Below are positions 1-64,000 of a stretch of DNA of 64,000 bases, piece by piece. Below the pieces are notes generated by a model. The model saw nothing but the letters and a program-made list of their open reading frames with translations. It had not been told where the DNA came from and searched no databases. How positions within the stretch are numbered: position 1 is the first letter of the stretch; each line of letters begins with the position of its first letter. The stretch comes from a virus. The stretch lies in the UHGV virus genome UHGV-0277313. One strand, 5' to 3'. A program made the position numbers and the translations under genes.

Positions 1-258
1 AGACTCCACAAACATCAACGCCACTGTAAAACTTTCAACAAAATCCGTTGTTGCTTCTGTTTCCATTCCATTGTAAAGAATATGTTTAGATTCTACATCA
101 CAAACGAAAGTAAATGACTTTTTGCCTTTTAAGGTCTCTTTTTTCAATTGTTTCAATGTAACACTATCATTAAAATCAAATTGTAAATGTCCTTTAGCAA
201 GTGAATTTAAATCACTACCATCTTTTATCATTTCGTTTATGATGTTGTACAAATTCAT
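1..258 (-). CDS. hypothetical protein, 5' part only (ATG at 258, runs off window start)
   Basis: Minus-strand reading frame starting ATG at 256-258 (MNLYNIINEMIKDGSDL...), open to coordinate 1; protein-like composition. Confidence 0.4.
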   Translation of the reverse strand, partial: MNLYNIINEMIKDGSDLNSLAKGHLQFDFNDSVTLKQLKKETLKGKKSFTFVCDVESKHILYNGMETEATTDFVESFTVALMFVES

Positions 259-273
259 TGTAATCTCAACTTA

Positions 274-3200
274 TTAATTACTTTTCTTCGGAAGGCGTTT
301 TATCCGATATTTAGGAGCTTCAGATTTATTATCAAAAACTGCCAATGAATACATATTTGCATTACTCTTAATTACTTCTTTAGATTTACCCTGATTTGCT
401 TTAAAGTAATTCAAAAGAGTATTTTCAATTTTGTCAACATTCAAATTTAATAACAAATCTTTTTGACTGCCAACACGATTAAGAACAGCATTAACAAAAA
501 GTTTGAGCTGATATTTTTTATCATCATCTAAATTCTCTTTAACAAACTGTTCCCAAAATTCCATAGTTTCGACTTTATTTACCTTTAATCCTTTAACAAA
601 ATCATCAGAATATGTTGCTCTTCCGGAATTTGATGACAGATTATCTGTTTTATGTATTGAAGATAAACTATAAAGATTTTGTGATTCAGCTGTTTTATTC
701 AAACCGTCAACATTTATAATGTATTCAATAGATTTTGAAAACGTTTCACGATCATCTTTCATAATGATATTAATCAAGTTTTCAATCTGATCTTTTTTGA
801 AACTTGTTAAGACATTTAAAATCTCTTTTTTATCTGTCTTTTTGCATTTCTCAATGAAATTAACAATAATTTCTTTTTGTCCATCTATTAAATCAAAATT
901 TCTCACCCAAGCGTTAATGTTTTCAGGACTGTTCTGATTTGTATCAAAGACAAAAGGATTGCTTTCTTTTTTCAAATTATCAGGTTGTTCTTTTTTGAAA
1001 GCATCAAACATTGATAATTTCCATGTTGAATAAATATTCTTCAAGAACATATTCGTAATCTCATCAAGACCTTCGTCTTTGAGTACTTCACTATCTGCAT
1101 CAACCGCTTCTAAATCTTTTTTGGAAGGGTTGATTCTCTTGATTTCATCATTGATATATTCTTTTAACTTCTTTTGTATTGTCTTGTAATTATCATACAG
1201 GTTTGTCATTTCATCGAATTTAGCAAGCAACCAAATATATTTATCACCAAGAAGATCACTACTATCAATGATGTTTTTCATCGCGTTAATTTTTTCTTCT
1301 TTTGTGCCAGAAATTTTACCTGAAACAATTTTAATATCGTTAACAAGTTTTTCTCCTAATTTACTGTTTTTATTTTTCACTAACTTGCTTAAGTCATCAG
1401 TGAAGACATCTAGACTCCCAACGATATCAGACATTCTTGATTTATAGTATGTGCTCAAATCACGCAAACTATAATTTTCAGTACTTATTCTATTATACAA
1501 CGAAGCTATTTTTGTTGTTTTATAACCAGAATAATTCAATATTAGCTGTTTTATTGCTTTTACAAAACATTCTTTAAACTTTTCATTTGAATCAGATCCT
1601 TCAAAACTTTCGCGCTCTTTTTCTAAATCAAAGCCAAAACCTTTGGCAATCGTGTCTCGCATTTGCCAAATTTCATCATCTGACAACTCTTTATAAAGCA
1701 AAGTGTTTAAGAATGAATAATTATAGGAATCTTTTAATTTATCGAACTGTTTCAAAAATGAATCCACAGAATCTCTAGTTGACGCTGCTGCCTTAAAGGC
1801 TGATGAAGTTTTTATCATTCCTTTATTATCTTCATAGCTTAATTGATTATAATCAGCATAAACATCTTTCATATCACTAAACGTATTTGATTCTGTATCA
1901 TTTTTAATGTCTGTAAATATTTCAGAAAATGCATTAGCAACGCCTCTTGCGCTCCCAGAATATTTTAATGCAGAAAACAGAATTGATTTTGTTGTAAAGT
2001 CAAAAGGAATATCAGCAACCTTTGTTGCAAACTCTTTTAATCTAACAGTAAGTTTTACACCTTGAGTCAATCGCTGTTGACTTTTAGCCAACTCTCTTAA
2101 TTCTTTATATTCATCCTCCATAATCTTTGGATAAATATCAAAATTAATATATTGACACAATCTATTCCATTTTTCTTCTTGTTCGAAATTAACGTTCGAC
2201 TCATCAGAATGGCCAGAATACAACTTCACGTATTCATTGATATTCTTTGTCTTGAACTCATTTTGACCTGTTTCTTCATCTTGCGTTTTTTGATTTAAAT
2301 GGTATCTCGAATCTTTAAATTTTTCATGCATTTCTTGAAGGATTTCCTGACAATCTTCTAACTTATCCTTCAAAATTAATAAATCATAAAGATCCGCTGT
2401 TGCTGGTAATAAAGATTCTGGTAATTTGAAATATGTATTCAAACGATTTAAAATGCTATTATACTTCATTACACCAAAAGCATAAGGTGCCAAATTATTA
2501 ACGATACTATTACCATTAACCTTTTCCCAGAAACCACCAACATAACACCCATTTTCTAAACCAAAACGAACAACGTTTGCAATGTCTAGATATAGACAAT
2601 GATCACCTTGTTCATAGCTTTTTTTGATTGATTCTAATTCTACCTTTTTATCATCACAGAATTCATCAACAGGTTTAAAATCAATATTGTCATTATCATC
2701 ATATGAACAAACAACCAATTCTTCGCCAGAATCAGTTTCTTTATAAAACACTTCATTAATAAAGTTCACATGTTTTTTAGCAATAACTTTTTGACCATTG
2801 AATTTGGTATAAAACCTTATTGAACCATTTTCAGTCTTTTCTACATACAATTTTGCTGCTGGATTAATTGACTTGTTTTTATCAATTTCATCAACAATTT
2901 TGTCAATAACTGAAGGAACATCAGCCTGTATTCTTTCAAGTATTTCACTTCTTGATGTTAACACGCTTGTCAATTGTGATCTGACAATGCTATCACCTTC
3001 GGGAATATTATTTAAGACTGAATCTGACACTGTTTTTGCAATAAAGTTATCCAAGAATTTAAATTCAACAGTATCACCAATATCAACACCATTATTAACA
3101 ACAATGCCTTGATAGCCTTGAGTTGTTACTATTTTTTCACCAGCGTTTTCAATGATTTGAAGTCTATCTAAATAATATTTTAACTTCACATTTAAAGGAA

Positions 3201-5820
3201 TAGCATAATGAACAAAGAATTCGTTTAATGCAAAACCTTCAGCATTTGTTTTCTTAACAGAAGCCCAATTGACACCGTCATTGCACAAAACCTTTTTTAT
3301 CCATTCTTTGTGACTTTCAATCGACAATTTACTTTCATCAATATCATTTTCGATATCCGTTTTAATAAACGAAAATGCAGGAATTGCACGCTCAATTTCA
3401 AGATAACCACGTCTCATATGTGTTTGTTCATCATAATCTGAACGTATACTGTTAATCTTATATTCACGTTCCAACCACTGATAAATTTTCAATGCAGCCT
3501 TATTCTGACGATATTCAGATTCTTTAGGCATACCTGGATATTCTGTTTTCATAGTAATTGCAAAAAGTTGAAACAGATAATAATCTTCATCTATTTTAAC
3601 TTCTGACAAAGCTCCATTTTCAATCAAATAATTAGGTGCTGACACAATCCACTTATAAATGTTCTCTTCTTGATCTTCCCCACCGTGAACTGTATACAAA
3701 CAAAACTTATCAGACAAAGTTAAAGGTTCTTTATCTAAACCTACAGTATCCGAGTTTTTATTTTCATCAACGAAAGTAAAATCACCAAAATAATTATTTG
3801 GTAATTGCCCTTTATTTGTCGCCAGATAGAAACCTTCAAGATCCAAAGTCTTTACATCAAAATCTTTATAATCTTTTGCATTGGCAATATAAACTTTACA
3901 ATTTGCAGGTTCTTTCTTTTCCACTAAATCTTTAAAGTTACAAGAAACATTATTGTTTGTAAATTCCGCTACAACGAATGTGACATTTTCTTTGTTTTCT
4001 AAACCATTAAAATATTCATTACATTTTTCAATATAACTTTTAACATCGTCTGATTTTTTGAATACATAGAAATATGACAAATTATTAATATTGCCAGATT
4101 CAAGAATACCACTTGAGCTATTCTTAACAAAATCAACAGATGTATCATCACAAACAACATAAACAACAGAAAACTTCTGCGCATGCTCATTTGTTGCTAC
4201 AGGAATTTTATACATATTCTCTGTTGATTGTATTCTACCATCATCACCAACTTTAACAGGTTTGTTAAAAATTGATGCATTTGGTATTTGCCTTCTATAC
4301 TGGTATACAGTCTTTGGTTGAGCCAGTGATAAAGTTCTCACCATACTGTATTTCTTATTTTTTAAATTACCAGCTGATAACATTTTTTCATCAAGTTTAA
4401 CGACATCACCGTTTTCATCAACAAAACTAAAAAAGTAAGTCAAGTAAAAAGGTATGTTATCTTCAAACCCAGCAGCACTTTTGGATCGTGATGTCTTTTC
4501 ACCTTGCCCAAACGGATAGTATGTTTTCGCTGCTGAATCAAGCGTTCCAATACCTTTTACATTAAATACTGTTGTTGTATTTAAAATTTTATCGGCATTA
4601 TCTACACCTTTTATAAACGTATCTTTAACAAGATTTCCATAATTGTTAATTTGATCATTTATAAAATCTGTGCGAAGTGTTGGAATTATAACACCAAGAT
4701 CACTTATCTTACCAGCAGATGTTGAACCAATCGATGATTTCGTATCAAAATCTGTTAAGCCAATATCTGCAATCTCGTTTCTTTTAAAAATGTGACCAGA
4801 CTTTGTTTTTATAAATTCAAATTTTGATGTTTCTTTAATATAGTCGTCAATTTTTTCTTCTAATTCTTCATCACTAGGAATTCTGTTTTCATTATCAGAA
4901 TCACCTATCATTAAATCATCAATGTTGCCTTCAGGGATCTGATCTAATTTAACAGTTCCGTCAATGTAATCTTCTACAACAGCTACAGATTCTGAAATGG
5001 AAGATGTTCCTTTTTCATTTCTCACATCAACAATACCTGAATCATTACGATCAGAAGGTTGTTCAATTTGGGCAACATCTTCAATATTTACCAACTCACC
5101 ACGTTCATTACGAACTTCTACTTTTATAACATCAATATTATCTGATGATACAATATCTTTAGTGTTTATTGATTCAACTTCAATGCCAACAAATTTAAAA
5201 AACTCATGACTTTCTTTTGCAGCACGAATTTGTTCTTTTGTCCAATCTGCAAAATCAGCGACCCACCAATCTTTTGGATTGTTATAAAAATATTTGAAAG
5301 ACTTCCAAATTTCTTCTGGAACAACTTTATAAAAATAGTGAAAATCTTCATTGACACCTAAAGTTGGATCAAAGATGTCTCCGTCTTTATCAACAAAGAA
5401 GCCGTGAGGAATTAAATCAATATAAACAGGGGCAAAATCATTTTCGATATCTTTATTGACTTTATCTAAATCATCTTTATGAACAATAAAGCCAACAGCT
5501 AATTGCAAATTTTTTGGTTCATACTTTTTTGCATAATCAATAGTGTTAAGCCAACAACCATGTTTAATTGACAAATAATTAGAAATTGACGTTTGTACAA
5601 CTGAACCAAATTTATGTCCGTTCAAAATAGCAAAATCAAAGAAACCGGGCATTATATTATCTTCAAATTTATTTGCTAATTGAATATCTGATAAACCATC
5701 ATCTTTGAAAGTATCTTTATATTTAAGATACATTTCTTTAAATGTATTGATTACAAAATCTTTTTGTGTTTTATCTTCAGCTTCTTTAGATTCAAAGACT
5801 CTATTCATTTCTTTTGACAT
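274..5820 (-). CDS. giant hypothetical protein (1848 aa), possibly virion-associated
   Basis: Uninterrupted 5.5-kb ORF; only short antisense ORFs overlap it; no catalytic motif recognised. Confidence 0.6.
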   Translation of the reverse strand: MSKEMNRVFESKEAEDKTQKDFVINTFKEMYLKYKDTFKDDGLSDIQLANKFEDNIMPGFFDFAILNGHKFGSVVQTSISNYLSIKHGCWLNTIDYAKKYEPKNLQLAVGFIVHKDDLDKVNKDIENDFAPVYIDLIPHGFFVDKDGDIFDPTLGVNEDFHYFYKVVPEEIWKSFKYFYNNPKDWWVADFADWTKEQIRAAKESHEFFKFVGIEVESINTKDIVSSDNIDVIKVEVRNERGELVNIEDVAQIEQPSDRNDSGIVDVRNEKGTSSISESVAVVEDYIDGTVKLDQIPEGNIDDLMIGDSDNENRIPSDEELEEKIDDYIKETSKFEFIKTKSGHIFKRNEIADIGLTDFDTKSSIGSTSAGKISDLGVIIPTLRTDFINDQINNYGNLVKDTFIKGVDNADKILNTTTVFNVKGIGTLDSAAKTYYPFGQGEKTSRSKSAAGFEDNIPFYLTYFFSFVDENGDVVKLDEKMLSAGNLKNKKYSMVRTLSLAQPKTVYQYRRQIPNASIFNKPVKVGDDGRIQSTENMYKIPVATNEHAQKFSVVYVVCDDTSVDFVKNSSSGILESGNINNLSYFYVFKKSDDVKSYIEKCNEYFNGLENKENVTFVVAEFTNNNVSCNFKDLVEKKEPANCKVYIANAKDYKDFDVKTLDLEGFYLATNKGQLPNNYFGDFTFVDENKNSDTVGLDKEPLTLSDKFCLYTVHGGEDQEENIYKWIVSAPNYLIENGALSEVKIDEDYYLFQLFAITMKTEYPGMPKESEYRQNKAALKIYQWLEREYKINSIRSDYDEQTHMRRGYLEIERAIPAFSFIKTDIENDIDESKLSIESHKEWIKKVLCNDGVNWASVKKTNAEGFALNEFFVHYAIPLNVKLKYYLDRLQIIENAGEKIVTTQGYQGIVVNNGVDIGDTVEFKFLDNFIAKTVSDSVLNNIPEGDSIVRSQLTSVLTSRSEILERIQADVPSVIDKIVDEIDKNKSINPAAKLYVEKTENGSIRFYTKFNGQKVIAKKHVNFINEVFYKETDSGEELVVCSYDDNDNIDFKPVDEFCDDKKVELESIKKSYEQGDHCLYLDIANVVRFGLENGCYVGGFWEKVNGNSIVNNLAPYAFGVMKYNSILNRLNTYFKLPESLLPATADLYDLLILKDKLEDCQEILQEMHEKFKDSRYHLNQKTQDEETGQNEFKTKNINEYVKLYSGHSDESNVNFEQEEKWNRLCQYINFDIYPKIMEDEYKELRELAKSQQRLTQGVKLTVRLKEFATKVADIPFDFTTKSILFSALKYSGSARGVANAFSEIFTDIKNDTESNTFSDMKDVYADYNQLSYEDNKGMIKTSSAFKAAASTRDSVDSFLKQFDKLKDSYNYSFLNTLLYKELSDDEIWQMRDTIAKGFGFDLEKERESFEGSDSNEKFKECFVKAIKQLILNYSGYKTTKIASLYNRISTENYSLRDLSTYYKSRMSDIVGSLDVFTDDLSKLVKNKNSKLGEKLVNDIKIVSGKISGTKEEKINAMKNIIDSSDLLGDKYIWLLAKFDEMTNLYDNYKTIQKKLKEYINDEIKRINPSKKDLEAVDADSEVLKDEGLDEITNMFLKNIYSTWKLSMFDAFKKEQPDNLKKESNPFVFDTNQNSPENINAWVRNFDLIDGQKEIIVNFIEKCKKTDKKEILNVLTSFKKDQIENLINIIMKDDRETFSKSIEYIINVDGLNKTAESQNLYSLSSIHKTDNLSSNSGRATYSDDFVKGLKVNKVETMEFWEQFVKENLDDDKKYQLKLFVNAVLNRVGSQKDLLLNLNVDKIENTLLNYFKANQGKSKEVIKSNANMYSLAVFDNKSEAPKYRIKRLPKKSN

Positions 5821-5869
5821 TACAATGCTACTTTCTTGATTTAAACTAAATTTTTAATGAAAATGTATT

Positions 5870-7588
5870 TTACATAATTTCATCTTCATCAGGTTTAACA
5901 CTGGATGCAACAACTAAATTTGTATAAGGCTCTTCAGAGGTTGAACCGTCTATATAGTTGATTTCAACTTTCATAGGTTCACCTTCGACAGTTTCACCAA
6001 CAACGCCAACTTCATAATCTATTTTGTTTTCATCTGAATCTTCATCACTGGCAACAGAATCAGAATTAGATTCATCACTAACAAGTGTGTCACCCAAAGA
6101 ATCACCGACATCATTAGACAGAGCGGAATCAAGATTAAAACTATCGGTAACAGAAGAGTCATTATCAAGTCCTTCAATACCGACATCTTCACCATCTTCT
6201 TTTAAATCTTTATTTAAACCCATAACTTTATTGTATTGATCTTCAATACCCATTTCGCGTAAGATTGCTGCCCGAAGATCGTCATTAACTTTAATAACAT
6301 CTTTTTCTTTCTTTTTGGGCTGCTTTTTCATAGGAGCTAAAACTTTACCTTCAATCCCATGAATATCTTTAGAAGTCATACCAGCTGTGAATACACAACG
6401 ACTTGCATCTAAACAACCATCGCTGACAGTGGCGGCAGGAGTAACAGCAGCAACTACATCTAAACCGCCAATACCTGCACAATCACATTCCTTGAACAAT
6501 TTTTCTGTTTTATTTAACTGAATCTGTTCAGCTACCATATTTTTAACAACTTTATTAATATCCATACCGTTCATTAAAGCAAAAACTGCTTTATCCATAG
6601 GTGTGGATTCATGTAAAGGTGTACGGTGTGTAATATAAACATTTTCTGAAAGTAACCGTCCCATAACAAAATCGTCTTTTAAGATTTCATCTGTTTTATC
6701 ACCTTGAATTTCGAAATAGAACAGGCCTTTATTTACATCTTCTTTAATTTCTGAAACTTTCCAATTTCTGGCTGTTGCTTCAGGGTGAACATGAAACATT
6801 GTATTAGACAAATCATTCAAATCGGTTGATTCAAAAACAACGATATGCGAATCAATTAAATCATCAACCGAAAAACATTCTTGAATTGTATCAATTTCTT
6901 GAACTTCATTAGGATCGCGTGAAATAACTGACATTGTTTGAGGTGTCTTTAATGCAGTCTTTAAAGATTCTAAATCTAATTCAATACCACTATTACCAAA
7001 AACTAACACAACAGAATTTGCAAAAGAATCTTCGTCTTTTGGTGAAATAACCATTGGAAAATATTTTCCATCTTCTGTTGCAAAAGCAATCTGCCGATCG
7101 TCAGACTCTTTAAATGTACGAACAACAACTTTCTTTAAAAGATGTGTTGATTCTTTCATAACTAACATCAAATTGATTAATGAAGATTTCTTCATATCTC
7201 CTAATAAACATTCACCTAAAGGAATTTTAATACCTGGTAAAAATTTAATACCTTCTTGCATGTCACGAGGGTAAATCGTTAATTCTAATTCACCATCAAT
7301 ACCTTTACGTAATCTCAAAAATTCAAGTAAACTGAAAGGTGACATGTGTGACATATCGGCATTGTTTGCGTTAACCTTTTCAAGAGGATAGTTCGCCATA
7401 AAACGAGGAGCAAAAATTCGTGCGCCATTAACTTCTAAAAATGTGCAAACATGAATTTCATCGCCTTCAATTAGTAAATCACCTTTTTCTTTACTAATAA
7501 CTTTAAAGGTTTGTGACGGATCATCATAAGAAACTAAAACATTAACGCCGGAAATTGATTCGGTTACAAGTTTATTCAATTTAATCAT
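5870..7588 (-). CDS. hypothetical protein with D/E/S-rich acidic C-terminus
   Basis: 572-aa ORF, low-complexity acidic tail (DSSVTDSFNLDSALSNDVGDSLGD...). Confidence 0.55.
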   Translation of the reverse strand: MIKLNKLVTESISGVNVLVSYDDPSQTFKVISKEKGDLLIEGDEIHVCTFLEVNGARIFAPRFMANYPLEKVNANNADMSHMSPFSLLEFLRLRKGIDGELELTIYPRDMQEGIKFLPGIKIPLGECLLGDMKKSSLINLMLVMKESTHLLKKVVVRTFKESDDRQIAFATEDGKYFPMVISPKDEDSFANSVVLVFGNSGIELDLESLKTALKTPQTMSVISRDPNEVQEIDTIQECFSVDDLIDSHIVVFESTDLNDLSNTMFHVHPEATARNWKVSEIKEDVNKGLFYFEIQGDKTDEILKDDFVMGRLLSENVYITHRTPLHESTPMDKAVFALMNGMDINKVVKNMVAEQIQLNKTEKLFKECDCAGIGGLDVVAAVTPAATVSDGCLDASRCVFTAGMTSKDIHGIEGKVLAPMKKQPKKKEKDVIKVNDDLRAAILREMGIEDQYNKVMGLNKDLKEDGEDVGIEGLDNDSSVTDSFNLDSALSNDVGDSLGDTLVSDESNSDSVASDEDSDENKIDYEVGVVGETVEGEPMKVEINYIDGSTSEEPYTNLVVASSVKPDEDEIM

Positions 7589-7644
7589 TTAAAAAGTCTT
7601 CCACGACAGCTCGAATAGATTAAAAACACACTACAAAAAAGAAC

Positions 7645-7683
7645 AACGCCGTGTGTTTTAAAAAACACACGGCGTTATTTTTA
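7645..7683 (-). terminator. rho-independent terminator (palindromic, usable on both strands)
   Basis: AACGCCGTGTG-loop-CACACGGCGTT stem flanked by A-run upstream and T-run downstream; sits just after stop of ORF 7699..8430. Confidence 0.6.
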
Positions 7684-7698
7684 TATCAACAATAAAGA

Positions 7699-8430
7699 TT
7701 ATGACCAACTATCAATCGCGTTCTTCGCTTCCTGTTTGACAGAATCATCAATCAAATCATCGTCTTCAACAGGTTGCGCTTCGGGCAGTTCACCTTCCGC
7801 TTCAGCAGAATCTTTATTTTCTTCAGGAACTGCAGGTGTCGCAACACGATCATTTGGCTGTTCTTCACGAATTTTATTCGCTAGAGCAGAACGCAAAGAG
7901 TCTTTATCATCTGCATCAACTCCAACAAATGAAGTCAAAGCTTTCAAAGGATCATGTTCTGTACCAAAATCATAGCTACGACCAACATATTCATTTACCA
8001 TTGAATTGTAAATGCTATTGAATTCCTGTAAATCATCTGATGAGAAAACATAAGAAGAATCTTCTTCTTCATTTTCCTCTTCAGGATTTTTTGTATTCGT
8101 CAGTTCAATAGCATATTCAGGAGCAACCCAAGGTTTACCATCAACTATTGAAGCTGATAAAACACAAAACGCGCCATCCTCTAACTCTTTATAAAGGATG
8201 ACATCATCACGAGTGACACCGTTATCATCAACAACAATATCACCACTCATTTCCCAACCTTCAGGTAAGGCTGGTTTAACCAAAGTGTTCATAAACGCTT
8301 CAAAATCTGCAGCATTTTTAAACACTGATTCATATAAGCTTTCAGATTCACCATAAACACTTTCAATGAAGGCTTTACGGCATTCAGCTGTCGCTTTTCT
8401 TGATTCATAAAGGATCATAATATTCTCCAA
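7699..8430 (-). CDS. hypothetical acidic protein
   Basis: 243-aa ORF, acidic C-terminal half. Confidence 0.5.
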   Translation of the reverse strand: MENIMILYESRKATAECRKAFIESVYGESESLYESVFKNAADFEAFMNTLVKPALPEGWEMSGDIVVDDNGVTRDDVILYKELEDGAFCVLSASIVDGKPWVAPEYAIELTNTKNPEEENEEEDSSYVFSSDDLQEFNSIYNSMVNEYVGRSYDFGTEHDPLKALTSFVGVDADDKDSLRSALANKIREEQPNDRVATPAVPEENKDSAEAEGELPEAQPVEDDDLIDDSVKQEAKNAIDSWS

Positions 8431-8435
8431 TTACA

Positions 8436-9200
8436 TTAAATTAAAGATTCACCATCGCAATAAGCAAATGCTGGACGATCACAACCATCAAACATCAAAC
8501 GTAAATTATTTCGAGGAGTTAAGATAATCTTAACAATCTCGCCATTTGAGCCTTCAGGTCTATTATGACGAAAATCGGAACAACACTTCTTAAAAGCTTT
8601 TTTTAAATTGGCATTGATAGGATTTGCACACAAAGCTTCACATTCAGCTAAAGTGATTTCTTTTCCATCAATGTCTGAACATTCTTCTTTTGGTTCAGGT
8701 GCAGATTCTAAAGAAACATCAACATCTTCAATAGAATTTGCTAATTGATCGGCCTGTGCAAAAGAATCTTGTGCATCTGCCATAAGATTATCCATTTCAG
8801 AAAAATCAACAGCGTTATCACTATCATCTTCCTTTAATGAACCATCAGTTTCTTGAGCGGCAACGACAGGTGCAGCAGGTTCTGGTTTCAAACCAATCTG
8901 CTGATCTGCCAATAACGCACCTTGCATATACACAAAGTTTGTTAAATCAACAACGCCATTAATAATCTCTGCTAGCGGCGTCAAATCACTAAACCCAGCT
9001 GCAGACCACGTATCACGCAAATGTTCCATATCAATTCTAATTTGCGCTAAAGAATGAATAACGCTGTCAATTTCATGAGGAATTTCAGACATCTTTGCTT
9101 CTTTTAAAGCAACAAGAGCCTGTTTGCTTTCCGCAAGCTTTTTCTTCTTTTCAGCCTTTTTAACAACTGATTCGAAGAGGGTATCAAGATAATTGACCAT
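8436..9200 (-). CDS. hypothetical protein with Cys-rich C-terminus
   Basis: 254-aa ORF; C-terminal CEALC...CCSDF...CDRPAFAYCDGE. Confidence 0.5.
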   Translation of the reverse strand: MVNYLDTLFESVVKKAEKKKKLAESKQALVALKEAKMSEIPHEIDSVIHSLAQIRIDMEHLRDTWSAAGFSDLTPLAEIINGVVDLTNFVYMQGALLADQQIGLKPEPAAPVVAAQETDGSLKEDDSDNAVDFSEMDNLMADAQDSFAQADQLANSIEDVDVSLESAPEPKEECSDIDGKEITLAECEALCANPINANLKKAFKKCCSDFRHNRPEGSNGEIVKIILTPRNNLRLMFDGCDRPAFAYCDGESLI

Positions 9201-9277
9201 TACTTTCTCCGCAATATTTAAAGCAGTTCAAAAAATAGAACGAAAAAATTTAAAAACCTTTTAAAAAACAGTTTAAA

Positions 9278-9670
9278 TCATTTCGTTGATAATTCTGTTG
9301 AAATTAATAAAGCAATAGGCGTTATATTTTGAATAATTCCAGTATATACATCCATTAAAGCTGCACCGCCAATATTTTCAACTTCGGATGCATTTTTAGG
9401 CATCTGTTCATAAAATGAATAAAAAGAATTTAACATACTTAAAGCTTGAGGAGATAAAACAACCACTTTATCTTCCAACGCTTTAACTAACGAATTGTTA
9501 AAACGAATTGAGGCTGTTACAGCTTCAGTCATTTTATTCATCAATTCACTTGTATAGTCGTATGGTTTACAGTTGCTTGAATATTGAAAATAATCATACA
9601 ATAATTCTAAAGCTTCTTCACTTTTAGCAAGTAATGCTTCTTCTTTTTCATTCAAAGGCATTTTCATCAT
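9278..9670 (-). CDS. hypothetical protein
   Basis: 130-aa ORF. Confidence 0.45.
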   Translation of the reverse strand: MMKMPLNEKEEALLAKSEEALELLYDYFQYSSNCKPYDYTSELMNKMTEAVTASIRFNNSLVKALEDKVVVLSPQALSMLNSFYSFYEQMPKNASEVENIGGAALMDVYTGIIQNITPIALLISTELSTK

Positions 9671-9977
9671 CCACTTCTAGTTTTTCTTTGATTTTGTTAA
9701 GGTTGCCATCATTATAAAAGTTTAATAAAATTTTGCCTAAAAAAGGAATATAATCTTTTTTAAGTAAAATATCTTCAGTCGTATAATAATTGTTTTTTCG
9801 AATAACTTTTGTAATTTTCAAACTATCACCAACTACAGACAAAATAACTTTAGATTTATTTGCATCTGTAAATGAAATTCCTTCTGGAATAGTAACCTTG
9901 TTAACAGCTTCTGTTTTGACATCTTCTTGAAGCTCAACTTGTCTTTTCAAAACATCCTTAAATATACTCATTAGCAT
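9648..9977 (-). CDS. hypothetical protein
   Basis: 109-aa ORF overlapping next gene by 23 nt. Confidence 0.45.
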   Translation of the reverse strand: MLMSIFKDVLKRQVELQEDVKTEAVNKVTIPEGISFTDANKSKVILSVVGDSLKITKVIRKNNYYTTEDILLKKDYIPFLGKILLNFYNDGNLNKIKEKLEVDDENAFE

Positions 9978-9995
9978 CCTTTAGACAATTTAGGT

Positions 9996-10032
9996 TTAAT
10001 TTTAGAACAAAACAATAATGTTCTAAAATTAA
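9996..10032. promoter_or_regulatory. perfect 14-bp inverted repeat (TTAATTTTAGAACA n9 TGTTCTAAAATTAA) in divergent intergenic region; candidate operator
   Basis: Read directly; located between divergently transcribed ORFs 9648..9977(-) and 10059..12392(+), 27-63 bp upstream of the + gene ATG. Confidence 0.5.
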
Positions 10033-10058
10033 GTTTTTGTCAACAGGAATTATATATA

Positions 10059-12392
10059 ATGTCAAAATATTCTTTAAAATTTACAACAATAAAAGAATGG
10101 AAACCTGAACTTTTATCACCTGATGAAAATCCCGACAATCCAATTTGTTTAATCATTAATGAATCGCAAGAAGCTATTGCGATGCTAGTTCCACATGTTG
10201 ACAATACTTTTAATGAAAGTTTTATATTCCATTCTGAATCGGATACAAAAACTTTTAAAACAATTGTTGAAGCTTGCAAGTATGTCGGACTATCAGAAGA
10301 AAATAAAGAATGCTCTCAGTTTTTAACAAACACTGAACATTTTATTCTTACGGAAAAAGCACGTCTAGAGCGTTTAAATCCATTTTATGACGGGATTCAC
10401 ACACCTTATAATGACGCTTTGCAATTACATGAATTAAGAAATTCTTATTCAGAAGAAAAAGAAGCTCTGTTTGAAGATTTGATTACTGGAAGAACAAACC
10501 TTTTTGAGCCATCAGAAAGTTTTGATAGTGCTGCTCCAAAAATCTTTAAAATTTGTAAAAAACATCAAGGTATTAACATTTTAATTTTTAACAATCAGGC
10601 TTACTTTGATGCTTTAATTGAAAAGAGCGACTTTGCTTTGTTGAAAGAAAATTTTCAATGCAAACTAAACTTATCAGAAATATTCGGTGTTGGTCGTAAC
10701 AACAGCGGGGAAATTGAAAAACTTTTTAATAAAGATAAAATTGAAAAAGAATATCTTCCTTTGTTTGTTGAAAATGCTGGATCTTTAGGTGTTAAAAACA
10801 GAACAGTAACAGTATTTGACAATACAACAGGGTTAACTATTGAAATCATATTAAAAAATAAAACCATTGACACTGTTTCGCCAAAAGAATTGTCAATTAA
10901 TAATTTAGAAACAGGTTACAGTTTAATATACACTAAAAACAGTGATATAAAATATAAAGACATTTACTTTAATGAATCTAATAATGAATATAACACAATT
11001 GCAAAAATTAAAAGTGTTATTTCAGAAAATTCACATTCATATACATTTTCTAAAATAGAGGATGGTGAAGGCTCTTCATGCGAACTAAACAACGGCATTA
11101 CCGCTGTTCTTTCTGAACCTCGAAACAATTCACAAGCTTTAACACTGTATAAAGGTAAAGAAATTATCAATATTGGTAATGAACCTAGTGAAGCTTCAAA
11201 ACTTATGAAAAAAGGATTGCCACCTATTTCCATGAGATTGAATGAGCCAACAATAATGAACATTCTTCATTCAGTTGAAGGCATGACTTTTAAAACAAAA
11301 CCAGAAGTGGACATAAATCAATTTTACAACGAAGAACGATTCGACAAATTATTTGACGACGAACACAATACTGCGACAATTAAATTTTCAAAGAATGACT
11401 ACATGGCTACATTTACAAGATTAGAAGATGGAAGCTTCTACATGCGTCTCTCTTCTCAAAAATCGCCAGAAGTTACCATTGAAGACCAAATGTTTTCTCA
11501 AGAAGAAAAATCAGATATGCTAGAGATTTTAAATCAATACATATCAATGAGAGCTATTGAAAATACCGTCATTAATATTAACAGTTCAAGTAATGATTTA
11601 ACAGAAAATGATGTGTTTGTTAAAAATGCGCTACCGTTAACTATTAACATTACAGGTAAAAAACCTCATAACATTACTGCTATTGTAAAGTTTATTGGAA
11701 AAGATTCAGAACATAAATCAAAATATTCGATAACAGTACGTGAACAATCAAACTTCTCAAAGAATAAAGAAGATACTTATTATGATACAAGTGTCGAAAA
11801 TATAATTGGCAGTGGAAGATATCCATCACTTGAACAATATATAACAGAGAAAAATTTTAAATTTCCTACAACAGATAAAAAACAAATTATAGACTGTTTA
11901 AACTTTATTAAAAACAATGACATTGGCACTACAAGTCGTTCAATTAATAATATTCTTAACAGTGAAGGAAATAAAGACAAAGACATAAGATACATTTACC
12001 CAACAGATGTACCGTTGACTGCTAAAGACATCTTTAATGATTTTAAAGATAAAAATGAAGGTGATTCAGTATATTATGTATTTGCAAGAAAAGTTCAACT
12101 TGCAGGAAGATTGAACCCTCAAGACATAAAATCTTCTGATATTTATGACAGCGTAATTGTTGTCACACTGACAAACAAAAAAGAAAACAAATTTAGCTAT
12201 GATTATAATCAGTATTCTGAAAAAGATGACACAGAATTAGGGTATAAACCATTTGAGCTAAAGCCCATATTTAAAACAAATAAAGAAACAGGAAAATTAG
12301 AAGTATCTTCACATTTACACACTGATCAAACAATTGATAATTTAGTGGATAAGTTTGAAAAAACACAACGTGAAGTTTTAATAAAAAGATAA
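10059..12392 (+). CDS. hypothetical protein (777 aa)
   Basis: Long + strand ORF with AGGA RBS 11 nt upstream; followed by strong terminator. Confidence 0.6.
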   Translation: MSKYSLKFTTIKEWKPELLSPDENPDNPICLIINESQEAIAMLVPHVDNTFNESFIFHSESDTKTFKTIVEACKYVGLSEENKECSQFLTNTEHFILTEKARLERLNPFYDGIHTPYNDALQLHELRNSYSEEKEALFEDLITGRTNLFEPSESFDSAAPKIFKICKKHQGINILIFNNQAYFDALIEKSDFALLKENFQCKLNLSEIFGVGRNNSGEIEKLFNKDKIEKEYLPLFVENAGSLGVKNRTVTVFDNTTGLTIEIILKNKTIDTVSPKELSINNLETGYSLIYTKNSDIKYKDIYFNESNNEYNTIAKIKSVISENSHSYTFSKIEDGEGSSCELNNGITAVLSEPRNNSQALTLYKGKEIINIGNEPSEASKLMKKGLPPISMRLNEPTIMNILHSVEGMTFKTKPEVDINQFYNEERFDKLFDDEHNTATIKFSKNDYMATFTRLEDGSFYMRLSSQKSPEVTIEDQMFSQEEKSDMLEILNQYISMRAIENTVININSSSNDLTENDVFVKNALPLTINITGKKPHNITAIVKFIGKDSEHKSKYSITVREQSNFSKNKEDTYYDTSVENIIGSGRYPSLEQYITEKNFKFPTTDKKQIIDCLNFIKNNDIGTTSRSINNILNSEGNKDKDIRYIYPTDVPLTAKDIFNDFKDKNEGDSVYYVFARKVQLAGRLNPQDIKSSDIYDSVIVVTLTNKKENKFSYDYNQYSEKDDTELGYKPFELKPIFKTNKETGKLEVSSHLHTDQTIDNLVDKFEKTQREVLIKR

Positions 12393-12421
12393 AAAAAAAG
12401 CGGGGGGTAACCCCGCTTTTT
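12391..12421. terminator. bidirectional rho-independent terminator
   Basis: A9-GCGGGG-loop-CCCCGC-T5 between converging ORFs 10059..12392(+) and 12420..12812(-). Confidence 0.8.
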
Positions 12422-12812
12422 ACATGACTAACTCGTCTTTCTTTTTCATATAAATTATAGGATTAATGTTCATATTTGGAATTTTCCAAACAGCAACAAT
12501 ATAATCAACACCTTCAAATTGGCAAACATGTCCGATAAAAGAAATGTCTGACGTCTCAATTGCTCGTTCAAATTTCTCATTACTTAATAGTAAATTATAA
12601 AATTCAGAATCTTCTTTTAAGAAACCAAAACGTTTTTTCCATACATTCACGAAACTTATATCGCCAACATCAAACACATTACATAAAAAATCTTGATATT
12701 CTTGAAAACAATCTCCTAACATTTCAGAATATCGTCTTTCCATTTTCCCTGAACAAGAATGTGATTTGATCAGTTCATGTTCTGTATTCAATCCTAAATC
12801 TACAAATTCCAT
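12420..12812 (-). CDS. hypothetical protein
   Basis: 130-aa ORF. Confidence 0.45.
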   Translation of the reverse strand: MEFVDLGLNTEHELIKSHSCSGKMERRYSEMLGDCFQEYQDFLCNVFDVGDISFVNVWKKRFGFLKEDSEFYNLLLSNEKFERAIETSDISFIGHVCQFEGVDYIVAVWKIPNMNINPIIYMKKKDELVM

Positions 12813-12815
12813 AAA

Positions 12816-13538
12816 TCACCTATTCTTTAAAATGTCATTTGTTGTATTTATAGCTGTCTTTTTCCACTTTTCCAATTCAGCCTTTAATTGACAACGTTTA
12901 ATAAAATCTTGACCACAAGATTCCACTGTATAAACATATTTAAAAGCAGAAATCAACAAATGTAAAATTGTTGATATTTCTGTATTGGAATAACCTAATT
13001 GCATTAAACGTTCAACCGGAATTTTTAGAAAAGTTTCACCGTTTTCATTTACAGTTTCAAACTTTATATTAAAGTCATTAGCTAATTTCTGAACAGGTTC
13101 GATAAATAATTCTACACCCTTAAGATTGAAATTAACAAAACCATTCTTAAATAAAGCATTCTTACCAACTGATTCTTTTTCCAAATCAAGAAATGTTTTT
13201 ACTCTTTTTGCAATGCTTACAAAAAATGGAATAGATAATACAAAAGATAAAATCTCATCTTTCTGTTTATTACTATAAACAATCTTTTTACTTCTTTTGA
13301 ATTTAAAAATTGTATTTGGATATGTTTCAGGAATTTCAACAGTAAATTCATTACGTTTAGAATTTAACTTTACAATAAAACTATTAATACCAACAACGTG
13401 ATCTTTACATGGTTTATCTGATATACTGATACAATATCCTAAAATGCTAAAAAAGTTTTCTAATGTATCTTCATAAAGAGAATCATCATAATGTTTAATG
13501 TTAAATGTTAATTCTTCTGTCAAATCAATCAAGTGCAT
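12816..13538 (-). CDS. hypothetical protein
   Basis: 240-aa ORF. Confidence 0.5.
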   Translation of the reverse strand: MHLIDLTEELTFNIKHYDDSLYEDTLENFFSILGYCISISDKPCKDHVVGINSFIVKLNSKRNEFTVEIPETYPNTIFKFKRSKKIVYSNKQKDEILSFVLSIPFFVSIAKRVKTFLDLEKESVGKNALFKNGFVNFNLKGVELFIEPVQKLANDFNIKFETVNENGETFLKIPVERLMQLGYSNTEISTILHLLISAFKYVYTVESCGQDFIKRCQLKAELEKWKKTAINTTNDILKNR

Positions 13539-13800
13539 TTAAATCAACTCCATCAACAATGTTTGAAACTCTTTTTTGTTCATTTCGCAAATCATCAATA
13601 TATGTATCTTTTATAGTTAAATACTTACCTAAATCAATTAAACGATCCAGACGAACAATAAAGCTATTAACAAAATCGCTCCCTAAATTTGATGCATCAC
13701 ACAATTCGCGAACAAAACCAATTAATTCTTCACGATCTTGAATAAATCTGACCGCCTGATTTTCATCAAAAACTGTTTTATTTTCTTCAGGTGTACTCAT
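13525..13800 (-). CDS. hypothetical protein
   Basis: 91-aa ORF. Confidence 0.4.
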   Translation of the reverse strand: MSTPEENKTVFDENQAVRFIQDREELIGFVRELCDASNLGSDFVNSFIVRLDRLIDLGKYLTIKDTYIDDLRNEQKRVSNIVDGVDLNALD

Positions 13801-14147
13801 GCTTCGTAATCCAAAATTCCTAATTTAAATTCACGTTCAGTGTCTTCATTATCATACCTAATTTTTACAAAATCAAGTAAATTTTTTATCACAATAAAAT
13901 CTGCACTGAACCACTCACCACTTAAATGGTTAAATTTTAGATAGCGATGCATGATCGACTCCAGAATTTTTGCAGGAGCTTCTTCAATTTCTACACAATA
14001 TTCAAGTGACAATTTCTTTGGGTTACCTGTCTGAAGTTGTCTGACCCTTCTTTTTGGATCCTTTGACAACCCTACTTTAAAAGCTTCACCATTCGAAATC
14101 ACATAAATAAAACTACTCATTTCTAAAATATTTAAATAACATTTCAT
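13797..14147 (-). CDS. T5orf172 / GIY-YIG-superfamily domain protein
   Basis: YVISNGEAFKVGLSKDPKRRVRQLQTGNP matches the T5orf172 (GIY-YIG-like) signature. Confidence 0.5.
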   Translation of the reverse strand: MKCYLNILEMSSFIYVISNGEAFKVGLSKDPKRRVRQLQTGNPKKLSLEYCVEIEEAPAKILESIMHRYLKFNHLSGEWFSADFIVIKNLLDFVKIRYDNEDTEREFKLGILDYEA

Positions 14148-14173
14148 AACCTGCGATTAGAAAAATCAAATTT

Positions 14174-17100
14174 TTAGATTTCAATTACTTCCTGTTTCTT
14201 CGAGTCATAAACAAAACTATCTTCAGCTTTAACCTCTTGTGTTTTAGCCTCAATATATGGAAACTCTACAGGAGTTGCATCTAAATATGCATTATTAACA
14301 GCACCTACGCAATTGTGTACAAACACATTACAATCCAATGCAAAATTATGAATTGAATTTAATACAATATCATATACAGGTTTTGTATTTTCAATTTTTG
14401 TAATCTGTGTAACATACACATGTAAATTTTCAACTTTAGATTTCTGTTCTGCTAATTTATCACCTAAATCGTGTTTTAGCAAATATCGTCTATATCCTTC
14501 TGGATTTACTTGCTTCATTAACGCTAACCCTTCGTTAATGATTTTTGTTCTAGCCCGTTTCATAACAGTACGATCATGAAAAGCTTTAATTTCACGACCA
14601 GTCATTGCATGTAAATTTGTATGTTCAATATTTGTTAAAGGGACCAAATTTTCAGGTCTATCATCATTTTTATTATGTGACTTGTGATGAATAACTGTAA
14701 ATTTACTACCATCAATTACAGCACGTTTTTTTGCTTCTGCAATAGCGTTTGACAATAAGTCTTGAGAAACAATTTTATATAAAAATTTCGGCGTTCCTTT
14801 AAATGGATTAACAACTTTTCTATATCTATCATGATAGTTTAATTCATGATAATAATTAAAAGGCATTAACTCATCATACAGAGCAATATCTTCTGCCTGT
14901 TTATATTCACCGCTTTTCATTAGAATTAAATGATCATCAGTACATGCAAAGGTTTTTCCGTTGCTTAAAGTAAACTGCAACAAAGTTTCAGGAATATGTT
15001 TTTCTAACACACGTTCAATCTTAACAGGCTTTAACTGTTTTGATTCACAATCACATGCTAAAACCCATTCATGCTCAATATCAGAATTGTATAACTCTTC
15101 TATTGTTAAAACTTTTCCAGACAATAAAAAGATTTTTGTATCGTAAGCCAAACAACTATCAGCCATATCTTTTTTGTGCGTTGTTACTAGTTTTTTATCT
15201 GCAACACCAATATAACCTAATTGTTCACGCAAATATGGGCAATCACCAACTTTAATACGTCCTGTAATCATCCACTGTGCAAAATTTAAATATGCCGTAA
15301 TATCACGATCTACTGATTGATAACGTACGTTCTCAAATTCATGATGCTGCTGTAATGATTGTCTTACATATTCAGAATTGTGAACGAACACACCAGCCGA
15401 TAATGCGAAATTTGGAGCTTTATCTATACTAATATCATACACATCTTCATATTCGTCTAGAAATTCAATATATTTGACTTTATGATTAATTCTATGCTTT
15501 TTGAACCACTCTTCACGATATTTAGTCTTTTCTTTGTTGATAGTTTCTAACGAAACAGTTTTTTTATAATTTTTTCCAAACAATTTTATTAAATGACCTC
15601 TAGAGCCAGGATATCTCACTTTCATTTTCGCAACATATTCTGGATTTTCCCATTTTAATAAATTTGCTTTTGTTATATTCTGTAATGCAATATCTGATGT
15701 TTTACTACCTAATCTCGGTTTTCTTGTTTTATTTAAAATTTTAATTCTTTCAGATTGCTCTTTAGCTCTTTTGCAATCATCTTTTTTAAACGATTTTTTT
15801 GTACAATCAATCATCTCTTGTTTATATTTTTTTGCAACTAATTTCCCAGATTCACTTTGACACTTCCTTGCATATGCTGATTTATTTTTATCTGCATAAA
15901 ATTTTTCTTTTATTTTCTTGCATTTGATAGATCTCTTCTTTCTGGCTTCTTCTGTTTGAGATTTTTCTACAACCCTATTCCAAACAGTTGGATCTAATCT
16001 TAATAATTCTTGAAAATGCTCAACATGCACTTTCAAATGTTCATCTTTTGTTAACAATACTAAATTGTTTGGATTATTATTTAATTTATTAAAATCTTTA
16101 TGGTGTATGTGAAAGCCTTTAGTTGACCCATATAAACTATTTGCTATTTTTCCATAAGTTAACCCCCAACTATTTGTTAAAGGGTTTAATACATTTTCAT
16201 AACCTTTATCAGAATATTTCCTATATAAAGGCATCAATGAATCACCACAATTTAAATATTGTGCCTGAATAAAATCACCATTCCTTAACATAAAACGATG
16301 ATCTAATGTGCATCTTATTTCTTCATCATTATCTAACACAACTTTCATAATGCGTTTTTTGCCATTATTTTTAGCATTAATAATTCGTCCAGGAACAACT
16401 TTTTTTGTTTTCAGGTCTAACGTATATGTAAACAACTCCTCGCCACTATTGAATCTTTCTAAAATATCTTTAAAAGAAACTTCCTCACCATTTAATAATG
16501 ATACTTTTGTATCACCTGTGAAACATTGAAACTGATCATACGAAATTGTCTTAATATACACACCTGCTTTATCACGCAAATCCAATGATAATTGTTTAAT
16601 AGCATCATGATCAATTCGGTTTGGCGCTGAAATCCATGATACAAAATCAGCCACAAAAACAGTTTGATGTTCTCCTAAATCATTAACAACATACTCTTTA
16701 TGCCATAACGAATATCCTGCTTGTGACGTTGACTGTGAAGCTAGATCAACGTGAACGAACCTCGGTGCATTTGGATACCTTGCTAAACGTGGTCCTAAAG
16801 TTGTTTCTTGAAATAATTCTTTTGGCAACTTATCAAGTAAAGGTATCTGATCACCTAAAGGCGCTTCTAAATGAACCTCTGGTAATAATTGTTTACAATC
16901 ACCGATACGTGACAAATCGTCAAAAGGTCTATCAGATGTATCTGTCGTTCTACCAGCAATGTTTTGAATAGCCGCTTCAATATTATTTTCAAACTCACGT
17001 CTATACTCAATAGGAACTTCTAATAATTCACAACCTGCAGGTGGTACATAATTTAGTTTTTCTAAAGGTACATCATTATATTCTTCAGGCAACACTTTTG

Positions 17101-17521
17101 ACGGGTGTGTTTTAGTACCAATATAAATCCAAAAATGTTTACCTGATAATCCTAAAGCATCACCCTTAACTTCCCAAATAGCTGGATCTAACAATAATGT
17201 TTCTGGATCGTCAGGTTTGATTTTATGTATATATTCCCAAACCATTCCTGATTTTGATTTAGATGATGAAATCAACGCACAATAAATTAATGATGAATTT
17301 AAAAAACGTGATCTAATACGTTCGCGTAAACCTGTATAAAGTTTAAACGCTTCAGATGAATCCTTCTCTTCAGCTTCGTCAAAAATTGAGTTACATGTTA
17401 CAACTCCAGACGATAATAGATAATTGTGCAAATCATTATTTACTTCTAAATTATATACTTTTACAGGTTGTTCAAGTTTTTTAGTTTTTATGGAATTAAT
17501 CTTCATAAGTAAAACTTTCAT
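14174..17521 (-). CDS. terL: terminase large subunit, C-terminal precursor fragment: split-intein C-half (Int-C) + Walker B + nuclease domain, interrupted by two HNH-type inteins
   Basis: Starts with DnaE-Int-C-like 44 aa (VYNLEVNNDLHNYLLSSGVVTCN then S); extein SIFDEAEE (Walker B) continues the upstream fragment's ...IGYSVFG, aligning with T4 gp17 RGNSFAMIYIDECAF; RFVHVDLASQ nuclease motif; two full inteins with TxxH and HNF...HN blocks. Confidence 0.8.
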   Translation of the reverse strand: MKVLLMKINSIKTKKLEQPVKVYNLEVNNDLHNYLLSSGVVTCNSIFDEAEEKDSSEAFKLYTGLRERIRSRFLNSSLIYCALISSSKSKSGMVWEYIHKIKPDDPETLLLDPAIWEVKGDALGLSGKHFWIYIGTKTHPSKVLPEEYNDVPLEKLNYVPPAGCELLEVPIEYRREFENNIEAAIQNIAGRTTDTSDRPFDDLSRIGDCKQLLPEVHLEAPLGDQIPLLDKLPKELFQETTLGPRLARYPNAPRFVHVDLASQSTSQAGYSLWHKEYVVNDLGEHQTVFVADFVSWISAPNRIDHDAIKQLSLDLRDKAGVYIKTISYDQFQCFTGDTKVSLLNGEEVSFKDILERFNSGEELFTYTLDLKTKKVVPGRIINAKNNGKKRIMKVVLDNDEEIRCTLDHRFMLRNGDFIQAQYLNCGDSLMPLYRKYSDKGYENVLNPLTNSWGLTYGKIANSLYGSTKGFHIHHKDFNKLNNNPNNLVLLTKDEHLKVHVEHFQELLRLDPTVWNRVVEKSQTEEARKKRSIKCKKIKEKFYADKNKSAYARKCQSESGKLVAKKYKQEMIDCTKKSFKKDDCKRAKEQSERIKILNKTRKPRLGSKTSDIALQNITKANLLKWENPEYVAKMKVRYPGSRGHLIKLFGKNYKKTVSLETINKEKTKYREEWFKKHRINHKVKYIEFLDEYEDVYDISIDKAPNFALSAGVFVHNSEYVRQSLQQHHEFENVRYQSVDRDITAYLNFAQWMITGRIKVGDCPYLREQLGYIGVADKKLVTTHKKDMADSCLAYDTKIFLLSGKVLTIEELYNSDIEHEWVLACDCESKQLKPVKIERVLEKHIPETLLQFTLSNGKTFACTDDHLILMKSGEYKQAEDIALYDELMPFNYYHELNYHDRYRKVVNPFKGTPKFLYKIVSQDLLSNAIAEAKKRAVIDGSKFTVIHHKSHNKNDDRPENLVPLTNIEHTNLHAMTGREIKAFHDRTVMKRARTKIINEGLALMKQVNPEGYRRYLLKHDLGDKLAEQKSKVENLHVYVTQITKIENTKPVYDIVLNSIHNFALDCNVFVHNCVGAVNNAYLDATPVEFPYIEAKTQEVKAEDSFVYDSKKQEVIEI
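14312..15154 (-). mobile_element. intein 5 of terminase (281 aa, HNH-type endonuclease domain)
   Basis: CLAYDTKIF...TDDH...VIHHKSHNKNDDRPENL...HNFALDCNVFVHN followed by +1 Cys. Confidence 0.75.
15377..16525 (-). mobile_element. intein 4 of terminase (383 aa, HNH-type endonuclease domain)
   Basis: CFTGDTKV...CTLDHRF...HIHHKDFNKLNNNPNNL...NFALSAGVFVHN followed by +1 Ser. Confidence 0.75.
17390..17521 (-). mobile_element. split-intein C-terminal half (Int-C, 44 aa) of terminase intein 3
   Basis: MKVLLMKINSIKTKKLEQPVKVYNLEVNNDLHNYLLSSGVVTCN closely resembles Npu DnaE Int-C (MIKIATRKYLGKQNVYDIGVERDHNFALKNGFIASN). Confidence 0.75.
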
Positions 17522-18458
17522 TGAAAATCAAATTAATTGTACTAACAAACTTAGATACTGAACCAAATTTTTTAATTAAACTATCCCACAAAGGCAAAGA
17601 TCTTTTGTTTTTATCCGAAAGATTTCTTGCTTTCTGATATGACAACTTGTTGACAACATTACCTTCAATTAATTTAACAACATTATAATATCTAGCTAAC
17701 GTAGCTAACTCTTGTTTTTCTCTTGCTCTTTCTGGATACAATTTATTAAACTCTTGCGTATTTTTTGAATGCAATTTTCGTGTAGAATCTGTAATTACCC
17801 TGTTTTTATTTGAATTAACAACTACATCGTGATGCCTTTGTGATGAATTAAATTTTCTCATCAATTCTCTTCCATGTTCTATACAATGCATCTTTCCTTC
17901 CTCTGAACGTAAATACTGTTTCATTCTTTTTGATGCACTTTCTCTACCCTCTATACTTTTGCTATAAGGTATTAAAACTTTTTTAACACGTTCTGCTCTT
18001 CTTTTTATAAACTCTTTATCGTTATTAATCTTGTTTAAATTATTTCTTGCACAAGATTTCATATATTCTGAAGACATCAGATCTTTCATTCTATTTCTAG
18101 CCCTATTCTTTGCTTCGACAGTTCTAGAATATTCAACAAGATGTTTTGCAGTATTTAGCAATTTTGCTGAATCACTTGATAAACCTTTCCCACCTTCAAC
18201 TAAATTATAACATTTATCATCATTTACAGTGTTACTATTAACAAGTACGCGTTCAAAGTTAAATGCATCTTTCTCTGAATCAAAAAAACGTAAAATTTTT
18301 AATTGAAAATTTTCTTTTCCATATTTTTTTATGGCTTTTTTTATTAAAACGCCAGAACCTAAATACCTATCATTAAGGTTATTTGTTGCATGTTTTCCAT
18401 AATAAAATTTACCGTTTATTAAATTAGTTATTTTATAAACAAAAATAAATTTACTCAT
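17496..18458 (-). CDS. free-standing GIY-YIG homing endonuclease located between the two halves of the terminase split intein
   Basis: N-terminus FIFVYKITNLINGKFYYGKH...NDRYLGSG is a canonical GIY-YIG motif; first ATG is 2 nt after upstream stop (track start 18470 is GTG); 3' end overlaps Int-C ORF start by 26 nt. Confidence 0.8.
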   Translation of the reverse strand: MSKFIFVYKITNLINGKFYYGKHATNNLNDRYLGSGVLIKKAIKKYGKENFQLKILRFFDSEKDAFNFERVLVNSNTVNDDKCYNLVEGGKGLSSDSAKLLNTAKHLVEYSRTVEAKNRARNRMKDLMSSEYMKSCARNNLNKINNDKEFIKRRAERVKKVLIPYSKSIEGRESASKRMKQYLRSEEGKMHCIEHGRELMRKFNSSQRHHDVVVNSNKNRVITDSTRKLHSKNTQEFNKLYPERAREKQELATLARYYNVVKLIEGNVVNKLSYQKARNLSDKNKRSLPLWDSLIKKFGSVSKFVSTINLIFNESFTYED

Positions 18459-18459
18459 A

Positions 18460-21213
18460 TTACATAACACCTAACAATTCGTCTTGATCAGTTAAATCTT
18501 TTGCATGCTTGCACCATTGATTATTATACATTATTAAAGTTTTATCAATTCCTATCTTTGGGTTTTTTATAGGGAATTTATGATCTGGCGTGCATCTTAT
18601 GCTCTGTCCGTTTTCCAACTCTATTTCAACTAACTCATTTACTTCTTTAGTACATTCACAATTATTAATATTATTCCAAGTAAACGTCCCATCAAGTTCT
18701 CTAGTTTTTACTTTATATTGATTACAACTTTTTGCAATATCTTCTATTCTTATATTTCCACTATCTGTTACAACTTCTGTATCACCTGTTAAACAACCAA
18801 AGACACTGTAACCAATAATGTGATTAATATTTGAACCTACCGACAAGTATACATTGTTTGGAAACCTAATGCCATTGCCTTGACGACAGAATGGAACCGG
18901 ATCATTTGGCCCAAACGAATCGAAAGCCGTCATTTTACGAACTTCATGAAAACATGGCGAATTACGAATCATTTCCAATACAGGCTTTAATGCAGTATCC
19001 TGCGCTTGCTGCAATGTAACAGAAATCATCAATGCAGATAAAACAGTATCAGGTGCAATATTGAATAATTTATGAGGCGATCTTAAACAACATATACGAT
19101 AAAGTGCATAAATTAAACCTCTACGCGCAATAGTTGATTTTCCTGAATTGTGTAAAATAATTAAATTTCCTGAATCCGTTACTACAGCAAAATTGTGATA
19201 AACAGGGACTTCTATATCATAGACCGCACATTTTTTATCAAGATCCTGCACATTTTTAACAGTAACACTACCATTATTTGCACACAATATATCATTCTTT
19301 TTTAAATCTTTCGCTTCAACATAATGACCTGAACTCAATAGAAATCTATGATCGCTCGTACATTCTAACGTTGTTCCGTCAGATAAACTAACACTTAATA
19401 CCTTTCTATTCTTTCCAGTACAACGCGCATTAAAAGCTTTTGCTTTTACAAATACATTATTTTTAATGTCATACGATAAAACATTAAATTCATTATCTTC
19501 ACCTAAACTTGCTAAATTTTCAATGGACACTAGTTTGTTATCAGACAATATTTTTGTATCACCAGACAAACAACCAATACTTCCACGAAAAACACAATTA
19601 GAAGCATATACCCCACTGTTAATTGCAAAATTATGATTGCCACGAATACAAACGTTGAAAGTGGATTCGCTTTTTTCTAACAATTTTATACTAACAATTT
19701 TATGATTATATTTGATTTCAACTTTTGTGTTAATATCAAACTTATTGCACCAGGCCTTTAAAGTCTTTACTTTAATACAAGCATTACTTGCACATTCCTC
19801 TATAGTATAACCACAACTTAATATATACCTAACTTCTTCTTCAGTCACCTTTTTTAATAAATCTTTATGATTGATATTATAAAGTTTTAACTTATTGATG
19901 ATATAACATCTGGAACAATTTAATTTCCTTTCAACTTCTCTTAATGAAAAACTATTTTTTAAAGTTTCAATAAAACGCTCCTTTGATATATCTAACCTTG
20001 CTGAAGGATTATTTTTTAAGTTTTTTTCTCTTTGTTTTATTCTTAAATTTTCTTTTAATAATGCACCTTTTTCGCTATTCCAAAAAGCAACAGAAATTTT
20101 GGAAGCATAATTATCTTGCAAATTCCTCAATGACATACGTTTTGAAGCCAACTTATGTTGTTGTTCGTCTGCCCACCTGTTTGCTGAACCTTTTTTTAGT
20201 CTATTTTTTACAGAATCAACAACTTCTTTGACACCATTCTTATAAGCTTCGTTATACAATTTTAATTGTTTTCTTGCGAATTTTGTATGATAATCTAGAT
20301 GTGTCTTACTATCTAAATAAATTAAATTAGTTGGATTGTTATTGTATTTGTTACCATCTTTATGGTGTATGACTTCATAACGTACCCTTTCACCTCTATT
20401 CTTTACAGGTGCTTTATATTTTCTGCCATATTTCCACAATGCACTTAAACGATGTGTGTATTCTGAACTTGCAACAGAAATTTTTGAAGGTATGATTACT
20501 TTTTCATATGATTTCACACCTCTTGCAGTTTTGTCTTCAACAAACCTCTCAAAAGGCATTAATGAATCACCGACTTTTAAATCCTTTGTCAATACCCACT
20601 TATTATTTCTATTCAAAAATTTATGATTTTCAGTACACTTAAAAACTTTTCCATTATCTAAAGTTATTTCATAAACTCTCTTTTCACCACTATATTGAAT
20701 ACCTTCTATTTCACCGGGTTCGACAGAATGTTTTTGTTCGTTCCACGTGTATACATAACAACCTTCATAACCAAATAAACATAAATCTGCTACAGTTTTT
20801 ACAGAACCATCCATTAATGGAATTTCTACATCACCAGTAACACATTCAAAATATTGATTAGATGGATCAAATATTTTTGCTAAAATCTGTCGCCAATAAG
20901 GATAAATAATGGCATACGAATTGCCCATATATGCATCATCTTTCAAGAATTCTTGAATAGTTGGCATATGTTTTTTATAAAGCAAAACATCAAGCTGATT
21001 TAAAAACTGTTCCTGCCCTGTATAATACAAATAGAAACCCATTCTTTTTTCAAAATCAGGCAACTGTTCTAAACGTGAACCACGGGGAATTTGTTCTGAA
21101 TAAAACGAATAAATATCATTAAATTCTTTTGAATGTATCAAGTTAATAATGTTATCTTGATCTTCAACTGAATATACAGGAATTTGATAATTATTGTGTA
21201 AAATCTCAACCAT
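18460..21213 (-). CDS. terL: terminase large subunit, N-terminal precursor fragment: ATPase Walker A region interrupted by two inteins, ending in split-intein N-half (Int-N)
   Basis: Exteins YFE / CVFRGSIG / SGKSTIARRG...IIGYSVFG give P-loop GSIGSGKST and an ATPase domain aligning with T4 gp17; three Hint N-terminal blocks (CVTGDVEIP, CLSGDTKIL, CLTGDTEVV) with TxxH blocks. Confidence 0.8.
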   Translation of the reverse strand: MVEILHNNYQIPVYSVEDQDNIINLIHSKEFNDIYSFYSEQIPRGSRLEQLPDFEKRMGFYLYYTGQEQFLNQLDVLLYKKHMPTIQEFLKDDAYMGNSYAIIYPYWRQILAKIFDPSNQYFECVTGDVEIPLMDGSVKTVADLCLFGYEGCYVYTWNEQKHSVEPGEIEGIQYSGEKRVYEITLDNGKVFKCTENHKFLNRNNKWVLTKDLKVGDSLMPFERFVEDKTARGVKSYEKVIIPSKISVASSEYTHRLSALWKYGRKYKAPVKNRGERVRYEVIHHKDGNKYNNNPTNLIYLDSKTHLDYHTKFARKQLKLYNEAYKNGVKEVVDSVKNRLKKGSANRWADEQQHKLASKRMSLRNLQDNYASKISVAFWNSEKGALLKENLRIKQREKNLKNNPSARLDISKERFIETLKNSFSLREVERKLNCSRCYIINKLKLYNINHKDLLKKVTEEEVRYILSCGYTIEECASNACIKVKTLKAWCNKFDINTKVEIKYNHKIVSIKLLEKSESTFNVCIRGNHNFAINSGVYASNCVFRGSIGCLSGDTKILSDNKLVSIENLASLGEDNEFNVLSYDIKNNVFVKAKAFNARCTGKNRKVLSVSLSDGTTLECTSDHRFLLSSGHYVEAKDLKKNDILCANNGSVTVKNVQDLDKKCAVYDIEVPVYHNFAVVTDSGNLIILHNSGKSTIARRGLIYALYRICCLRSPHKLFNIAPDTVLSALMISVTLQQAQDTALKPVLEMIRNSPCFHEVRKMTAFDSFGPNDPVPFCRQGNGIRFPNNVYLSVGSNINHIIGYSVFGCLTGDTEVVTDSGNIRIEDIAKSCNQYKVKTRELDGTFTWNNINNCECTKEVNELVEIELENGQSIRCTPDHKFPIKNPKIGIDKTLIMYNNQWCKHAKDLTDQDELLGVM
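18463..18795 (-). mobile_element. split-intein N-terminal half (Int-N, 111 aa) of terminase intein 3
   Basis: CLTGDTEVV...IRCTPDHKF... ends at ORF stop without C-terminal HN block; complementary Int-C begins the next terL fragment. Confidence 0.75.
19147..19572 (-). mobile_element. intein 2 of terminase (142-aa mini-intein, no endonuclease domain)
   Basis: CLSGDTKIL...LECTSDHRF...VYHNFAVVTDSGNLIILHN then +1 Ser of SGKST. Confidence 0.75.
19597..20844 (-). mobile_element. intein 1 of terminase (416 aa, HNH-type endonuclease domain)
   Basis: CVTGDVEIP...FKCTENHKF...VIHHKDGNKYNNNPTNL...GNHNFAINSGVYASN then +1 Cys; codon positions checked against sequence. Confidence 0.75.
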
Positions 21214-21242
21214 TAGAAACCTATTAGAAAATTTTTAATGAA

Positions 21243-21962
21243 TTACTCTTCGTTCAATTTCTTCTTTTCTTCTGCTTTTATTTCATGAAAAGTTGCATCT
21301 AACATAGTTGCAATCTTTTCAGTTCCAGTTTGTATTTTTTCTTCTGGCTTGTATTCAACCTGACTTTGTCTTGGAACACCTATTTGACCCCAAACACCTG
21401 CCGCTTCCGCCATTTTAGTCATGCTGCTGACTGTTTTAGGTTCAAGTGATTTCATTACATTTTCATTATTACTATAAACATTTTGTTGTTGATTCAATTG
21501 ATTTTCAACATGATTATCATAAACATTATGTGTTGGACCTTGCATGTTGATATTGATACCACCGGACCGTGCGCCAAAAATTCTATCTAAATCAGCAACA
21601 CCTGCTTCATTAATAGCTCGATACATGTCAGTTAACTCTGCGGGCGTGCAAGAAACCATTACTTCATTAAAACGTGACAACAAATTTCGTTTCATATCTT
21701 CTGCAATCAACCCGTTTTGAAAACGATAATTCAAATATGTCTGCGAAATAAAATCAGTCATATTTTTTAAAGTTGATGCACTTTCTTTAGAATTGATCTC
21801 TTTTAAAGCATTTGCAAAATTTATTACTGACTTAAAAATTCCTAATGTATGTTTATTGCTTTCATCACGATTATAATCATCAGCACTAATCATACCTGAT
21901 GACCCACACCCTTTTACAGGAACCATATCTTCTTCAAAATCGTCATTGTAGTAATTGGCCAT
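21243..21962 (-). CDS. hypothetical protein; possible terminase small subunit by position (immediately upstream of terL)
   Basis: 239-aa ORF; position and weak resemblance of ELTDMYRAINEAG to T4 gp16 C-terminal region only. Confidence 0.3.
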   Translation of the reverse strand: MANYYNDDFEEDMVPVKGCGSSGMISADDYNRDESNKHTLGIFKSVINFANALKEINSKESASTLKNMTDFISQTYLNYRFQNGLIAEDMKRNLLSRFNEVMVSCTPAELTDMYRAINEAGVADLDRIFGARSGGININMQGPTHNVYDNHVENQLNQQQNVYSNNENVMKSLEPKTVSSMTKMAEAAGVWGQIGVPRQSQVEYKPEEKIQTGTEKIATMLDATFHEIKAEEKKKLNEE

Positions 21963-22363
21963 TATTTTAAATCCACAGCTTTTTGTAGCAAATACTTAAC
22001 GTTTATACCTTTTGCTTTCATTGATTTTATCCATTGTTTTGCTCTCTTTTTAATAGCCATTAAAGTCACTAAATCAACTTCATACGCTTGAATAAAATCT
22101 TTTTCAGACATTGGTTCAACATACAAATGATAAAGATACAATGAAGCCATTAACGAAGTTGACAACTCCATTGCAGTCGGAACCTTAAGACTTGCACCAC
22201 CTAAAACTGTTGCTAAACGTAGAAAATTTGCTGGGCCAATAACCGCACAAATAGCGGAAATAGAAGGGTACCCTTCTTCAGACAAAACAGATAATGCTAG
22301 ATACAAAAAACTGTTTTCACTATTCAGTACCTTTGCACACTTCTTCGTTGCTTTCGATGGCAT
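21962..22363 (-). CDS. hypothetical protein
   Basis: 133-aa ORF; stop overlaps downstream ATG (TAATG). Confidence 0.4.
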   Translation of the reverse strand: MPSKATKKCAKVLNSENSFLYLALSVLSEEGYPSISAICAVIGPANFLRLATVLGGASLKVPTAMELSTSLMASLYLYHLYVEPMSEKDFIQAYEVDLVTLMAIKKRAKQWIKSMKAKGINVKYLLQKAVDLK

Positions 22364-23063
22364 CTAGACGTCTCTCGATTCGTTTGACTGCATCTTTCAC
22401 GTTTGACTTTACAGCATTTAAAAGAAAATCGTTCTTTTGCATTTTGTAAAACAAACTTGAATAAATGTACTCTAAATCAAAAGAACCTAAAAACATTGAA
22501 ATAAAAACAAATATATTAAAATTTAACTTATCTTCAACAAAAAAGTTGTTCTCATACAACCTTTCCATTTCTCTGCAAACTAAATCATCAAAAATTAAAT
22601 ATTTGTTCTTATCATCTATTAAAGAATACACATAATCTAAATGTTCACTGATAGGTACTGTATATTTATCAAAGTCACATAATTTGCGACGATACTCATA
22701 AAGATTCAAATAATGTGATGCTCTTTTAACTTCATCACTCGACAATTTATCAACTAAAGTTTTATACGACTTTTTCTTCTTTTCTCTAGCTTTTAAAGAA
22801 AAACCTTGTCGTTGCCAATTTATTAGGAAATCTTCAACCATCTCTTCATCAAAACAAGGATATGGCAAACTTCCTTTTGAATAACAATACTCTTGAGTAA
22901 AGAATTCTTTCAATAAATCATGCAAGGAATTATAGTATACGTTAAAATCCTTGCTATCTTTTATATTTTCATAAATTTTATTTATTTTAACACATAAATC
23001 AGATTGTTTTAATTCTTGATTATGTTTAAAATCCCTCTTTTTTAAAGACATCTTTACTATCAA
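22320..23063 (-). CDS. hypothetical protein
   Basis: 247-aa ORF. Confidence 0.4.
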   Translation of the reverse strand: MIVKMSLKKRDFKHNQELKQSDLCVKINKIYENIKDSKDFNVYYNSLHDLLKEFFTQEYCYSKGSLPYPCFDEEMVEDFLINWQRQGFSLKAREKKKKSYKTLVDKLSSDEVKRASHYLNLYEYRRKLCDFDKYTVPISEHLDYVYSLIDDKNKYLIFDDLVCREMERLYENNFFVEDKLNFNIFVFISMFLGSFDLEYIYSSLFYKMQKNDFLLNAVKSNVKDAVKRIERRLDAIESNEEVCKGTE

Positions 23064-23338
23064 ATTTTATTTTTTCCAAATAACAAGAACCTTTTAAAAA
23101 TTTCTGGTGAAACATTGCCTGTGAAAATATCATCAATATACTGTGTATTATCAACAATTTTCAACATTTTATTCTCACGATCAATTTGCATAACGCCAAA
23201 CATTGTTTGATCATCATTATGAACAAGTATATTATTTAATGTTAACGCCATGTAGGAATCTAAAATAGATTTTACTAAATCTTCAGACAATTCAAAAGCG
23301 TTTGCTATTGTTTTTATTTTTTTCTCTTCTAACTGCAT
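23060..23338 (-). CDS. hypothetical protein
   Basis: 92-aa ORF. Confidence 0.35.
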   Translation of the reverse strand: MQLEEKKIKTIANAFELSEDLVKSILDSYMALTLNNILVHNDDQTMFGVMQIDRENKMLKIVDNTQYIDDIFTGNVSPEIFKRFLLFGKNKI

Positions 23339-25131
23339 TATGCATAATCCGAAACACTAACAACTGTACTTAAAAAATCTTTTGTGAACAAATGTTTGTA
23401 TTTACTCAACAAAAAATTAATATTATTATCAAGACAAAAAGTTGCTGCAACATCAGTTTCAGATCTAACTGAACGGCCGACACCTTGCAAAATCTGTAAA
23501 ACAGCATTATTGATATACCACTCTTCATCCAACTGTAAACGTCTAGCAACGACTTTATCAGCCAAACTCATATATGGTACTTTAATAAAGATTTGGAATT
23601 CAGACAAATCCCCCTTGAAATCGAAACCTTCAATTAAAGAAGGTGAAATCAAAACACTATTTTTTGACTTAATAAACTGTTCCAATACATGATTTTTACT
23701 TACCTGATCATGAATTAAAACTCTTTTACTGTTTTGCATATGATCACGTAAATAAATAGCGTTTTTAAATGATACTGAATGAATAATTCCCTTTTGATCT
23801 GGATACATATCCAAAATTGCATCACATGCTTCAGCAATTTTTGGCATATTTTCATCCATGTTTTTATATGACATCGAACAAATAGGCCACTTCACAAAAG
23901 GACGATTTTCAACTGGAAACGTTGCTGGAACATCAATAAATTCCACTTCGTCAAAAGGAATGCCTAAACTCTTTGCAAATCTTTCTGGATCGCCAATCGT
24001 TGCTGACATCATAACAACTTTATTTTTTGCAATCTTATTGAACAAATCAGTTGTTAACAATTCAATTGTTACAGGCTTTAATTCAAAACCTGTAATAGCA
24101 CCTCTCGCAGTTTTGTGATCCTGAACAACCCACTCCACTGAATTTCTTAAACGAATATAATCTTTAATTGTAGACAATAAATGTTTCAAGAAGTCACACT
24201 TCTTAATCATTTCCTTATATTCTTTATTTTGCAGTGCTTCGACTTCGTTCCCACCACAAAACTCACTAGTATACCTGTCTAAAGCATTTGACAAACTCAA
24301 GTAAAGGCTTCCAATATCTTTTGCAACCTTTTCAACGAATTCATTTACTTCATTGATGTTATTATAATCAATTTTTGTAATATCAATCTTTTTAAAATTA
24401 TATTTAAATCTTTTCAATGACTGCATGCAAATAGATAAAATCTCACTCTTAACCTCTTTACGCATGTTTTCTTTTAAATCATTAATAACCTGTAATGTAC
24501 TTTCCGTCATTTGAACAACAAATTCATCACGCAAAACAGATTCAATTGCCTGACATTCATCAACAATACACAAATCTTTTTGAATAAATGCATCAGTCCT
24601 CATAATCTTCAACAAATATGCAAAATTCGTTGCAGATACATTAGCACTCATCATACGACGTTTAGCTAATTGATACAAACACGTGCTATAACACGGCATT
24701 AAGGAAGGCCTTTTACTTTTCAAACATGAAGCTTCATTGCAAGGCTTATGATCCAAATTGCACAAATAATGACCACGACCTTTGCAAATTGGCATGTGTC
24801 GGTTAAAATCTCTAAAATATTGATCCAACAACAAGTTTTTTGAAGTCAATAGATATGCATCTTTAACAATATTTGAATAGTTATATTCATCTAAACAATT
24901 CATAACATGTTTTGCATAATCTGTTAGATACCTCGCAGCAACATATGCCATAATAGACTTCCCTGAACCTGTCGGAGCTTGAACAAACAAAAAACGCTTT
25001 GGTGAACTATGACAAAAATCAACAATCTGTTTAATCGTTTCTTCCTGATGTTTACGAAAACTAGGAAAAATATTATACTGTTGAAAATCGTACTGCTTCA
25101 TGATGTCGCCTTTAAAAACCTTTACAAACAT
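23338..25131 (-). CDS. ATP-dependent DNA helicase, DinG/XPD (Rad3) family with FeS cluster domain
   Basis: Motif I VQAPTGSGKS, motif II IVDECQAI, four-Cys cluster CKGRGHYLCNLDHKPCNEASC...C between them, motif VI LQGVGRSVRS. Confidence 0.65.
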   Translation of the reverse strand: MFVKVFKGDIMKQYDFQQYNIFPSFRKHQEETIKQIVDFCHSSPKRFLFVQAPTGSGKSIMAYVAARYLTDYAKHVMNCLDEYNYSNIVKDAYLLTSKNLLLDQYFRDFNRHMPICKGRGHYLCNLDHKPCNEASCLKSKRPSLMPCYSTCLYQLAKRRMMSANVSATNFAYLLKIMRTDAFIQKDLCIVDECQAIESVLRDEFVVQMTESTLQVINDLKENMRKEVKSEILSICMQSLKRFKYNFKKIDITKIDYNNINEVNEFVEKVAKDIGSLYLSLSNALDRYTSEFCGGNEVEALQNKEYKEMIKKCDFLKHLLSTIKDYIRLRNSVEWVVQDHKTARGAITGFELKPVTIELLTTDLFNKIAKNKVVMMSATIGDPERFAKSLGIPFDEVEFIDVPATFPVENRPFVKWPICSMSYKNMDENMPKIAEACDAILDMYPDQKGIIHSVSFKNAIYLRDHMQNSKRVLIHDQVSKNHVLEQFIKSKNSVLISPSLIEGFDFKGDLSEFQIFIKVPYMSLADKVVARRLQLDEEWYINNAVLQILQGVGRSVRSETDVAATFCLDNNINFLLSKYKHLFTKDFLSTVVSVSDYA

Positions 25132-25193
25132 TTTAAAATCTGATATAACTTATCATTAATAATAAAAGATGTCAATAGCTATTTAGGTTAACA

Positions 25194-25973
25194 ATGAAAA
25201 TTCAGATTTTTTCCGACGTACATGCGGACATAAATAAAATACAATCACCTTCAGAAATTTTAGACACATCTGAAAAGGTTGATCTTTTTATTGACGCTGG
25301 CGATACTGGTAGTTTGCTCGCAACTAAAAGTTTCTATCAAAACCAATTTTGGAAAAACAAACAATCTGTTTTCATTGGTGGAAATCATTTATGTTATGGT
25401 GTTGATAAAACATTATCACAAGTTGAAGATGAACTTCGTAACGAATTTCATATAAACAACAATGTTACATTCTTACAAAACGAAGAAAAACATTTCGATG
25501 ACATTATTGTTTTAGGAACAACATTGTGGACAGATTTTAACGTCTTTAATAATAAACAATTTCACATGAAAGTATGCAACAAATCAATTAATGATTTTCG
25601 TTCTGTTTTATACACTGAAGACTCTTATTTGACACCTAAAAATGTCATAACATTACATAACTTGTCTAAAAAATATATACATAAACGTTTAATCAAGAAC
25701 CCAAACAAAAAATTCATAATAGTAACACATCATACACCCTCTTTAAGAAGTGCTGCTACTAAATATTTAAATGATCCTATTACTGCTGGATTCTGTAATG
25801 ATATGGAATCCTTTATAAAGGAACATAACAATATTCTATTATGGATTCATGGGCATGTTCACAATAATTGTTCATATTTTATTGATAAAACACCCGTTGT
25901 TTGTAATCCGTTAGGATATGTTAGATTTGGTGAAATGTCAGGTTTCTTAAATAATGCTATTTTAGAATTCTGA
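25194..25973 (+). CDS. calcineurin-like metallophosphoesterase
   Basis: MKIQIFSDVHAD, GDTG, GGNH, GHVHNN motifs typical of metallophosphoesterases. Confidence 0.65.
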   Translation: MKIQIFSDVHADINKIQSPSEILDTSEKVDLFIDAGDTGSLLATKSFYQNQFWKNKQSVFIGGNHLCYGVDKTLSQVEDELRNEFHINNNVTFLQNEEKHFDDIIVLGTTLWTDFNVFNNKQFHMKVCNKSINDFRSVLYTEDSYLTPKNVITLHNLSKKYIHKRLIKNPNKKFIIVTHHTPSLRSAATKYLNDPITAGFCNDMESFIKEHNNILLWIHGHVHNNCSYFIDKTPVVCNPLGYVRFGEMSGFLNNAILEF

Positions 25974-26012
25974 TTGTTGTTCTAGAATTTAGACTATTTA
26001 AAGGATTTCTAC

Positions 26013-26381
26013 ATGTCTGCTAAATTTAAACTAAAACGTTTTAATGTGTATAATGAACAAATGATGAATGCTTGGAAGAAATATAATTCTCAAAGCAACC
26101 TAATTGGTGAATCATTTTTAGTTAAAAAACGTAAATGGTTTAAAACAACTCTAGAAGAAAAAATCTTAACAGACTCATGGATTGAATGTTCATACAACGT
26201 TATTGATAAAAATAATGTTGTTACAAAAGTCAGTAATAAACGAATTCGTGAATTCGAAGATTTTGATAATCTTCTTAAATCCTTGCAACGAACTGTGATG
26301 ACAAAACCTGATTCAGTTATTCAAGACTTTTCTGTAAAGTGTAATTGCAGTTATATTGTAAAACAAGTTGACGATTTATGA
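26013..26381 (+). CDS. hypothetical protein
   Basis: 122-aa ORF on + strand island. Confidence 0.4.
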   Translation: MSAKFKLKRFNVYNEQMMNAWKKYNSQSNLIGESFLVKKRKWFKTTLEEKILTDSWIECSYNVIDKNNVVTKVSNKRIREFEDFDNLLKSLQRTVMTKPDSVIQDFSVKCNCSYIVKQVDDL

Positions 26382-26987
26382 TGTCAATTCATAAATTCTT
26401 TTTGCAAATTCATTCGCAGCAAAATATGCACGGCTTCCTTTACATGTTGATGATAATGTCAAGTTGACATTATCATCAACAATTACTCGATTTTTATCGA
26501 ATAAAAGGTTGAAATCTTTTCTAAACTCTTTTGAAATCAAATATTCTAAAATCATCAATGGCTTTAAATCCGTCAATATAAAATCAACATATAGGTTGAA
26601 CTCTCCGTGACCACAACAAGAACACGTTGTCGTTAAACCTTCAAGTTTGTTTAAACATTCAACAAGAAAAGACACCTCTTCATCTAATTCATCTATGTTA
26701 TTGTCACGATAAATATCAGCATCAATGATTTCGTTTGAATAGCACCAATCTACAACATTTAAATGATATTGTTCATTATTGAAAAATTTTTGTTCAACAG
26801 GTTTATTACTTTTCTCAAAAATAAAATTATCAGAATCTAGATTAAAATAGAAATTGCCATCAACACTAACATGATTGAATTTGGCTTCACATCTGGAAAT
26901 TGTTTTTCTTCCGACAACTTTACCACTTGCTAGAATATTGCCTTGCAAATCTTTTATTGTCAAAAAGTCAAAATTCAAACCAAACAT
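26376..26987 (-). CDS. hypothetical protein
   Basis: 203-aa ORF; CSCCGHGE motif. Confidence 0.4.
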   Translation of the reverse strand: MFGLNFDFLTIKDLQGNILASGKVVGRKTISRCEAKFNHVSVDGNFYFNLDSDNFIFEKSNKPVEQKFFNNEQYHLNVVDWCYSNEIIDADIYRDNNIDELDEEVSFLVECLNKLEGLTTTCSCCGHGEFNLYVDFILTDLKPLMILEYLISKEFRKDFNLLFDKNRVIVDDNVNLTLSSTCKGSRAYFAANEFAKRIYELTS

Positions 26988-28930
26988 TAGAACCGCACCT
27001 TTGCTTCATCATATGAAATCACTTCAATACCTAAATCTTTTGCTTTTTTCACTTTTGATGAAGATGAATTTGGATCTTTTGCAATAACTAAATTGCATTC
27101 TTTTGAAACAGATGACAATACAACACCACCGTTTTGTTTGATATTCTGTTCCATATCTTTGTCACGAACACCAGTAAAAACCACTTTTACATCTTTGAAT
27201 TTATCAGACAATTTCTCTACAGTCTTGAATACAACAATGTTCTTTAAATGTTTTTCACAAAAAGACTTCCAATAGCGTAAATTACTCAAACCTGATTCAT
27301 ACTTTTTAATAGTCTCTTCGGCAAAACCAGGAATTGATTCAAGTTGTTCTTTTGTAACATCTAAAGTCCCAAAAACTTCAAAAACTTTTTCCAAACGTTT
27401 TTCAGCTATTAATGAACCAAAAACATCAACAGCAGCAAAGAATGCGGGTTCAGTTACATTAGACAATTTGTCACGTAATGACTGAAACAACCTCTTTCCA
27501 TTTACACCAATTGCTTTTACAAACCTTGATTCAGGTTCAATTAAAAAATTTTCTAACGTGTAATCTTTTTCTTTAATGAATGATGTATTCATCATTTTAA
27601 TAACATTTGCTAAACCAGCTTGTTCAACTTTTAAAGACGAACAAAAATATGCAATCTTTTTAGCTGATACTAATGAATACAAATCATCTAATGAACCATC
27701 ATTTACATTTCTGTCCAAACATAAATCAACACCTTCAACATGTGAATGATTTTTGATGTTTTCAGCAATCCCAAAATCACTTGAATGAGTTAAAACTTCT
27801 ACAACATTTGGAATTACTTCACCACAGCGTTTAATTACAACTTCAGATCCAATCCCAATGCCATTATCTTCAATCCATTGATAATTATTCATTGTTGCTC
27901 TTGATACTGTTACACCATTCAAATCAACAGGTGCAAGAATTGCAACAGGTTTTAGTTTATAGTCTTTAGAAGGATTCCATTCTATATCTTCTACAACTGT
28001 TTTGGCTTCTAAATTTGTTGCCCCAATTTTAAATTTTCTGGAATCTTTAGGGTTTAAAGTTCCTGTTTCATTTCCTTTATGTTTTGCATCAGGATTATTC
28101 AATGTTAAAATAATACCGTCGCATTCATACGGATCGTTTTCTTTAACGTTTTTAACGGTTTCAATCAAGAAATCTTCCGTAATTTCTGATCCTTTTAAAA
28201 CACCATGAACATTTGCAACAAGAAAACCTGCAGCCTTCAAAATATCTAAAGATTCTTTAAAAGTTGATATTTCATCAACATAATCAATTAATTTATATGT
28301 CACAAAATTTGCATATTTATAAAAAGCTTTTGTTGCTACTTTTGAATTCATTTGACCAGCAACTGCATTACGGGCGTTTTTATAACGTTTACCTGTTTCT
28401 TCTTCGACTTCATCAATAAACTTTTCAATATCAGCTTTCGGTATGATAATTTCGCCACGAACTTTTCCTTCAGGAATATACCCCTTCACCTTAAATTTAT
28501 TATAGTGACGAGTAATATCAGCTCCTTCAATACCATTTCCACGTGACTGCGCACACTTTAACTTTCCATTTTCAAAAGTTAAGCCACAAGAAATTCCATC
28601 TAATTTCGAAGTGATGACGTACTCACTATCGTCTTGTTTCCACTTTTCCCAATCACCAGATTTCAATTCATTCATTGAACCCATTGTGAATTCAAGCGGA
28701 ACTTTACTTCCACGTTCAGGTGCACCAACCTCATTAAAAAATTCATCATTAGGAAACTTTTGTTTAAAGAAGTTATACATCTGATCATATAATGCATCAG
28801 TGACTTCATCACCAACATTAGCTGAAAAGTCTTCACCTTGCAGAATCTGAACATCTTCATCTGTCAAAGTGTACACATCACCAACATTATAACTATCAGC
28901 GCATTTTCTTAAAACATCTAAAACTTGCAT
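26987..28930 (-). CDS. ligA: NAD-dependent DNA ligase (LigA family)
   Basis: Adenylation motif ITSKLDGIS (KxDG), OB-fold signature VVIKRCGEVIPNVVEV (cf. E. coli RRAGDVIPQVV), C-terminal BRCT-like domain. Confidence 0.75.
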   Translation of the reverse strand: MQVLDVLRKCADSYNVGDVYTLTDEDVQILQGEDFSANVGDEVTDALYDQMYNFFKQKFPNDEFFNEVGAPERGSKVPLEFTMGSMNELKSGDWEKWKQDDSEYVITSKLDGISCGLTFENGKLKCAQSRGNGIEGADITRHYNKFKVKGYIPEGKVRGEIIIPKADIEKFIDEVEEETGKRYKNARNAVAGQMNSKVATKAFYKYANFVTYKLIDYVDEISTFKESLDILKAAGFLVANVHGVLKGSEITEDFLIETVKNVKENDPYECDGIILTLNNPDAKHKGNETGTLNPKDSRKFKIGATNLEAKTVVEDIEWNPSKDYKLKPVAILAPVDLNGVTVSRATMNNYQWIEDNGIGIGSEVVIKRCGEVIPNVVEVLTHSSDFGIAENIKNHSHVEGVDLCLDRNVNDGSLDDLYSLVSAKKIAYFCSSLKVEQAGLANVIKMMNTSFIKEKDYTLENFLIEPESRFVKAIGVNGKRLFQSLRDKLSNVTEPAFFAAVDVFGSLIAEKRLEKVFEVFGTLDVTKEQLESIPGFAEETIKKYESGLSNLRYWKSFCEKHLKNIVVFKTVEKLSDKFKDVKVVFTGVRDKDMEQNIKQNGGVVLSSVSKECNLVIAKDPNSSSSKVKKAKDLGIEVISYDEAKVRF

Positions 28931-28995
28931 GTTAAACCCCTACCCATTGAAAGTAAACTGATTCTAGAACAAAATAGCTTAATTGTCAACATAAA

Positions 28996-29020
28996 AGAAA
29001 CGGGGCTTTCGCCCCGTTTC
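28996..29020 (-). terminator. rho-independent terminator downstream of recombinase gene
   Basis: On minus strand GGGGC-GAAA-GCCCC followed by GTTTCTTTTAT. Confidence 0.65.
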
Positions 29021-29021
29021 G

Positions 29022-30272
29022 TTATACATCAATTTTGTCTAAAGCTTCATCAAGTTTACTATCAAGTTCATCAGATTTTGCTTTTGATTCGCTTGACGTT
29101 TCTTTTGCCTTGAGCAAGTCATCTAATTCAAGATACAACTTTTTTAACAAAGTTTCATATTTAATTCGCCACATTTCATGTTCAGCAGATTTATTATAAT
29201 AAGCTGCATATTCTATCAGTTTCATCAAATACGGATCTTCACGCAACTTAACAGTCAACTTTTTAGTTCCGTTGATTTTGCAATATTCATTATTATGATG
29301 ATCAATTACTGTAATCCATGCACCAGAACCAGTTATAAAAGGTTGAGCATTACCATTTTCCATCGCAAAAGTTGCAGCAGAAGCGTATTTGTCAAACCCT
29401 TCAATTAGATTCATAATAACAGGTACAGGTTTAGCAACACCTGTCACTTTGTTTTTCAACATATCCAATTCAACTTCGTACCCAATGATTGGATTTTTCA
29501 TATTGTCATCTTTATAAATAGGCGCACGTCTTTTAACAAACACTCGTGATGAACAATAATGTTTTAGAGCCTGACCACCAGTTGTTGACCACTTCATGTT
29601 TCCATACATGTCTTTACCAGCTTCACGAACCTGTTGAATGATGATAGCTGAATGACCATATTGGGCACAACGATAGTTTAATTTTCTTAATTCACGTGAA
29701 TTAATTCGAGCATTTAACATCATACCAGACCCATAAACATCGTCACTTTCCATTTCTTGACGAGGACCTGCTGCTGTCAACGTATCCCAAACAATCAGTA
29801 AAGGTACTTTGTCACCATACTTTTCGTATACTTTTGTTTGTACTTTAGCAATTTGGTCGTAACCTTCTTCCATAATTGCTGTTTCAAATACAATAACACG
29901 ACTTAAATCAATACCAATCATTTCACAACGAATTTTATCCATCGTTGATTCTGATTCAATACGTAAACACAATGCATGTTTATTTGTTTTAAGCCAACTA
30001 GCAACAACACTATCACATAAAGTTGATTTACCATGCGATTCAGGGCCTGAAATTTCATATGTACGACCTCTTGTAATGCCACCACCAAAAGCAAGATCAA
30101 GCGGAATCAAACCTGTGGAAATCATTTTACTAGGATCAACAGATTCAATGTCATTAGCACTAATTGCTTCAATTTCTTTGTCACCACATAACAAATCACT
30201 AACAAGATCAATATTGTCTAGTTCAGATTCATCTTCGATACGTTTTACTGGTTCTTCTTTCTTTTTAGCCAT
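29022..30272 (-). CDS. uvsX: UvsX/RecA-family recombinase
   Basis: GLIPLDLAFGGGITRGRTYEISGPESHGKST (Walker A) and GGQALKHYCSSRVFVKRR align with RecA [26 protein letters not shown] and GGNALKFYASVRLDIRR. Confidence 0.85.
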   Translation of the reverse strand: MAKKKEEPVKRIEDESELDNIDLVSDLLCGDKEIEAISANDIESVDPSKMISTGLIPLDLAFGGGITRGRTYEISGPESHGKSTLCDSVVASWLKTNKHALCLRIESESTMDKIRCEMIGIDLSRVIVFETAIMEEGYDQIAKVQTKVYEKYGDKVPLLIVWDTLTAAGPRQEMESDDVYGSGMMLNARINSRELRKLNYRCAQYGHSAIIIQQVREAGKDMYGNMKWSTTGGQALKHYCSSRVFVKRRAPIYKDDNMKNPIIGYEVELDMLKNKVTGVAKPVPVIMNLIEGFDKYASAATFAMENGNAQPFITGSGAWITVIDHHNNEYCKINGTKKLTVKLREDPYLMKLIEYAAYYNKSAEHEMWRIKYETLLKKLYLELDDLLKAKETSSESKAKSDELDSKLDEALDKIDV

Positions 30273-30330
30273 TAGAATTCCTCATTAAAAATGAAGGGCA
30301 GACAATATTTATTGCCTACCCTTCGGCAAA

Positions 30331-31635
30331 TTAATCAACGATACCCAATTCTTTTGTATGATCAATACCTGTCAACGCCTTAATGCACAATGCACAATTT
30401 GAAGAGAAAGGATCGATTAAACAATCGTAATTATTTAAAGCATCGTATTTGTCATGACGACCAAAACACTGCATTTTACAGCCATCACGATATTTTTCAA
30501 CAATCGCCTGTTGCTGTGGTGTTAAATGATCATAGTCAATATTTACAGACGGCGCAGCTGCAACTGGCTGTTCTGGTTGAGTGACTGTTCCTGCAACCGC
30601 CTGTGTGTCAAAAGGGATTTCGTCATCCAAAATTTCTGAATTCTGCATTCCCTGATTATACGTATTAAATGTCGGCTGCTGCACATTTGGTGCTAATGAT
30701 ACATTCTGAACAGGCTGCTGCATTGGCATCTGAACAGGTTGCTGAACAAACTGCGGTTGCATATTCATTGCCGGTACTGCCTGCTGCAACGGATTCACAA
30801 TAGGAATCTGTTTAGTAACAGCAACAGGTGCAGGTGCTTCTGAAACAGATACAGCAGACATCTGGTTAACTGAATTTTCAATCAAACCTTTGGCACGCAA
30901 AATCTTTTCTTTTACTTCTTTTGCTGTCTGTTTAATTGTCATCATTTTTTCATCAGACGGAAGTTTAAAAATCTTCTTCAACTGAATTCTTTCGTTTTCA
31001 GCAAGCAATTCATCACGATTTTCAACTGAACCACCCAAAATACCACACTGTGGCATTGAAGAATCCATCAGCTTAACATTCCAATGTTTTTCTTTCTCGC
31101 CACGTGACAAAACATAGGCGACGCCAACATTAGGATCTAAAACATCAGGAGAATCAGGACTGTTATAAAGCGTTGCAATGCTCTGGAAAACAGGCAAAGG
31201 AACTTTAAAAAATGAAATCTTATTCATTGGTAAAGAATCTTCATTTGGTGCTTCCATCATTAAGACTTTCATTGCAACCATTTTTGAAGCCTTCATTTTC
31301 CAAAAACCTTTAACATCAACGCCCATATTTTCTAATTCGCGAAAAGCTTCGCAAACAGGGCAGATAGCACCTGGTGCATCAAAATTCTCTACACAGGGGA
31401 CGTATTTTGATTTCTCATCATCATTAAATTTAATCCAATGATTACCGACAAACTCACCAAAAAAATTATTCTGATCGGCCGTCATTGGCATAATACGAAA
31501 AACATAACGGCCAAATCTTTCCAAATTAAAGAATTTAGATTTTTCATATTCTCCCGATTCGTTTTTCTGACCATTAACCGTTTCAAACTTTTTATTCAAA
31601 ATTGCCAGTCTTGCTGGATCTAACGCTACTTTCAT
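30331..31635 (-). CDS. gp32-like single-stranded DNA-binding protein with Q/P-rich C-terminal extension
   Basis: H...C...CPVC zinc-binding pattern (NHWIKF...CVENFDAPGAICPVCE) and SFFKVPLPVFQ resemble T4 gp32 core; adjacent to uvsX. Confidence 0.65.
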   Translation of the reverse strand: MKVALDPARLAILNKKFETVNGQKNESGEYEKSKFFNLERFGRYVFRIMPMTADQNNFFGEFVGNHWIKFNDDEKSKYVPCVENFDAPGAICPVCEAFRELENMGVDVKGFWKMKASKMVAMKVLMMEAPNEDSLPMNKISFFKVPLPVFQSIATLYNSPDSPDVLDPNVGVAYVLSRGEKEKHWNVKLMDSSMPQCGILGGSVENRDELLAENERIQLKKIFKLPSDEKMMTIKQTAKEVKEKILRAKGLIENSVNQMSAVSVSEAPAPVAVTKQIPIVNPLQQAVPAMNMQPQFVQQPVQMPMQQPVQNVSLAPNVQQPTFNTYNQGMQNSEILDDEIPFDTQAVAGTVTQPEQPVAAAPSVNIDYDHLTPQQQAIVEKYRDGCKMQCFGRHDKYDALNNYDCLIDPFSSNCALCIKALTGIDHTKELGIVD

Positions 31636-31647
31636 GATTCACCTATA

Positions 31648-32103
31648 CTAAACATTATTTGACAAGATTTTATTTGTGGAATTCAAAACAAAATACAAAT
31701 CAGTCAGAGTCGATACCCACTTTGTACAACATCTATTCTGCTTTAACAGAGAAGCGTATTTTGAATTGGTATTCTCAAGGTCAAAGGATTCTCTAGTTGC
31801 TTTAATCAACTCCTCCGTATACTTTAACCCTTGTTGTTTGATACTATTAAAAGCGTTTAAATATGCTACAGAATCTTGCTTTCTTAATGCTGCTTCAGTT
31901 TTGATCCTCATATTTTCCAATTCATTTTTAAAAAAAACTATATCGGTCAATATTACTGTTCGATCATCTAAATTCTTTCGATTAAAGTTTCTTGCGCTTT
32001 CTAACAATGCATAAAAAGTAACCGCAGTATCCTCTTCAGCAAAAACACAAGACATCTCTTCAACCAACTTTCCTTCAGAATAAAACTGTGAAATTGTTGA
32101 CAT
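31648..32103 (-). CDS. hypothetical protein
   Basis: 151-aa ORF. Confidence 0.4.
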   Translation of the reverse strand: MSTISQFYSEGKLVEEMSCVFAEEDTAVTFYALLESARNFNRKNLDDRTVILTDIVFFKNELENMRIKTEAALRKQDSVAYLNAFNSIKQQGLKYTEELIKATRESFDLENTNSKYASLLKQNRCCTKWVSTLTDLYFVLNSTNKILSNNV

Positions 32104-32203
32104 TAAAGAAACCTCCGATTCCTTGACTTGTTCAACCGCTTTTTGCGGGTAATGAATAACTTATCAAAGAATCGAAGGTTTTGCAAGAAGTATTTTTAAA
32201 ATT

Positions 32204-32446
32204 TTAAAATTTATATGTTCCAGACCACACACCTGTTGCATCTTGGACATGCAAAGTCACGTCACTTAACTCAACAGTATCATTCTTAAAAACTTCAATT
32301 TCATTGCCTTTTCCTAAAACTTCATCTTGCGATTGCATCATTCGCAAAGATTTAGAAATATTTTCTTTTAAAGGTTTTATTTTGAAACGTTTTTTCTTTT
32401 TATCAACTGTGATTTCAGCTTCATCATTTTTAAAATAAAAAATCAT
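32204..32446 (-). CDS. hypothetical protein
   Basis: 80-aa ORF. Confidence 0.35.
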   Translation of the reverse strand: MIFYFKNDEAEITVDKKKKRFKIKPLKENISKSLRMMQSQDEVLGKGNEIEVFKNDTVELSDVTLHVQDATGVWSGTYKF

Positions 32447-32453
32447 TTTAACC

Positions 32454-32699
32454 TCAAATGATTGGTGAATTTAGAATTTTAACAATATAGTCATCTAGAA
32501 ACAATGTCAACAATTCTCTTTTGTTAACAACATCAAATTTTTTATAAAGCTTTTTAATTTGATATTCTAAAGTTGGTTTAATAATATTTAACTCTTTTGA
32601 AATTTCTGAATTTGAATACCCATAAACCATTAACTTTAGAATGCTTCTTTCTTTTTCATCTGTATCTTGCAATGCAAAATAAATAGCATCTTTTGACAT
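32454..32699 (-). CDS. LuxR/GerE-type HTH DNA-binding protein (sigma region-4-like)
   Basis: ERSILKLMVYGYSNSEISKELNIIKPTLEYQIKKLYKKFDVVNKRELL matches LuxR-family HTH. Confidence 0.55.
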   Translation of the reverse strand: MSKDAIYFALQDTDEKERSILKLMVYGYSNSEISKELNIIKPTLEYQIKKLYKKFDVVNKRELLTLFLDDYIVKILNSPII

Positions 32700-33491
32700 T
32701 TATTTAGGCTTTCTTAATCCGTAATTGCGCCATGTATCATCAGCAACAGCAATACTTTTTAAAATTAAACTGGGATCTACACCTAATTTAATCAAATTCA
32801 TTCCAATAATTTCTTTTATTTTACTCATTTTGGAATACTCAATACCTAATTCTTCGCAAATTACTTTTGCTGGTATTCCTTTATTTTTATGTGGATTCTT
32901 TGGGTTTGTAATTCGAAGCCATTTTTCATATCTGGCTTCCGTACTATCTGAAGGTGAAATTGATTCTTTTAAATAACCGATTGTTTCGTACGGCATTTCA
33001 GATACTTCTAAATTCTGAATCAATCTTTCTACTAGATTATTTGCTTCTGAAACACTTTCTTCATCTTGATAGTATGTGATTTGGATAGGTGCATCTGTCG
33101 TACTAAATTCATAAATATCTTTTTCTGGATTTCGTTCATCTGAATCATCTAAACTATTGATGAACATTGAAGTATCTTTTTTCTTTGAAAATTCCATACT
33201 TAAGTCTGCAAATCTATTATGAATAATTCTAACAGCCATAAATATCAAATCTTGAATAGTTGCATCCTCACGTAAAATTGTTAATTCAAATTCATATTGT
33301 CGAAACACTCTCAAAGCCTTCAGCTTTAACTCTTGTTTGTAATCGTCAGTCGTTCCTATAGCGTTTCTTAAACGGAATGCAAATTTATTAATATATTTAT
33401 CAAGATGCTGAATAGCTAGCAAACAACAATTATCATAATTTCGACATGTTAAAATAATCTTTTTTTCATCTTTTGTCAGTTGTCTAGGCAT
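32700..33491 (-). CDS. putative transcription regulator with C-terminal HTH (sigma-factor-like?)
   Basis: C-terminal PAKVICEELGIEYSKMSKIKEIIGMNLIKLG HTH-like; immediately upstream of LuxR-type ORF; weak. Confidence 0.3.
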   Translation of the reverse strand: MPRQLTKDEKKIILTCRNYDNCCLLAIQHLDKYINKFAFRLRNAIGTTDDYKQELKLKALRVFRQYEFELTILREDATIQDLIFMAVRIIHNRFADLSMEFSKKKDTSMFINSLDDSDERNPEKDIYEFSTTDAPIQITYYQDEESVSEANNLVERLIQNLEVSEMPYETIGYLKESISPSDSTEARYEKWLRITNPKNPHKNKGIPAKVICEELGIEYSKMSKIKEIIGMNLIKLGVDPSLILKSIAVADDTWRNYGLRKPK

Positions 33492-33573
33492 AAGTTATCC
33501 CTTTAACTTGATTTAAAATTCAAGTTAAAGTTTAACGGCTACAAATATTATGTCAAACAAAAAAATTACAAAC

Positions 33574-34536
33574 TTAAGATTGCGTTATTTTATTGAAACT
33601 CTTGAAGTATAATTTTAAGAAATGTCTGTACTCAATTCTCTTTTTATACCTATCAGAATACGAATCAGGCTTCATATTATCAGGATCTTCGTCGCCATTT
33701 AATTTAATTATTGTAACTGTTCCATTATAAAATTTTCTTAAGGTTTTGTAATTATTTATAATTTCAGCTCGTGAAACATCCCCGTCGAAACTAAACGAAA
33801 TTTCCGTTGGGTTTTTCGACGCGATAATTCTTGCTTGCGAATCAGCTAATACTTTACCAAAAATAGATACTGCAGTCACATCTTCAGGTGTATTACGGTT
33901 AGCTGCAATACCCGAAAAAACACCTTCAGTAATAATTACTTTACCATTTGTTGATACATTCTGAATATTCCAAACAGCAAATGATTTGTGACTTCCTTGA
34001 GGATTGATATATTTTGCTTCAGGGTTTTCTGATACATAATCACGTGCAACTAAATAAACAACGTTATTATTCAAATCAAACGTCGGAACAATAATCCTTC
34101 CCCGATATCTTCCTTGCCCAATACGGATATCGTATTTTTTAATTTCTTCAAACGTTATATTTCTTGAACGCAGATACTCAACTGCATTAACAAATGAACG
34201 ATCTATTTTTACTGAAATATTGTCCAAATCAATCAATTCAGCTTGAATTAACAGACCACTCGGTGATGTATATTTTATACGCTGTTTAGTATCAATGTTG
34301 TCTAGTTTATATCTTAATAATGCACCACCATTTACATAACCTTGTAATAGCTGATCTACTCTTCCAGACCACCCACATCGATAACAATGAAATACGTTTT
34401 TTTCAAGTGATAAACTTAATTTATAATCATCATAACGTTTACCTAACATTTTACAATTTGGACAATGTGTCACATATTGATCGACATTCGATGTTAAGCT
34501 TACATCTCTCAAACTTTCAACGCGTACATCACACAT
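33574..34536 (-). CDS. DNA primase (gp61-like: zinc ribbon + TOPRIM)
   Basis: CPNCK...HCYRCGWSG zinc ribbon; TOPRIM-like IITEGVFSGIAANR...FSFDGD; directly downstream of DnaB-like helicase as in T4 41-61. Confidence 0.65.
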   Translation of the reverse strand: MCDVRVESLRDVSLTSNVDQYVTHCPNCKMLGKRYDDYKLSLSLEKNVFHCYRCGWSGRVDQLLQGYVNGGALLRYKLDNIDTKQRIKYTSPSGLLIQAELIDLDNISVKIDRSFVNAVEYLRSRNITFEEIKKYDIRIGQGRYRGRIIVPTFDLNNNVVYLVARDYVSENPEAKYINPQGSHKSFAVWNIQNVSTNGKVIITEGVFSGIAANRNTPEDVTAVSIFGKVLADSQARIIASKNPTEISFSFDGDVSRAEIINNYKTLRKFYNGTVTIIKLNGDEDPDNMKPDSYSDRYKKRIEYRHFLKLYFKSFNKITQS

Positions 34537-35408
34537 TATTTAACACCATTAGCAGCTTTTTTCATTTCCTTAACGTCATACGGCTCACATTCTTTCACTT
34601 GATTAGCCGCTTTATCAAAGTTTACATACACAGTTGTATTTGTTTTACCACGACGGGCTTTAGCAACATATAATCTCATTTTACCATTGTCAGACTCTTC
34701 ACGAGTTTGGTTTAATGTAACAATGCCATATGCCACATGCGCTTTTCTTGATGAATCAGCTAACATGTCTTGCGATGCCACTTCATTGTCTTCAGTGTTC
34801 CATGCAGCCTTTCCTAACTGTGAACCTGTAACAACAGGACAATTAAATTGGTCAGCTAACGCCTTCAAGTCATAAAAAATTGTACCCATTTCTTCATATG
34901 TACTTTCAGATGACCGTCGCGTTTGTTTGTTCGGTAACATTAAATCTGCATAGTCTACAATAATTAAACCAGGTTCAAAATTTTCCAAAGAATGTAACTT
35001 CGTCAAATATGTTCTCAAATGATTAGCAGATACTGTTTTATTAGAATAATAAATAGTCCTTACATTAGGTGCCCAATATTTAATTTTCTGCACACGCTGT
35101 TTGTATTTTTCAATTTGTGATTCATCCAATAAATCTCTCATTGACATACCAGTTGAACAGGAAATGATATTTGATAACACTTCCTTTTCAGACCACTCAA
35201 ACGAAAAATACACAACCGGGCGTCTCTGAAACATTGCCTGATATGCCAAAAAGCTCAAGAACTTACTTTTTCCACGACCAGGCGCTCCGCAGTTTTTACT
35301 GTAAAAACAATGACTTAGCTCGAAGTTGTGATACTTATTATTCACCGTCAAATTGTAAACAGGCACCTTTTCATCAAGGTGAATGCGTTTTTTATTTACT
35401 AATTTCAT
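34536..35408 (-). CDS. gp41/DnaB-like replicative helicase, C-terminal fragment (split-intein Int-C + RecA-like ATPase domain)
   Basis: MKLVNKKRIHLDEKVPVYNLTVNNKYHNFELSHCFYSKN (Int-C) then CGAPGRGKSKF (Walker A) and DnaB-like ATPase fold; ATG at 35408 with AAGGAAG RBS (track start 35411 is TTG). Confidence 0.8.
   Translation of the reverse strand: MKLVNKKRIHLDEKVPVYNLTVNNKYHNFELSHCFYSKNCGAPGRGKSKFLSFLAYQAMFQRRPVVYFSFEWSEKEVLSNIISCSTGMSMRDLLDESQIEKYKQRVQKIKYWAPNVRTIYYSNKTVSANHLRTYLTKLHSLENFEPGLIIVDYADLMLPNKQTRRSSESTYEEMGTIFYDLKALADQFNCPVVTGSQLGKAAWNTEDNEVASQDMLADSSRKAHVAYGIVTLNQTREESDNGKMRLYVAKARRGKTNTTVYVNFDKAANQVKECEPYDVKEMKKAANGVK
35292..35408 (-). mobile_element. split-intein C-half (Int-C, 39 aa) of helicase
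   Basis: DnaE-Int-C-like sequence ending ...HCFYSKN followed by +1 Cys. Confidence 0.75.
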
Positions 35409-35518
35409 CAATTACTTCCTTACTTAAACCCAACTTCAGAACATAATCCAAATCGTTTTTGTATAAAAACTTCAGTGATGTTATCACAAAATCAGACAGT
35501 TCGTCAACCTTTAATGTT

Positions 35519-36475
35519 TTAAAATTCATCATCTTCCGACAAATCTTCCGCTTTTTTATATGCAACACCTTCTGACCATATAACTTTTTCATCACCTTTT
35601 TTTGGATTTGTAATTCTAAATTTATGATCAGGTGTACATTTAATTGTATACCCATTATCAAAAGTTAATTCGATCAATTCGTCTGTATCTCTAGTTTTCC
35701 ATACATTATAAATATCAGTTTCGAAAGAGTTTCCATTCTCATCAACTGAATAGGCTTTTTTATCTTTAAAGTTGTTTACCAAATCTTTGATTTCGATGAA
35801 ACCTTTATTTGTTTTCACTTTTGTATCACCTGTTAAACAGAATACATACAGTTCACCTTTTGCAATGCCGCCACCAAAAGCGTCATCTAATGAAGGAATG
35901 CCTGTTGTGAACATATTATCTTTGCCATAACTGTCACGTAACATTTGAGGTAATTCATCAAGTGAACTAACCAAATCTAACCCAAGATTTGTTCCTGCAC
36001 CAACAGACAATGCATCATCGATAATAGATACGGCTTTTTCGTAATCATTTGTTTTATCATACATATCGACCAATTTACCAATTGCATCACGCATTGCAAC
36101 GCTTTTAGCAAAATCTAAAGCTTGATCTTTTATGTACTGTGCGTCTTCAATAACAGTTGTTGTTAAGCTACGAATCACTGAAGCAAAATTTTCTTGTTCG
36201 ACAATAGGAATTGCATATTTACTCGTATAATTATTCAATTCAGTCAACAAAACAGATTCAGTCGGTTTTGTATGATACTGTTCGTAATATGAAATAATCC
36301 ACTGACAAATATTTTGCAAATAGACATTATCAAAAAAAGAAGGTTTAATTAATTCCACGCCAACTGTTGATAAATAGGTGAAATCTTGAAATAATAATGC
36401 AACAATCTTTTTCTGCATTTCAACTTCAAAATTATATGTTGTATCCTGTACAACTTCTTCGTTTTCATTGTCCAT
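35519..36475 (-). CDS. gp41/DnaB-like replicative helicase, N-terminal fragment (DnaB N-domain + split-intein Int-N)
   Basis: DnaB N-terminal-like domain; ...GGGIAKGELYVF then CLTGDTKVKT...IKCTPDHKF... to stop. Confidence 0.8.
   Translation of the reverse strand: MDNENEEVVQDTTYNFEVEMQKKIVALLFQDFTYLSTVGVELIKPSFFDNVYLQNICQWIISYYEQYHTKPTESVLLTELNNYTSKYAIPIVEQENFASVIRSLTTTVIEDAQYIKDQALDFAKSVAMRDAIGKLVDMYDKTNDYEKAVSIIDDALSVGAGTNLGLDLVSSLDELPQMLRDSYGKDNMFTTGIPSLDDAFGGGIAKGELYVFCLTGDTKVKTNKGFIEIKDLVNNFKDKKAYSVDENGNSFETDIYNVWKTRDTDELIELTFDNGYTIKCTPDHKFRITNPKKGDEKVIWSEGVAYKKAEDLSEDDEF
35522..35839 (-). mobile_element. split-intein N-half (Int-N, 106 aa) of helicase
   Basis: CLTGDTKVKTNKGFIEIKDL...TIKCTPDHKFRI...; Cys codon position verified (aca at 35837-35839 on + strand). 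Confidence 0.75.
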
Positions 36476-36514
36476 AACTTTTTCCTTTTAAAAGAGAACT
36501 ACGGTTACCTTATA

Positions 36515-38479
36515 TCAACCTATTCTCGATTCACCCATTTTTTTAATCAACATTTTAAATTGTTCTTCATTTATTTCTGGAATTCCTTCGTTTTCTAGAT
36601 GTTGTTTCCTTTCTCTAGTCCAAGACTCAAGATATGGATGTCCTTTGTCATTAAAATCTACAAACACTGAACAGTTCAATCCTTTATCTTTTCTTCTGGT
36701 TACGCGGCCGATTCTTTGAACATGTGAAATAATATTTTTTCCAGCATCCATCAAGATACCAACATCAAATTCAGGAACATCAATACCTTCATTAAAAACA
36801 ACGTTTCCAACAATTACACGATATCCTTCTTCACGAATTGCCTTTTTAATTGTTTCAGCATTTCCCTTGCGTTCGACAACAACATGTTGAACAATACCTT
36901 TTTTTGTTTTTTCAGTCGCGTCAATAGCTTCATAAATCGTATTACCACCACACATAAATAAAGCTTTAATTCCTTTATCCTTCATTTCACGTACTATTGC
37001 TTTTCCATGTTCAATACGATTAACCATAACCAAAATTTTTAAATTATTCTTGTAACAAAATTCAATACAACGATATGCTGCTTCATTCCTATTAAAACTT
37101 TCTGCAACATATTTCTTATATACATCTGTGCAAGATTTACAAAACACAAATGATTTTGGTGCATAATTAATATAATATGAATAAACTAAAGACGAATATC
37201 CTTTATCACGAAGATACTTTGATGAAATATAATAAAACGAATTACCAAACAACGCTTTTAAAACAATATCATCAACACATTGCCCACCTTCTTTAAAAGG
37301 CGATGCTGTAAACCCAATTAAATATTCAGGATTCGCAACCATTGCGGGTATTGCAATGCTCTGACAGCTGCCGTGATGACATTCATCAACTATAATAGCT
37401 CTTACACTTTTCAGATATCTCATAATTTTTGGATCGTTACGTTTCACCATATTCCAAACTAAATTATTAGTTGAAACAATAATATCTGAATTATCCAAAA
37501 CAGGGTTTCTGTTAAGATATTCAATTTTACGGTCAATACCACGAAGTTTAGCACGACCTTCAATTTGATTTAAAATATTTGTTCGATTATTAATAACTAA
37601 AATTTTCCCATCAATTAATTTAAACAAAGATGCAATGATTTCAGTTTTACCAGAATTATGTACAATCACACCGTTGCTTAATGCAAAATTATGCAAATCA
37701 CAATCAACCTCAATATCATATACAGGAATAGGGTCTACATAATGTTCAGCAAATACTTGCTCAACAACACGACTCCCATAAACACCAGCTACAGGTGATT
37801 CAGCTAAAAGATTGATAGCTTCTACATATTTTCCATTACTTAAAAGGAAAAGATGATCGGGCGTGCATTCAACTTTAACACCATCATTAAATTTAATCTT
37901 CAATGTATCTTTAACATATTTTGACAAATGTGCCGAAACAATTGAATGAAACTTTCCATCTGAACAAAAAACAGACTTTCCATTAAAATTCATACTTAAT
38001 GAACTTAAAGTTTCAAAACCAGTATTTGTTAAAATTAAAGTATCGCCAACAAAACAACCTGTCGCAGCTTCACAGATACCATGTTTATTAATCAAACATT
38101 TTAAAGTACCAATCAATTGATGTTCACGTACTTCAAAACCAGGTGAAGCTAGTGCCATTTCATTATACGCTTGCCTAACCTTTTGCATTGTTGACTTTAC
38201 ATCAATATCAATTACTTTACGCTGATCGATTACAGTTTCAAAATGAAAATACGGTAAAATCAAATCATCAACACAACCTGATTGTACATATAAAGAAGTT
38301 TTTGTATTTTCAACTTCCATATACAATGTAATCAAACTCTGCCCATCAGCTGACAGTAATGTCAAACGTTTTTTTATACGGTTAATAAAATCAGCATCTT
38401 CATCTGAAATTAAAGACCACATCGATTTCGTAATCGTTAACATTTTATTTCTCTCAATTAGACTGTGTTTGAAAAACAA
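36515..38479 (-). CDS. SF2 (DEAD/DEAH-like) DNA helicase with a mini-intein inside the Walker A motif
   Basis: Extein ...KHGICEAATG / SGKTEIIASL (AxxGSGKT); DECHH motif II; helicase C-terminal motifs (TASPFKEGG, HRIGRVTRR). Confidence 0.7.
   Translation of the reverse strand: MFFKHSLIERNKMLTITKSMWSLISDEDADFINRIKKRLTLLSADGQSLITLYMEVENTKTSLYVQSGCVDDLILPYFHFETVIDQRKVIDIDVKSTMQKVRQAYNEMALASPGFEVREHQLIGTLKCLINKHGICEAATGCFVGDTLILTNTGFETLSSLSMNFNGKSVFCSDGKFHSIVSAHLSKYVKDTLKIKFNDGVKVECTPDHLFLLSNGKYVEAINLLAESPVAGVYGSRVVEQVFAEHYVDPIPVYDIEVDCDLHNFALSNGVIVHNSGKTEIIASLFKLIDGKILVINNRTNILNQIEGRAKLRGIDRKIEYLNRNPVLDNSDIIVSTNNLVWNMVKRNDPKIMRYLKSVRAIIVDECHHGSCQSIAIPAMVANPEYLIGFTASPFKEGGQCVDDIVLKALFGNSFYYISSKYLRDKGYSSLVYSYYINYAPKSFVFCKSCTDVYKKYVAESFNRNEAAYRCIEFCYKNNLKILVMVNRIEHGKAIVREMKDKGIKALFMCGGNTIYEAIDATEKTKKGIVQHVVVERKGNAETIKKAIREEGYRVIVGNVVFNEGIDVPEFDVGILMDAGKNIISHVQRIGRVTRRKDKGLNCSVFVDFNDKGHPYLESWTRERKQHLENEGIPEINEEQFKMLIKKMGESRIG
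37655..38056 (-). mobile_element. mini-intein (134 aa) in SF2 helicase P-loop
   Basis: CFVGDTLIL...VECTPDHLF...VYDIEVDCDLHNFALSNGVIVHN then +1 Ser. Confidence 0.75.
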
Positions 38480-38559
38480 CGTACCACATCTAATGCTATA
38501 TTGTCAATACAAAATGCAATAAATATTATAATTTATACATCATTTTTCAATAAAATAAC

Positions 38560-39873
38560 TCACTTATCTAAACTATTATAAATTTTATATAAATTTACCA
38601 TAGATTTAGATGACTTGAGTCTAAAAACTTCAGAATCAAAAGATTCTAAAGAACGTCTATATTTCACTTTAGATGTTTTTGTTATATCAAACAGTTCTTT
38701 CCAATTCTTATAAACCCAGCTTGATGATTCCTTCCATAGGTTGAACAAACTGGTTTTGTCTATAAGCTCTGGATAGAACTGACCTTTGATATATTTGAAC
38801 ATTGCTCTACGGGCAATTTCCAAACTTGCTGCTATTGGATCTGGTGCTTCATTACATATGTTTCCAATGAATGAAGAATAAACAGGGTTGACTTCGACGA
38901 AGTCTATTTTGTTTAGAAGAAAGTGCTTTCTTAAAGCAGAAACCAGTGCTTCATGTTTCCATTTATTCTTCGTTAATCTATTGAATGATTTACCTTTTCC
39001 TGTATTCCCAGTTTTGAAAGACAAATCTTCAATGCCAAATTTACCAACTTTATAATACTTACATTTCTGGATGATATCTTTAGCTATCTCTTTAAGCTCA
39101 AAGATTTGTTTGTTATTCTGGTGTTTACTTTTAGCATCATTTGAAGATTTGTGTAAGTTCTTTGTGAAATATGACAAATCATACTGCTCTTCAAGCAAAA
39201 TCTTTCTCTTATCACCAGTCCATTTAGAAATAGAAAATCCAATATAGTTTGGATTCATATCTATAGCACCAACTATATTTGGATTTCCAACATAATTGGA
39301 ACAATAGATTTTGGAATCATCAAAGGTTATGCAGATTCTATCCAACTTTAATTCAACACTAAAGTTAGATAACTTCTGCTTACATTGTTCTTCAAGGTTG
39401 ATTAATTCATATAAATAATTCTTATGTAAAATAGGCAATTTCAAGTTGATATGTTTTGATTTAGAAAACTTAAAGATTATCTGGTTATTCGAAATATCCA
39501 ACTGGAATTTACGGTTTCCGCCTTTTGACGTTTCACCTTGTGAATAACCCCCTAAAAGCCTATTTTCTTTGAAAATATCTTTATCTAACTTATGTTTTAA
39601 TCTTTGATAAAAAGAAAATTTGCCACCGAAAATAACCTTTTCTTTATTGGTTAAAAATATGTAATTTGCTTTCTTAATAGCACACTGAATAAACCAAGAA
39701 TCCGAAGGTACATTTGATAAACTTTTAGAAAGTAATCTAATGTCTTTTTCAGATTTGGAATCTTTATATCTGTTGAAAGCATATCTTACCATATTAGACG
39801 ACTTCCGAATTTCATCTTTGATGAAGCTTCGGTCGTCATCTGAACATGTATATGGTAAGTTAATCGTTTTCAA
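38560..39873 (-). CDS. TnpB/OrfB-like RuvC-fold nuclease lacking the zinc finger (paralog 1)
   Basis: RuvC-I AIDMNPNYIGFS, RuvC-II FGIEDLSFK, VEVNPVYSSFIGN (cf. TnpB VDPRYTSQ) and RuvC-III-like NEAPDPIAASLEIARRA (cf. DRDVNAAINIARRG); no CxxC pairs between II and III. Confidence 0.6.
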   Translation of the reverse strand: MKTINLPYTCSDDDRSFIKDEIRKSSNMVRYAFNRYKDSKSEKDIRLLSKSLSNVPSDSWFIQCAIKKANYIFLTNKEKVIFGGKFSFYQRLKHKLDKDIFKENRLLGGYSQGETSKGGNRKFQLDISNNQIIFKFSKSKHINLKLPILHKNYLYELINLEEQCKQKLSNFSVELKLDRICITFDDSKIYCSNYVGNPNIVGAIDMNPNYIGFSISKWTGDKRKILLEEQYDLSYFTKNLHKSSNDAKSKHQNNKQIFELKEIAKDIIQKCKYYKVGKFGIEDLSFKTGNTGKGKSFNRLTKNKWKHEALVSALRKHFLLNKIDFVEVNPVYSSFIGNICNEAPDPIAASLEIARRAMFKYIKGQFYPELIDKTSLFNLWKESSSWVYKNWKELFDITKTSKVKYRRSLESFDSEVFRLKSSKSMVNLYKIYNSLDK

Positions 39874-39943
39874 ATTTAAAACCTTATCAAACTTTTTGTC
39901 TTTATTTGTTATAAATTATAAAAAATTAAAAATCAAGACTTGT

Positions 39944-40720
39944 TTAAAAAATAATATAAGCGTAATTAGATAAACCTGTTGCTTCAAACATGTATGCAGT
40001 TTCCTGTGTATCTTCCAATTTACAAACAGGTGTGTACTTAAAAGTTGTTCCTTCTCTATCACGTGTATATACAGAAATACCTTGATTCAGATACATGATG
40101 ACTTCCTGACGAGATTTAAGAAATTTCTTTTTATATTTAGGTACAGACATTACAGAAGCAATTTCTTCATTTGTAAAACCATACACTTTCATCAAATCAC
40201 CTAATGTGACAGGGCAATCTTCTTTAGGATTATTTTGTTCAAATTTAGCAATCACATTTTTTAAAGACTTCAACAATTCATTTTTTTCAGATGACAACTG
40301 AACTCTTTTTTCATCAATGATTACTTCTTTTTCTTTCTTTTTAGGCAAACTATTAAATGTTGGTTTAACTTCTTTAGCCTTTTCTGTCTTTTTGGGTTTC
40401 GACTTTTTAGTCTCAACCTTCTTAACAGCGACCTCTTTTTTCTTTTCAGGTTCATGTTTTTTAGCTTCAGCTTTTTCTTTAATAGCTTTAGCTGGGCCAT
40501 ACCCTTCAGCATATCCCCATTTAGTTAATGCAACTTTAGCAGCACGATAACGATTTGCTTCAGTTACAACAATTGAATTACCACAATCATTACACAAAAT
40601 AGTTTGAGTAATTGATTTATCTTTATTCTTTACATATTTAGCAGTGATGTTATGTTTTCCACATTTAGGACAATTACCCGCCTGAACATTCAACGCTTCA
40701 CTATCTTTTCTTTTAGCCAT
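39944..40720 (-). CDS. zinc-ribbon protein with lysine-rich (histone H1-like) linker
   Basis: CPKCGKH...CNDCGN zinc ribbon; KEKAEAKKHEPEKKKEVAVKKVETKKSKPKK repeat-like basic region. Confidence 0.45.
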   Translation of the reverse strand: MAKRKDSEALNVQAGNCPKCGKHNITAKYVKNKDKSITQTILCNDCGNSIVVTEANRYRAAKVALTKWGYAEGYGPAKAIKEKAEAKKHEPEKKKEVAVKKVETKKSKPKKTEKAKEVKPTFNSLPKKKEKEVIIDEKRVQLSSEKNELLKSLKNVIAKFEQNNPKEDCPVTLGDLMKVYGFTNEEIASVMSVPKYKKKFLKSRQEVIMYLNQGISVYTRDREGTTFKYTPVCKLEDTQETAYMFEATGLSNYAYIIF

Positions 40721-40837
40721 TTAAAAACACCTTTAAAAGTTAAATATCAAATATGCTTTATCATTACATAAATTTTGCTAAATAGCAACAGAAAAGTTCT
40801 TTATTTATTTGTTGTTGACAAAGGAATATGAAAACAA

Positions 40838-40981
40838 ATGAATGAACTTGATTTGCTGATTGAAGAATTTCAAAAAGAAATTAGAAATAAACTTGAAGAA
40901 AACAATCAAAAAACAAACTTTGCTAAATTGTTTGAAGATTTCATGATGACTATTGATAAAAAGGCGTCTAGCTTCAATTAA
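40838..40981 (+). CDS. possible small protein (47 aa)
   Basis: ATG preceded by AAAGGAA; helical charged peptide MNELDLLIEEFQKEIRNKLEENNQ...; a 61-aa antisense ORF overlaps on the minus strand. Confidence 0.2.
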   Translation: MNELDLLIEEFQKEIRNKLEENNQKTNFAKLFEDFMMTIDKKASSFN

Positions 40982-40993
40982 ATACCTCAAATA

Positions 40994-42355
40994 TTAAAAC
41001 TTATTAACATCTTGCATAAAGAAATTAACGAATCTTAAAGTTTTAGACTGAAAGACTCTTTCATCAAGAGGAAACCTATATTTAAATTTAGATTTCTTTA
41101 ACTCGGAATGAATCTGTTGCCAATTCACAAAACCAACAAAGCACTTTACTTCTTCCAACGAGTGTTTTACTTTGTCTAATAATGATTCTGTTAAATCTGG
41201 AAAGATCACATTCTTCGTTTTGGCTTTAATCTTCTGTATGTATTGAAGATTAAACTCATAGCATCTTCTACTGATTTCAATAGAAGATAACACCATGTCT
41301 GGTAATTCTAAATCTCTATAGACTAGATTACCAATAGTGGATGAATATTGTGGAGATATTTCTATAAACTTAATTCCATAAATATTGCATCTCTTTTTAA
41401 GATTATTGACTAATTTATTTCTACACCAATTATTATTTACAAGTCTATTGAAATTCTTTCCTTGTTTATTATCCTTGGACTTAATAGACAAATCCTCAAC
41501 ACCAAAACATTCGCAATGATAATGTTTTGCTATATCAACAAGAAACTTGGCTACTTTCAATGTTTCATATTGACGTTTATTGTTAAGATATTTTCTTTCC
41601 TTTGATGTTGAAGGTAATTTTAATTTCTTGAGTTTATACTCAATATCATTGATATTCTTTAATGATACTACACCTGAATTTATAGCCTTTAATTCATCAG
41701 ATGATTTCCAGTCTACGACTGACCAACCAACATAATTTGGGTTCATATCGATAGAAAATATTCTGTTTGATATTGGTTTAAATATCTTTTCTGACAATAT
41801 CATTTCATCAAATGAAATATATACAAATTTTTTATCTAATTTGTATGTGATTGGAGTATCTTTCAACTGTTGATGAATATATAATTTTTGTAATACTTTA
41901 ATTCTATTACCAACACCAATAAGTTTTAAGTGTATTCTGTTTTTAATTGTTGGACTAAAGTTGACTGAATAGCAATCTTCAGATAATCTGAAGAATCTAT
42001 TTCCCCTATAGTTTCTATCACCAATTGAACACAAAGATACTAATCTTTTTTCTTTAAATTCTTCATTTGATATGTTGTGTCTAAATCTTTGTTCGAATAG
42101 ACGTTTGCCACCAAATAAAACAGTTTCTTCTTTCTTCAACAAAAATGAAGCATCTTTTACACAAGATTGTCTGAACCATGATTTCATTAAATCAAGATTA
42201 TTGAATTGTAAATGTTTACAAGCAGTTTCAGATACGCCATCTTTTAATCTATTATAAAACAAATGAAGAAGATTATTATATTGCCTCTGATAATCAGCTA
42301 TCAACTGATTATCAGATTCTTTTTCTGCAATATACTTAATCTTCAATGTTATCAT
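40994..42355 (-). CDS. TnpB/OrfB-like RuvC-fold nuclease lacking the zinc finger (paralog 2)
   Basis: SIDMNPNYVGWS, FGVEDLSIK, IEISPQYSSTIGN, RDLELPDMVLSSIEISRRC; collinear with paralog 1. Confidence 0.6.
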   Translation of the reverse strand: MITLKIKYIAEKESDNQLIADYQRQYNNLLHLFYNRLKDGVSETACKHLQFNNLDLMKSWFRQSCVKDASFLLKKEETVLFGGKRLFEQRFRHNISNEEFKEKRLVSLCSIGDRNYRGNRFFRLSEDCYSVNFSPTIKNRIHLKLIGVGNRIKVLQKLYIHQQLKDTPITYKLDKKFVYISFDEMILSEKIFKPISNRIFSIDMNPNYVGWSVVDWKSSDELKAINSGVVSLKNINDIEYKLKKLKLPSTSKERKYLNNKRQYETLKVAKFLVDIAKHYHCECFGVEDLSIKSKDNKQGKNFNRLVNNNWCRNKLVNNLKKRCNIYGIKFIEISPQYSSTIGNLVYRDLELPDMVLSSIEISRRCYEFNLQYIQKIKAKTKNVIFPDLTESLLDKVKHSLEEVKCFVGFVNWQQIHSELKKSKFKYRFPLDERVFQSKTLRFVNFFMQDVNKF

Positions 42356-42425
42356 TAAATAATTCCTTAACTTACCTATTATTCTACATTATCATCTTTT
42401 TAAGAAAAATACAAGAAAGATTTAT

Positions 42426-42635
42426 ATGATCTTATACAAAATTCCTTTTACCAACAAAGCTTCATATGAAACAATTTCAAAAGTGTTTGATGATAAAGAA
42501 AATAGCAACAGGTTTTTACAACCAACATGTGAACATATTGAAGATTTCTTAAAAGATGAAGGTGTTGAAGGCCTTGATGCTGATTCTCAACAAATATGTA
42601 TTGGCTGGGAATTTAAACTAGAAGATATTTTGTAA
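42426..42635 (+). CDS. small hypothetical protein (69 aa)
   Basis: + strand ORF with AAGAAAGA RBS-like purine run; followed immediately by strong terminator. Confidence 0.35.
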   Translation: MILYKIPFTNKASYETISKVFDDKENSNRFLQPTCEHIEDFLKDEGVEGLDADSQQICIGWEFKLEDIL

Positions 42636-42640
42636 ACAAT

Positions 42641-42670
42641 AAAGGCGGGAATTGAACCCGCCTTTTCTTT
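42641..42670. terminator. bidirectional rho-independent terminator
   Basis: AAAGGCGGG-aattgaa-CCCGCCTTTTCTTTT between converging ORFs. Confidence 0.75.
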
Positions 42671-43056
42671 TAATCGTTACGCCCCAAATCAGAATCAATA
42701 CCCATTGCTTCAAGGGTTCGCATTTCTTCTTTTTTACGTAAATACTCTTCAGTCAACTTTTGTTGTGCCTGTTCCCATTCTTCACGAGCTGTTGCTGAAG
42801 TTTTCCATTCTTCCGCTGAACATGTATAAAAGGCTTGTGGATGTGGTTTATCAAGTGTGTATTCAACAGGGAATACCATTTGACCGCGTTCTTCATCCCA
42901 CATAGCGGCTGGCATTAAATTACACATACAGCCTGGAACTGACAAGATTTCGTCAACAGATTGAAAATCGGCTGTTTTCAATCCCATTTCAACATACGTC
43001 CCATCTTTTTGACGAATCTTTGATTTACCTTTTTCTTCTTTTAGTTCAATAGACAT
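42670..43056 (-). CDS. hypothetical protein
   Basis: 128-aa ORF. Confidence 0.45.
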   Translation of the reverse strand: MSIELKEEKGKSKIRQKDGTYVEMGLKTADFQSVDEILSVPGCMCNLMPAAMWDEERGQMVFPVEYTLDKPHPQAFYTCSAEEWKTSATAREEWEQAQQKLTEEYLRKKEEMRTLEAMGIDSDLGRND

Positions 43057-43080
43057 TTAGATCCACTTTCATTCTAGAGT

Positions 43081-44118
43081 TTAAGACAATTGTTCAATGA
43101 TTTTATCAACAGTAATTTCTTTCATTTCTTCATCAGAAGGAACGTCTTCCAACAAGGAACAATAATCAGAAAGATATTGTTTTAAATCACAATTTAATTC
43201 CTTGATATGTTTAGGTTCAGTTTTTAAAGCTAATTCATAACACAACGGAATCATTTTTAAAGGCAATCCTAAACAATAACTATTAATAAAATTTTCTATA
43301 CGTTTAACATGTTGAAATCCGTTAAATTCAAATTTTGTATATCTAGTTACTCCACTTTTAAGTTCCAATAAAGCAAACATTTTAGGTGACTTGCTAGGTA
43401 ATATATTAAACATGTTATTCTTTAATAAATCATGTTTACTCATGAACTTCAGCAGATAATTCATATACGATATTTTACCACCACGCGGAAGATTCTTTCC
43501 TTCAGTCCATAAACGATACCATATACGAATGCAAGGCAAATCTTGTTTACCTGTTTCTGAAATAACATCAGTTTTCCAATTTACACGTTTATTTGAATAT
43601 AATAAACCATCAATTAAATTGACTTGTTTTCTTTCAGACAACGCAGGGCCGTCATAATACAATTTAACCTTCCTAATAATTTCAGGCATTTCAGTTTTAT
43701 CAACTTGCTGATCCGCGCTTCTTTTTGCCGTATAACGAACACGAACAGGTTTGCGAATATCAATTAAAGGCAAACCTTCTCTTTCCAAAACTTTATTCGC
43801 TTCTGGAATTAAATCATAGGCTGTATAGCTTTTACCTTTATATAAATAATGTCTATATCCGTTTGGTGTTATCTTGTTATATAATAGATTTAAAACAAAT
43901 CTAAAAGTATCGCTCGTTTCCCAATCAAGAATTTCATCTTTTACACAAAAGAAATCCATATAAAAATTATACAATTGAGAATTATTACCACGCTGATATT
44001 CAATCTGCATAGGCTTTAAATCATACTTTACAGCTAAATCTGAAATAGGGATACCAAAGGCTAATTCCTTTAATAACTGATCCCTTAAATCATCAGTTAA
44101 TAGAGATGCTTTAGGCAT
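43081..44118 (-). CDS. hypothetical protein with possible N-terminal HTH
   Basis: 345-aa ORF. Confidence 0.5.
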   Translation of the reverse strand: MPKASLLTDDLRDQLLKELAFGIPISDLAVKYDLKPMQIEYQRGNNSQLYNFYMDFFCVKDEILDWETSDTFRFVLNLLYNKITPNGYRHYLYKGKSYTAYDLIPEANKVLEREGLPLIDIRKPVRVRYTAKRSADQQVDKTEMPEIIRKVKLYYDGPALSERKQVNLIDGLLYSNKRVNWKTDVISETGKQDLPCIRIWYRLWTEGKNLPRGGKISYMNYLLKFMSKHDLLKNNMFNILPSKSPKMFALLELKSGVTRYTKFEFNGFQHVKRIENFINSYCLGLPLKMIPLCYELALKTEPKHIKELNCDLKQYLSDYCSLLEDVPSDEEMKEITVDKIIEQLS

Positions 44119-44199
44119 GAAATAGAACTCATCATTAGATCAATTAGGATTTACAATTACCTAAAGAACAATTACGAATTCATCTTAAAGAAATTAATT

Positions 44200-45525
44200 C
44201 TACAATTTTGCCTTAAAGACGGCATCTTTTATTTTATTATAAATAGATTGAAATTGTTCAACAATCCCCATAGTATGATTTAATTGTTTGTTGCTTGTTC
44301 GACCAAACATAATATATTGAACGGCATCTTTAAAGGCACCTGAACGATAATGAATATTCTTGCACCACATCTTAAAATTCTGTGTAACAACATGAATTAC
44401 AGTTGAATATTTATAATTCGTACTCAAAGCAATTTTAGTAATGTTTTCATATAGATATCTTAAATCTGCAACAATAACATCATCTAAAACATCACCATCA
44501 AAACGAAAACCTAATAATTGGCAATTTTCTAGAAATTCATTGAATGTACGCATACAAGTAAAGTTATGTATATTTGGATGTGCATCAACGAAATTTTGAA
44601 TTGTCGGATCTAATCCTTCTGTAACAAATTCAACAGGAATCGTTCTTTTCTGGCCACCAATTAATAAATTTTTCTTCAGTCTTTTGTGCTCTTTTAAAGT
44701 ACGTTGCATTGCAACCTTTTCCAAACGTTTACTATGTTTTGTAAACAATTTGGCAATATTCACATCAGGAATCAATAATGAAGGAACATAATTCGCTTCA
44801 TCAAATGTTTCAGGCTCACCTTCACATGTTTTAATACCCAACCCTTTACGAGTACCATCACCATGTGTTTTACAAAAATAGTGATATGCCACTAAAACAT
44901 TGATAATATTACCCCATTCTAATGAACCAAAACCAAATTCCTTATCGTCAAACCAACCATTTTGTGTTTGAATTGCCATGATGTCATAATCAATTGCATC
45001 TAATCTGGCAAGAATAATAGCTAAAGCGCAATCATGTGTATGAAAATCTTGCACCTTAACTAGTTTTTTATGTACAAATTCTTTTAATTCCAAAAAGACA
45101 TGATTCACTAAATTTGGGTTTTTAGCTAATATATCAATTGCATCTTCAGGTTTATATCTATTCAATGCTTCAATATCATATTGAACAACATTACCTTTAA
45201 TTACCTTACTTTTTTGTACTTTATATGTGCCAAATTGATCCGCCAGTTTTTTAAATACACTTCTCTTATTTTTAATTTTTCCACCACGATCAATACACCA
45301 ATCCATATTGGCAATCTTCATCTTTTCTGGTGCATAATATTGTAAAAATGTCGGGGTGAACCAACCGTAATGACTAGACATCGGCAACCCTGATTTAACA
45401 TACTTCTTCGTGAACTGACGGCCACCTAATTTGTTCATAGTTGTTACTGCAATTTTAGACAAGTCTTTTTTCTTATAAAAGACTATTTCTTCACGTAACT
45501 TTTTTAGAACATTAATAGGTAACAA
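44200..45525 (-). CDS. hypothetical protein (441 aa), first gene of minus-strand block, adjacent to origin-like region
   Basis: Long ORF; no motif recognised. Confidence 0.5.
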   Translation of the reverse strand: MLPINVLKKLREEIVFYKKKDLSKIAVTTMNKLGGRQFTKKYVKSGLPMSSHYGWFTPTFLQYYAPEKMKIANMDWCIDRGGKIKNKRSVFKKLADQFGTYKVQKSKVIKGNVVQYDIEALNRYKPEDAIDILAKNPNLVNHVFLELKEFVHKKLVKVQDFHTHDCALAIILARLDAIDYDIMAIQTQNGWFDDKEFGFGSLEWGNIINVLVAYHYFCKTHGDGTRKGLGIKTCEGEPETFDEANYVPSLLIPDVNIAKLFTKHSKRLEKVAMQRTLKEHKRLKKNLLIGGQKRTIPVEFVTEGLDPTIQNFVDAHPNIHNFTCMRTFNEFLENCQLLGFRFDGDVLDDVIVADLRYLYENITKIALSTNYKYSTVIHVVTQNFKMWCKNIHYRSGAFKDAVQYIMFGRTSNKQLNHTMGIVEQFQSIYNKIKDAVFKAKL

Positions 45526-45619
45526 TGTAGACCAACCTGTTTATCTAGATTTTTATCATAGAACACACTATAGTCTTGTTAAAAAACTTTGTCAACGATC
45601 TTTTTAAAAAAAATCAAAT

Positions 45620-45860
45620 CCTCTACTATATATACTCTTTTATTATATATATATATAAAGATCTGATCATCAAAGTGAATTTCATATCAGAGAAGTGAAC
45701 ATAGATAATATATTTAGATCAGATCAGATCTTTAAGATCATAGAAGAAAAAATAAAAAATCATATGATCACAAAATCAGATCTTATTAAAAAATAAAATG
45801 ATAGAAATATCATTAACTTGAAAAGATCTAAAGATGAATAAAGATTTTAAGATCTCTATA
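45620..45860. promoter_or_regulatory. origin-like element: (TA)n unwinding-type tract followed by a cluster of ten GATC sites in AAGATCW heptamers
   Basis: tattatatatatatataa then agatctgatcat ... tagatcagatcagatctttaagatcat ... atgatcac ... atcagatctt ... aagatcta ... aagatctc read directly; located at divergent strand-switch. Confidence 0.5.
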
Positions 45861-45892
45861 TTTTTAAATACTTAAGATATTAACATTTCATA

Positions 45893-46010
45893 GGGACTTC
45901 GTTCGCTTCGCTTCGCAGGGCTACGCTCACTTCGTCCCTGATTTGTTTCTTTCTTGTATTGTCCTGGGACCCGCCCCTGTTCACTACGTTCACAGAGCCG
46001 ACCCAACCTA
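45893..46010. other. GC-rich (about 58% GC) 120-bp island with CTTCG/TTCAC short repeats in AT-rich intergenic region; possible structured RNA or DNA-protein site
   Basis: gggacttcgttcgcttcgcttcgcagggctacgctcacttcgtccc...gtcctgggacccgcccctgttcactacgttcacagagccgacccaacc; GGGAC/GTCCC pairing possible; not a tRNA cloverleaf by inspection. Confidence 0.35.
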
Positions 46011-46340
46011 TTACTTAAATATTTTAATAAATAAAATAAATAAATAAATATATTCCAAAACTGATTCTCTTCGAAGAAAAGTCAATTGGTGATCATAAAG
46101 CTTAAAAGGTTTTACAGATAAAAAGGAAAATGTTAAAAAGAAAATAGGAATCCCAAAGCTAAAGGATAGAAATATTACACCCATATCCCCGCCAAAAAAT
46201 TTCCGAACGAATGAAATGAAGTTCGGAATAAACAAATATCCTAGCATTCGAATTTTTTGATATTTTAAAAATCAATATCAAATCTAAATTTAATGTTCTT
46301 AAAAGAAAATGTACTGTTTCAATGAATAGGAAATAGGTAA

Positions 46341-47834
46341 ATGAAGATTACATATGGTGATCCAAACGAATTAGAAATTGAAGAAGGCAGTTTTACGAAT
46401 ATCGAAGCTATTGATATTCCTGAAGGTAAATGTTTGTTTAGATTATTCGTAAACAAACCTAAAGATGCCAAAATTGTACTTAATGATATTGAGCAGGATT
46501 CTGTTTTAGTTGATGAAATGGATGTTGTACACTGGAATGTTACTTGTGATGGATACAAATCTTCTGTCGGTGAATTCCAGGTTATCAATTCTATTGGGTT
46601 TACTATTTCCTTATTACCTGAAAGAAAAAAGAAAAAGAGAATTAAAAATCCGTATATTAAATGGTCGGTGAATAATAAATACGGGTATCAAGTTGATATT
46701 ATTGATTTATCTGATCAGGAAGATTGTGATTTACCACTACCTTCACCTGAAGGATATGATAATACATATTTGTATGCATTTGGTGGAAATGTATATTGGA
46801 AAGAAATCAAACTTGAGAATCTATTAACGCCAAAAGTATCAGATTCAGGAAAGTATTTAACTTTTGATTCTACTAAAGGATTTTCATTTAATTCACCAAT
46901 TCCTGTATTGCCTGAAGATGAAACAGGTGTCTTTATATTAAAGAATGAAAACGGAAATTTATATTGGGCTAAAGATAATGCTCTTCCTGATTTCCCTGTC
47001 GAACAATTAGGCAATAAACAATATTATATGTTGACATATAAAGATGGTAAAATGAAATGGACTTTAAACCCGTTCACTTTACCAAAACTTCCTGATGAAA
47101 CATATTTTAATGGTGACAAGTTTGTTTTGTCATATAGAAACGATGAAACATTCTGGTCTGATGGTACTGTGTATTGGAAAGATATTAAAGGTACTATAGC
47201 TGATCAACCTGAAATTAGTGAAGATTTAAATAAAGCACTTCAAGATGCTAAAGATATGTCTGAAAAGGCAAATAATAATGCTACAGACGCTTTAGCAAAA
47301 GCTGATAAAGCACTGGCATGGGAAGATTCATTTGGTGTTGAAGCTCCTGGATTTGTCTTTATTGATGGTAAAATAAAAAATGAAGATGGATTCTATTATC
47401 CTGATGGAAGAGATATTGCTCAACTTCATACAGATTTTGATATTTTTAAAAACAGGTATTCAACATTTGAAAAATATGTTATTGCACAAGTTCAAATGAG
47501 ATTAACTTCCCCTGACTATTCACAATTAAGCAATGTCGAATATGTTATGGGTAACTTCTTTTATAATTCTAAAAAAAGATATTTACATATTGAATCGTTT
47601 GAAGTTGGTTCAACTATAGAAGTGTTTAAACCTTTATATAATGAAGATTCAGGATCGGTACAAGGACCTGATTTATCAAGTGGACCAATTATGACGATTT
47701 ATAAAAATGTGTCAGGTGTTGGTGATATTCGTATGCTTGAATTAACTACAGGGTTCTTTTATAAAGTATCAAATAAAAAATCGTTTGAATTAAAATATGT
47801 CGGAGAATTACCCTATGGCGAATACCCAGGTTGA
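46341..47834 (+). CDS. hypothetical virion-module protein (497 aa)
   Basis: First ORF of + strand structural block; AGGTAA RBS. Confidence 0.55.
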   Translation: MKITYGDPNELEIEEGSFTNIEAIDIPEGKCLFRLFVNKPKDAKIVLNDIEQDSVLVDEMDVVHWNVTCDGYKSSVGEFQVINSIGFTISLLPERKKKKRIKNPYIKWSVNNKYGYQVDIIDLSDQEDCDLPLPSPEGYDNTYLYAFGGNVYWKEIKLENLLTPKVSDSGKYLTFDSTKGFSFNSPIPVLPEDETGVFILKNENGNLYWAKDNALPDFPVEQLGNKQYYMLTYKDGKMKWTLNPFTLPKLPDETYFNGDKFVLSYRNDETFWSDGTVYWKDIKGTIADQPEISEDLNKALQDAKDMSEKANNNATDALAKADKALAWEDSFGVEAPGFVFIDGKIKNEDGFYYPDGRDIAQLHTDFDIFKNRYSTFEKYVIAQVQMRLTSPDYSQLSNVEYVMGNFFYNSKKRYLHIESFEVGSTIEVFKPLYNEDSGSVQGPDLSSGPIMTIYKNVSGVGDIRMLELTTGFFYKVSNKKSFELKYVGELPYGEYPG

Positions 47835-48489
47835 TCCGTTTTATATGAAAGCTTTAGAATCATTCAAAGAGGCGGTTTACGTTAAATCTTTAAAAGAAAA
47901 AGAAGATGATGACGTTGATTTTTTGTCATCAACTGATATGAAGATTGCTTTATGTGATTTCCTAAAGACTAATAAAGATTATTTGGACAAGTTAAAGGGT
48001 TTGGAAGACTTTTTATCTGAAGTGTTATTACAAGTAATAACAAAAAGAAAACAGGTCGAAGCAAATCCAAATGAAAAGCCAGAAGAGTCTGATTTTTTCG
48101 AGATGTTTTATGATATTCTTTATAAAGGTTTATCTGAAGAAAAATTAACTTTTCTTAATGCATATCTTGAATCAAAATCTTTAGTCGAGAATTATTCTAT
48201 CGTTGACAATAATGAAGACCCGTTTAAACAGCTTTTCGGGGTGAACTATGACCCTAAAGTTTTGAGCGGCATGTCACAACAACAAAAAGATGAACTCGCG
48301 TCTAAAGCCGCTAAAATGGACCAGAAACAACGTGAAGATTTGTATAAAGAATTAGGTGCATTATGGAAACGGTTTTCCAATTTAGAATTGCCTAGAGTGA
48401 CAGCTATTTCTGCTTTAGGTAATTTTAATCCAGTTGCAGGTTTTTTAGCAAACCTTTTGACTGGTGGGTATGGCAGGATCAATAAATAA
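47815..48489 (+). CDS. hypothetical protein
   Basis: ATG at 47815 with GGAGAA RBS (track start 47797 lacks RBS). Confidence 0.5.
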   Translation: MANTQVDPFYMKALESFKEAVYVKSLKEKEDDDVDFLSSTDMKIALCDFLKTNKDYLDKLKGLEDFLSEVLLQVITKRKQVEANPNEKPEESDFFEMFYDILYKGLSEEKLTFLNAYLESKSLVENYSIVDNNEDPFKQLFGVNYDPKVLSGMSQQQKDELASKAAKMDQKQREDLYKELGALWKRFSNLELPRVTAISALGNFNPVAGFLANLLTGGYGRINK

Positions 48490-49160
48490 TGGCTGATTTA
48501 TTTGGAATAGATAATTACAGAAAAGCATTAATTGCACAAGCGGCTGATTATATTTGGATTGCAAGAGATCAGGCGTTGATGTTGCGAGGAATGTATGTCA
48601 CTGTATTAATTCCAAAAGAAGAAAATAATATTGATGAATATAGTGATTATAAAGATACTAAAACAGATTATGTTCAGATTCAGACATATATTGAACCACA
48701 ATTTGATAAATATATCTTAACTTTGTCATTGTTAGGTCAAGATATGGAAAGAGATTATCCTCTTGAAGTATCAATTATGTCAAGATTACATTTGCCGCGT
48801 AATTCTATTATTCAAATTCCTGAAATAAATTCTGCTGGACAACCTATCACTAGAGAGTGGAGAGTATTGTCAACATCAATAAAACAAGTTGGCAATATTT
48901 ATACAAGAACAGCGAATTGTACGCCAGCCCGTACTTTCGAAGAAATTACAACTGATATTGTTGAAGAATATTGTCGTAGTACTTTTGAAGTAATAGATTG
49001 TACTGTAACAAAAGATGACGAAGTTTGGGATATTCCTATAGATATTATGGGTGTTGGTACTTTAAAAGTTGTTGATTTTGTTTATTACGAACCGTATGGT
49101 TTAGTTGAATGTTCAAATAGACATAAATTTATAATATTTCAACCGACAATATCAGATTAA
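48489..49160 (+). CDS. hypothetical protein
   Basis: 223-aa ORF; start overlaps upstream stop (TAATG). Confidence 0.5.
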   Translation: MADLFGIDNYRKALIAQAADYIWIARDQALMLRGMYVTVLIPKEENNIDEYSDYKDTKTDYVQIQTYIEPQFDKYILTLSLLGQDMERDYPLEVSIMSRLHLPRNSIIQIPEINSAGQPITREWRVLSTSIKQVGNIYTRTANCTPARTFEEITTDIVEEYCRSTFEVIDCTVTKDDEVWDIPIDIMGVGTLKVVDFVYYEPYGLVECSNRHKFIIFQPTISD

Positions 49161-49219
49161 TTTTATTTGTTCTTTTTTAATATACTAGTTTAAATAACCG
49201 TTTTAAGGGGAATTATTTC

Positions 49220-49648
49220 ATGAGTACAATGACAAAAGAAGCATGTAATGCTATGATTGATTTTGTTTTTGGAAACGGTCAAGGTTTAAAGTCACCAACA
49301 AGTCTACATTTGGCATTATTCAATAATGACCCTTCCGAAGATTTGCCAGTTGAAGTTCCAAATTCTTCAGCATATGGTTATTCAAGACAAGTTATTAAAT
49401 TTTCACAAGCTAAAGATGGACGTTCCTATAATACTGAAACAGTAACATTTCCAGCAGCTAAAAAATCATGGGGCGTCGTTAAGGCTATTGGTGTTTATGG
49501 GAATATTCAGACATCTGAAGGTGATGGAAATACAGGTGAAGTTGAGACATTATTGTTTTATGCTACTTTGCCAAATCAAAAAGAAATTCCGGCTAATGCT
49601 GTTTTAGCTTTTTCACCAGGGAATATTAGATATACATTGGTTATCTAA
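49220..49648 (+). CDS. hypothetical protein
   Basis: 142-aa ORF with AAGGGG RBS. Confidence 0.5.
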   Translation: MSTMTKEACNAMIDFVFGNGQGLKSPTSLHLALFNNDPSEDLPVEVPNSSAYGYSRQVIKFSQAKDGRSYNTETVTFPAAKKSWGVVKAIGVYGNIQTSEGDGNTGEVETLLFYATLPNQKEIPANAVLAFSPGNIRYTLVI

Positions 49649-49685
49649 TATTTTTTTCTTTTATTTCTTTTCGAGGATGAATCTA

Positions 49686-49907
49686 ATGTGTACCGAATCT
49701 GAATTAAAAGCTATTATTCGTGAAGAGCATAAAAATTTAAAAAAAGCTGCTAAAACAGCAGGTATTTCCGAAGATCTTTATTTATCCTGTATTGCTAAAA
49801 GTTTTGCAGACGCTTTTAAAATTTTCCCAAAAGAACATTTTTATAATTATAAACAAAATACGTGGATTGGAAGAGTCTACAAGAGGGCGGTTGCTTTGCG
49901 TGACTGA
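49686..49907 (+). CDS. hypothetical small protein
   Basis: ATG at 49686 has GAGGA at proper spacing. Confidence 0.4.
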   Translation: MCTESELKAIIREEHKNLKKAAKTAGISEDLYLSCIAKSFADAFKIFPKEHFYNYKQNTWIGRVYKRAVALRD

Positions 49908-49915
49908 TATTTTTT

Positions 49916-51253
49916 ATGCAAGAAGCCGTTCCATTTTTTTCGGAAACTTTGCTCGAATTTTTTAAGTTCACACAAACTTTGGGTGATAGTTACGTTTTCT
50001 TTACTTTTTTAGCGATTTTTATAATAATTCTAAATAAAGCATTAGGTGCTGAAAGAATTGAAAAACTAGCATGCTTTATTTGGAAAATAACGACTTTTCC
50101 GTTTATTTATGTATATAAATTTCTTTTTAAGAAAACAAAAAGAGAAGAAGCCAATACAACTATTATACATCAACAAATTGTAAATATTGATTATTTTTCT
50201 TTAGTTAATCGATGTTTAAAAACATTTGAAGAATGTATAGCAGAAATAAATACATTTCATACAAATGATTTAGTTAAAGATATTTTATTACGTGATATTT
50301 GTGAATGTGTTTTTGAAGCTGTAAAAGAAGAGTTATATGACTTTGCAGAAAAAAATAAAGATGTAAATGATGTAGAGATTATATTATCAAATCTGTATGT
50401 GACTGTTAATAAAATTTCTGTAAATTATGATAGAAGATGGAAAAGTAAAAAGATTCAAATAAGTTTGATTCAAAAAATCTATAAAATTATTAGTGAGTTA
50501 GAGACGGTGTTTAAGGAAACTTTTAAACATATGATGAATTTTGATCATACGTCTTTTTCTATTGATACTGAAATTCGTTATATTTGTGCTCATTATCAAA
50601 CTTTAGCAGAAACTTTTAAGTCAGAAATAAAAGAAATGAATGGAACGCTTAACGGTGTTGAATATAAAAATAAAGTAATTGGATTGTATAATTCATTTGG
50701 TGCTTTAAAAATTGATCGATTTCCTTTTCCTTTAGGTATTCATGATGCAGATGTAAGTAGCGTACTGACAGTCACTATGAAAAAATTAAAATGTGATTAT
50801 GCAGGATTAGTAGATTTTTATGAAACACCTGAAATGATTGAAGATGGTTTGAATCATGAATTTAATGTACAACGTATTCTTGATTCGAAGTTTGCAGTGT
50901 CGTTTGCAAGCTGTCCAAAAAAATTCTCATATAGAGATTTTATTGAAAAACGTGCAACTGATTTATTAACTCGCGATTGTGCAGAACGTTTGATTAATAA
51001 TGAGGTTTTAATTTTTGATAGAAGTGAATTATTGGAATGGTCAAATATAAGAAGCTTTATGGCAATGAATGATTTTCAGACTATCGTAATGCAGCCGATT
51101 TTAAGCGGTCGTGAAGTTTTGATTGGTTTAATTGTTTATTTGTTTATTTATGAAAAGGATCATTCTACTGATAAACTTGATAAAGAGTATTTAAAAAGTA
51201 TGTCAGCAAGGTTTGTAAATTTTTTTCGTCATATGATAAGCTTGAAGAATTGA
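49916..51253 (+). CDS. hypothetical protein with N-terminal transmembrane segment
   Basis: FFTFLAIFIIILNKALG hydrophobic stretch near N-terminus. Confidence 0.5.
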   Translation: MQEAVPFFSETLLEFFKFTQTLGDSYVFFTFLAIFIIILNKALGAERIEKLACFIWKITTFPFIYVYKFLFKKTKREEANTTIIHQQIVNIDYFSLVNRCLKTFEECIAEINTFHTNDLVKDILLRDICECVFEAVKEELYDFAEKNKDVNDVEIILSNLYVTVNKISVNYDRRWKSKKIQISLIQKIYKIISELETVFKETFKHMMNFDHTSFSIDTEIRYICAHYQTLAETFKSEIKEMNGTLNGVEYKNKVIGLYNSFGALKIDRFPFPLGIHDADVSSVLTVTMKKLKCDYAGLVDFYETPEMIEDGLNHEFNVQRILDSKFAVSFASCPKKFSYRDFIEKRATDLLTRDCAERLINNEVLIFDRSELLEWSNIRSFMAMNDFQTIVMQPILSGREVLIGLIVYLFIYEKDHSTDKLDKEYLKSMSARFVNFFRHMISLKN

Positions 51254-51298
51254 TTGACTGAAGATAGTCAATAAACGTTCTTAACCTATAAAGATCAC

Positions 51299-51505
51299 TT
51301 GATCTATTCTAGGAGATTTGTTATGTGCACAAAATTTGAAATTAATGAATCAGTAAAAGATCGTTTAGAAAAGTCTGGTATTGAACTAACTGAACAAAAA
51401 TCTCAAGCAGAAGTTATTAGCGAAGTCAACCGTTCAAACATTGCTGTTGCTCGTTATGATGAAAAAAACGATAAAGTGACAATTAAAGAAAGTTTGAATG
51501 GGTAA
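51299..51505 (+). CDS. hypothetical small protein
   Basis: 68-aa ORF. Confidence 0.35.
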   Translation: MIYSRRFVMCTKFEINESVKDRLEKSGIELTEQKSQAEVISEVNRSNIAVARYDEKNDKVTIKESLNG

Positions 51506-51974
51506 GTTTATGGCTGAAATTAAGTATCCTATTAAATGCATTAGTTATTGTGCGTCAAATTATGGTACGTATGATCGGGCTAATTCTTTTGAATTTTGGG
51601 TTCGTGGTCATCTGATTCGTATTGTTGGTGATAAACCTTTTTCACGTGGTGATATGATTTGGTTAGATGAAATCGATTACGACGATTTACATGAAGAATA
51701 TATTGTACGTATTCGTGTAATTGATGAAGAGCCGTATGAAGAAGGTTTGCCTGTATTATCTTTAGCAACATCACGTATCGTTTATAGTTCAGATGATTTT
51801 GATGTTATTGAGAAAGACGGTGTTAAAGTATTGAAAACATTGTCGGTTCAGACTGATGATAGTTATTCTTTAGCATTCATTAGTTTGTTATACGGTGATG
51901 GTGTTATTTCTTGTAAGTCTAAATCTTCAGGTGCGGCCTTTAATTTAGACTTCAAGTTGTCATGGAAAAAATAA
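51498..51974 (+). CDS. hypothetical protein
   Basis: 158-aa ORF just upstream of portal candidate. Confidence 0.45.
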   Translation: MGKFMAEIKYPIKCISYCASNYGTYDRANSFEFWVRGHLIRIVGDKPFSRGDMIWLDEIDYDDLHEEYIVRIRVIDEEPYEEGLPVLSLATSRIVYSSDDFDVIEKDGVKVLKTLSVQTDDSYSLAFISLLYGDGVISCKSKSSGAAFNLDFKLSWKK

Positions 51975-51983
51975 GGATAGCGA

Positions 51984-53954
51984 ATGTCTGGTTTTGCTAG
52001 CAAGCTTAAAAATATGATTCCTTTTTTAGAATCTGAAACAGATCAGCTAAAGAAGGTGGCTCGTCATATGACTGATGATTCTTTACGGTCTTTTGCCGCA
52101 AGGAACAATCTTCGCGTTCAGCGTACAGAAACTGGTGATTTTATTTCAGTTCCAGTTGATACACCTGATAACATTTTTATGTCTTTTTATGAAAGCTGGA
52201 CTTCAACATTTTCAAACACTGGTAGTTTTACTGGAAACAATAAAGCTAATATTTATGCAATGTATGATGTCATGGATGAAAACATGACTGAAGCAAGTAT
52301 GATGCTTGATACATATGCAGAAGAATCAATTTCTTTTGGTGTTATTGATAACGCTATCAAAGTTACTGTTTCAGATCCAAGTGCTCAAAAAGTTCTTGAT
52401 TCTGTTTTAGAAAAAAATAAAATTTTAAAACGTGCAAAAGCTGATATTCGCACAATGTGTAAATACGGTGATGCAGCATATGTTTTAGAGTTTCCTCAAT
52501 CTTTATATGATGCATATAATAATTTACCGTCTGATATTAAAGACGAAACCGATCCTGGTGAATTCTTTAATATTATGGATTTAGATATTTATCCAATAAA
52601 TCCAAAGAATTTCGTGATTAATGCTGATGAACAAGGTCGTGTAATTAATTATAAACAAGATAATTCATTACAGTCTGATTCGAAGAGAATCGTCTCTTCA
52701 CATACAATATTAACTAAAGTTTGGCAGCCGTGGCAGTTTGCAAGATTCTCAATTGATGACGATACTTTACGCCCGTATGGAAAGTCTATTCTTTACGGCA
52801 TGCGTACATTGTTTGATCAGTTATCAACACTCGAAGCTTTATTAGCAATGTCTAGAGCGTCAAAAGTACAACGTTTAGTAATCAAAGTTCCTGTACCCTC
52901 AAGTAATGCCACTGAAGCTTTTCAGCAGATTTCAAGAACAAAAGCACAGTTTAAATCAACAATCTTTTCTGATGCCGTAAGTACTAAATCAGGTCGTAAA
53001 GTGGCCGGATTAACTGAAGTGTTCTTCATGCCTTCAGGTCCAGATTATAGCATTGATACAATTAAAAACGATATTGATATTTCTTCAACTGAAGACGTTA
53101 ATCATTTTCTTGATAAAGCTTTACGTGCAACAAAATTACCTAAAGGATTCTTTTCAGGTGAAGATGGTGAAGATTCTGGTACAGCTTTAGCTGAAAGAGA
53201 CCAAAAATTTGGTAAAGCGTTATTGCAAGTTCAAAATGCATATGCAGAAGGTTTGGTTGATTTATGTTCATGTATTTTAGCACATGCTGGTTTTCTTGTT
53301 GATCAGCTTGAAATTACTGTTGAAATTCAGCGTCCAACTCGTTTATCAAAGAATTTAATTGAAGAATATAAAAACATTTTGGACTTCGTTTCTGCATTAC
53401 GTGAAGTTGTTCAGGAAGATAATCCAAAGATTAAATATCCGGCAACGAATTTAGCGCAGTTGTTAGTTTTAGCAGGTATTCCTGTTGATTATGTTAAGTT
53501 GTTATTGGCTCAAAATCCTGTAACTGTTGTTAGTGATACTATTATGTATGACTTGATGAGTTCGTTGGAAGTTAAGCCGTATAATTATGAAAAATCAAAT
53601 AAAAAAGATATTGATGCTCAATCTGATATTTCTAGAGATGAGAAAGGTCAGTTGATTGTTAATGATGATAATACAACTTCTGATATTGATATTAATAATA
53701 TCAAACAGGCAACTATTAATGATGTAGATACAAAATCCGAAGATGATTTGTCTATTGGGTTTGGTATTGAACCTGATCATTATAAAGTAAGTTCAGTAAG
53801 CAATTCAAAAGACCTTTATTTGTGTGAACGTCGTACAATTGTTAGAGTTACAAGTCGTGAAGTTTTAGCAGCAGAACCTTCTTTGAAAAATGAGCTTCTT
53901 GAAGTAGCTAAAGATTTGCGTGGAAAGAAGTTGTTGAATGAACAATCAAAATAA
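51984..53954 (+). CDS. putative portal protein (gp20-like) by synteny
   Basis: 656-aa ORF followed by two small ORFs, protease-scaffold and gp23-like capsid gene (T4 order 20-67-68-21-22-23); no direct motif check possible. Confidence 0.45.
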   Translation: MSGFASKLKNMIPFLESETDQLKKVARHMTDDSLRSFAARNNLRVQRTETGDFISVPVDTPDNIFMSFYESWTSTFSNTGSFTGNNKANIYAMYDVMDENMTEASMMLDTYAEESISFGVIDNAIKVTVSDPSAQKVLDSVLEKNKILKRAKADIRTMCKYGDAAYVLEFPQSLYDAYNNLPSDIKDETDPGEFFNIMDLDIYPINPKNFVINADEQGRVINYKQDNSLQSDSKRIVSSHTILTKVWQPWQFARFSIDDDTLRPYGKSILYGMRTLFDQLSTLEALLAMSRASKVQRLVIKVPVPSSNATEAFQQISRTKAQFKSTIFSDAVSTKSGRKVAGLTEVFFMPSGPDYSIDTIKNDIDISSTEDVNHFLDKALRATKLPKGFFSGEDGEDSGTALAERDQKFGKALLQVQNAYAEGLVDLCSCILAHAGFLVDQLEITVEIQRPTRLSKNLIEEYKNILDFVSALREVVQEDNPKIKYPATNLAQLLVLAGIPVDYVKLLLAQNPVTVVSDTIMYDLMSSLEVKPYNYEKSNKKDIDAQSDISRDEKGQLIVNDDNTTSDIDINNIKQATINDVDTKSEDDLSIGFGIEPDHYKVSSVSNSKDLYLCERRTIVRVTSREVLAAEPSLKNELLEVAKDLRGKKLLNEQSK

Positions 53955-54297
53955 AAACTTTAAGGTTTTCAGCGGAATACGATCTTTTTTAAAATTAGAA
54001 AACGGATATGTTTCCGTGACTGATGTTGAAACTAAAGTTTCTGTCGTTGAAGATTATAAAGTTGTTTATGATATTTTAAAAATTATCTTAACAGAACAAC
54101 GGTTTGATGTTTTTCTTCGTGAGTTGTCAGCAGGTAATCTTGTTGTTTATAATTTTTTAACAAACAAACTATCATTTGTTAAGGATAAAGAAGAAGAATT
54201 AGTTAAGTTCGGTTTGTCAAAAGAGTTAAATCGTTCGGTAATTGAAGAGCGATATCTAAATGAAGATGGTAAAGAAGAATTTTTCTTAAATTGGTAG
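53938..54297 (+). CDS. small prohead core protein candidate (gp67-like position)
   Basis: Synteny only. Confidence 0.3.
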   Translation: MNNQNKNFKVFSGIRSFLKLENGYVSVTDVETKVSVVEDYKVVYDILKIILTEQRFDVFLRELSAGNLVVYNFLTNKLSFVKDKEEELVKFGLSKELNRSVIEERYLNEDGKEEFFLNW

Positions 54298-54349
54298 TTT
54301 TGTTTATTAATAAGAATTACGTTCTTTAGTTTAATTCTAGTTTCTATTT

Positions 54350-54736
54350 TTGAGAGAATTGCACATGGATAATAATTTTAATAACCCGTTTATTTTTGAC
54401 AATAGACCTGTACCGTGTGTATCTGTTAAGTTTAGGACTCTTTTAAACACAAAGGATACAAATCTGTATCAGTTGTGGAACTCTTTTATTTCAAAAGTTA
54501 TGCGTGAAGAAAAGAGCAGATATAAATATTCACAGGTTACTTTAATTCGTGAGTATTTACAAAGTCATCCAAATTTTGATATTGTCAAAGCAGCGGAATA
54601 TACATCATATACAATGCGTGAGTCTGTTGCTAGCATCAAGCCAATTTATGATTTAATTGACATTGATACACTAGCTTTTGTTTTGGCAATTTCTGGCTTT
54701 AATGTCAGAGAATTTGTTCGTAATGAAAATTGCTAA
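54350..54736 (+). CDS. small prohead core protein candidate (gp68-like position)
   Basis: Synteny only. Confidence 0.3.
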   Translation: MRELHMDNNFNNPFIFDNRPVPCVSVKFRTLLNTKDTNLYQLWNSFISKVMREEKSRYKYSQVTLIREYLQSHPNFDIVKAAEYTSYTMRESVASIKPIYDLIDIDTLAFVLAISGFNVREFVRNENC

Positions 54737-56790
54737 TTGATGATATAGGATTGTTTAAGATGAAAAAGAAAACTCTTTTGATTGAACAATCAGACTTTTC
54801 CTTTCATGTAGAAAGAGAAAGCGAAGGGTTAAAAGAAGCTCTAGAGATCAAAGAAGACGGAAACGCGATTATTGTTAAACATGTTCCTTGCACGATTTTG
54901 GGCAAGAAAAATTTAAATGGTCGTATTTATCCTGCTGCAATGATGAAAAAGTCTTTAACAGATGCAAAACCACAGATCGATGCTCGTTCCTTGATTTGTC
55001 AGGCGCACGATCATCCTGAAGGTACATATGTTAAACCTATTGAAGCTTCACATCTAGTTGTTGATGCATATATCGAAGATGTTCCAAATGTTGGTCCGGT
55101 ATTGTTCAACGATTGGGAAATTTTACCAACAAGTCATGGTCGTGATTTAGCGGCCTTAATTGAAGCTGACGTTAGTTTAGGTACTTCAATTCGTGGTTTA
55201 GGTAATATGAGCGGTTCAGTTGTCGATGATTATGAATTTTTGGGAACTGATGTCGTAGGTAACCCTTCATCTGGTACGTTCACAGGAATGTTTAATCCAG
55301 CAAAAGCGACTAAAATGTCACGTAATGAAATGCGTGAAGCTTATGGTGATCCAGATGTTGCAGTAAATAAAAATATTGACATAATCATGCAAAATGCGTT
55401 AGCTGATAAAGAAGATGATGCTGCAGATGTTGGAAATATTAGTGCTCAAAAAGAATATAATGATATTCTTAAATTAGCTGAATATATTTATGTTGCTATT
55501 GTTAATAACAATAAATCTTTTGATAGTAAAGATGGTTTGTTAGATACAATGGCAGAAATTGTTTCTGAATATTTAGAGCTTAATAATTCTGAAGTTAAAG
55601 ATCAAGTCAATATGGCAATGTGTCAATTGCATGGTGCAAGTTGGTTTGAAGATTTAGACTCTTTAGTTAATCCTGTTAAAACAGATAAAGATAGTGAGTT
55701 CTCTAATCCAGAAAATGAAACGCCTGAAATGTCAGGCGAAGAACTAATTGATAATCAACAAACTCAAGTTAGTACGCTAGGAGAAAGTAAAATGGCTACA
55801 GTTGATCTTTCAGATTTACCTGAATTAAAACAGTTACAGAAAGGTGGCGACGCTACCGCTATTCATCAGGCACCTGAAGCTTTGGACCGTCCTGAAGAAG
55901 CTGTTACAGCTGAAGAAACACCAAATAAAGGTGCTTTGAAAGCTGGTCCAAATCCCGTCGTTGGAGATGCCCCTTCTGTTGAAGATATTAAAAAAGTTAA
56001 GTTCCAGGCTTATGATGCGAACAACATTCTTGCTCGTGAAAAAGTTAAAATGGAATCTCGTTGCACTGAATTAGCGCAGATGTTGGCGGAATCTCGTCGT
56101 AATCTGGCTGAAAAAGCTGAAAAGTATAATGAAGCTCAAAACGTTGTTAAGAGTCTTGTTGAACAATTATCAGTGTACAATACCGCGTTTGGTTCAAAAA
56201 CACCTGACGAAATTAAGGGTGAATATGAAAAACAGATCGCTGATCTGAAAGAATCCAGCGCTAAAGAATATGCTGTTCGTAAAGAAAAAGCGAATGCATA
56301 TGTTAAAGGTCTAATGACCGAATCTTCCGAAAAAGTCAAAAAGATTGCTGAAGACTTTAATGGTAAATTGTCTGTTAAAGAATCTGAAATCGCTGATTTG
56401 AATAAAAAGTTGGAAGAATCTGCGGCTGAAATGAAAGTTCTGAAAGCTGAATCTTATTCCGATAAACTTCGTATGGAAGAAGAATCCAAAAAAGCGCAGA
56501 AAGAAAAATATATGGAAGCTGCTAATAAAGCCGCTAAATTGAACGAAAAGCTGATCGAAGAATCTGCTAAAATGATTAAAGTCGCTTTAGAAGAATCCGC
56601 GAAAGCTCAAAAAGAACTGAAAAAAGAAATCGACATGCAAAAAGGCTTGTTCGAAAAAGTTCAGTCAATGTTCGATATTGCTTGCTCTATCAATGAAGCT
56701 TTGTCTGATGCCGTTATGAAAGAATGCATGGGCAAATGCGGAACTCGCCGTAAAGAATCAACTGCTCGCCGTTTGCGTGGTCACCGTTAA
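54730..56790 (+). CDS. prohead protease (gp21-like) fused to coiled-coil scaffold-like C-terminal region
   Basis: KKNLNGRIYPAAMMKK...CQAHDHPEG...SIRGLGNMSG aligns with T4 gp21 NKRLYPKRILEKA...GELNHPP...SSRGLGSLTD; C-terminal 300 aa E/K/A-rich heptad-like. Confidence 0.7.
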   Translation: MLIDDIGLFKMKKKTLLIEQSDFSFHVERESEGLKEALEIKEDGNAIIVKHVPCTILGKKNLNGRIYPAAMMKKSLTDAKPQIDARSLICQAHDHPEGTYVKPIEASHLVVDAYIEDVPNVGPVLFNDWEILPTSHGRDLAALIEADVSLGTSIRGLGNMSGSVVDDYEFLGTDVVGNPSSGTFTGMFNPAKATKMSRNEMREAYGDPDVAVNKNIDIIMQNALADKEDDAADVGNISAQKEYNDILKLAEYIYVAIVNNNKSFDSKDGLLDTMAEIVSEYLELNNSEVKDQVNMAMCQLHGASWFEDLDSLVNPVKTDKDSEFSNPENETPEMSGEELIDNQQTQVSTLGESKMATVDLSDLPELKQLQKGGDATAIHQAPEALDRPEEAVTAEETPNKGALKAGPNPVVGDAPSVEDIKKVKFQAYDANNILAREKVKMESRCTELAQMLAESRRNLAEKAEKYNEAQNVVKSLVEQLSVYNTAFGSKTPDEIKGEYEKQIADLKESSAKEYAVRKEKANAYVKGLMTESSEKVKKIAEDFNGKLSVKESEIADLNKKLEESAAEMKVLKAESYSDKLRMEEESKKAQKEKYMEAANKAAKLNEKLIEESAKMIKVALEESAKAQKELKKEIDMQKGLFEKVQSMFDIACSINEALSDAVMKECMGKCGTRRKESTARRLRGHR

Positions 56791-56811
56791 TTCTTCGGTC
56801 GTGATTATAAA

Positions 56812-56841
56812 AGAGGGGTGGTTAGTTCCGCCCCTCTTTTT
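56812..56841 (+). terminator. rho-independent terminator after protease-scaffold gene
   Basis: AGAGGGGTGG-ttagtt-CCGCCCCTCT-TTTTGTTTT. Confidence 0.75.
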
Positions 56842-56872
56842 GTTTTATTTAGAATATTTATATAAATTTTTA

Positions 56873-56901
56873 TTGACATATTGTTTTATTTGTTGTAATA
56901 T
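56873..56901 (+). promoter_or_regulatory. near-consensus sigma70-type promoter (TTGACA n17 TAATAT) upstream of endonuclease-like gene
   Basis: ttgacatattgttttatttgttgtaatat read directly, about 33 nt upstream of ATG 56934. Confidence 0.5.
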
Positions 56902-56933
56902 TATTTCATAAAATAAAGTTTAAGGTGTCTTTT

Positions 56934-58592
56934 ATGAAAAAAGCTATTTGTGAATTTTGCGGTAAAGAATATGAATATGATGAAAACAATATTCGTGTTC
57001 GTGAAGAAGGAAGAAAAGATTCGTATGATTCCTCGCGGTTTTGCTGTTTTCATTGTTTTTCAAAAGAACGTGTTAGAAAACAAAAAGAGACTCTATCTAA
57101 AAGATTGGGATACGAAGTAACCAGTACATTTCATCTTCCAGGAGTTCAAGAAAAAGCTCAAGCCACTAGTCTGAAAAGATACGGTACAAAATTCGGCGTG
57201 TGTTCAAAACAGTCCGTAGAAAAAAGAAGAAAAACGTGTAAAGAACGTTACGGATTTGAAATGCCGTTGCAGAATAAAGAAATTAAACAAAAGACGTATG
57301 ATTCAAATATAAAGAATCATAACGGTACGTATCACTTGCAAACCGAAGAAGTACGCGAAAAGTGTGCTGAAGGTCATCGTACTGATGAATATAGGGAAAA
57401 AGCAAGAAGATTGTTTGATGTTAAATCGAAACATACAGAGTTTGTTGAAAAGTATGGTGTAAGCAATCCTTTTCAATTAGAGTTTGTAAAAGAAAAAAGT
57501 AAAGAAACGTTGCTGAAAAAATACGGTGTTGAAAATATTTCTAAAGATGTTTGTACTTTAGAAAAACGTAGCAATACTCGTATGCTTAATGAAGCAATAA
57601 ATGTTGACAACTTAACAAAAGATTATTTGGAAGAAAATTTTGTTAAAGAAGAAAAGTTTCAATTAAAAGAAGCAGCGGATTATTTTAATGTAACATTGTT
57701 TGCAATGGATTCGTTTAAACAGCAGTTGGATATTGTTATTCCAAATGAAGAAAAGAAGAATAATACATTAGAAACAGAATTCTTTAATTTTATTTCTTCT
57801 TTAACTGATAAAGAGATTATAAGAAATACTAGAAATGTTATTTCGCCTTTGGAGTTGGATATTTATATTCCTACAATGAATCTAGCTTTTGAGTTCAATG
57901 GTGATTATTGGCATAGTGAAAATTTTGGCAGAAGTAAATTTTATCATATTGAGAAAACAAAACAATGTGAGAAAAAAGGAATTCGTTTAATTCATATTTG
58001 GGAACATGAATGGTTAAAAAATGATGAAAAGATCAAACTATTTATCAAAAGTCTTTTTGTTAAACGAGAAAAGATTCGAGCAAGTCAATGTGTGATCAAA
58101 GATCTATCGACAGAGGAGTTTGATAAATTTGCTGATAAATATCATTTGTTAGGTGCAACGTCAACTACAGCTGTTAAGTTTGGTTTGTTTTATGATGATA
58201 CTTTAGTTTCAGCAATAGGTTTGTCTTTTGATAGTAAACATGAATTCTGGAACTTGAAGCGTTACATTATTGGAGAATACCAAGTAATGGGTGGGTTTGA
58301 AAAATTATTTAAATATTTTATTGAAAAATACAATCCGGATAAAATTATTACTTTTGTTGAGTTGTCTAAATTTAAAGGTGATGTAAACTTTAAAAATGGT
58401 TTTGTATTAGATAAGGAATTAGCACCAGATTTCTTTTGGGTTATTAATGATGTCCGTGTAGATAAATGGACAGCATGGAGACAGTTTAAAGAAAGTGATG
58501 AAAATACCGCAGAGTATCAAAAAAAGATGAAAACTTTTGCATTAAAATGTTATGATGCAGGAAAAAGACGGTTAATTTGGAATAAAAGTTAA
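56934..58592 (+). CDS. homing-endonuclease-like protein: zinc ribbon + tandem RYGV-type repeats + Vsr-like PD-(D/E)xK nuclease domain + conserved C-terminal domain (paralog 1)
   Basis: CEFCGK...FCCFHC; repeats ERYGFEMPLQ / KYGVSNPFQ / KYGVENISK; PLELDIYIPTMNLAFEFNGDYWHSE...IRLIHIWEHEW resembles Vsr/DUF559-type nuclease core; ATG with AAGGTG RBS (track start is GTG). Confidence 0.6.
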   Translation: MKKAICEFCGKEYEYDENNIRVREEGRKDSYDSSRFCCFHCFSKERVRKQKETLSKRLGYEVTSTFHLPGVQEKAQATSLKRYGTKFGVCSKQSVEKRRKTCKERYGFEMPLQNKEIKQKTYDSNIKNHNGTYHLQTEEVREKCAEGHRTDEYREKARRLFDVKSKHTEFVEKYGVSNPFQLEFVKEKSKETLLKKYGVENISKDVCTLEKRSNTRMLNEAINVDNLTKDYLEENFVKEEKFQLKEAADYFNVTLFAMDSFKQQLDIVIPNEEKKNNTLETEFFNFISSLTDKEIIRNTRNVISPLELDIYIPTMNLAFEFNGDYWHSENFGRSKFYHIEKTKQCEKKGIRLIHIWEHEWLKNDEKIKLFIKSLFVKREKIRASQCVIKDLSTEEFDKFADKYHLLGATSTTAVKFGLFYDDTLVSAIGLSFDSKHEFWNLKRYIIGEYQVMGGFEKLFKYFIEKYNPDKIITFVELSKFKGDVNFKNGFVLDKELAPDFFWVINDVRVDKWTAWRQFKESDENTAEYQKKMKTFALKCYDAGKRRLIWNKS

Positions 58593-58623
58593 TTCATTAA
58601 TATTCTTGTAACTATTAATAAAT

Positions 58624-58660
58624 AAAGCGATTGACGTGATTGTTGGTCGCTTTATTTTTA
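58624..58660 (+). terminator. possible weak terminator
   Basis: AAAGCGA-16 nt loop-TCGCTTT then ATTTTTATTT. Confidence 0.35.
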
Positions 58661-58849
58661 TTTAAAATAACTTTTTTAACTTTTTTATATTTTTTGTACT
58701 TAATTACTTGTTCTTAAATTTCAGATAGTTAAGTCTATCATTCATTTTCCTATTCGCGGCGTTATTCGGTTAACATTTCTATCACTTTCTCTATACGTTT
58801 TTGTATAGGGTATTTAATCGTTTAATAAACCTTGATTAGGAGAATTATA

Positions 58850-60346
58850 ATGGGTTTTTTCCAAACAATTAACGAATCTGTTGCCGAAAAAGCGGCTCTA
58901 ACAGAAAGCCAGACAGTTGCTCGTGGTAAACGTGCTCTAGCTGAACATGCCGATTGGAAAGGCCGTTTCTCTAAATTGGAAGCGATGATGGAATCTGCCG
59001 ATGCTGCCGAAGCGAAAAAAGCTAGTGTTACAGCGCAGGTTATGTCAAATCTGTCCAATTTGATGGAACGCCAGAAAGAATATTACACTGAAGCGACATT
59101 CACTTCAATGTTAGGACCTATGGCTATGTTAACCCCGCGCGTTTTGGACATCGTTGGCGTGTTCTATCCAAACATGATTGCGCACCTGATTACAGACATC
59201 CAGGTTATGGATCGTTCAACAGGTGAAATCTTCGTTCTGCGCCCTCGCTATGGTTCTGACGCTGCTGGTGTTACAGCTGGTCAGGAAATGTGGGTTAATC
59301 AGACAGACGGAACCTATGCTTCTGAATATCGTTCAGCTTCTGCGAACGGTGGTGAAACAGACGGGACCACAACCGAATTTGCGGTTTCTGGTTTGACAGC
59401 TTCTGGTGGTCCTTTGCGTCGTGGTTCAGTTACCATTAAATTGGCTGGCATTGTTGTTGGTCGTGATGACGCTCATGGCATCATGGTTGGTAAAGATCGT
59501 GAAGGTCATGTTGTTTCCGGTACAGTTGATTATGACGCTGGTGACATTACAGTTGCTTTCTCTGCCGCTCCTTCAGCTGGCAAGAGCATTATGATCGACG
59601 CGTATGTTGATTCAGAAGAAGATCCTTCTTTGATCAATGAAGTCAACTTTGACATTCAGGCTGTTCCTGTTACAGCCCGTGCGCATCCTTTGCGTTACAC
59701 TGTTTCTGCCCAGGCGACATTGGTTGCTTCAGCGCACCTTGACGTTGATGTCAATGAAGTTCTGACAAACATTGCTGCTGGCGCGATCAAACAGGAACGT
59801 GACGTTGCTCTGGTCAACATGTTGGTTGCTGCTGCGACACATCTGGATACTCTCGACTTCGACCTGGCTGATGCTACAGTCAACTATCGTAACAAACGCG
59901 ATCGTTTCGCTGATATCGAACTGAAAGTCAACGAAGCCCAGACGAAGATTCAGACCGTTGCTGGCCGTGGTGGCGTTTCCTTCATTGTTGCTGGTGCGAA
60001 TGCTGCGAACTGCTTCCGTTTGGTTGAAGGTTTCGAAGCGGCTCCTGAAGCGACAAATGCGACAGTTGGTCCTTACAAGATGGGTGCTATTCGCAATGGT
60101 ACCGTTCCTGTTATCTGCGTTCCTATTTCCCGTACTCTGAAAGCTGACGATTTCGTTATCGGATTCCGTGGCTTCCAGGCTGGTGATAGCGCGACAGTGT
60201 TGGCGGAATGGATTCCTTTGTATTTCACCCCATTGTTCGAAGCCCCCAATTTACAGAATAAACGTGGTCTGATGAGTTTGTACGACATGTTGACAAACCG
60301 TCCTGAATACCTCGTTTCTGGTAAAGTTAAAGGCTATAACGCTTAA
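58850..60346 (+). CDS. major capsid protein (T4 gp23-like)
   Basis: NMIAHLITDIQVMDRSTGEIFVLRPRYG aligns with T4 gp23 NLIAFDICGVQPMNSPTGQVFALRAVYG; ATG at 58850 with AGGAGA RBS (track start 58832 is TTG); GC-richer codon usage. Confidence 0.9.
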   Translation: MGFFQTINESVAEKAALTESQTVARGKRALAEHADWKGRFSKLEAMMESADAAEAKKASVTAQVMSNLSNLMERQKEYYTEATFTSMLGPMAMLTPRVLDIVGVFYPNMIAHLITDIQVMDRSTGEIFVLRPRYGSDAAGVTAGQEMWVNQTDGTYASEYRSASANGGETDGTTTEFAVSGLTASGGPLRRGSVTIKLAGIVVGRDDAHGIMVGKDREGHVVSGTVDYDAGDITVAFSAAPSAGKSIMIDAYVDSEEDPSLINEVNFDIQAVPVTARAHPLRYTVSAQATLVASAHLDVDVNEVLTNIAAGAIKQERDVALVNMLVAAATHLDTLDFDLADATVNYRNKRDRFADIELKVNEAQTKIQTVAGRGGVSFIVAGANAANCFRLVEGFEAAPEATNATVGPYKMGAIRNGTVPVICVPISRTLKADDFVIGFRGFQAGDSATVLAEWIPLYFTPLFEAPNLQNKRGLMSLYDMLTNRPEYLVSGKVKGYNA

Positions 60347-60367
60347 TTTAATTAAGTGTTATAAAGG

Positions 60368-60402
60368 AAGCGGAAGCAAGAAATTGCTTCCGCTTTTCTT
60401 TT
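60368..60402 (+). terminator. strong rho-independent terminator after capsid gene
   Basis: 12-bp stem AAGCGGAAGCAA-gaaa-TTGCTTCCGCTT followed by TTTCTTTTGTTT. Confidence 0.85.
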
Positions 60403-60449
60403 GTTTGTGATACAATTAATTTAGTTATTTTATTTTGAGGAAATTTATT

Positions 60450-62264
60450 TTGAATAGTAATTGGCAAGATGAGTTAAGAAAATTTTTCACTGAATATGAT
60501 TTTTCTGGATTTGTTTTGGAAATCAATAGTGGAAAAGAGTTTCAGTTTGGCAGTATCAGTCAAAATAAAAAGTTATTTTTAAATGTACAAAAAGAGTTGT
60601 CAAATTATTTTTCAAAACCTGGTGATTTAGGTGCATGTTTACTTTACCTAAAAGATCATTCAATAGATGAGTTGCTTAACAAATTAGAATGTCCAGTTTG
60701 TCATAAATTTAATGGTGTGTTTAGATTCAACAGACAACGTTGTGATGAGCATGTTTTTTGTTCAAGAGATTGTCGATATTCGTTAAAAGGTAAAACTTTA
60801 TTGATGAATCGATATAAAGAGAAAACAGGGTACGATAGTCCATATAGCAACCCAAAAGTTCAACAGAAACGAAAAGAGAACTTTTTGAGGAACTATGGTG
60901 TTGAATCGCCTATGCAAGTAGAAGAGTTTAAGAAAAGAAATATAGAAAGCAATAGAAACAATCACTGTGGTCTTCTAGCATGTCAGACTGAAGAAGTTAA
61001 GTTAAAAATAAAAGAAACGAATTTAAAGAATCACCATGGTGTGTTTAATTTGCAATTACCTGAAACAAAAGAAAAGTTAATTAAGCTGTCAAATGAACGA
61101 TATGGTGTAGATTTTCCTATAGCGAATAGTGACATCAGAAACAGACAGGAAAGGTTTTACGATGGTGTTGGTTTAGCATCATATATAATTAGAAAGAAAG
61201 CAGAAGAAACGTTTGGTGGGCCTTTAAACGGGTCTAATCCAATTATTTTTGAAAAGATGAAACAAACGGTAGAAAACAAAACAGGAAAGAGTTTTGAAGA
61301 AGCTGTTACTGAAAACATGCAACGTGGTTTAAAAGAAAAGTTTGGTGATGAAATAGGTTTTGCCAATGAAAAGATTGCAGCTAAAATTCAGAAACAGGTT
61401 GTTGAAAAATTTAACGTTCCTTATTTTTGTTTAACTGATAAATGTAGACAGGCAAATAAAAAGACAATTTCAAAAAGAAATGTGATGTTTGCCGAAAAGT
61501 TGAGAAAGTTAGGTTATGAAGTTGGTTTAGATTCGGTAAAGCTTGAGACTTTTTCATACGATATCTGTTTGGAAAAAGAAAAGATTTTGATAGAAATAGA
61601 TCCATCTTTTACACATAATTCGACAAGAAACCCGTTTGGTTCTGTACGGTTACCAGATTATCATTTAAGGAAATCTGAAGTTGCAAGAAGGTTTGGTTAT
61701 AGGTGCATTCACATTTTTGATTGGGATGATGAAAAAAAAGTTTTAGGTTTATTTGAAAAGAGCGAAAGAATCTATGCTAGAAAGTGTGAAGTTAGGGTAG
61801 TTGATTTTGAAAGTTGTTCAGAATTCTTAAATCGCTATAGTTTAACGAATTGTTTAACAAAAGAAGATGTTTGTTTATGTTTGTTTTATAATGAACTATT
61901 AGTTCAAATTATGGTTTTTGGAAAACCTAGAAAAGATAAAGACATTCAATATGAATTGTTGCATTTTTGTAGCAGAAAAGGTTTTAGAATCATTGGTGGT
62001 GTAAGCAGGTTATTCAGCTATTTCAAAAATAAATTTAAACCTGAATCATTAGTTTCATATTGTGATTTTTCAAAATTTGAAGGAGCTGTTTATGAAATTT
62101 TAGGGTTTCATAAAGTTGACGAATTGATACCAGTTTGTCATCTATCCAAAAAGAAACAACAATTCATTATTGAAGATAGTTGTGAAAAGATAGATTTGAT
62201 AGAAAAAGGTTTTGTAGAAGTTTTTGATTGTGGCTATAAAAAATATTTGTTTTGTGTAAAATAA
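60450..62264 (+). CDS. homing-endonuclease-like protein (paralog 2; zinc ribbon + RYGV-type repeats + Vsr-like nuclease + C-terminal domain); apparent TTG start
   Basis: CPVCHKF...CDEHVFCSRDCRYS; RNYGVESPMQ, ERYGVDFPI repeats; ILIEIDPSFTHNS...RCIHIFDWDDE nuclease core; no in-frame ATG near 5' end, TTG at 60435 or 60450 (latter has GAGGAA RBS). Confidence 0.55.
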   Translation: MNSNWQDELRKFFTEYDFSGFVLEINSGKEFQFGSISQNKKLFLNVQKELSNYFSKPGDLGACLLYLKDHSIDELLNKLECPVCHKFNGVFRFNRQRCDEHVFCSRDCRYSLKGKTLLMNRYKEKTGYDSPYSNPKVQQKRKENFLRNYGVESPMQVEEFKKRNIESNRNNHCGLLACQTEEVKLKIKETNLKNHHGVFNLQLPETKEKLIKLSNERYGVDFPIANSDIRNRQERFYDGVGLASYIIRKKAEETFGGPLNGSNPIIFEKMKQTVENKTGKSFEEAVTENMQRGLKEKFGDEIGFANEKIAAKIQKQVVEKFNVPYFCLTDKCRQANKKTISKRNVMFAEKLRKLGYEVGLDSVKLETFSYDICLEKEKILIEIDPSFTHNSTRNPFGSVRLPDYHLRKSEVARRFGYRCIHIFDWDDEKKVLGLFEKSERIYARKCEVRVVDFESCSEFLNRYSLTNCLTKEDVCLCLFYNELLVQIMVFGKPRKDKDIQYELLHFCSRKGFRIIGGVSRLFSYFKNKFKPESLVSYCDFSKFEGAVYEILGFHKVDELIPVCHLSKKKQQFIIEDSCEKIDLIEKGFVEVFDCGYKKYLFCVK

Positions 62265-62276
62265 ATTGAAAATTTT

Positions 62277-62305
62277 GTTGACATTTATTGTGTTTATGAT
62301 ACAAT
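62277..62305 (+). promoter_or_regulatory. near-consensus sigma70-type promoter (TTGACA n16 TACAAT)
   Basis: ttgacatttattgtgtttatgatacaat, about 30 nt upstream of ATG 62336; homologous to the promoter at 56873. Confidence 0.5.
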
Positions 62306-62335
62306 ATGATTATATATTGTAAGAGGTTTTTTGTA

Positions 62336-64000
62336 ATGTATAGTATTAAAGATATTGATGCTTCTCGTTTAAGAAGGGATTATTCTAAATATCCTTTAAT
62401 TGATGATGAGTATATTACAAAAGAAGAGTTTGAATATCTGTATTTAGAAGTGAATTTGTCTTTTGAAGAGATTGATATTTATTTGCAATCAAGACCTGGT
62501 ACTGCATTAAATAAAAACAGAAGAAAACCGAATGCAAAGAATTCTAATAAGTTTGGTTTAAAAAAAACAAGTGCATTAATTGCTGCTAAAATGAGAAATG
62601 CAACGTTTGACAGATATGGTGTAACAACGCCTTTTGCTTTAAATGAAGTAAAAGAAAAGGTTGTACTGTTGAATAAAGAAAGAATGCGGGATAAAGAAAA
62701 ACGCGATCAGATTGTTAAGAAAATAAAAGAAACGACTTTAAAACGTTTTGGTGTTGATAATGCAATGAAATGTAAAGAGGTGTATGAGAAGGGTGCCAAA
62801 AAGAGAGTTGAGTTATATGGAACTTGCAACAATAATGAAAAAATAAAAAAGACAAAATTTGAACGTTATGGGGATAGTGGGTATTTAAATAAAGAGAAAG
62901 CAAAAGAAACATTAAAGAATAATTTTGGTGTAGAGTCGCCTTTTGAATCGGTTGAAATTAAAAATAAAGCGATGGAATCTGTTAAAGAAAAATATGGTGT
63001 TGATAATGTTTTTAAGCTGAAAGAGTTTCAGAAAAAAGCAAAAGATGTAATTTTTGAAAGATATGGCGTTGATAAATTTTCTTTAACAGGTGTTCAGCAC
63101 CCTGAAAACTATAATAAAGATTTTATTGAAAAGAATTTTATAGAAGGTGGGTATTTTAAAATAGAAGAAGCATTGAGTTATTTTAATGTAAACAGATCGT
63201 CAATGGATTCTTTTAAGCGCAGAAATAATATCATTATTCCAAATAAACATGAAAAACATCAAATGCAAAATCAGATTTATGAATTTATTAAATCGATATA
63301 TGCAGGTAATGTTATTTGTGATACAAGAAAGGTTATTTCACCTTTAGAGTTGGACATTTATATTCCTGATTTAAGAATAGCAATAGAGTTTGATGGTTTG
63401 ATGTTTCATTCAGTATCGACTATTGAGGAAGATAGATCGTTGCGAGGTGAAATTATGATGAAAGACTATCATAAAGTCAAAACTGACATGTGTGAAGAAT
63501 TAGGAATTAAACTTTTTCACATTTTTGAGAATGAATGGTTAGATTTAAATAAGCAAGCTATTTGGAAGTCAGTCATTAGAAATGCAATTGTTCAAGATAA
63601 TTATATTTATGCAAGAAATTGTGTTGTAAAAAATGTAGATAAAACATTAAAGAAAAAGTTTTTGGAAGAAAATCATTTACAGGGTGATTGCATTTCAGAA
63701 ATTAATTTAGGTTTGTTTTATAATGATGAATTAGTGTCATTGATGTCTTTTGGCAAACCAAGATTTTCTAAAAAATATGATTATGAATTGTTGCGATTTT
63801 GTACTAAATTAAATTTGCAAGTTCGTTTTGCCGCGTCAAAATTGTTAAGTCATTTTAAAAAATTGATGAATACAAATACAAATTTAGTGTCGTATGCAAA
63901 CAGACGTTGGTCGAATGGACATTTGTATGAATCATTGTGTTTTGAAAAGCAGAATACAAAAGTTGAGCCTTCATATTTCTATTTTCGAAATAGTGAGAAA
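62336..64000 (+). CDS. homing-endonuclease-like protein (paralog 3, no N-terminal zinc ribbon), 3' end beyond window
   Basis: AAGAGG RBS; repeats DRYGVTTPFA, KRFGVDNAM, ERYGDSGYL, NNFGVESPFE, EKYGVDNVF, ERYGVDKFS; PLELDIYIPDLRIAIEFDGLMFHS...IKLFHIFENEW nuclease core; C-terminal YIYARNCVVKNVD domain shared with paralogs; open to window end. Confidence 0.6.
   Translation, partial: MYSIKDIDASRLRRDYSKYPLIDDEYITKEEFEYLYLEVNLSFEEIDIYLQSRPGTALNKNRRKPNAKNSNKFGLKKTSALIAAKMRNATFDRYGVTTPFALNEVKEKVVLLNKERMRDKEKRDQIVKKIKETTLKRFGVDNAMKCKEVYEKGAKKRVELYGTCNNNEKIKKTKFERYGDSGYLNKEKAKETLKNNFGVESPFESVEIKNKAMESVKEKYGVDNVFKLKEFQKKAKDVIFERYGVDKFSLTGVQHPENYNKDFIEKNFIEGGYFKIEEALSYFNVNRSSMDSFKRRNNIIIPNKHEKHQMQNQIYEFIKSIYAGNVICDTRKVISPLELDIYIPDLRIAIEFDGLMFHSVSTIEEDRSLRGEIMMKDYHKVKTDMCEELGIKLFHIFENEWLDLNKQAIWKSVIRNAIVQDNYIYARNCVVKNVDKTLKKKFLEENHLQGDCISEINLGLFYNDELVSLMSFGKPRFSKKYDYELLRFCTKLNLQVRFAASKLLSHFKKLMNTNTNLVSYANRRWSNGHLYESLCFEKQNTKVEPSYFYFRNSEK

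Follow-up and report, generated by a model that had tools for sequence, protein, structure and literature searches.

A DnaB/gp41-type helicase gene of a gut phage fractured by a DnaE-like split intein and bearing the scar of a lost endonuclease gene

How does a phage come to encode its replicative helicase as two separate genes, with half an intein at each broken end? In 2009, fragmentary reads from the ocean, covering different genes, led to a proposed path: an intein is invaded by a free-standing endonuclease gene, that gene is later lost, and a stable split intein is left. An endonuclease-less fractured gp41 locus (gp41-7) was published at the same time (PMC2677866). Here we analyze such a locus in the gut phage genome UHGV-0277313, using a window (the whole stretch of DNA under study) of 64,000 nucleotides. 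We propose that a DnaB/gp41-type phage replicative helicase is encoded as two adjacent genes whose products are trans-spliced, and that this arrangement arose through four states, 0 to III, at a single site. We place the probability of this reading at about 0.88.

Results

The locus has the fractured-gene layout (Dassa 2009), with both gene parts adjacent on one strand, here the minus strand, on which all features below lie. [quoted passage not shown] The N-extein (35840..36475, 212 aa) ends in GGGIAKGELYVF, the strand running into Walker A, its last residues being GELYVF. Int-N follows (35522..35839, 106 aa, CLTGDTKVKT...SEDDEF), with the stop codon next. In the same list the C-fragment gene (34536..35408, 290 aa) joins Int-C to the ATPase part of the helicase and starts with an ATG at 35408, with a TTG 3 nt upstream. 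Int-C (35292..35408, 39 aa) reads MKLVNKKRIHLDEKVPVYNLTVNNKYHNFELSHCFYSKN, and the C-extein (34539..35291, 251 aa) opens with the +1 Cys and then Walker A, CGAPGRGKS. Between stop codon and ATG lies a gap of 110 nt (35409..35518), which carries the ribosome-binding site AAGGAAG (35415..35421) 6 nt 5' of the ATG of the C-fragment, the two together spanning 35421..35406. The fragment ends, the intein halves, the spacer of about 110 nt and this ribosome-binding site agree with the first-pass annotation of the sequence. Also as described there, and unlike at the terminase locus, there is no endonuclease gene between the halves: the ORF list of the window has no endonuclease-sized ORF at this place, and of a free-standing homing endonuclease gene the last ~41 codons remain.

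The joined exteins form a continuous DnaB-family ATPase core, the point on which the initial reading of a split helicase had been staked. On Pfam DnaB_C the C-fragment alone gives 81.1 bits (E 1.1e-22), whereas the joined exteins reach 95.8 bits over a continuous stretch of the profile (3-252). They match uninterrupted phage helicases in one piece and align without a junction gap to 11 intein-free homologues (57-78% identity), which have C or A at the +1 position; the N-extein corresponds to the first 212 residues of these homologues (P0003-P0013). The intein sits at the N-terminal edge of Walker A, VF|CGAPGRGKS. The original placement "at the P-loop" therefore holds for this edge of the motif but not for the canonical DnaB-b site, where the P-loop Ser/Thr of GK[ST] takes the +1 position (PMC6195587, PMC4760082). 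That site was rejected, as the +1 residue here is a Cys 8 residues upstream of the P-loop Ser. No second helicase copy is found within the 64-kb window of a genome of at least 277 kb.

The fused intein scores 37.3 bits on Pfam Intein_splicing (PF14890; gathering score, 35.8; E 3e-9), and Int-N on its own gives an E of 2.3e-8. End to end, it aligns with solved DnaE split inteins (7qil, E 6.5e-9, residues 2-143; Npu DnaE 4kl5, E 2.6e-7), so that the resemblance first noticed between Int-C and DnaE Int-C is borne out and extends to the whole intein. Cys1, which is Cys213 of the N-fragment (CLTGDT), is invariant across split and contiguous alleles. Block B of Int-N is TPDH, aligned with TKDH of Npu DnaE; the exception among the alleles is L102, where it reads ADH (Thr to Ala). 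Int-C contains block F VYNLTVNNKYHNF, matches its Npu DnaE counterpart up to and including the terminal Asn, and ends in ...FYSKN before CGAPG, the terminal Asn and the +1 Cys being invariant in all alleles. The penultimate residue is Lys, not His, and His is also missing there in DnaE inteins. Int-N has an acidic tail, AEDLSEDDEF (net charge -6), and Int-C a basic N terminus, MKLVNKKRIH (net charge +4); such charge complementarity has been described for DnaE-type split inteins (PMC2677866). The break lies between blocks B/N4 and F/C2, the canonical position and also that of endonuclease domains; in the alignment it is within a few columns of the Npu DnaE split point. These features support assignment to a class 1 HINT-type, DnaE-like, naturally split intein.

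Each half belongs to a separate gene that has a stop or start and a ribosome-binding site of its own. At least 24 contigs show this arrangement, and the identical 318-aa N-fragment recurs on at least 24 contigs, which come from independent samples (human and pig gut among them) and assemblers. The seven spacer haplotypes show no indels, and a related locus, L092, has the same architecture despite 16-17% divergence in the flanks. Between the window and L092, pN/pS is 0.107 for Int-N and 0.059 for Int-C, compared with 0.131 for the N-extein and 0.052 for the C-extein. As judged by these ratios, both intein halves are under purifying selection. Taken with the HINT statistics, the catalytic residues and the contiguous sister alleles described below, this sustains the first-pass identification of a gp41/DnaB-like helicase split by an intein.

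Related phages do carry a contiguous intein here, a possibility raised when the locus was first read. Two such alleles share the insertion site, P0001/L002 with 76% and P0002/L001 with 63% identity to the fused query, and are joined exactly at the break of the window, ...DEF-SL-MKLVNKK. Both encode mini-inteins, and neither shows any remnant of a nuclease domain. Intein-free alleles (P0003-P0013) are found at the same site in related gut phages, and exteins are nearly identical between intein-free and intein-bearing alleles (P0005 with P0001, P0011 with P0002). In L099, L101 and L102, an endonuclease gene encoding 308-352 aa lies between the same halves, L101 serving as the complete fractured locus. 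The endonuclease has its own start codon downstream of the N-fragment stop in L099 and L101, and in L102 the gene and the N-fragment overlap in different frames. The gene occurs in two intein sub-lineages, each with a contiguous allele (L102 with P0001; the window and L099 with P0002), a distribution that fits repeated invasion.

A closer look at L099 reveals how the window allele relates to these loci. Their N-fragments differ at 8 of 957 nt. L099 has two copies of AACATTAAAGG, one at position 3980, just past the N-fragment stop, and one at 4801, within the endonuclease gene, and the window is without exactly the 821 nt between these copies, with colinear flanks on both sides (68/68 and 236/246 identities). 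The 11-nt repeat at 35508..35518 is the sole surviving copy and marks the deletion junction. Its upstream copy is present in L099 and not in the more distant L101; a repeat-mediated mechanism is therefore shown for the lineage of the window only. With the gene kept in L099, L101 and L102 and the window equal to L099 minus 821 nt, the endonuclease-deleted state is directly shown to be a later stage of the fractured gene, as had been suspected from the window alone.

Against the contiguous alleles L001 and L002, the gap appears in the DNA alignment as a clean 107-nt insertion. From just before the N-fragment stop through the gap and Int-C, the window is 236/246 (96%) identical to the L099 endonuclease tail and Int-C. 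A relic ORF of 46 codons (35392..35532; MMNFKTLKVDELSDFVITSLKFLYKNDLDYVLKLGLSKEVIDEISK) overlaps the N-fragment end and the first 17 nt of the C-fragment, and its last 41 residues are the endonuclease C terminus. A profile search with this ORF leads to the 308-aa protein P0052, residues 266-308, and further variants were found (P0044-P0050). The first-pass annotation makes no mention of the ORF. On this homology, the gap is the 3' tail of the deleted endonuclease gene and not neutral filler. AAGGAAG in fractured alleles lies within the endonuclease codons for S-K-E; its bases are also present in the L099 endonuclease tail, and the L101 equivalent is AAGGAGG. The tail would have been kept because it holds the translation signals of the C-fragment: as the C-half ribosome-binding site is inside the last codons of the endonuclease, only deletions that keep the tail would survive. 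Inside the relic there is also a promoter-like site (TTGACG-18-TAACAT with TG upstream; 35478..35507), a consensus match only, with 9 of 12 matches in a consensus scan. Its hexamers are kept in L092, a conservation that does not count as independent evidence because the stretch is coding in endonuclease-bearing alleles.

As to the lost gene itself, the pattern looked for was GIY-x(9-11)-YIG with Arg, Glu and Asn downstream; a YVY-x11-YVG motif and residues R43, E100 and N120 are invariant in alignment A3 of the endonuclease family P0052. There is no direct Pfam match for P0052, P0055 or P0056. The homologue P0057 matches Pfam LEM-3_GIY-YIG (1.8e-10) and NUMOD3 (2.6e-11), tblastn with the endonuclease retrieves a phage protein annotated as GIY-YIG, and the top fold-search match is the PD-T4-3 endonuclease (probability 1.0, E 0.01). 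These matches point to a GIY-YIG-like enzyme, the assignment being transitive and made partly by eye. The C-terminal three-helix tail of the nuclease probably belongs to its DNA-binding region. The relic interrupts the presumed target site of the endonuclease, which would make the allele resistant to re-invasion; the window allele is thus probably both endonuclease-free and re-invasion-resistant.

Several other explanations of the split were weighed. The split might be suspected of being an artefact of assembly or sequencing, or the mark of a pseudogene that died recently, with a spurious or inactivating insertion breaking a contiguous gene, as contiguous alleles of the same intein exist and cultured phages include nothing close to the window. 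The probability of this is vanishingly small, however, given the identical N-fragment on at least 24 contigs, the 7 indel-free spacer haplotypes, an architecture kept at 16% divergence, pN/pS values of 0.05-0.13 in all four coding parts, and inserted bases that are homologous to the tail of a real gene. The position of the halves, adjacent and on the same strand, would also allow ribosomal bypassing or recoding over the 110-nt gap in the style of T4 gene 60, giving one precursor that splices in cis, a formal alternative raised by Dassa et al. (PMC2677866). We regard it as extremely improbable: the 107-nt insertion is not divisible by 3, the N frame meets TAA and then TGA within 18 nt, RNA structure across the gap is not significant (z = +0.59) and has no Rfam match, the C-fragment comes with a strong ribosome-binding site and an ATG of its own, and the sister-allele inserts of 950-1080 nt are beyond any bypass. 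In a third scenario, the intein halves hold the polypeptides of a two-subunit helicase together non-covalently, without splicing, and indeed endonuclease-fractured, intein-less phage genes can yield active two-piece enzymes (Aeh1 NrdA, PMC2677866). Here, however, the break is directly before Walker A, where an unspliced 145-aa HINT domain would occupy the ATP site; moreover, Cys1, TxxH, Asn and the +1 Cys are invariant in the split alleles examined, bar the block B Thr-to-Ala change of L102, and the intein halves are selected as strongly as the exteins. We therefore hold a purely non-covalent helicase to be highly unlikely, and favor trans-splicing.

The origin and the fate of the gap have rivals of their own. 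Splitting by nonsense decay of an in-frame endonuclease domain within a full-size intein, rather than by invasion of a free-standing gene, is the textbook origin given for some split inteins (bioRxiv 10.1101/2025.01.02.630785), but its chances are very slim at a locus where the endonuclease starts on its own past the N-fragment stop (L099, L101) or overlaps in another frame (L102), and where contiguous sister mini-inteins lack any nuclease trace. The 46-codon ORF could instead be a functional small gene, encoding a DNA-binding tail that blocks the endonuclease or acting as a translational-coupling device. It is open in 7/7 haplotypes, 12 of 20 changes are synonymous in its frame (null mean 6.8, P~0.01), codon position 2 holds 1 of 19 variable sites, AlphaFold returns a confident three-helix model (pLDDT 86), and several pipelines call it as a gene. 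Yet the same codons are selected as the C terminus of the full endonuclease, and the tails match different endonuclease variants (the window P0052, L092 P0054). In the window clade, a hand count of relic changes against the L099 tail gives ~6 synonymous and ~6 non-synonymous ones, a ratio near that expected under neutrality, with a Leu-to-Pro change among them. Furthermore, GGAAG abuts the ATG of the ORF, leaving no usable Shine-Dalgarno spacing, and no family or fold matches were obtained. A functional small gene is thus unlikely, and it is quite unlikely that the remnant has been domesticated, its tail being made and guarding against re-invasion, or coupling synthesis of the helicase halves. 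Either role, if true, would mean that a selfish-gene fragment was domesticated and the split intein locked in permanently.

Discussion

From the conserved catalytic residues, the pN/pS values of the intein halves and their complementary charges, we infer protein trans-splicing of the two halves. The helicase halves would be translated separately, with a ribosome-binding site for each. Int-N (106 aa, acidic) and Int-C (39 aa, basic) would then associate and undergo class 1 trans-splicing, in which Cys1, TPDH, the terminal Asn and the +1 Cys take part. This would join ...GELYVF to CGAPGRGKS..., forming the Walker A loop of a 463-aa helicase. As extant alleles in related gut phages show, the history begins with an intein-free helicase gene (state 0), in which a contiguous DnaE-like mini-intein was inserted before the Cys preceding Walker A (state I). 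A free-standing GIY-YIG-like endonuclease gene then entered the intein linker, supplying the stop codon of the N-half and, in its 3' codons, the ribosome-binding site of the C-half (state II). Deletion of 821 nt between the AACATTAAAGG copies removed the nuclease body and left the 3' tail, giving the allele in the window (state III).

The nearest published parallel is gp41-7 and the system of Dassa 2009, in which a split intein likewise breaks up a gp41/DnaB-type phage helicase, the two genes being adjacent and on the same strand. There, too, some sister alleles have a free-standing endonuclease between the halves and one form is without it (step III), and control elements of the C-half are brought by the endonuclease cassette (PMC2677866). 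Whereas gp41-1 to gp41-7 are inserted at residue 356 of P-SSM2 gp41, the insertion here precedes Walker A, and whereas that system is marine or freshwater and of another intein lineage, this one is from the gut. What was reported for gp41-7 is limited to a missing gene and a hairpin that was retained; here the 11-nt repeat and 821-nt junction are identified, and all four states occur at a single site in one gut phage family, on contigs of up to 277 kb. The scar of the loss is visible, so the fractured-gene model becomes testable with real sequence pairs.

Among characterized split inteins, gp41-1 and gp41-8, which are protein-engineering tools, are also natural phage-helicase split inteins with the canonical split position and halves of similar size (Int-N roughly 88-106 aa, Int-C roughly 37-45 aa). 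At their junctions, SGY|SSS and LNR|SAY, the +1 residue is Ser, in contrast to the Cys at YVF|CGA, and their charges run from positive N to negative C (PMC2677866), the reverse of the DnaE-like pattern seen here. Identity is 24% to gp41-1 (E 0.03) and 29% to gp41-8 (N-half only, E 5e-5). Alignment to gp41-1 and gp41-8, of the kind proposed with the first-pass annotation, thus reveals no allelic relation, and an allele of the gp41-1 to gp41-8 series was rejected on insertion point, junction and this 24-29% identity.

Npu and Ssp DnaE are the best solved-structure matches over both halves, sharing the +1 Cys, block F HNF, the lack of a penultimate His, an acidic Int-N and basic Int-C, and a split point that agrees within a few residues. 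They differ in sequence (27-31% identity) and in host protein, the Pol III alpha subunit versus a helicase; DnaE halves are at distant loci, whereas those described here are adjacent, Dassa's step IV not having been reached. The locus contributes a further DnaE-like split intein that has Cys at +1. Mycobacterium smegmatis DnaBi1 (DnaB-b) is similar as a mini-intein in the ATP-binding loop of a DnaB-family helicase, but it is contiguous and of class 3, with the Mg-coordinating P-loop Ser of GKS as its +1 residue (PMC6195587), whereas the intein studied here is inserted 8 residues upstream, class 1-like (Cys1) and split.

The closest relative found is the split intein in the large terminase of the same phage (window 17390..18795), with 40% identity (E 2e-33). 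It has the same charge pattern, and a GIY-YIG ORF overlaps both of its halves in the geometry of the relic ORF; in contrast to the helicase intein, it keeps its endonuclease gene (Pfam GIY-YIG, E 3.4e-5) and has Ser as its +1 residue. The helicase and terminase split inteins, which presumably do not react with each other, would be a natural candidate for an orthogonal pair. Between the terminase endonuclease and the endonuclease lost from the helicase locus there is a weak local match (E 0.006, 66 residues).

Anatomy of the split helicase and its intein

The DnaB/gp41-type helicase gene lies on the minus strand in two pieces. The N-fragment gene (35519..36475) encodes 318 amino acids, of which 212 are helicase residues ending in ...GGGIAKGELYVF, followed by Int-N (CLTGDTKVKT...AEDLSEDDEF) and a TAA stop. 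The C-fragment gene (34536..35408) encodes 290 amino acids from the ATG at 35408, opening with Int-C, MKLVNKKRIHLDEKVPVYNLTVNNKYHNFELSHCFYSKN, and continuing as CGAPGRGKSKF.... Between the two are 110 nt (35409..35518), within which the AAGGAAG sequence at 35415..35421, the C-fragment ribosome-binding site, precedes the ATG. ORF calling and translation bear out the first-pass annotation throughout: its coordinates, its peptide strings, the length of the gap, and the ribosome-binding site. A 46-codon ORF on the same strand (35392..35532), hereafter the relic ORF, overlaps both fragment genes. The window has no second copy of this helicase. A megablast search of 50,697 phage records with 3 kb of sequence gave no match; the phage is uncultured.

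The N-fragment matches Pfam Intein_splicing (E 2.3e-8), and the halves fused in silico score 37.3 bits against a curated cut-off of 35.8. Among all solved structures, DnaE split inteins match the fused intein along its full length (7qil, E 6.5e-9; Npu DnaE 4kl5, E 2.6e-7), with NrdJ-1 a far weaker match, in keeping with the DnaE-like character previously noted for Int-C. Net charge is -6 for Int-N and +4 for Int-C, an acidic-N/basic-C polarity as described for DnaE-type split inteins (PMC2677866). Every allele compared retains Cys1, the terminal Asn, and the +1 Cys, and the Thr of the TxxH motif is changed in a single allele (L102).

The joined exteins form the continuous DnaB-family ATPase core expected of them. 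While the C-fragment alone scores 81 bits against DnaB_C, starting at profile position 26, the joined exteins score 95.8 bits over positions 3-252. Uninterrupted helicases from cultured phages align with them as a single block (best, Pseudomonas phage QdP_Psa3, 35.6%), and the junction is gap-free against eleven intein-free metagenomic homologues (57-78% identity), which read ...GELFVF-[A/C]GAPGRGKS at this point. Trans-splicing of the halves, as predicted from these features, would join the exteins to give the junction peptide ...GELYVFCGAPGR. The +1-nucleophile column of the helicase alignment (VF-C/A-GAPGRGKS) holds Cys or Ala among the intein-free proteins P0003-P0013; Ala could not support splicing, and therefore Ala alleles may be refractory to productive intein gain.

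Origin of the gap

Related phages carry a contiguous intein here, a possibility that the first-pass annotation had raised as a check. The same helicase with the same intein is uninterrupted in P0001 (locus L002; 603 aa) and P0002 (locus L001; 598 aa), which share 76% and 63% identity, respectively, with the fused query. The P0002 join reads ...SDEF-SL-MKLVNKK..., and the join region of the two loci is ...GATGAATTT|TCCTTAATGAAG.... At the DNA level, the window has relative to these alleles a clean 107-nt insertion between GATGAATTT and TTGATGAAA.

A profile of the relic peptide, searched against 1.84 billion proteins, matches the C terminus (residues 266-308) of P0052, a 308-aa protein encoded in locus L099 directly after a 318-aa N-fragment whose gene differs from that of the window at 8 of 957 nt. 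Relatives of P0052 occupy the same position in L101 (P0055, 73% identity), a complete N-fragment/endonuclease/C-fragment locus, and in L102 (P0056, 46% identity). The 11-mer AACATTAAAGG occurs twice in L099, at 3980, directly after the N-fragment stop, and at 4801, inside the endonuclease gene. Window and L099 are colinear as far as the first copy, with 68/68 identities, and again beginning with the second, with 236/246; the window lacks exactly the 821 nt between the copies. The repeats and this exact loss identify the gap as the final ~41 codons of the endonuclease gene, which a deletion between short direct repeats left in place. As L099 minus 821 nt gives the window arrangement, the earlier suggestion of a later stage of the fractured-gene pathway, at which no endonuclease gene is kept, is upheld. 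The AAGGAAG of the C-fragment sits within the endonuclease codons for S-K-E, so only deletions that keep the tail could survive. Comparison of the spacer DNA with the window and related loci yielded chance matches of at most 14 nt, and none of it resembles the flanks of the terL endonuclease.

A Pfam search recognized none of P0052, P0055, and P0056. In the alignment of the endonuclease family, YVY-x11-YVG, Arg, Glu, and Asn are invariant and follow one another as they typically do in GIY-YIG nucleases. P0057, a homologue of this family (E 2e-4 in a database of 5.8 billion), matches LEM-3_GIY-YIG (1.8e-10) and NUMOD3 (2.6e-11), and tblastn finds a Rhizobium phage protein annotated GIY-YIG. In an AlphaFold model, the N-domain (pLDDT 80-88) has the PD-T4-3 restriction endonuclease as its closest structural match (probability 1.0, E 0.01). 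Indirectly, these matches suggest a GIY-YIG-like nuclease; we infer its specificity, and that the relic allele would be immune to it.

Of 20 substitutions found among the haplotypes, 12 are synonymous when read in the relic frame (null mean 6.8, P~0.01), and only 1 of 19 variable sites falls at codon position 2. A functional mini-gene was the first reading of this bias and was downgraded, because the same codons form the C terminus of the full endonuclease and are selected there. The relic of L092, a diverged split allele, matches the tail of a different endonuclease variant, P0054 (...LSQEVIDEISK), whose contig is the endonuclease-bearing counterpart of that lineage, whereas the window relic matches P0052; by hand count, changes in the window clade relative to L099 number ~6 synonymous to 6 non-synonymous, including a Leu-to-Pro, which further weakens the functional reading. 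The simplest reading of these sequences is a relic with inherited apparent constraint, and a real function appears improbable. The relic peptide found nothing in Pfam, PHROGs, or phage tblastn searches, nor by BLASTP against the terL endonuclease, and a fold search of its model against PDB and BFVD returned nothing below E = 2.

Reality of the split

At least 24 contigs encode the identical 318-aa N-fragment; they come from many samples, including human Hadza gut and pig gut, and one is a 276,920-bp scaffold that matches the window at all 4,940 bases compared. The seven spacer haplotypes recovered are of equal length, with no indel, and L092, at 16-17% nucleotide divergence from the window in the exteins and Int-N, has the stop, gap, and start unchanged. 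Comparison of the window with L092 gives pN/pS values of 0.107 (Int-N) and 0.059 (Int-C), as against 0.131 and 0.052 for the exteins; the intein halves are therefore as constrained as the helicase. An assembly artefact or a pseudogene is poorly compatible with this recurrence, shared architecture, and low pN/pS, and so is a helicase working as a two-piece enzyme without splicing, given also the invariant splicing residues and the charge pattern. Ribosomal bypass, by which the gap would be crossed during translation, is unlikely because the inserted stretch of 107 nt is no multiple of 3, there are two early stops in frame, and the C-fragment has its own ribosome-binding site; moreover, the gap RNA folds no better than shuffled sequence, an Rfam search gave no match, and sister alleles hold an ~1-kb insert at the same place. 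The split intein is thus confirmed, and its interpretation as a product of the fractured-gene pathway is supported and extended.

Among the close haplotypes L085-L097, most differ by 4-9% in the relic and Int-C (window equivalent 35290..35520), whereas the flanks differ by under 3% (0-2.6%). This pile-up resembles recombination or co-conversion tracts around a former endonuclease cleavage site.

Allele states across related gut phages

The related phages share the synteny SF2 helicase, DnaB-type helicase, primase-like gene, and sigma-like gene. Their helicase alleles are of four kinds: free of the intein (P0003-P0013), carrying the mini-intein in one piece (L001, L002), fractured and still holding the endonuclease gene (L099, L101, L102), and split after loss of that gene (the window, L085-L098). 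Together they resolve the fractured-gene pathway at sequence level as a complete series, deletion scar included. Near-identical exteins occur with and without the intein (P0005 and P0001; P0011 and P0002). There are two intein sub-lineages, each with a contiguous and a fractured form (P0001 and L102; P0002 and window/L099), a pattern that fits more than one invasion by a mobile endonuclease gene. In IMG/VR, a scan with the helicase alignment turned up no relative above 36% identity.

Several candidate alleles were rejected. Two loci from that scan with apparent matches to the C-extein alone (L013, L038) proved to encode ordinary helicases without an intein. An apparent 346-aa N-fragment (P0014; L003/L004), considered as a second split allele, lies on a chimeric contig, where GC rises from ~30% to over 50% (52%) after NPNKNDTT of the intein and the opposite strand carries a gyrase/ParC-like fragment. 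P0051, a 97-aa call taken for a half-deleted endonuclease, needs TAG as sense and was set aside; its 5.5-kb contig (L100), either a mosaic assembly or a rearranged genome, carries unrelated genes, the last ~200 nt of the endonuclease gene, Int-C, ~90 helicase codons, and unrelated sequence.

The primase-like gene comes immediately downstream of the C-fragment in the window, L086, L087, and L092, and after a 315-nt gap in L090 and L091; L085, L088, and L089 have, after a 140-nt gap, a different ORF of >453 aa with a faint SSO2105_N match.

Relationship to known split inteins and to other inteins of the phage

Dassa et al. (2009) described the "fractured gene" arrangement, with one gp41 locus devoid of an endonuclease (gp41-7) and loss proposed as step III (PMC2677866). 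The window helicase has the same arrangement with the endonuclease deleted. However, the intein is not one of gp41-1..8, to which the first-pass annotation had proposed aligning it. The gp41-1..7 inteins lie at residue 356 of P-SSM2 gp41, whereas this one is inserted just before Walker A; the junction is SGY|SSS in gp41-1 and LNR|SAY in gp41-8 but YVF|CGA here, and identity is 24% to gp41-1 and 29% to gp41-8. Nor is this the DnaB-b site, at which the +1 residue is the P-loop Ser (PMC6195587, PMC4760082), as the +1 Cys lies 8 residues upstream of that Ser.

The nearest relative is the split intein of the same phage's terminase (40% identity, E 2e-33), followed by the mini-intein of the neighbouring SF2 helicase (E 2e-17) and Npu DnaE (27% identity, E 6e-14). 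The helicase intein is a new DnaE-like split intein, and it coexists with a paralogous one. The terminase (17390..18795) and helicase (35292..35839) split inteins are mutual closest relatives, both acidic-N/basic-C. Since both must avoid cross-splicing in one cell, they are a natural candidate orthogonal pair.

Five inteins interrupt the large terminase gene (14174..21213, minus strand). Three contain HNH (19597..20844, 15377..16525, and 14312..15154), one is a mini-intein at Walker A (19144..19572), and one is the split intein, whose halves (Int-N 18463..18795, Int-C 17390..17521) are both overlapped by a GIY-YIG endonuclease ORF (17496..18470). Just upstream of the split helicase, the SF2 (ResIII/DEAD) helicase ORF (36515..38479, minus strand) contains a contiguous mini-intein (37655..38056) before its SGKT P-loop. 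In related contigs this gene is intein-free at 504-510 aa (L001, L101) or much longer, at 808-959 aa (L085, L087, L090), which suggests further intein polymorphism. Adjoining the terminase gene, a 116-aa ORF (13797..14147, minus strand; ...FIYVISNGEAFKVGLSKDPKRRVRQLQTGNP...) looks by eye like a small GIY-YIG/T5orf172-type protein and may be another free-standing nuclease-like gene.

Follow-up and report, generated by a model that had tools for sequence, protein, structure and literature searches.

Two zinc-finger-less TnpB genes in a phage replication block are probably TnpB-only insertion sequences with their own omegaRNAs

In the virus genome UHGV-0277313, two genes for TnpB-like proteins (tnpB-A and tnpB-B) lie on either side of a gene for a Zn-ribbon protein (gene M). 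Both tnpB genes are embedded inside a block of replication genes and co-oriented with it. The locus raises the question of whether the three genes form one system or are neighbours by chance. A first-pass annotation of the 64,000-nt stretch analysed here (the window) had proposed domesticated or programmable nucleases of a new variety, with the protein between them as a possible partner. The three open reading frames (437, 258 and 453 aa) are real and their coordinates were reproduced (Table 1). The evidence below makes it likely, in our judgement, that A and B are two independent, non-autonomous TnpB-only insertion sequences of the IS607-type family, each with its own omegaRNA.

Table 1. Coordinates of the genes, elements and predicted RNA features at the locus.
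Feature	Position in window	Strand	Remarks
Element A, probable TnpB-only insertion sequence (IS607-type family), 1401 bp	38549-39949	(-)	Located from empty sites and copy ends
Predicted guide segment of A, GAAAAATGATGTATAAATTA	38529-38548	(-)	First ~20 nt beyond the right end; placed by TnpB architecture
Predicted omegaRNA scaffold of A	38549-38790	(-)	Overlaps the last ~230 nt of tnpB-A, to the right end; core 38620-38755
ORF tnpB-A	38560-39873	(-)	437 aa, zinc-finger-less TnpB, TTG start
Left end (LE) of element A	39874-39949	(-)	Non-coding
Target/TAM-like flank of A, TTATATTATT	39950-39959	(-)	Inside gene M; in L046 and L049 empty sites
Gene M ORF	39944-40720	(-)	258 aa; Lar-like Zn-ribbon, Lys-rich linker, C-terminal domain
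Remnant of 173-175-aa gene, residues 1-46 (N-terminal)	40838-40975	(+)	tblastn
Predicted guide segment of B, TGAAGCTAGACGCCTTTTTA	40957-40976	(-)	Putative
Element B, probable TnpB-only insertion sequence, ~1464 bp	40977-42440	(-)	Ends +/-1-2 nt; located from copies and junctions
Predicted omegaRNA scaffold of B	40977-41215	(-)	Covariance-model core 41047-41175
ORF tnpB-B	40994-42355	(-)	453 aa, zinc-finger-less TnpB
Remnant of the same 173-175-aa gene, residues ~112-175 (C-terminal)	42441-42632	(+)	Junction mapping and tblastn

The two proteins are paralogues, as had been suspected (BLASTP, 32% identity, E 3e-57). Both carry the RuvC motifs IDMNPNY, FG[IV]EDLS, [IV]E[IV]xPxYSS and PDxxxxSxEIxRR, and the triad D203, E287 and D353 (B numbering) is invariant in an alignment of 27 sequences. 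The family amounts to ~1,600 clusters at 50% identity. Among 129 full-length representatives, no more than 50% identical to one another, D203 and E287 were each found in 129/129 and D353 in 126/129. Such near-complete invariance of the triad across ~1,600 clusters argues for retained catalysis. The earlier observation of a missing CxxC finger also extends to the family: neither a CxxC pair nor a zinc finger is present in A or B, and the same holds for the 27 aligned members and the 129 representatives. In the family, 10-14 residues (~13 in A and B) separate YSS from the Asp, compared to ~32 in the canonical ISCaje3 TnpB, where CSNC...CEEC lies between YPSS and DRDLN.

A profile search had been suggested as a check on this assignment, and it was positive for B only. 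Against TIGR01766 (cut-off 32) B passed with 38.7 bits and A failed with 19.9 bits. Scores were also below cut-off for NF040570 guided_TnpB (21.9 bits, cut-off 100) and for PF07282 (14.9, cut-off 26.3, with just the first half of the profile aligned), and PF01385 gave no match. Some family members are tagged PF27229 in Pfam. Structure prediction, the second suggested check, agreed with a TnpB-like fold. The AF2 model, which is part of the evidence for tnpB-B (pLDDT 80.7, pTM 0.70), was matched by Foldseek against the PDB to Cas12f (E 1.9e-8), Cas12k (6.8e-6), the ISFba1 and ISDra2 TnpBs (3.3e-5) and Fanzor2 (5.2e-4), in near full-length alignments of ~400-500 columns at 9-15% sequence identity; at the sequence level there was no PDB match, profile search included. 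The model suggests a WED-REC-RuvC architecture like that of solved TnpB and Cas12f, and places D203 at the end of beta1, E287 at the end of beta4 and D353 at the start of the helix following beta5. A C-terminal extension of ~90 residues contains a conserved K, Y and R (K420/Y426/R427), which could act as a stand-in for the missing domain. On sequence and modelled fold, A and B are TnpB-superfamily RuvC nucleases that keep the catalytic triad and have no C4 zinc finger, the latter being judged from sequence.

Gene order in related phages explains how the three genes came to be neighbours. In four relatives (L046-L049) a 128-aa gene, a 173-175-aa gene, M and a helicase gene follow one another with TnpB absent, and L046 is syntenic with positions 34001-47701 of the window, interrupted just by elements A and B. 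Gene M, which has a weak match to PF14354 (21.7 bits, cut-off 28.6), is thus present at the equivalent locus of all four, and no M homologue was found beside other members of the TnpB family, contrary to the suggestion that it might be a partner. Judged by this synteny, M belongs to the resident phage genes, not to either element, and served as the target for insertion A; the nuclease/Zn-ribbon/nuclease arrangement arose by chance, through two independent insertions.

The empty site of A reads ...TTATATTATT^GAAAA(A/T)T... in L046 and L049. At the occupied site in the window, ...TTATATTATT is followed by the element, running from TTTTAAAC... to ...GAGTTATTTTATT, and then by GAAAAATGATG. Homology of A to two copies (L006 and L021) ends at identical termini, though their contexts differ. 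The comparison identifies A as a base-precise insertion after TTATATTATT, within the last codons of M; no target-site duplication was found for A, the only imprecision being a junction that is ambiguous over the 5-nt TTATT. The insertion clips the last two codons of M, and the LE provides a new F-stop ending (TTT TAA at 39949-39944), such that the C-terminus ...YIIE(N/K) of the relatives has become ...YIIF in the window. TATTATT is also found 5′ of the LE in the independent copy L006. At the other end, conservation among A copies ceases exactly at 38549, and the guide-side flank differs from the L049 empty site by 2 mismatches in 20 nt. The TTG start of tnpB-A is backed by homologues, with an ATG at the equivalent position in L021.

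Element B belongs to the same family as A but to a different sub-clade. Its homology to L004 (85%) and to L005, both in unrelated contexts, stops at the ends of B, and its junctions were located by comparison with the intact 175-aa gene of L049. When the intact L046-L049 proteins were used as tblastn queries, the N-terminal remnant beside B was 93% identical to the L049 protein (E 2e-22), and ~190 bp of the gene are absent between the two junctions of B. By this mapping, B has inserted into the opposite-strand 175-aa gene and deleted part of it. The TAM or target of B can no longer be reconstructed because of the deletion of ~190 bp that accompanies the insertion. B copies part ways immediately after ...GGTATTTAAT, and the guide-side flank of B is the antisense of codons ~40-46 of the 175-aa gene.

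Copies of these elements are widespread. A related 313-kb phage has copies of 83-85% identity at a spacing of ~100 kb and in other contexts; the family was found at 40+ loci, with up to 4 per contig, and among the Campylobacter phages CP220, WX1 and F379 its sites differ. Each element is ~1.4 kb and consists of a left end of ~80 nt, tnpB, and a right end ~10-20 nt beyond the stop codon. A serine-recombinase TnpA of ~200 aa lies immediately upstream of tnpB in five relatives (L002, L018, L024, L040 and L030) and is the sole type of TnpA seen adjoining family members. The first-pass annotation had described the locus as lacking TnpA, and no homologue of this serine recombinase was found in the 64-kb window (tblastn; the genome is ~313 kb). 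The presence of TnpA in relatives and its absence from the window suggest that the window copies are TnpB-only derivatives. No terminal inverted repeats were found at the element termini. Neither the target of A (...TATTATT^G) nor its right end (...TTTTATT) contains GG, and some other sub-clades of the family finish in ...CTGG/CTGA.

The two 3′ ends had been thought to share nothing, with no omegaRNA evident. Instead, there is evidence of a conserved structured RNA that overlaps both ORFs at their 3′ ends. A covariance model (R1) was built from relatives alone, leaving the window sequences out, and searched across the 64 kb; its top match was to A (37.7 bits, E 1e-6) and its second-ranked match to B (25.2 bits, E 7e-4), scores which are partly due to coding homology; alignment A6 is one fitted to the model. 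The A RNA, of which the 5′ limit is approximate, has an MFE of -75 kcal/mol (shuffles -43.3 +/- 3.7, z -8.5). The folding energy of the B RNA is unexceptional alone (z -1.4), but the B clade has synonymous-site constraint and a covarying helix in its alignment, one helix being recovered when that clade was aligned by sequence only. Synonymous codon identity is raised in the final 70-90 codons (0.70 against 0.45, and 0.8 against 0.55). RNAalifold gave 39 pairs, 17 of them compensatory; in slid controls, paired cells fell from 96.6% to 30-43% and covariation from 0.33 to 0.03-0.07. The model also matched 10 further 3′ ends from other clades, where 22/30 pairs were compensatory. The structure is at least 135-190 nt long and has 6-8 helices, with abundant G-U/U-G pairs (for example GU:5 and UG:5 at pair 136-153, and GU:16 at pair 35-40). 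Many G-U pairs would be A-C mismatches on the opposite strand, so the constraint appears to act on the sense RNA. Moreover, the divergence of copies right past the right end is what is expected of a scaffold/guide boundary. On this covariation evidence, a structured omegaRNA-like RNA is predicted to overlap the 3′ end of both tnpB ORFs and to reach the right end. The intervals proposed earlier as RNA sources (38480-38560 and 40721-40993) were therefore misplaced, and the second includes the N-terminal remnant of the disrupted gene. Since a conserved omegaRNA-like RNA is present, TnpB-A and TnpB-B are probably programmable.

The description as a new variety was overstated. The family includes ISCaje4 of Campylobacter phage CP220, an ISfinder name from Timms et al. 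2010 (PMC2853527), and some of its members already carry the Pfam tag given above. ISCaje4 is phage-borne, and the full-length identity of its protein is 43% with B and 35% with A; copies occur at different sites in related phages, also in vB_CjeM_WX1 and F379. Unlike the window copies, which have no TnpA, the WX1 copy retains, upstream, a serine-recombinase TnpA that is complete at 202 aa; in CP220 this TnpA is truncated. ISCaje4 was placed in the IS200/IS605 'subgroup IS608', and no omegaRNA was described there (PMC2853527). Its TnpA is resolvase-like, i.e. IS607-type, which makes the 2010 assignment doubtful. Homing by TnpB-omegaRNA, IS607 elements and TnpB-only 'IS1341-type' derivatives have been described (Meers et al. 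2023, PMC10055086; Zedaveinyte et al. 2023, PMC10690162; review PMC13565253). The window elements resemble these in the serine-recombinase TnpA of full-length relatives, the lack of TIRs and TSD, the structured RNA overlapping the tnpB 3′ end up to the right end, and the solo tnpB, which is common. However, canonical IS607 elements have GG ends and integrate either at a GG or downstream of one (PMC13565253), whereas the target and right end of A are A/T-only (TTATATTATT / TTATTTTATT), B has a flank ...GGAATT and a right end ...TTTAATT, and the zinc finger is missing.

Zinc-finger loss is also known from large TnpB branches, notably the major clade RIIIr-4 (Altae-Tran et al. 2023, PMC10691335). 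RIIIr-4 resembles the window family, which is itself viral, in occurring mainly in viruses and in lacking the C4 zinc finger between RuvC-II and RuvC-III. Its RuvC-III Asp is replaced by His according to its description (PMC10691335), and, compared with the clade by that description, the window family was not assigned to it since the Asp is kept in 126/129. Assignment to TldR or other nuclease-dead TnpB derivatives, which have lost RuvC catalytic residues, are immobile and direct their guide to a promoter, was rejected as well, the triad being conserved and the elements mobile and multi-copy. The modelled protein resembles ISDra2/ISFba1 TnpB, Cas12f, Cas12k and mimivirus Fanzor2 in overall fold and in the canonical secondary-structure positions of its triad, but differs from them in lacking the zinc-finger/TNB insertion and in its ~90-residue C-terminal extension.

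These comparisons suggest how the elements may spread. The last ~200-240 nt of each tnpB ORF would double as the omegaRNA scaffold, and ~16-20 nt of flanking phage DNA past the right end would be the guide. The TnpB-omegaRNA complex would recognise an A/T-rich TAM (about WATT) and then a guide match, a combination that would occur in the uninterrupted allele alone. The empty allele would be cut, and recombinational repair from the element-bearing genome would copy the element in, which in a lytic huge phage would amount to RNA-guided homing from one co-infecting or replicating genome to another. Transfer to new sites would depend on a TnpA, either provided in trans or present in the past. WATT is a candidate TAM that is inseparable from a motif common to target, LE and RE. 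The right end of A, TTATTTTATT, is identical to the flank TTATATTATT at 9/10 positions, and this resemblance to its own target makes one ask how the element would escape self-cleavage.

Three other readings were weighed against the proposed homing by mobile elements. That A and B are domesticated replication-module nucleases acting with M would fit their position and orientation among the replication genes and the missing TnpA in the window, yet four relatives keep the replication block and M without either TnpB, A clips M with a precise insertion, B breaks up a conserved gene, near-identical copies occur elsewhere in unrelated contexts, and M never adjoins other family members; we regard this reading, which was that of the first-pass annotation, as extremely improbable. 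Only slightly less remote is the idea that the 3′ structure works at the level of DNA or mRNA, as a transposase right-end site or a signal for mRNA stability or translation. Transposon ends are conserved for transposase binding, and the structure lies no more than ~240 nt from the right end. Its length, 6-8 helices and G-U pairs nevertheless place the constraint on the sense RNA, serine recombinases, which bind duplex sites, have no need of such hairpins, and its placement, length and sharp loss of conservation fit known TnpB omegaRNAs (PMC10278001).

The elements might also be mobile insertions whose TnpB is not a dsDNA-cutting homing nuclease, acting instead by TldR-like binding and repression, nicking, targeting of ssDNA or RNA, or processing of its own RNA. 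We consider this unlikely, though with more in its favour: the TNB/zinc-finger insertion of canonical TnpB and Cas12f is missing family-wide, some orthologues process omegaRNA without dsDNA TAM activity (Nety et al., PMC10278001), and no zinc-finger-less TnpB or clade reported active was found in the literature searched. On the other hand, D-E-D is essentially invariant over the ~1,600 clusters while TldR-type repressors lose the triad, the many sites and multiple copies are as for actively maintained selfish elements, and the C-terminal K-Y-R could replace the missing domain.

For annotation, the locus is better described as two probable TnpB-only insertion sequences with omegaRNAs than as replication proteins or a three-gene system. 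For the phage, it indicates that M tolerates a clipped C-terminus and that the 175-aa gene tolerates disruption. The family and the loss of the zinc finger were already known; what appears uncharacterised is the zinc-finger-less, phage-borne, A/T-targeting flavour. The family forms a clade that is diverse and well delimited, its RNA scaffold is defined, its scaffold/guide boundaries are exact, and a genuine empty site is available. Tentatively, and at somewhat less than even confidence, we propose that this essentially phage-restricted lineage of ~1,600 clusters still cuts DNA in an RNA-guided manner, perhaps via its C-terminal K-Y-R, and serves homing or marker exclusion in lytic huge phages, largely independent of TnpA and with an A/T-rich TAM suiting genomes of ~30% GC. 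It offers a test case for whether RNA-guided cleavage can do without the zinc-finger/TNB domain, and for whether TnpB elements spread by homing in lytic phages. If active, an A/T-rich TAM would widen the targeting range of miniature editors.

Three minus-strand ORFs, coding for two TnpB proteins (A and B, letters used also for their elements) and a 258-aa protein between them (M), lie where the first-pass annotation had placed them, in a window of ~30% GC in which every gene is minus-strand up to ~46 kb. The paralogy claimed for A and B was upheld (32% identity over the full length, E 3e-57), and no database name was found for either exact protein in public databases. In a check against TnpB families, B scored 38.7 bits with TIGR01766 'TnpB-related', above the curated cut-off of 32; A, at 19.9 bits, did not reach that cut-off. 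Sub-threshold matches of B were to guided_TnpB, Cas12b, the TNB/zinc-ribbon domain PF07282 (first half only) and a PHROG 'transposase'.

An exhaustive profile search matched 1,631 clusters (50% identity) at E <= 1e-3, of which 634 reached E <= 1e-30. Residue conservation was counted in the 129 full-length proteins among the best 150 matches: D203 and E287 (B numbering) are present in all 129 and D353 in 126, and the three are invariant in an alignment of 27 sequences (A5). None of these 129 proteins contains two CxxC motifs, and in nearly all of them a linker of 10-14 residues separates the YSS motif from the RuvC-III Asp. As hhalign of the family profile against one canonical TnpB, ISCaje3 of Campylobacter phage CP220, was uninformative (probability 0.1), motifs were compared directly; the same stretch of ISCaje3 reads YPSS-RTCSNCG...CEECG-FSIDRDLNASINI. 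On the counts and this comparison, the loss of the zinc finger with retention of the triad, first noticed in A and B, is family-wide. The family profile found no match at E <= 1 among all PDB sequences, and a fold search was therefore needed. An AlphaFold2 model of B (pLDDT 80.7, pTM 0.70) matched several solved structures over ~400-500 columns in Foldseek: Cas12f (E 1.9e-8), Cas12k (E 6.8e-6), ISFba1 and ISDra2 TnpB (E 3.3e-5) and mimivirus Fanzor2 (E 5.2e-4), with a weaker, partial match to cellular RuvC (E 7.5e-4). The three acidic residues are modelled where beta1 and beta4 end and where the post-beta5 helix starts, which by secondary structure are the canonical RuvC positions.

Megablast matched the region to no phage record, and no relatives were found through the neighbouring 345-aa gene. 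Synteny with window 34001-47701 was found on a 313-kb contig (L046) and in three further relatives reached through homologues of M (L047-L049). At this locus all four carry a 128-aa gene, a 173-175-aa gene in the opposite orientation, M and the helicase, in that order and with no TnpB. The empty site for element A is base-precise, and its extent is defined accordingly. The point of entry is two codons before the stop of M; whilst the protein ends ...YIIE(N/K) in relatives, it ends ...YIIF in the window, where the Phe codon and the stop come from element A. Element B interrupts the 175-aa gene, from which ~190 bp have been lost.

Positions of the elements, genes and other features discussed in the text (window coordinates; LE, left element end)
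Feature	Position	Strand	Remarks
DnaB-like replicative helicase	34536-36475	-	Two ORFs
ResIII/Helicase_C helicase	36515-38479	-	Mini-intein
Element A	38549-39949		Junction ambiguous over 5 nt (TTATT)
TnpB A	38560-39873	-	437 aa
Covariance-model match, 3' end of A	38620-38755	-	37.7 bits, E 1e-6
12-nt inverted match, A flank	38526-38537		
12-nt inverted match, A LE	39910-39921		
M	39944-40720	-	258 aa
175-aa gene remnant	40838-40975	+	Residues 1-46
Element B	40977-42440		
TnpB B	40994-42355	-	453 aa
Covariance-model match, 3' end of B	41047-41175	-	25.2 bits, E 7e-4
175-aa gene remnant	42441-42632	+	Residues ~112-175
Hairpin	42641-42665		Perfect, 9 bp
Empty junction, L049			...TTATATTATT^GAAAAATGATATATAAAC...
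Filled junction, window			...TTATATTATT[TTTTAAAC...GAGTTATTTTATT]GAAAAATGATGTATAAAT... (inner square brackets, element A)

These sites bear on how the arrangement is read. The first-pass annotation had suggested that A and B may be domesticated or programmable nucleases, with M as a possible partner. Domestication is contradicted by the four syntenic relatives without TnpB at this locus, by the precise insertion of A and by the splitting of the 175-aa gene by B. Partnership fares no better: the four relatives have M without TnpB, no homologues of M were found outside a small phage group, and these never adjoin other members of the TnpB family. A composite transposon, in which two IS copies mobilise M, was also rejected, as A and B are so dissimilar in sequence, their ends differ and M occupies the locus in the TnpB-free relatives. 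Given that M is restricted to its phage group and never found beside other members, we read the order TnpB - Zn-ribbon - TnpB as two unrelated insertions either side of a resident gene. M itself has a Lar-like Zn-ribbon joined by a Lys/Glu-rich linker to a C-terminal domain. Its match to PF14354 is sub-threshold, this domain being recorded for 60%-identical homologues (P0007/P0008); the 11 proteins of this phage group are always encoded just upstream of the helicase.

A serine recombinase of ~200 aa is encoded directly upstream of tnpB in Campylobacter phage WX1 (L002) and at L018, L024, L040 and L030, loci which cover both sub-clades. This TnpA has a MerR-like N-terminus and a resolvase catalytic domain; none was detectable within the 64-kb window. 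The elements have no terminal inverted repeats and there is no target duplication at the insertion of A. Together with the serine-recombinase TnpA of relatives, this assigns the family to the IS607 type, with the window copies as TnpB-only derivatives. Canonical IS607 ends in GG and integrates at GG (PMC13565253), whereas the ends and targets of the window elements were called A/T-only: A has the flank ...TATTATT and right end ...TTTTATT, and B ...GGAATT and ...TTTAATT. TATT was found at the left junction in several other pairs too. In some other sub-clades (L026, L027, L035, L053-L055) the right ends read ...ATCTGG or ...GTCTGA, resembling the GG terminus of canonical IS607, which suggests a shift of the core at ends and targets during the history of the TnpB family. 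The target of A agrees with its own right end at 9/10 positions, which fits a recombinase pairing similar core sequences and also means that the target-adjacent motif (TAM) is not cleanly separable from the end motif. As flank, left end and right end share the motif in AT-rich DNA, the TAM was resolved no further than 'A/T-rich, about WATT'. The 12-nt inverted match between the flank and left end of A was judged to be due to chance, since one arm is flank DNA and its counterpart in the L049 empty site is one base off (TATAAACTATAA vs TATAAATTATAA).

No guide RNA (omegaRNA) had been evident on first inspection; however, there is strong evidence from comparative analysis that a structured RNA overlaps the 3' end of tnpB. 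In an A-like clade (12 loci), identity at synonymous codons climbs from ~0.45 to ~0.70 over the final ~70 codons; in the B clade the increase is from ~0.55 to 0.75-0.83 and covers the final ~90. RNAalifold predicted 39 pairs from 16 loci, and 17 of these pairs show compensatory double changes; at pair 65-90, for example, UA, GC, AU and CG are all seen, and no locus breaks the pair. In this alignment 96.6% of cells are paired, against 30-43% with slid partners, and the covariation score of 0.334 (vs 0.03-0.07) was reached by 0/500 shuffles. A 135-nt covariance model, built from relatives only, was searched against the whole window on both strands with filters off. Its two best matches were the 3' ends of A and B, with a third at 16 bits. 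The model also picks up the tnpB 3' ends of ten more copies from other sub-clades; in the extended alignment, which was fitted to the model and owes part of its score to coding homology, 89.5% of cells are paired against 35-50% slid, with compensatory changes in 22/30 pairs. Frequent G-U pairs indicate that the RNA is from the sense strand. The 3' segment of A (260 nt) folds at -75 kcal/mol, compared with -43 +/- 3.7 for shuffles (z -8.5). Folding of the B segment alone is unremarkable (z -1.4), and from very divergent B-clade members aligned by sequence alone RNAalifold recovered a single helix. The B segment still has the conserved helices and the invariant UGGAAG loop, and within the B clade there is covariation in its strongest helix. 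Copies lose conservation abruptly ~10-20 nt past the stop codon, as at a putative scaffold/guide boundary. A scan of 38000-43000 found no Rfam family at E <= 1, and in a promoter scan sigma-70-like sites were fewer than in shuffles, with nothing useful for omegaRNA or tnpB.

By tblastn, Prevotella Lak megaphages were found to carry 1-5 copies of the family per genome; Campylobacter Firehammervirus phages have it too, annotated 'ISCaje4 TnpB' and at sites that differ between CP220, WX1 and F379. IMG/VR contained 40+ loci on huge-phage contigs, with up to 4 per contig. The 313-kb contig that is syntenic with the window (L046) has copies of both elsewhere, 83% for A and 85% for B; they are ~100 kb apart, and the neighbourhood of each is unrelated. 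Among species-representative genomes the family was restricted to 11 MAG contigs, some of which are evidently huge-phage contigs. The closest B copies there (L051 and L052, 85% and 78%) come from contigs assigned to Gastranaerophilales/Melainabacteria MAGs; this may be a clue to the host of the ~313-kb, ~30%-GC phage group, or an artefact of binning. Two copies (L053/L054) share a 360-kb contig of a 'Bacilli' MAG, which is probably a huge phage placed in the wrong bin. At L031, L033, L034, L036, L041, L043 and L044 the tnpB frame (~4001-5300) is broken only by TAG, 5-8 or more times per ORF and never by TAA or TGA, which indicates TAG-recoded (code-15-like) phages, with an element ORF apparently adapted to the alternative code. 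At L003, L021, L029, L032, L039 and L045 tnpB is apparently frameshifted instead.

Further features were observed around the elements. The DnaB-like helicase is divided at a split intein: the N-half (318 aa) ends ...GELYVF/CLTGDTKVKT...CTPDHKF... (N-intein), and the C-half (291 aa) starts with a ~40-aa C-intein ending ...FYSKN/CGAPGRGKS, restoring the P-loop. The same split occurs in L047 and L048 (Intein_splicing and DnaB_C matches), and we take it to resemble the phage gp41-type split inteins of metagenomes. The mini-intein of the ResIII/Helicase_C helicase lies inside the P-loop (...ATG/CFVGDT...VIVHN/SGKTE). Its L046 counterpart (6870-9749, 959 aa) has ~950 extra nt at this position, which may represent a larger intein containing a homing endonuclease; intein size is thus polymorphic among close relatives. 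The GC-rich hairpin (AAAGGCGGG...CCCGCCTTT) has T-runs on both strands. It separates the 128-aa gene from the 175-aa gene remnant, which are convergent, and is also present in L049; it has the appearance of a bidirectional terminator. Around 46000 the GC-skew sign and gene orientation both flip (minus-strand genes below, plus-strand above), marking a divergent transcription point or possibly a replication origin.

ISCaje4 was named in 2010 and then placed in IS200/IS605 (PMC2853527), yet its TnpA is resolvase-like. Some family members carry the recent Pfam tag PF27229. The zinc finger is reported to have been lost in several large TnpB branches, and a virus-enriched major clade without it, RIIIr-4, is described as having His in place of the RuvC-III Asp (Altae-Tran et al., PMC10691335). 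The present family likewise has no zinc finger but keeps this Asp, and was therefore not filed in RIIIr-4. A 59-ortholog survey that sampled RIIIr-4 reported no activity specific to it (PMC10278001).

Taken together, the descriptive part of the first-pass annotation (ORFs, paralogy, zinc-finger loss, triad) was sound, and the locus has received two independent insertions of mobile TnpB-only elements with a conserved triad and a conserved 3' structured RNA. To judge from their sequences, these are IS607-type TnpB-only insertion sequences of a zinc-finger-less, phage-borne, A/T-targeting lineage. By analogy with established TnpB behaviour (Meers et al., PMC10055086; Zedaveinyte et al., PMC10690162; reviewed in PMC13565253), the guide would be the 3' extension of the RNA into flanking DNA, and the RNP would cut the element-free allele beside the A/T-rich TAM. 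Recombination with an element-bearing genome would then restore or spread the element, which in a lytic phage would amount to homing between co-replicating or co-infecting genomes. The predicted guide of A has two mismatches in 20 nt to the L049 empty site. No new principle is involved and elements of this kind are already known. Their ends are defined, there is a model of the RNA and a real empty site exists, which makes them a well-prepared test case for the dispensability of the zinc finger in TnpB and for TnpB homing in lytic phages.

Follow-up and report, generated by a model that had tools for sequence, protein, structure and literature searches.

The non-coding region that separates the replication genes from the virion genes of an uncultivated jumbo phage contains an array of GATC sites, which is best explained as a selectively maintained, clade-specific cluster of short palindromic sites of the AAGATCTT type, located in a conserved non-coding hub. 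Judged from its sequence, the array looks like a control element of either a replication origin or DNA packaging. The evidence comes from a 64,000-nucleotide stretch of the phage genome, hereafter referred to as the window, and from relatives of the phage, which are metagenomic contigs (designated L001 and so on) that were traced via homologues of the two proteins encoded on either side of the region.

Results

The array lies in a large spacer between divergent gene blocks

The window has a G+C content of ~30% and is organized in two blocks of opposite orientation. ORF and domain scans identified a RecA-like protein, a gp32-like protein, an NAD-dependent ligase, a DnaB helicase, a primase and several helicases in the minus-strand block (274-45525), and a T4-type portal, a prohead protease and a gp23-type major capsid protein in the plus-strand block, which starts at 46341. 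No other non-coding stretch of the window is as large as the 815-bp spacer between them (45526-46340), from which transcription diverges, and the array thus lies, as the initial annotation had placed it, between divergently transcribed replication and structural genes. The DnaB helicase gene is split by an intein, other large proteins of the minus-strand block are also intein-laden, and homing endonuclease genes flank the portal, protease and capsid genes of the plus-strand block. A weak PHROG match that would make gene 40994-42355 a transposase was not upheld by PDB or Rfam.

A 313,762-bp IMG/VR contig is a close relative of the window phage, which places the window in an uncultivated jumbo phage lineage (~313 kb). 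The nearest capsid protein of a cultured phage, that of Xanthomonas phage phiXF1, is 42% identical, and no match was found among 50,697 phage records by megablast or blastn with the spacer, its flanks and contig L001, or by tblastn with the 497-aa protein encoded to the right of the spacer. One related contig has been binned with Erysipelotrichaceae and Melainabacteria genomes, which says little about the host; to our knowledge, these are not groups known for SeqA.

Pfam, PHROGs and PDB searches with the 497-aa protein and with the 441-aa protein encoded to the left of the spacer (gene 44200-45525) gave no match. The latter belongs to a family of six members without a domain match, and its AlphaFold model is poor (pLDDT 46). 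These domain, PHROG and PDB searches of the neighbors revealed no recognizable initiator gene adjoining the array, nor was a DNA-binding gene recognizable near it. No methyltransferase domain was detected in the ~49 window ORFs scanned against Pfam, and none of the scanned ORFs, including the first four genes to the right of the spacer, matched a terminase family. The spacer itself has no small ORF that is conserved between the window and L001; no tRNAs were found, and Rfam searches of the window (at the gathering threshold) and of the spacer (E up to 10) returned only chance-level snoRNA and miRNA matches.

GATC is concentrated in the spacer and depleted elsewhere

GATC sites start at positions 45597, 45660, 45665, 45717, 45722, 45727, 45736, 45766, 45779, 45825 and 45851, so that ten of them fall within 195 bp (45660-45854), or eleven when the site at 45597 is included. 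The window as a whole contains 168 GATC sites (190 are expected from dinucleotide shuffles), which corresponds to one per 381 bp, and its runner-up 200-bp segment contains four. When 168 sites were placed at random, none of 20,000 placements reached ten sites per 200 bp (the maximum was eight), and the Poisson probability of finding eleven sites within 284 bp, given the background rate, is 2.7e-10. The initial annotation had reported ten sites in about 200 bp where one per 300-400 bp is expected, and had asked whether GATC is equally dense elsewhere; both figures hold, and the contrast is stronger than was stated, considering that the next best segment has only four sites and that GATC is depleted outside the spacer. 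It is thus confirmed that the pile-up of GATC between the replication and virion genes is real and strongly non-random.

The depletion is evident from a maximal-order Markov model, which predicts 229 GATC sites outside the spacer of the window against 156 observed (O/E 0.68), making GATC the most depleted of the 4-nt palindromes tested. The corresponding ratios are 0.55 in L001 and 0.50 in L017. GATC is thus evidently a word that matters to, and is "read" by, this phage-host system. No segment of the spacer is repeated elsewhere in the window.

Within the array, AGATC is enriched 39-fold and AGATCT 160-fold, and five of the eleven AGATCT words of the window are located there. The sites had been described as AAGATCW heptamers, which is only partly accurate, AAGATC being found on one strand at seven of the eleven sites; the other four are TGATCA (two sites) and NAGATCAG (two sites). 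The symmetrized consensus quoted above is based on 50 sites from three lineages, and conservation around GATC stops at its borders, meaning that there is no longer iteron. Spacings of 5 bp and 9 bp between GATC sites are frequent, and the sites show no helical phasing (Rayleigh R <=0.21 for periods of 4-13.5 bp).

Anatomy of the spacer

The features of the spacer are listed below in window coordinates, with the strand given where one applies.

45567-45595, minus strand: sigma-70-type promoter TTGACA-17-TATAGT for the leftward 441-aa gene (44200-45525), 11/12 matches
45597-45600: outlying GATC directly beside the -35 hexamer, without a conserved counterpart in L001 or L017
45620-45657, plus strand: CCTCTAC box, then a TA-rich tract ending in (TA)7 (45644-45657), conserved
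45656-45668: left GATC arm TAAAGATCTGATC with two GATC, forming a perfect 13-nt inverted repeat with 45722-45734
45669-45721: conserved centre AGTGAAtTTCA ... GAAGTGAAC.TAGATAAT, with two GTGAA(C) boxes
45716-45741: right GATC arm tagatcagatcagatctttaagatcat, four GATC in 26 bp, including 5-bp tandem AGATC units
45742-45880: distal, fast-evolving array with GATC at 45766, 45779, 45825 and 45851, G+C ~18%
45892-45939, minus strand: GC-rich hairpin B (AGGGAC...GTCCCT), with tandem GCGAAGC units on the minus strand
45960-46005, minus strand: GC-rich element A, consisting of the invariant TGTCCTGGGACCCGCCCCT, a variable covarying hairpin and then AGCCGACCCA; also in podovirus contig L066
46014-46053: AT-only tract, the least stable 40-mer of the window
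46067-46175: conserved CTCTTCGAAGAAAAG inverted repeat, then AAAGG-type short repeats (compare the AAAGGTA arrays of L066)
46201-46228: conserved hairpin TTCCGAAC-12 nt-GTTCGGAA, with compensatory changes in L003 and L004 and a T-run after it on the minus strand
46294-46300, plus strand: TGTTCTT box, 46 nt upstream of the 497-aa gene (ATG 46341), a recurrent start-codon-proximal element in the phage

The TA tract that had been noticed just before the GATC sites and the block of four GATC correspond to the (TA)7 and to the right arm of this list, respectively. The CCTCTAC box and the TA-rich tract are present in all relatives, with or without GATC arrays. The right half of the 13-nt inverted repeat (GATCAGATCTTTA, 45722-45734) lies inside the four-GATC block, of which TTTAGATCAGATC...AGATCTTT is conserved in L001, L012 and L017; the homologous left arm has three GATC in L017 and two in L001. 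The last five bases of the centre (45717-45721) overlap the first GATC of the four-site block, leaving a centre proper of 48 bp (45669-45716). In both L001 and L017, the distal GATC sites occupy positions that are not homologous to those of the window.

Hairpin B and element A show compensatory changes between lineages and fold better on the minus strand, the stem of hairpin B covarying as GGGAC/GTCCC, GGGC/GCCC, GGGT/ACCC and GGAACG/CGTTCC. The TTGACA of the promoter for the 441-aa gene is conserved in L001, L017, L007, L008 and L003. The initial annotation had offered a methylation-gated promoter for this gene as an alternative to an origin. This now appears weak, given that the gene has its own near-consensus sigma-70 promoter and that the GATC abutting it is absent from the corresponding position in L001 and L017.

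According to nearest-neighbor duplex energies, no 250-bp segment of the 64 kb is less stable than 45624-45873 (-261.6 kcal/mol, compared with a mean of -302.9 and an sd of 13.4; z ~+3). The two least stable 40-mers of the window, 45623-45662 and 46014-46053, flank the array together with the GC-rich element. As promoters that might transcribe into this putative unwinding element, only weak or unproven ones were found: the promoter-like TTCATA-17-GATAAT within the centre (9/12 matches) and the CCTCTAC...TATATA block.

The number of sites is retained while individual sites turn over

The array is kept in the equivalent 0.8-1.1 kb divergent spacer of three related lineages, with 12, 18 and 20 GATC sites. 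The near-identical strain L012 has 12 sites in 829 bp. In L017, which has a 441-aa protein of 75% identity, there are 18 sites in 1056 bp (P = 7e-17), and the 313-kb phage L001, recovered in at least six independent assemblies, has 20 sites in 1104 bp (P = 4e-14), with 69% identity to the window for the 441-aa protein and 90% for the 497-aa protein. The flanks of the array-bearing spacers have 1-2.6 GATC per kb. Alignments of these spacers are poor, with numerous indels and a column identity of 65-75%, and only a minority of the GATC sites occupy homologous positions. Hence, the number of GATC sites is maintained although the sites themselves are replaced.

More distant relatives that share the gene order have zero or one GATC in the spacer; these are L003 (67% protein identity), L004 (63%), L007 (59%), L016 (51%), L014 (47%) and L008 (42%). 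Their spacers are short (250-300 bp) or contain other AT-rich short repeats, such as TAGAA(T/A), which occurs ~11 times at the place of the array in L003 and L004. It follows that the array is a clade-specific addition to an older spacer and not the core of what the spacer does.

The array-bearing spacers of the window, L001 and L017 follow the same plan, in which two or three GATC, a conserved centre of 48-55 bp and four or five GATC succeed each other. In L017, the centre is inverted: its alignment scores are 16.0 and 14.5 in reverse orientation versus 7.5 and 7.0 in forward orientation (shuffled null 5.1, sd 1.7), which implies that recombination or template switching between the arms has occurred at least once. 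As for features of an inverton, there is a perfect 13-nt inverted repeat, opposite orientations of the centre are seen only between lineages (L017 versus the window and L001), and the ~50-bp segment is very short for looping by a recombinase.

These properties bear on the view that the array is a neutral by-product, generated in an unconstrained, hypervariable, AT-rich spacer as slippage and hairpin-templated copying multiply a palindromic 5-mer (AGATC/GATCT). Tandem 5-bp units are what such a process would leave, and the inverted centre shows that template switching or recombination between the arms does take place; moreover, the assemblies of several relatives break in the spacer. The array also diverges faster than the rest of the spacer, as 15 of the 26 mismatches between the window and L012 lie within its 284 of the 815 bp, and substitutions do not significantly avoid GATC (one observed versus 2.3 expected, P = 0.48, in a single strain pair that gives the comparison no power). 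However, 12-20 sites persist in three lineages whose flanking proteins are 69-90% identical and in which the surrounding sequence is scrambled, the two arms are retained around a conserved centre, and GATC is depleted in the rest of the genome. We consider a neutral origin to be quite improbable, and selective maintenance to be the better account.

Another explanation dispenses with methylation. The array may consist of operators or iterons, with the AAGATCTT palindromes and GTGAAC boxes binding a phage or host protein that controls the divergent early and late units or the early-to-late switch, and GATC being only the core of the recognized sequence. The consensus is indeed palindromic with A/T-rich flanks, and the array has a sigma-70 promoter on one side and the beginning of the late block on the other. 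In addition, the GATC array is clade-specific, and other short-motif arrays are found at the same place in L003 and L004 (TAGAA(T/A)) and in L066 (AAAGGTA), as would be expected of co-evolving pairs of proteins and sites. On the other hand, many sites overlap at a spacing of 5 bp or lack the flanks (CAGATCAG, TGATCA), so that full-length operators cannot all be occupied; a longer operator does not explain why bare GATC is depleted genome-wide; and the surroundings lack a recognizable gene for a DNA-binding protein. We therefore regard an operator array as possible, if on balance doubtful. Because the units are too short and overlap too much (AGATCAGATCAGATCT, 5-bp spacing) for an operator of 10-20 bp, they favor recognition of only 4-6 bp, for instance by a methyltransferase or by a binding protein for hemimethylated DNA.

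Parts of the spacer are shared with an unrelated podovirus

Contig L066 belongs to a podovirus with a T7-type portal and Bro-N/ANT genes, and the genes that flank its copy of the element are unrelated to those of the window. It carries an invariant TGTGTCCTGGGACCCGCCCCT, a variable hairpin and then AGCCGACCCA, as in element A, and also has GCTACGCT-type hairpin sequences, AGTGTAAACTTC direct repeats and a long AAAGGTA array; a GATC array is absent from L066. Since parts of the hub are common to unrelated phages, they point to a cis function that is read by the host or is self-contained. The Bro-N gene beside the shared element turned out not to be related to the 441-aa family. A host origin of the GC-rich 17-mer was likewise rejected, as all its matches in bacterial genomes are either chance occurrences in GC-rich taxa or copies of the phage itself that had been mis-binned, and a search of IMG/VR with a degenerate pattern gave chance matches in GC-rich phages only.

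The sharing of parts raises the prospect that the spacer is a portable, protein-free cis module composed of a GATC-armed core, a GC-rich double hairpin and short-repeat arrays, whose parts are exchanged between unrelated phages and which, in the jumbo myovirus clade, would have acquired an epigenetic gate of GATC methylation and a flippable 50-bp core. We hold this for unlikely as a whole. If true, the spacer would represent a type of switch so far undescribed in lytic jumbo phages, namely an origin or packaging switch that is timed by methylation and that may also change orientation. The GC-rich element common to the jumbo phage and the unrelated podovirus hints at horizontal exchange of non-coding control modules.

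The same contig is relevant to the question of whether the spacer marks a physical genome end or concatemer junction, with terminal repeats and flanking arrays of short repeats as in T7-like phages. In L066, long arrays of short repeats and a CCCCCC-TAC-GGGGG hairpin accompany the GC-rich element, an arrangement reminiscent of T7 ends, and contigs L004-L006, L014 and L015 of the jumbo relatives terminate inside the spacer. The positions of these breaks differ, though (338, 238 and 252 nt upstream of the gene in L004-L006, and 184 and 174 nt in L014 and L015), which is expected of assembly trouble rather than of a fixed terminus, an idea that was rejected on this ground; furthermore, the window and at least six independent contigs, some of them 246-314 kb long, run straight through it. 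A genome end at this location is thus highly improbable.

Discussion

A replication origin as the favored reading

The likeliest reading, which we put forward tentatively and credit with rather less than an even chance, is that the array is the unwinding and timing part of a replication origin, in other words, a region of origin control in which the reading of GATC adds a layer of timing. The DNA that melts would be the 250-bp array, which has (TA)7 at its left edge. The two GATC arms would bracket a 50-bp core whose GTGAAC boxes may bind an initiator or a host factor, and a factor with a footprint of 4-6 bp would read the numerous GATC words. The leading candidate for this reader is adenine methylation combined with a protein specific for hemimethylated GATC, on the model of oriC and P1 oriR, and reading of this type would couple firing to the state of replication or methylation. 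Synthesis could be primed by transcripts that run into the array, in the way known from T4 ori(uvsY) and ori(34). We infer methylation, factor binding and initiation at the array from its sequence features.

This proposal is partly supported by the uniqueness of the array in 64 kb, the persistence of site number and the lowest duplex stability of the window. The position of the array, at the head of the replication-gene block and at both the divergence point and the switch in skew, also fits an origin in part, and partial support comes from the origin-like furniture in its vicinity, namely the GTGAAC repeats, the covarying hairpins with GCGAAGC units and the AAAGG repeats. The suggestion of an origin made in the initial annotation thus gains from the unwinding element, the position and the repeats; against it count the lack of DnaA boxes, of a recognizable initiator and of a methyltransferase in the window. 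With at most one mismatch to TTATCCACA, 18 DnaA boxes are found in the window where 23 are expected by chance, and none of them is in 45526-46340.

GC skew, which had been proposed as a check, changes sign at 45-46 kb and hence at the array; however, this is exactly where the coding strand switches. Three plus-strand genes that are embedded in the minus block have a skew near 0 rather than -0.2, so that part of the skew is coding bias, and the counts at four-fold sites are too small and noisy to separate replication from transcription. It should also be noted that T4-like phages rely largely on recombination for their replication and can do without a single origin, and that, as array-less relatives have the same gene order, GATC is not an essential determinant of the origin.

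Comparison with known systems

GATC clusters at E. coli oriC and P1 oriR act in the timing of replication in the manner outlined above. The similarity of the spacer to these origins consists of a dense GATC cluster in AT-rich, easily melted DNA by short repeats and beside replication genes. Unlike them, the element in the window lacks DnaA boxes, 13-mer or 19-mer iterons and a recognizable rep or dnaA-type gene; it belongs to a jumbo phage that has T4-type modules and looks lytic, and the more distant relatives of this phage have no such array. When compared with the 19-mer iterons of the P1 repA type, the spacer has only two GTGAAC boxes, and its 441-aa and 497-aa neighbors are without domain, PHROG or PDB match. 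That Dam and SeqA would play a role at the array is pure conjecture on our part.

The origins of T4 consist of a promoter and an unwinding element, and ori(uvsY) and ori(34) are primed by an R-loop. The phage studied here resembles T4 in having RecA/UvsX-like, gp32-like and DnaB/primase functions, and the spacer resembles these origins in having a conserved TA-rich, promoter-like block that is followed by the least stable DNA. Differences are that the window lacks a MotA-type box or proven promoter and that the T4 origins lack GATC arrays. At the origin of Vibrio cholerae chromosome 2, RctB binds 11/12-mers with an embedded GATC that must be methylated. The two cases are alike in that the repeated sites contain GATC, and methylation could thus be part of recognition; they differ in that the window has no longer iteron around GATC, no regular spacing and no RctB-like gene.

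The fourth system is the packaging site of P1. T4-type heads usually package DNA by a sequence-independent headful mechanism, which argues against a specific packaging start in the present phage. P1 pac, in comparison, is a segment of 161 bp in which seven TGATCA/G hexamers, in groups of four and three, flank an IHF site and the cut site, and its cleavage is methylation-dependent (PMC10028697). In a similar arrangement, the two groups of GATC repeats in the spacer might bind terminase and flank the region of cleavage, with methylation gating the cut so that packaging starts late. The two-arm plan (two or three GATC, a centre of 48-55 bp, four or five GATC) matches P1 pac in outline, as both have two groups of GATC repeats with six to eight core sites around a central segment of a few tens of bp, ahead of late genes; in the window, the array is directly upstream of the virion-gene block. 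Accordingly, a P1-pac-like start, which was absent from the initial annotation, fits the two-arm architecture about as well as an origin does. Several observations argue otherwise. The repeat of the window is AAGATCTT-like and not TGATCA/G, TGATCA being present at only two of ten sites; P1 pac lies inside pacA, whereas no terminase was recognized among the scanned neighbors of the array; and a pac site has need of neither the additional distal arrays (up to 20 sites in 1.1 kb) nor low duplex stability. Altogether, we consider a packaging start to be rather unlikely.

By analogy, the element would work most like the GATC-rich control segments of oriC, P1 oriR or P1 pac. As DnaA boxes, the TGATCA unit and a terminase context are missing, it is not a member of any of these classes.

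Implications

Hardly anything is known about the replication origins and packaging signals of uncultivated jumbo phages, and the array provides a single, sharply defined cis element. Its ~40-fold concentration of GATC in one spot, together with the depletion elsewhere, suggests a role in timing for adenine methylation, or for a different reader of GATC, in a lytic phage that does not belong to the classical systems of enterobacteria. The array is therefore a clean candidate cis element in an uncultivated jumbo phage, and one that is testable with existing read data, in the form of read depth, read starts and long-read methylation calls.

Conserved elements in the divergent spacer

The non-coding spacer that carries the GATC array also holds a GC-rich two-hairpin element, which is embedded in surroundings of 20-30% G+C and is common to the jumbo-phage spacer and an unrelated podovirus contig (L066). 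To its right lie arrays of short repeats and a conserved hairpin. The coordinates are as follows.

Window 45892-46005; 313-kb phage (L001) 4373-4468; L017, another array-bearing lineage, 3350-3460; L066 9840-9985: GC-rich two-hairpin element
Window 46095-46175; L066 10150-10500: AAAGG / AAAGGTA(A/C) short-repeat arrays, right of the GC-rich element
Window 46201-46228; L001 4858-4886; array-less distant relatives L003 1766-1808 and L004 about 182-228: conserved hairpin TTCCGAAC...GTTCGGAA

Within the GC-rich element, the invariant sequences TGTCCTGGGACCCGCCCCT and AGCCGACCCA bracket a variable, covarying hairpin, and the minus strand of the second hairpin has GCGAAGC units in tandem. The element matched no family in Rfam and was not found in the bacterial genomes searched. 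The short repeats, of which L066 has at least 20 copies within 350 bp, look like iterons. L003 and L004 have compensatory changes in the hairpin TTCCGAAC...GTTCGGAA. In the window, in the near-identical strain L012 and in L017, a T-run comes after the hairpin on the minus strand and gives it the look of a terminator of leftward transcription.

The centre of about 50 bp between the GATC arms is reversed in L017 (3805-3854 in locus coordinates) with respect to the window (45669-45716) and L001. This could stem from an inversion during evolution across the inverted GATC arms, or the centre could be an active invertible switch.

The spacer is also a break point in independent metagenome assemblies: L004-L006, L014 and L015, all contigs of relatives, each break there at their position 1, at places that differ within the spacer, which suggests that coverage is low, repeats are present or strains are hypervariable in this region.

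A GTTCT(T/A) box near start codons

At least 15 start codons are preceded on the sense strand by a GTTCT(T/A) box at a distance of 24-56 nt, or of 122-221 nt in a few cases. Examples in the window are the following.

46295-46300, 49169-49174, 51277-51282, 54321-54326 and 58710-58715: GTTCT(T/A) box
45560-45564 and 28966-28970, minus strand: GTTCT(T/A) box

The box occurs in both early and late blocks, the early copies lying just 3' of TTGACA-type promoters, and the copy upstream of the 497-aa gene is kept in all relatives. Possibly it is an element that lies close to the transcription start or within the 5' untranslated region. A second TATAAAGATC...GATC motif (window 51283-51305) directly follows a GTTCTT box in the spacer 51254-51497, and GTTCTTTATATAAAAGATCTT precedes the homologue of the 497-aa gene in L004; isolated AAAGATC sites hence also adjoin the GTTCTT box.

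Other genes of the window

The intein load of the window is unusually high (14174-17521, 18460-21213, 34536-36475 and 36515-38479). Intein-splicing and HNH domains are found in two large ORFs, a DnaB-like helicase is apparently split over two ORFs with an intein remnant, and one helicase contains an intein fragment. The major capsid gene is bracketed by paralogous homing-endonuclease genes (56925-58592 and 60435-62264; PHROG 3339, DUF7487). A near-consensus sigma-70 promoter (56863-56891) belongs to the first of these, and a similar one (62279-62307) lies between the second and the next ORF. Three large ORFs, 274-5820 (1848 aa), 5870-7588 (572 aa) and 10059-12392 (777 aa), had no Pfam matches, and no terminase was recognised among the scanned ORFs of the window.

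Possible hints to the host, and a signature of exposure to restriction or methylation

Two contigs identical to the 313-kb phage, L091 (CALBJM010000301.1, 174,835 bp) and L098 (CALAFU010000156.1), were deposited within metagenome-assembled genomes labelled Erysipelotrichaceae and Melainabacteria. Their placement in bacterial genomes is probably due to mis-binning, and the labels are a possible hint at the host or else at the habitat, the samples being of gut type. Across the whole window outside 45526-46340, GATC and CATG are both under-represented relative to the maximal-order Markov expectation (observed/expected 0.68 and 0.73, respectively), and GTAC and CTAG are also depleted in more distant relatives. 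As a compositional signature, this depletion points to exposure of these phages to restriction or methylation systems.

Follow-up and report, generated by a model that had tools for sequence, protein, structure and literature searches.

A single-copy GC-rich island with minus-strand mini-hairpin motifs in an uncultured jumbo phage: a candidate priming or loading signal at a putative replication origin

The window analysed here, a stretch of 64,000 nucleotides (64 kb; 31% GC) from a large uncultured jumbo phage whose complete relatives are ~313 kb in size, contains a non-coding, GC-rich island that occurs once, carries d(GCGNAGC) mini-hairpin motifs on the minus strand only and is conserved above its flanks among close relatives. 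By analogy with characterised priming systems, the island is quite possibly, though we put this forward tentatively, a strand-specific ssDNA hairpin that signals priming or loading at a replication origin. It would then represent a known kind of signal in a new variant and not a new category. To our knowledge, the replication origins of uncultured jumbo phages are essentially unmapped, and if this reading is true, the island would provide a sequence signature for locating origins in metagenomic phage genomes. We regard it as conceivable but doubtful that the jumbo dsDNA phages of this clade share an undescribed origin module, in which a single-copy, one-strand mini-hairpin array serves as the SSB-resistant start of a DnaG/DnaB-type primosome.

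The island and its surroundings

The window codes for a T4-type portal, a prohead protease, the major head protein, an NAD-dependent ligase and a RecA-like protein, together with a DnaG-type primase, a DnaB-type helicase, several inteins and homing endonucleases. No close cultured phage was found among 50,697 phage records, the portal reaching at most 29% identity. Almost all genes left of 45.5 kb lie on the minus strand and those right of 46.3 kb on the plus strand, and the island is located within the 815-bp spacer (45526-46340) between these diverging blocks, flanked by a 441-amino-acid (aa) gene and a 497-aa gene, neither of which could be assigned to a family. The 441-aa protein gave no match in Pfam, PHROG or PDB, and a role as initiator is unsupported for it (3 homologues only; AlphaFold model with a pLDDT of 34). 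Neither the spacer nor the flanking protein matched any of the 50,697 phage records in blastn and tblastn searches. A conserved promoter-like motif lies close to each of the two flanking genes (45595-45567 and 46293-46305), and the central ~650 bp of the spacer is therefore more than just a leader. The motif at 46293-46305 reads ATGTTCTTAAAAG and lies ~40 nt upstream of the start of the 497-aa gene; since the word (A)TGTTCTT is kept at the equivalent place in relatives of 47%-99% aa identity, and GTTCTT in those of 42% and 51%, a phage promoter motif is probable here. The features of the window on which the following sections draw are:

33574-34536: DnaG-type primase gene (PHROG 47 at 1.5e-35; Pfam DNAG_N, Zn ribbon and Toprim all weak)
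34536-35411: DnaB-like helicase gene
45650-45870, unstranded: GATC cluster, an AT-rich TT(T/A)AGATC array left of the island
45892-45939, minus strand: hairpin 1, outer stem A-GGGAC / GTCCC-T, with the CTTCG tandem (minus strand: CGAAG) in the loop
45905-45926, minus strand: mini-hairpin motifs GCGAAGC (45905-45911 and 45910-45916) and GCGTAGC (45920-45926)
45940-45963, unstranded: linker, T-rich (A-rich on the minus strand) and fast-evolving
45964-46006, minus strand: hairpin 2, apex A-C-GUA-G-U with a GNA triloop
46010-46065, unstranded: A+T run, nearly pure A+T with (AATA)n, right of the island
46201-46228, unstranded: second conserved hairpin, TTCCGAAC-13 nt-GTTCGGAA; loop purine-rich in plus-strand reading

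The helicase gene appears to be split or interrupted at ~35411-36515, and inteins with Intein_splicing and HNH domains are found in several replication genes (14174-21213 and 35519-38479). Paralogous homing-endonuclease genes (56925-58592 and 60435-62264) lie on either side of the major head gene (58832-60346), which has 47% GC with peaks of 57%, compared with 31% in the genome. A 453-aa ORF on the minus strand (40994-42355), with weak TnpB/Cas12f-like matches (TNB and RuvC-like, E ~0.03; PHROG transposase, 9.6e-5), is probably an insertion, since the relatives L007 and L008 (contigs are designated by L numbers) have no gene of such size at the corresponding place. This TnpB-like gene is 3.5 kb away from the island with three conserved genes in between, and a link through a TnpB guide RNA was rejected; a retron or DGR was likewise dismissed, as the neighbouring genes scanned include no reverse transcriptase.

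The island spans 45892-46006 (45893-46010 in the preliminary description) and has no second occurrence in the window. It is GC-rich as initially described, but the 58% GC then given is too high: the content is 55% over 45893-46010 and 56% in the best 100-bp window, compared with 18-28% in the adjoining 120-bp windows. Among all 100-bp windows of the 64 kb it ranks second in GC content; the others at the top lie in long ORFs, mostly the major head gene, and one of them comprises the end of the protease ORF and a terminator-like hairpin. The words GGGAC (45893-45897), GTCCC (45934-45938) and GTCCTGGGACCC (45961-45972) and the tandem CTTCG TTCG CTTCG CTTCG (45897-45916; TRF: period 5, 4.2 copies) are all present as reported earlier, and so is the adjoining GATC cluster, with 13 GATC in 45001-46000 compared with 0-7 per kb elsewhere. 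The non-coding status proposed at that stage is borne out by comparison of strains. L012, whose flanking protein is 99% identical, has one CTTCG unit fewer, which is a 5-bp indel in both overlapping minus-strand ORFs, and in the L001 lineage the plus-strand ORF contains indels of 1-2 nt; frame-breaking indels of this kind between near-identical strains exclude a coding island. The low-complexity 78-aa ORF at 46011-46247 was also discarded as a gene, being broken by indels in L012 and L001.

Mini-hairpin motifs, folding and conservation

On the minus strand the CTTCG and CTACG words read CGAAG and CGTAG and, with their neighbouring bases, form GCGAAGC (twice, overlapping) and GCGTAGC. With a mini-hairpin defined as GCGNAGC or GCGNNAGC (two G-C pairs around a GNA loop), the island contains three exact copies, all on the minus strand. 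GCGNAGC is found six times in 128 kb (both strands of the 64-kb window), and three of the six lie within the 118-bp island, whereas dinucleotide shuffles of the island contain a mean of 0.045 copies (P<2e-4), corresponding to a >60-fold enrichment. Given this enrichment and its conservation above the flanks, the island is more than chance. No GCGNAGC is present on the plus strand of the spacer or in the spacers of island-less relatives, and in a scan of the 64 kb for stems of at least 4 bp around GNA only AT-rich chance hairpins, none of them GC-closed, were detected elsewhere.

The same number of motifs is found in a second lineage, represented by L001 and L138, which also has three minus-strand and no plus-strand GCGNAGC, with shuffle statistics as in the window, but their places differ: in L001/L138 the apex of hairpin 2 is GCGTAGC and hairpin 1 has two GGCGAAGCC, whereas in the window lineage the GCGTAGC copy is located in hairpin 1 and the apex of hairpin 2 is ACGTAGT. 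As far as the sequences allow us to judge, the motif is maintained while its positions turn over between lineages, which argues that selection keeps the motif itself on the minus strand; we consider this the strongest single argument. An iteron-like or protein-binding site had also been suggested, but 99%-identical strains differ in how many CTTCG units they have and the lineages differ in where these lie, and GNA-triloop mini-hairpins explain the units better.

GCGNAGC folds around a GNA loop, with two G-C pairs and a sheared G-A pair, and as DNA melts at 70-76 C, whereas the RNA version is far weaker, with r(GCGAAAGC) melting at 39 C compared with 76.5 C as DNA, and two consecutive mini-hairpins bind SSB poorly (PMC13037366). 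Mini-hairpins are found at the primase start sites of G4 (GCGAAAGC) and St-1/alpha3 (GCGTTAGC), in RSF1010 ssiA (CCGAAGG) and in the hairpin promoters of the N4 vRNAP (GCGGAGC), which are composed of 5-7 bp stems with GGA/GAA triloops (PMC13037366).

The island is composed of two stem-loops and a T-rich linker. Hairpin 2 reads UUGGG-UCG-G-CUCUGU-[GAACGUAGUGA]-ACAGGG-G-CGG-GU-CCCAG on the minus strand and includes three G-U/G-T pairs that can form on this strand only, as the plus strand would have C-A mismatches. The RNA folding that had been suggested as a check reveals a structure signal on the minus strand (z = -2.74 and -2.75 against shuffles in two lineages) and none on the plus strand (z = +0.31 and -1.37), with the limit that an RNA hairpin and a DNA hairpin are indistinguishable by standard folding. 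With DNA energy parameters the minus and plus strands score z = -3.17 and -1.13, respectively, in L001, and -1.09 and +0.31 in the window, where the inner helix of hairpin 1 is weak and pairs slightly better on the plus strand.

Conservation was assessed among homologues of the 497-aa protein and their contigs. The island is present only in close relatives with at least 90% identity in this flanking protein, namely the window-type L012 and L140-L145 (99% aa) and the second lineage at 90% aa, which includes L001 (identical to L055 and L089) and L138 (96% identical to L001 in the 497-aa protein). Relatives at 42-67% aa identity lack it, and their spacers are elaborate in L003 and merely ~280-300 bp long and repeat-free in L007, L008 and L014; the gene arrangement can therefore do without the island. 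A covariance model built from five distinct island sequences and run on the window and on the loci of island-less relatives found one minus-strand copy in the window and nothing further in either. The 17-mer core of hairpin 2 is single-copy in the window as well as in a 313-kb relative. In one complete 313-kb contig (IMGVR_UViG_3300013426_000013) the island is located at ~227.6 kb, and gut metagenomes containing the phage include ERZ27263847 and the runs SRR1612249 and SRR1611553. It also matches 117 bacterial contigs, and in the 80 of these 117 that were examined the matches are all single-copy and nearly all due to chance in GC-rich genomes, matches that extend beyond the core being confined to two phage contigs binned into MAGs (L055 and L089); a low-GC match (L018/L044) lies inside a gene. 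Based on these 80 contigs, a CRISPR-repeat mimic or host-derived sequence was ruled out, and a repeated or mobile element was rejected as well, with no second copy in the window and one per 313-kb contig.

Within the island, constraint is distributed unevenly. Between the window and L140, identity is 65% in the GATC cluster, 96% in hairpin 1, 91% in the linker and 100% in hairpin 2, and between the window and L001 it is 43-45% in the flanks, 56% in hairpin 1, 45% in the linker and 87% in hairpin 2, which is the best conserved segment of the entire spacer. All differences in hairpin 2 between the window and L001 are located in the apical loop, and its stems are invariant in 5/5 distinct sequences. 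L001 and L138 differ by five changes in the 22-nt linker, one in hairpin 1 and none in hairpin 2. Two compensatory pairs were identified, both in L001 and L138: in hairpin 1 a G-C pair of the outer stem has become A-U (GGGAC/GTCCC to GGAAC/GTTCC), and in hairpin 2 the A-U pair beside the triloop has become G-C (ACGTAGT to GCGTAGC). The inner stem pairs are all intact, the sole loss in L001/L138 being the A-U at the outer end of hairpin 1. Since it consists of two events that separate two lineages, the support from covariation is real yet thin. The search in related phages that had been recommended has thus located the island in a clade at 90% aa identity or above, with hairpin 2 conserved above the flanks, and both conservation and a structure signal, the lack of which had been named as speaking against a functional element, are present.

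Many independent contigs end inside the spacer (L004-L006, L015, L016, L139, L141, L142 and L146), and L139 starts within the loop of hairpin 2; these ends could reflect strain-level hypervariability, sequencing drop-outs at hairpin or AT-rich DNA, or a physical genome end. In L015 (47% aa), an unrelated, isolated GC-rich palindrome, GGGGCC...GGCCCC, is found at 61-108 in nearly pure A+T DNA, ~75 bp upstream of the homologous gene.

A putative origin and rival explanations

The cumulative GC skew of the window is V-shaped with a minimum at 46072, 60-180 bp from the island, and together with the repeat arrays and AT runs of the spacer this may mark an origin, although the skew is confounded by the switch in transcription direction with which it coincides. 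However, two plus-strand genes that lie within the left arm show a skew of ~0 (-0.006 and -0.044), compared with +0.06 to +0.34 in right-arm plus-strand genes and -0.09 to -0.31 in left-arm minus-strand genes, which argues that the skew does not arise from transcription alone. Judging from these two genes only, part of the skew appears to be position-dependent and to switch its sign at this point, as would be expected of an origin. The origin proposed in the preliminary description hence has indirect support from the replication genes, the repeat arrays and the skew switch, whereas nothing was found in favour of the pac site also proposed there. DnaA boxes are absent from the spacer.

Other elements of the spacer differ in how far they are retained. 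At the place of the GATC cluster, L003/L004 have an array of TTTAGAAT/TATAGAAT, and in the sublineage L140-L145 (99% aa) most GATC next to the island are gone, so that GATC as such is not the conserved feature. Conservation reaches further for the second hairpin (46201-46228), which follows a C-rich run, than for the island: all lineages down to 63% aa retain its CGAAC/GTTCG core, and its extended stems covary, with ACGAACGCC/GGCGTTCGT (GCC/GGC) in L003 and CCGAACACC/GGTGTTCGG (ACC/GGT) in L004. A left element at 45683-45712 is composed of two direct AGTGAA(C) words (45683-45700) followed by TAGATAAT. The repeated word at its place in L003 is GAGCGAG, and its recurrence in the loop of the second hairpin of L003 suggests a putative lineage-specific binding word.

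In the proposed model, the flanking AT-rich repeat DNA would open and the minus strand of the island would fold into two stem-loops, capped or filled with d(GCGNAGC)/C-GNA-G mini-hairpins, which are expected to be extraordinarily stable and poor SSB binders. We infer that such DNA hairpins form in vivo and would leave a structured, SSB-free landmark on otherwise SSB-coated ssDNA, at which the phage DnaG-type primase and/or DnaB-type helicase may start, as in G4-type and RSF1010 ssi signals. Extension of a primer on the minus-strand template would run to the right and cross the skew switch at ~46.07 kb. For a leftward fork no matching plus-strand signal was found, except perhaps the hairpin at 46201-46228. 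The two-sided pair changes indicate that pairing is selected, and the minus-strand asymmetry is also seen with DNA parameters; the absence of the island from relatives at 42-67% aa, the lack of DnaA boxes and the loss of GATC in L140-L145 speak against the model.

The minus-strand structure could also belong to a transcript, either a non-coding RNA that represents a new structured family or a structured segment within a longer leader, acting as a regulator or as a processing/stability element, and in this case the family would be restricted to the clade. The strand asymmetry in RNA folding, the three G-U pairs of hairpin 2, the two compensatory pairs and the conservation of both hairpins above the linker are as expected for an RNA, and the GAA/GAA symmetric internal loops of hairpin 1 in L001 might form tandem sheared G-A pairs in RNA too. 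However, the Rfam and tRNA searches put forward earlier yielded no Rfam match at the gathering score in the 64 kb, none on the island even at E<=10, and no tRNA or tmRNA with ARAGORN; no conserved sigma-70-like promoter was found upstream on the minus strand, and a scan of 45526-46340 for intrinsic terminators (GC-rich stem and direct T/U run) detected none, neither after hairpin 1 nor after hairpin 2, the T-rich linker 3' of hairpin 1 on the plus strand not being retained in L001/L138. GCGNAGC is, in addition, far less stable as RNA, the invariant stems of hairpin 2 are uninformative on RNA pairing, and for the inner helix of the window's hairpin 1 the plus strand would offer the better pairing. 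A small RNA, one of the initial suggestions, is thus possible but not favoured, its strand-specific structure signal and two compensatory pairs being set against the lack of an Rfam family, tRNA, promoter and terminator, and we consider it unlikely. Recognition as duplex DNA, either by a protein at an operator or initiator site (GTCCYRGGAC and GTGAAC words) or as a GC clamp limiting the melting of AT-rich DNA, appears quite improbable. Brendler, Abeles and Austin reportedly described, in 1991, a G+C-rich stretch beside GATC repeats in the P1 oriR core, and the island similarly lies between two AT-rich tracts and beside a GATC cluster. Hairpin 2 is, moreover, conserved in sequence and not just in pairing, GTAGTGAAC of its loop in the window recurs in the left element of relatives (CGTAGTGAAC and GTGAACGTAG), and AGTGAA(C) occurs twice at 45683-45700. 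Yet both sides have changed in concert, from GGGAC/GTCCC to GGAAC/GTTCC in the outer stem and from A-T to G-C at the apex, which speaks for pairing within one strand and not for independent duplex sites; a clamp alone would not account for the enrichment of a single 7-mer on a single strand, and the excess of GTGAAC is weak, with 30 per 64 kb and the two copies of the island derived from one 9-bp duplication. GTGAAC is also missing from the island of the L001 lineage, and the words common to the hairpin-2 loop and the left element were set aside as too weak and not kept in L001.

The position of the island between two diverging transcription units would also suit an N4-like hairpin promoter, in which a phage polymerase reads an extruded GNA-loop hairpin in the template strand, or a transcription stop or insulator, and the N4 promoters indeed have GGA/GAA triloops and the GCGGAGC mini-hairpin (PMC13037366). 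We regard this as very improbable, because no other GC-closed GNA hairpin is found in the 64 kb with its ~40 genes, and hence no promoter family, because the flanking genes have promoter-like motifs of their own, and because neither an N4-like vRNAP nor a conserved terminator-like T-run was identified. The least probable of the explanations weighed here is a functionless or selfish GC-cluster insertion that has recently spread by recombination. GC clusters are carried by the AT-rich mitochondrial DNA of yeast, and the patchy distribution of the island (present in the clade at 90% aa or above, absent at 42-67%), the different GC-rich palindrome at the equivalent spacer in L015 and a genome rich in homing endonucleases and inteins, with a TnpB-like gene, agree with such an origin. 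However, the 17-mer core is single-copy per 313-kb genome, no extra copy of the island was found in the window or the loci searched, and the bacterial matches among the 80 of 117 contigs examined comprise only mis-binned phage contigs and chance 17-mers in GC-rich genomes or coding DNA. The unequal constraint across hairpin 2 (87%), hairpin 1 (56%) and linker (45%) between lineages is not expected after a recent wholesale transfer, and compensatory changes are present.

Comparison with known priming and hairpin signals

The likeness of the island to known priming signals is an analogy of mechanism and not membership. The ssoA elements of rolling-circle plasmids have in common with it a strand- and orientation-specific, GC-richer, folded non-coding element. 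The CS-6 hexamer TAGCGT/TAGCGA is, however, present only in the hairpin-2 loop of L001/L138, and the phage is not a rolling-circle replicon. Identity with ssoA was rejected, as no match to an RSB (TTATGCCGAGAAAATTT) was found near the island and no TAGCGW in the island of the window. The hairpin promoters of the N4 vRNAP are similar in their short GC stem, GNA-type purine triloop and recognition as extruded ssDNA, but they are present in several copies upstream of early genes, whereas the island is a single locus that belongs to no promoter family, in a phage with no recognisable vRNAP.

The ssiA and ssiB signals of RSF1010 (IncQ) are hairpins that become accessible when the helicase unwinds the DNA and that the plasmid primase recognises (PMC8567376). 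They share with the island hairpin signals with a mini-hairpin, CCGAAGG in their case, beside iterons and AT-rich DNA. In contrast to the one copy on one strand and the DnaG-type primase of the phage, RSF1010 has two 40-nt copies on complementary strands and the Pri-type primase RepB'; a second, near-identical signal on the complementary strand was found neither with the covariance model nor as GCGNAGC on the plus strand. The complementary-strand origins of G4, St-1 and alpha3 have a one-strand hairpin cluster with an apical mini-hairpin motif, and in the island hairpin 2 has C-GTA-G (window) or GCGTAGC (L001) at its apex. The phage, too, encodes a DnaG-type primase, and the proposed logic of SSB exclusion would be alike. 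G4-type origins differ in their motif, GCGAAAGC or GCGTTAGC (four-base loop), and in their ssDNA genome; in a ~313-kb dsDNA phage the strand would be exposed only after opening of the origin. If our preferred reading as a priming or loading signal is true, the island would be a dsDNA-phage counterpart of the G4 and RSF1010 ssi signals.

The closest likeness in sequence is to the mini-hairpin DNA of Hirao and co-workers (reviewed in PMC13037366), with the same 7-mers, GCGAAGC (twice) and GCGTAGC, on one strand, a C-GTA-G triloop capping hairpin 2 and, in the relatives, GGCGAAGCC twice and GCGTAGC once. Unlike an isolated mini-hairpin, the island has several predicted copies within two larger stem-loops in the spacer of a dsDNA jumbo phage. 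As a priming or loading signal, it would be the first natural case of several mini-hairpins kept by selection while their positions turn over, and it allows testing whether mini-hairpins are general landmarks for priming or loading.
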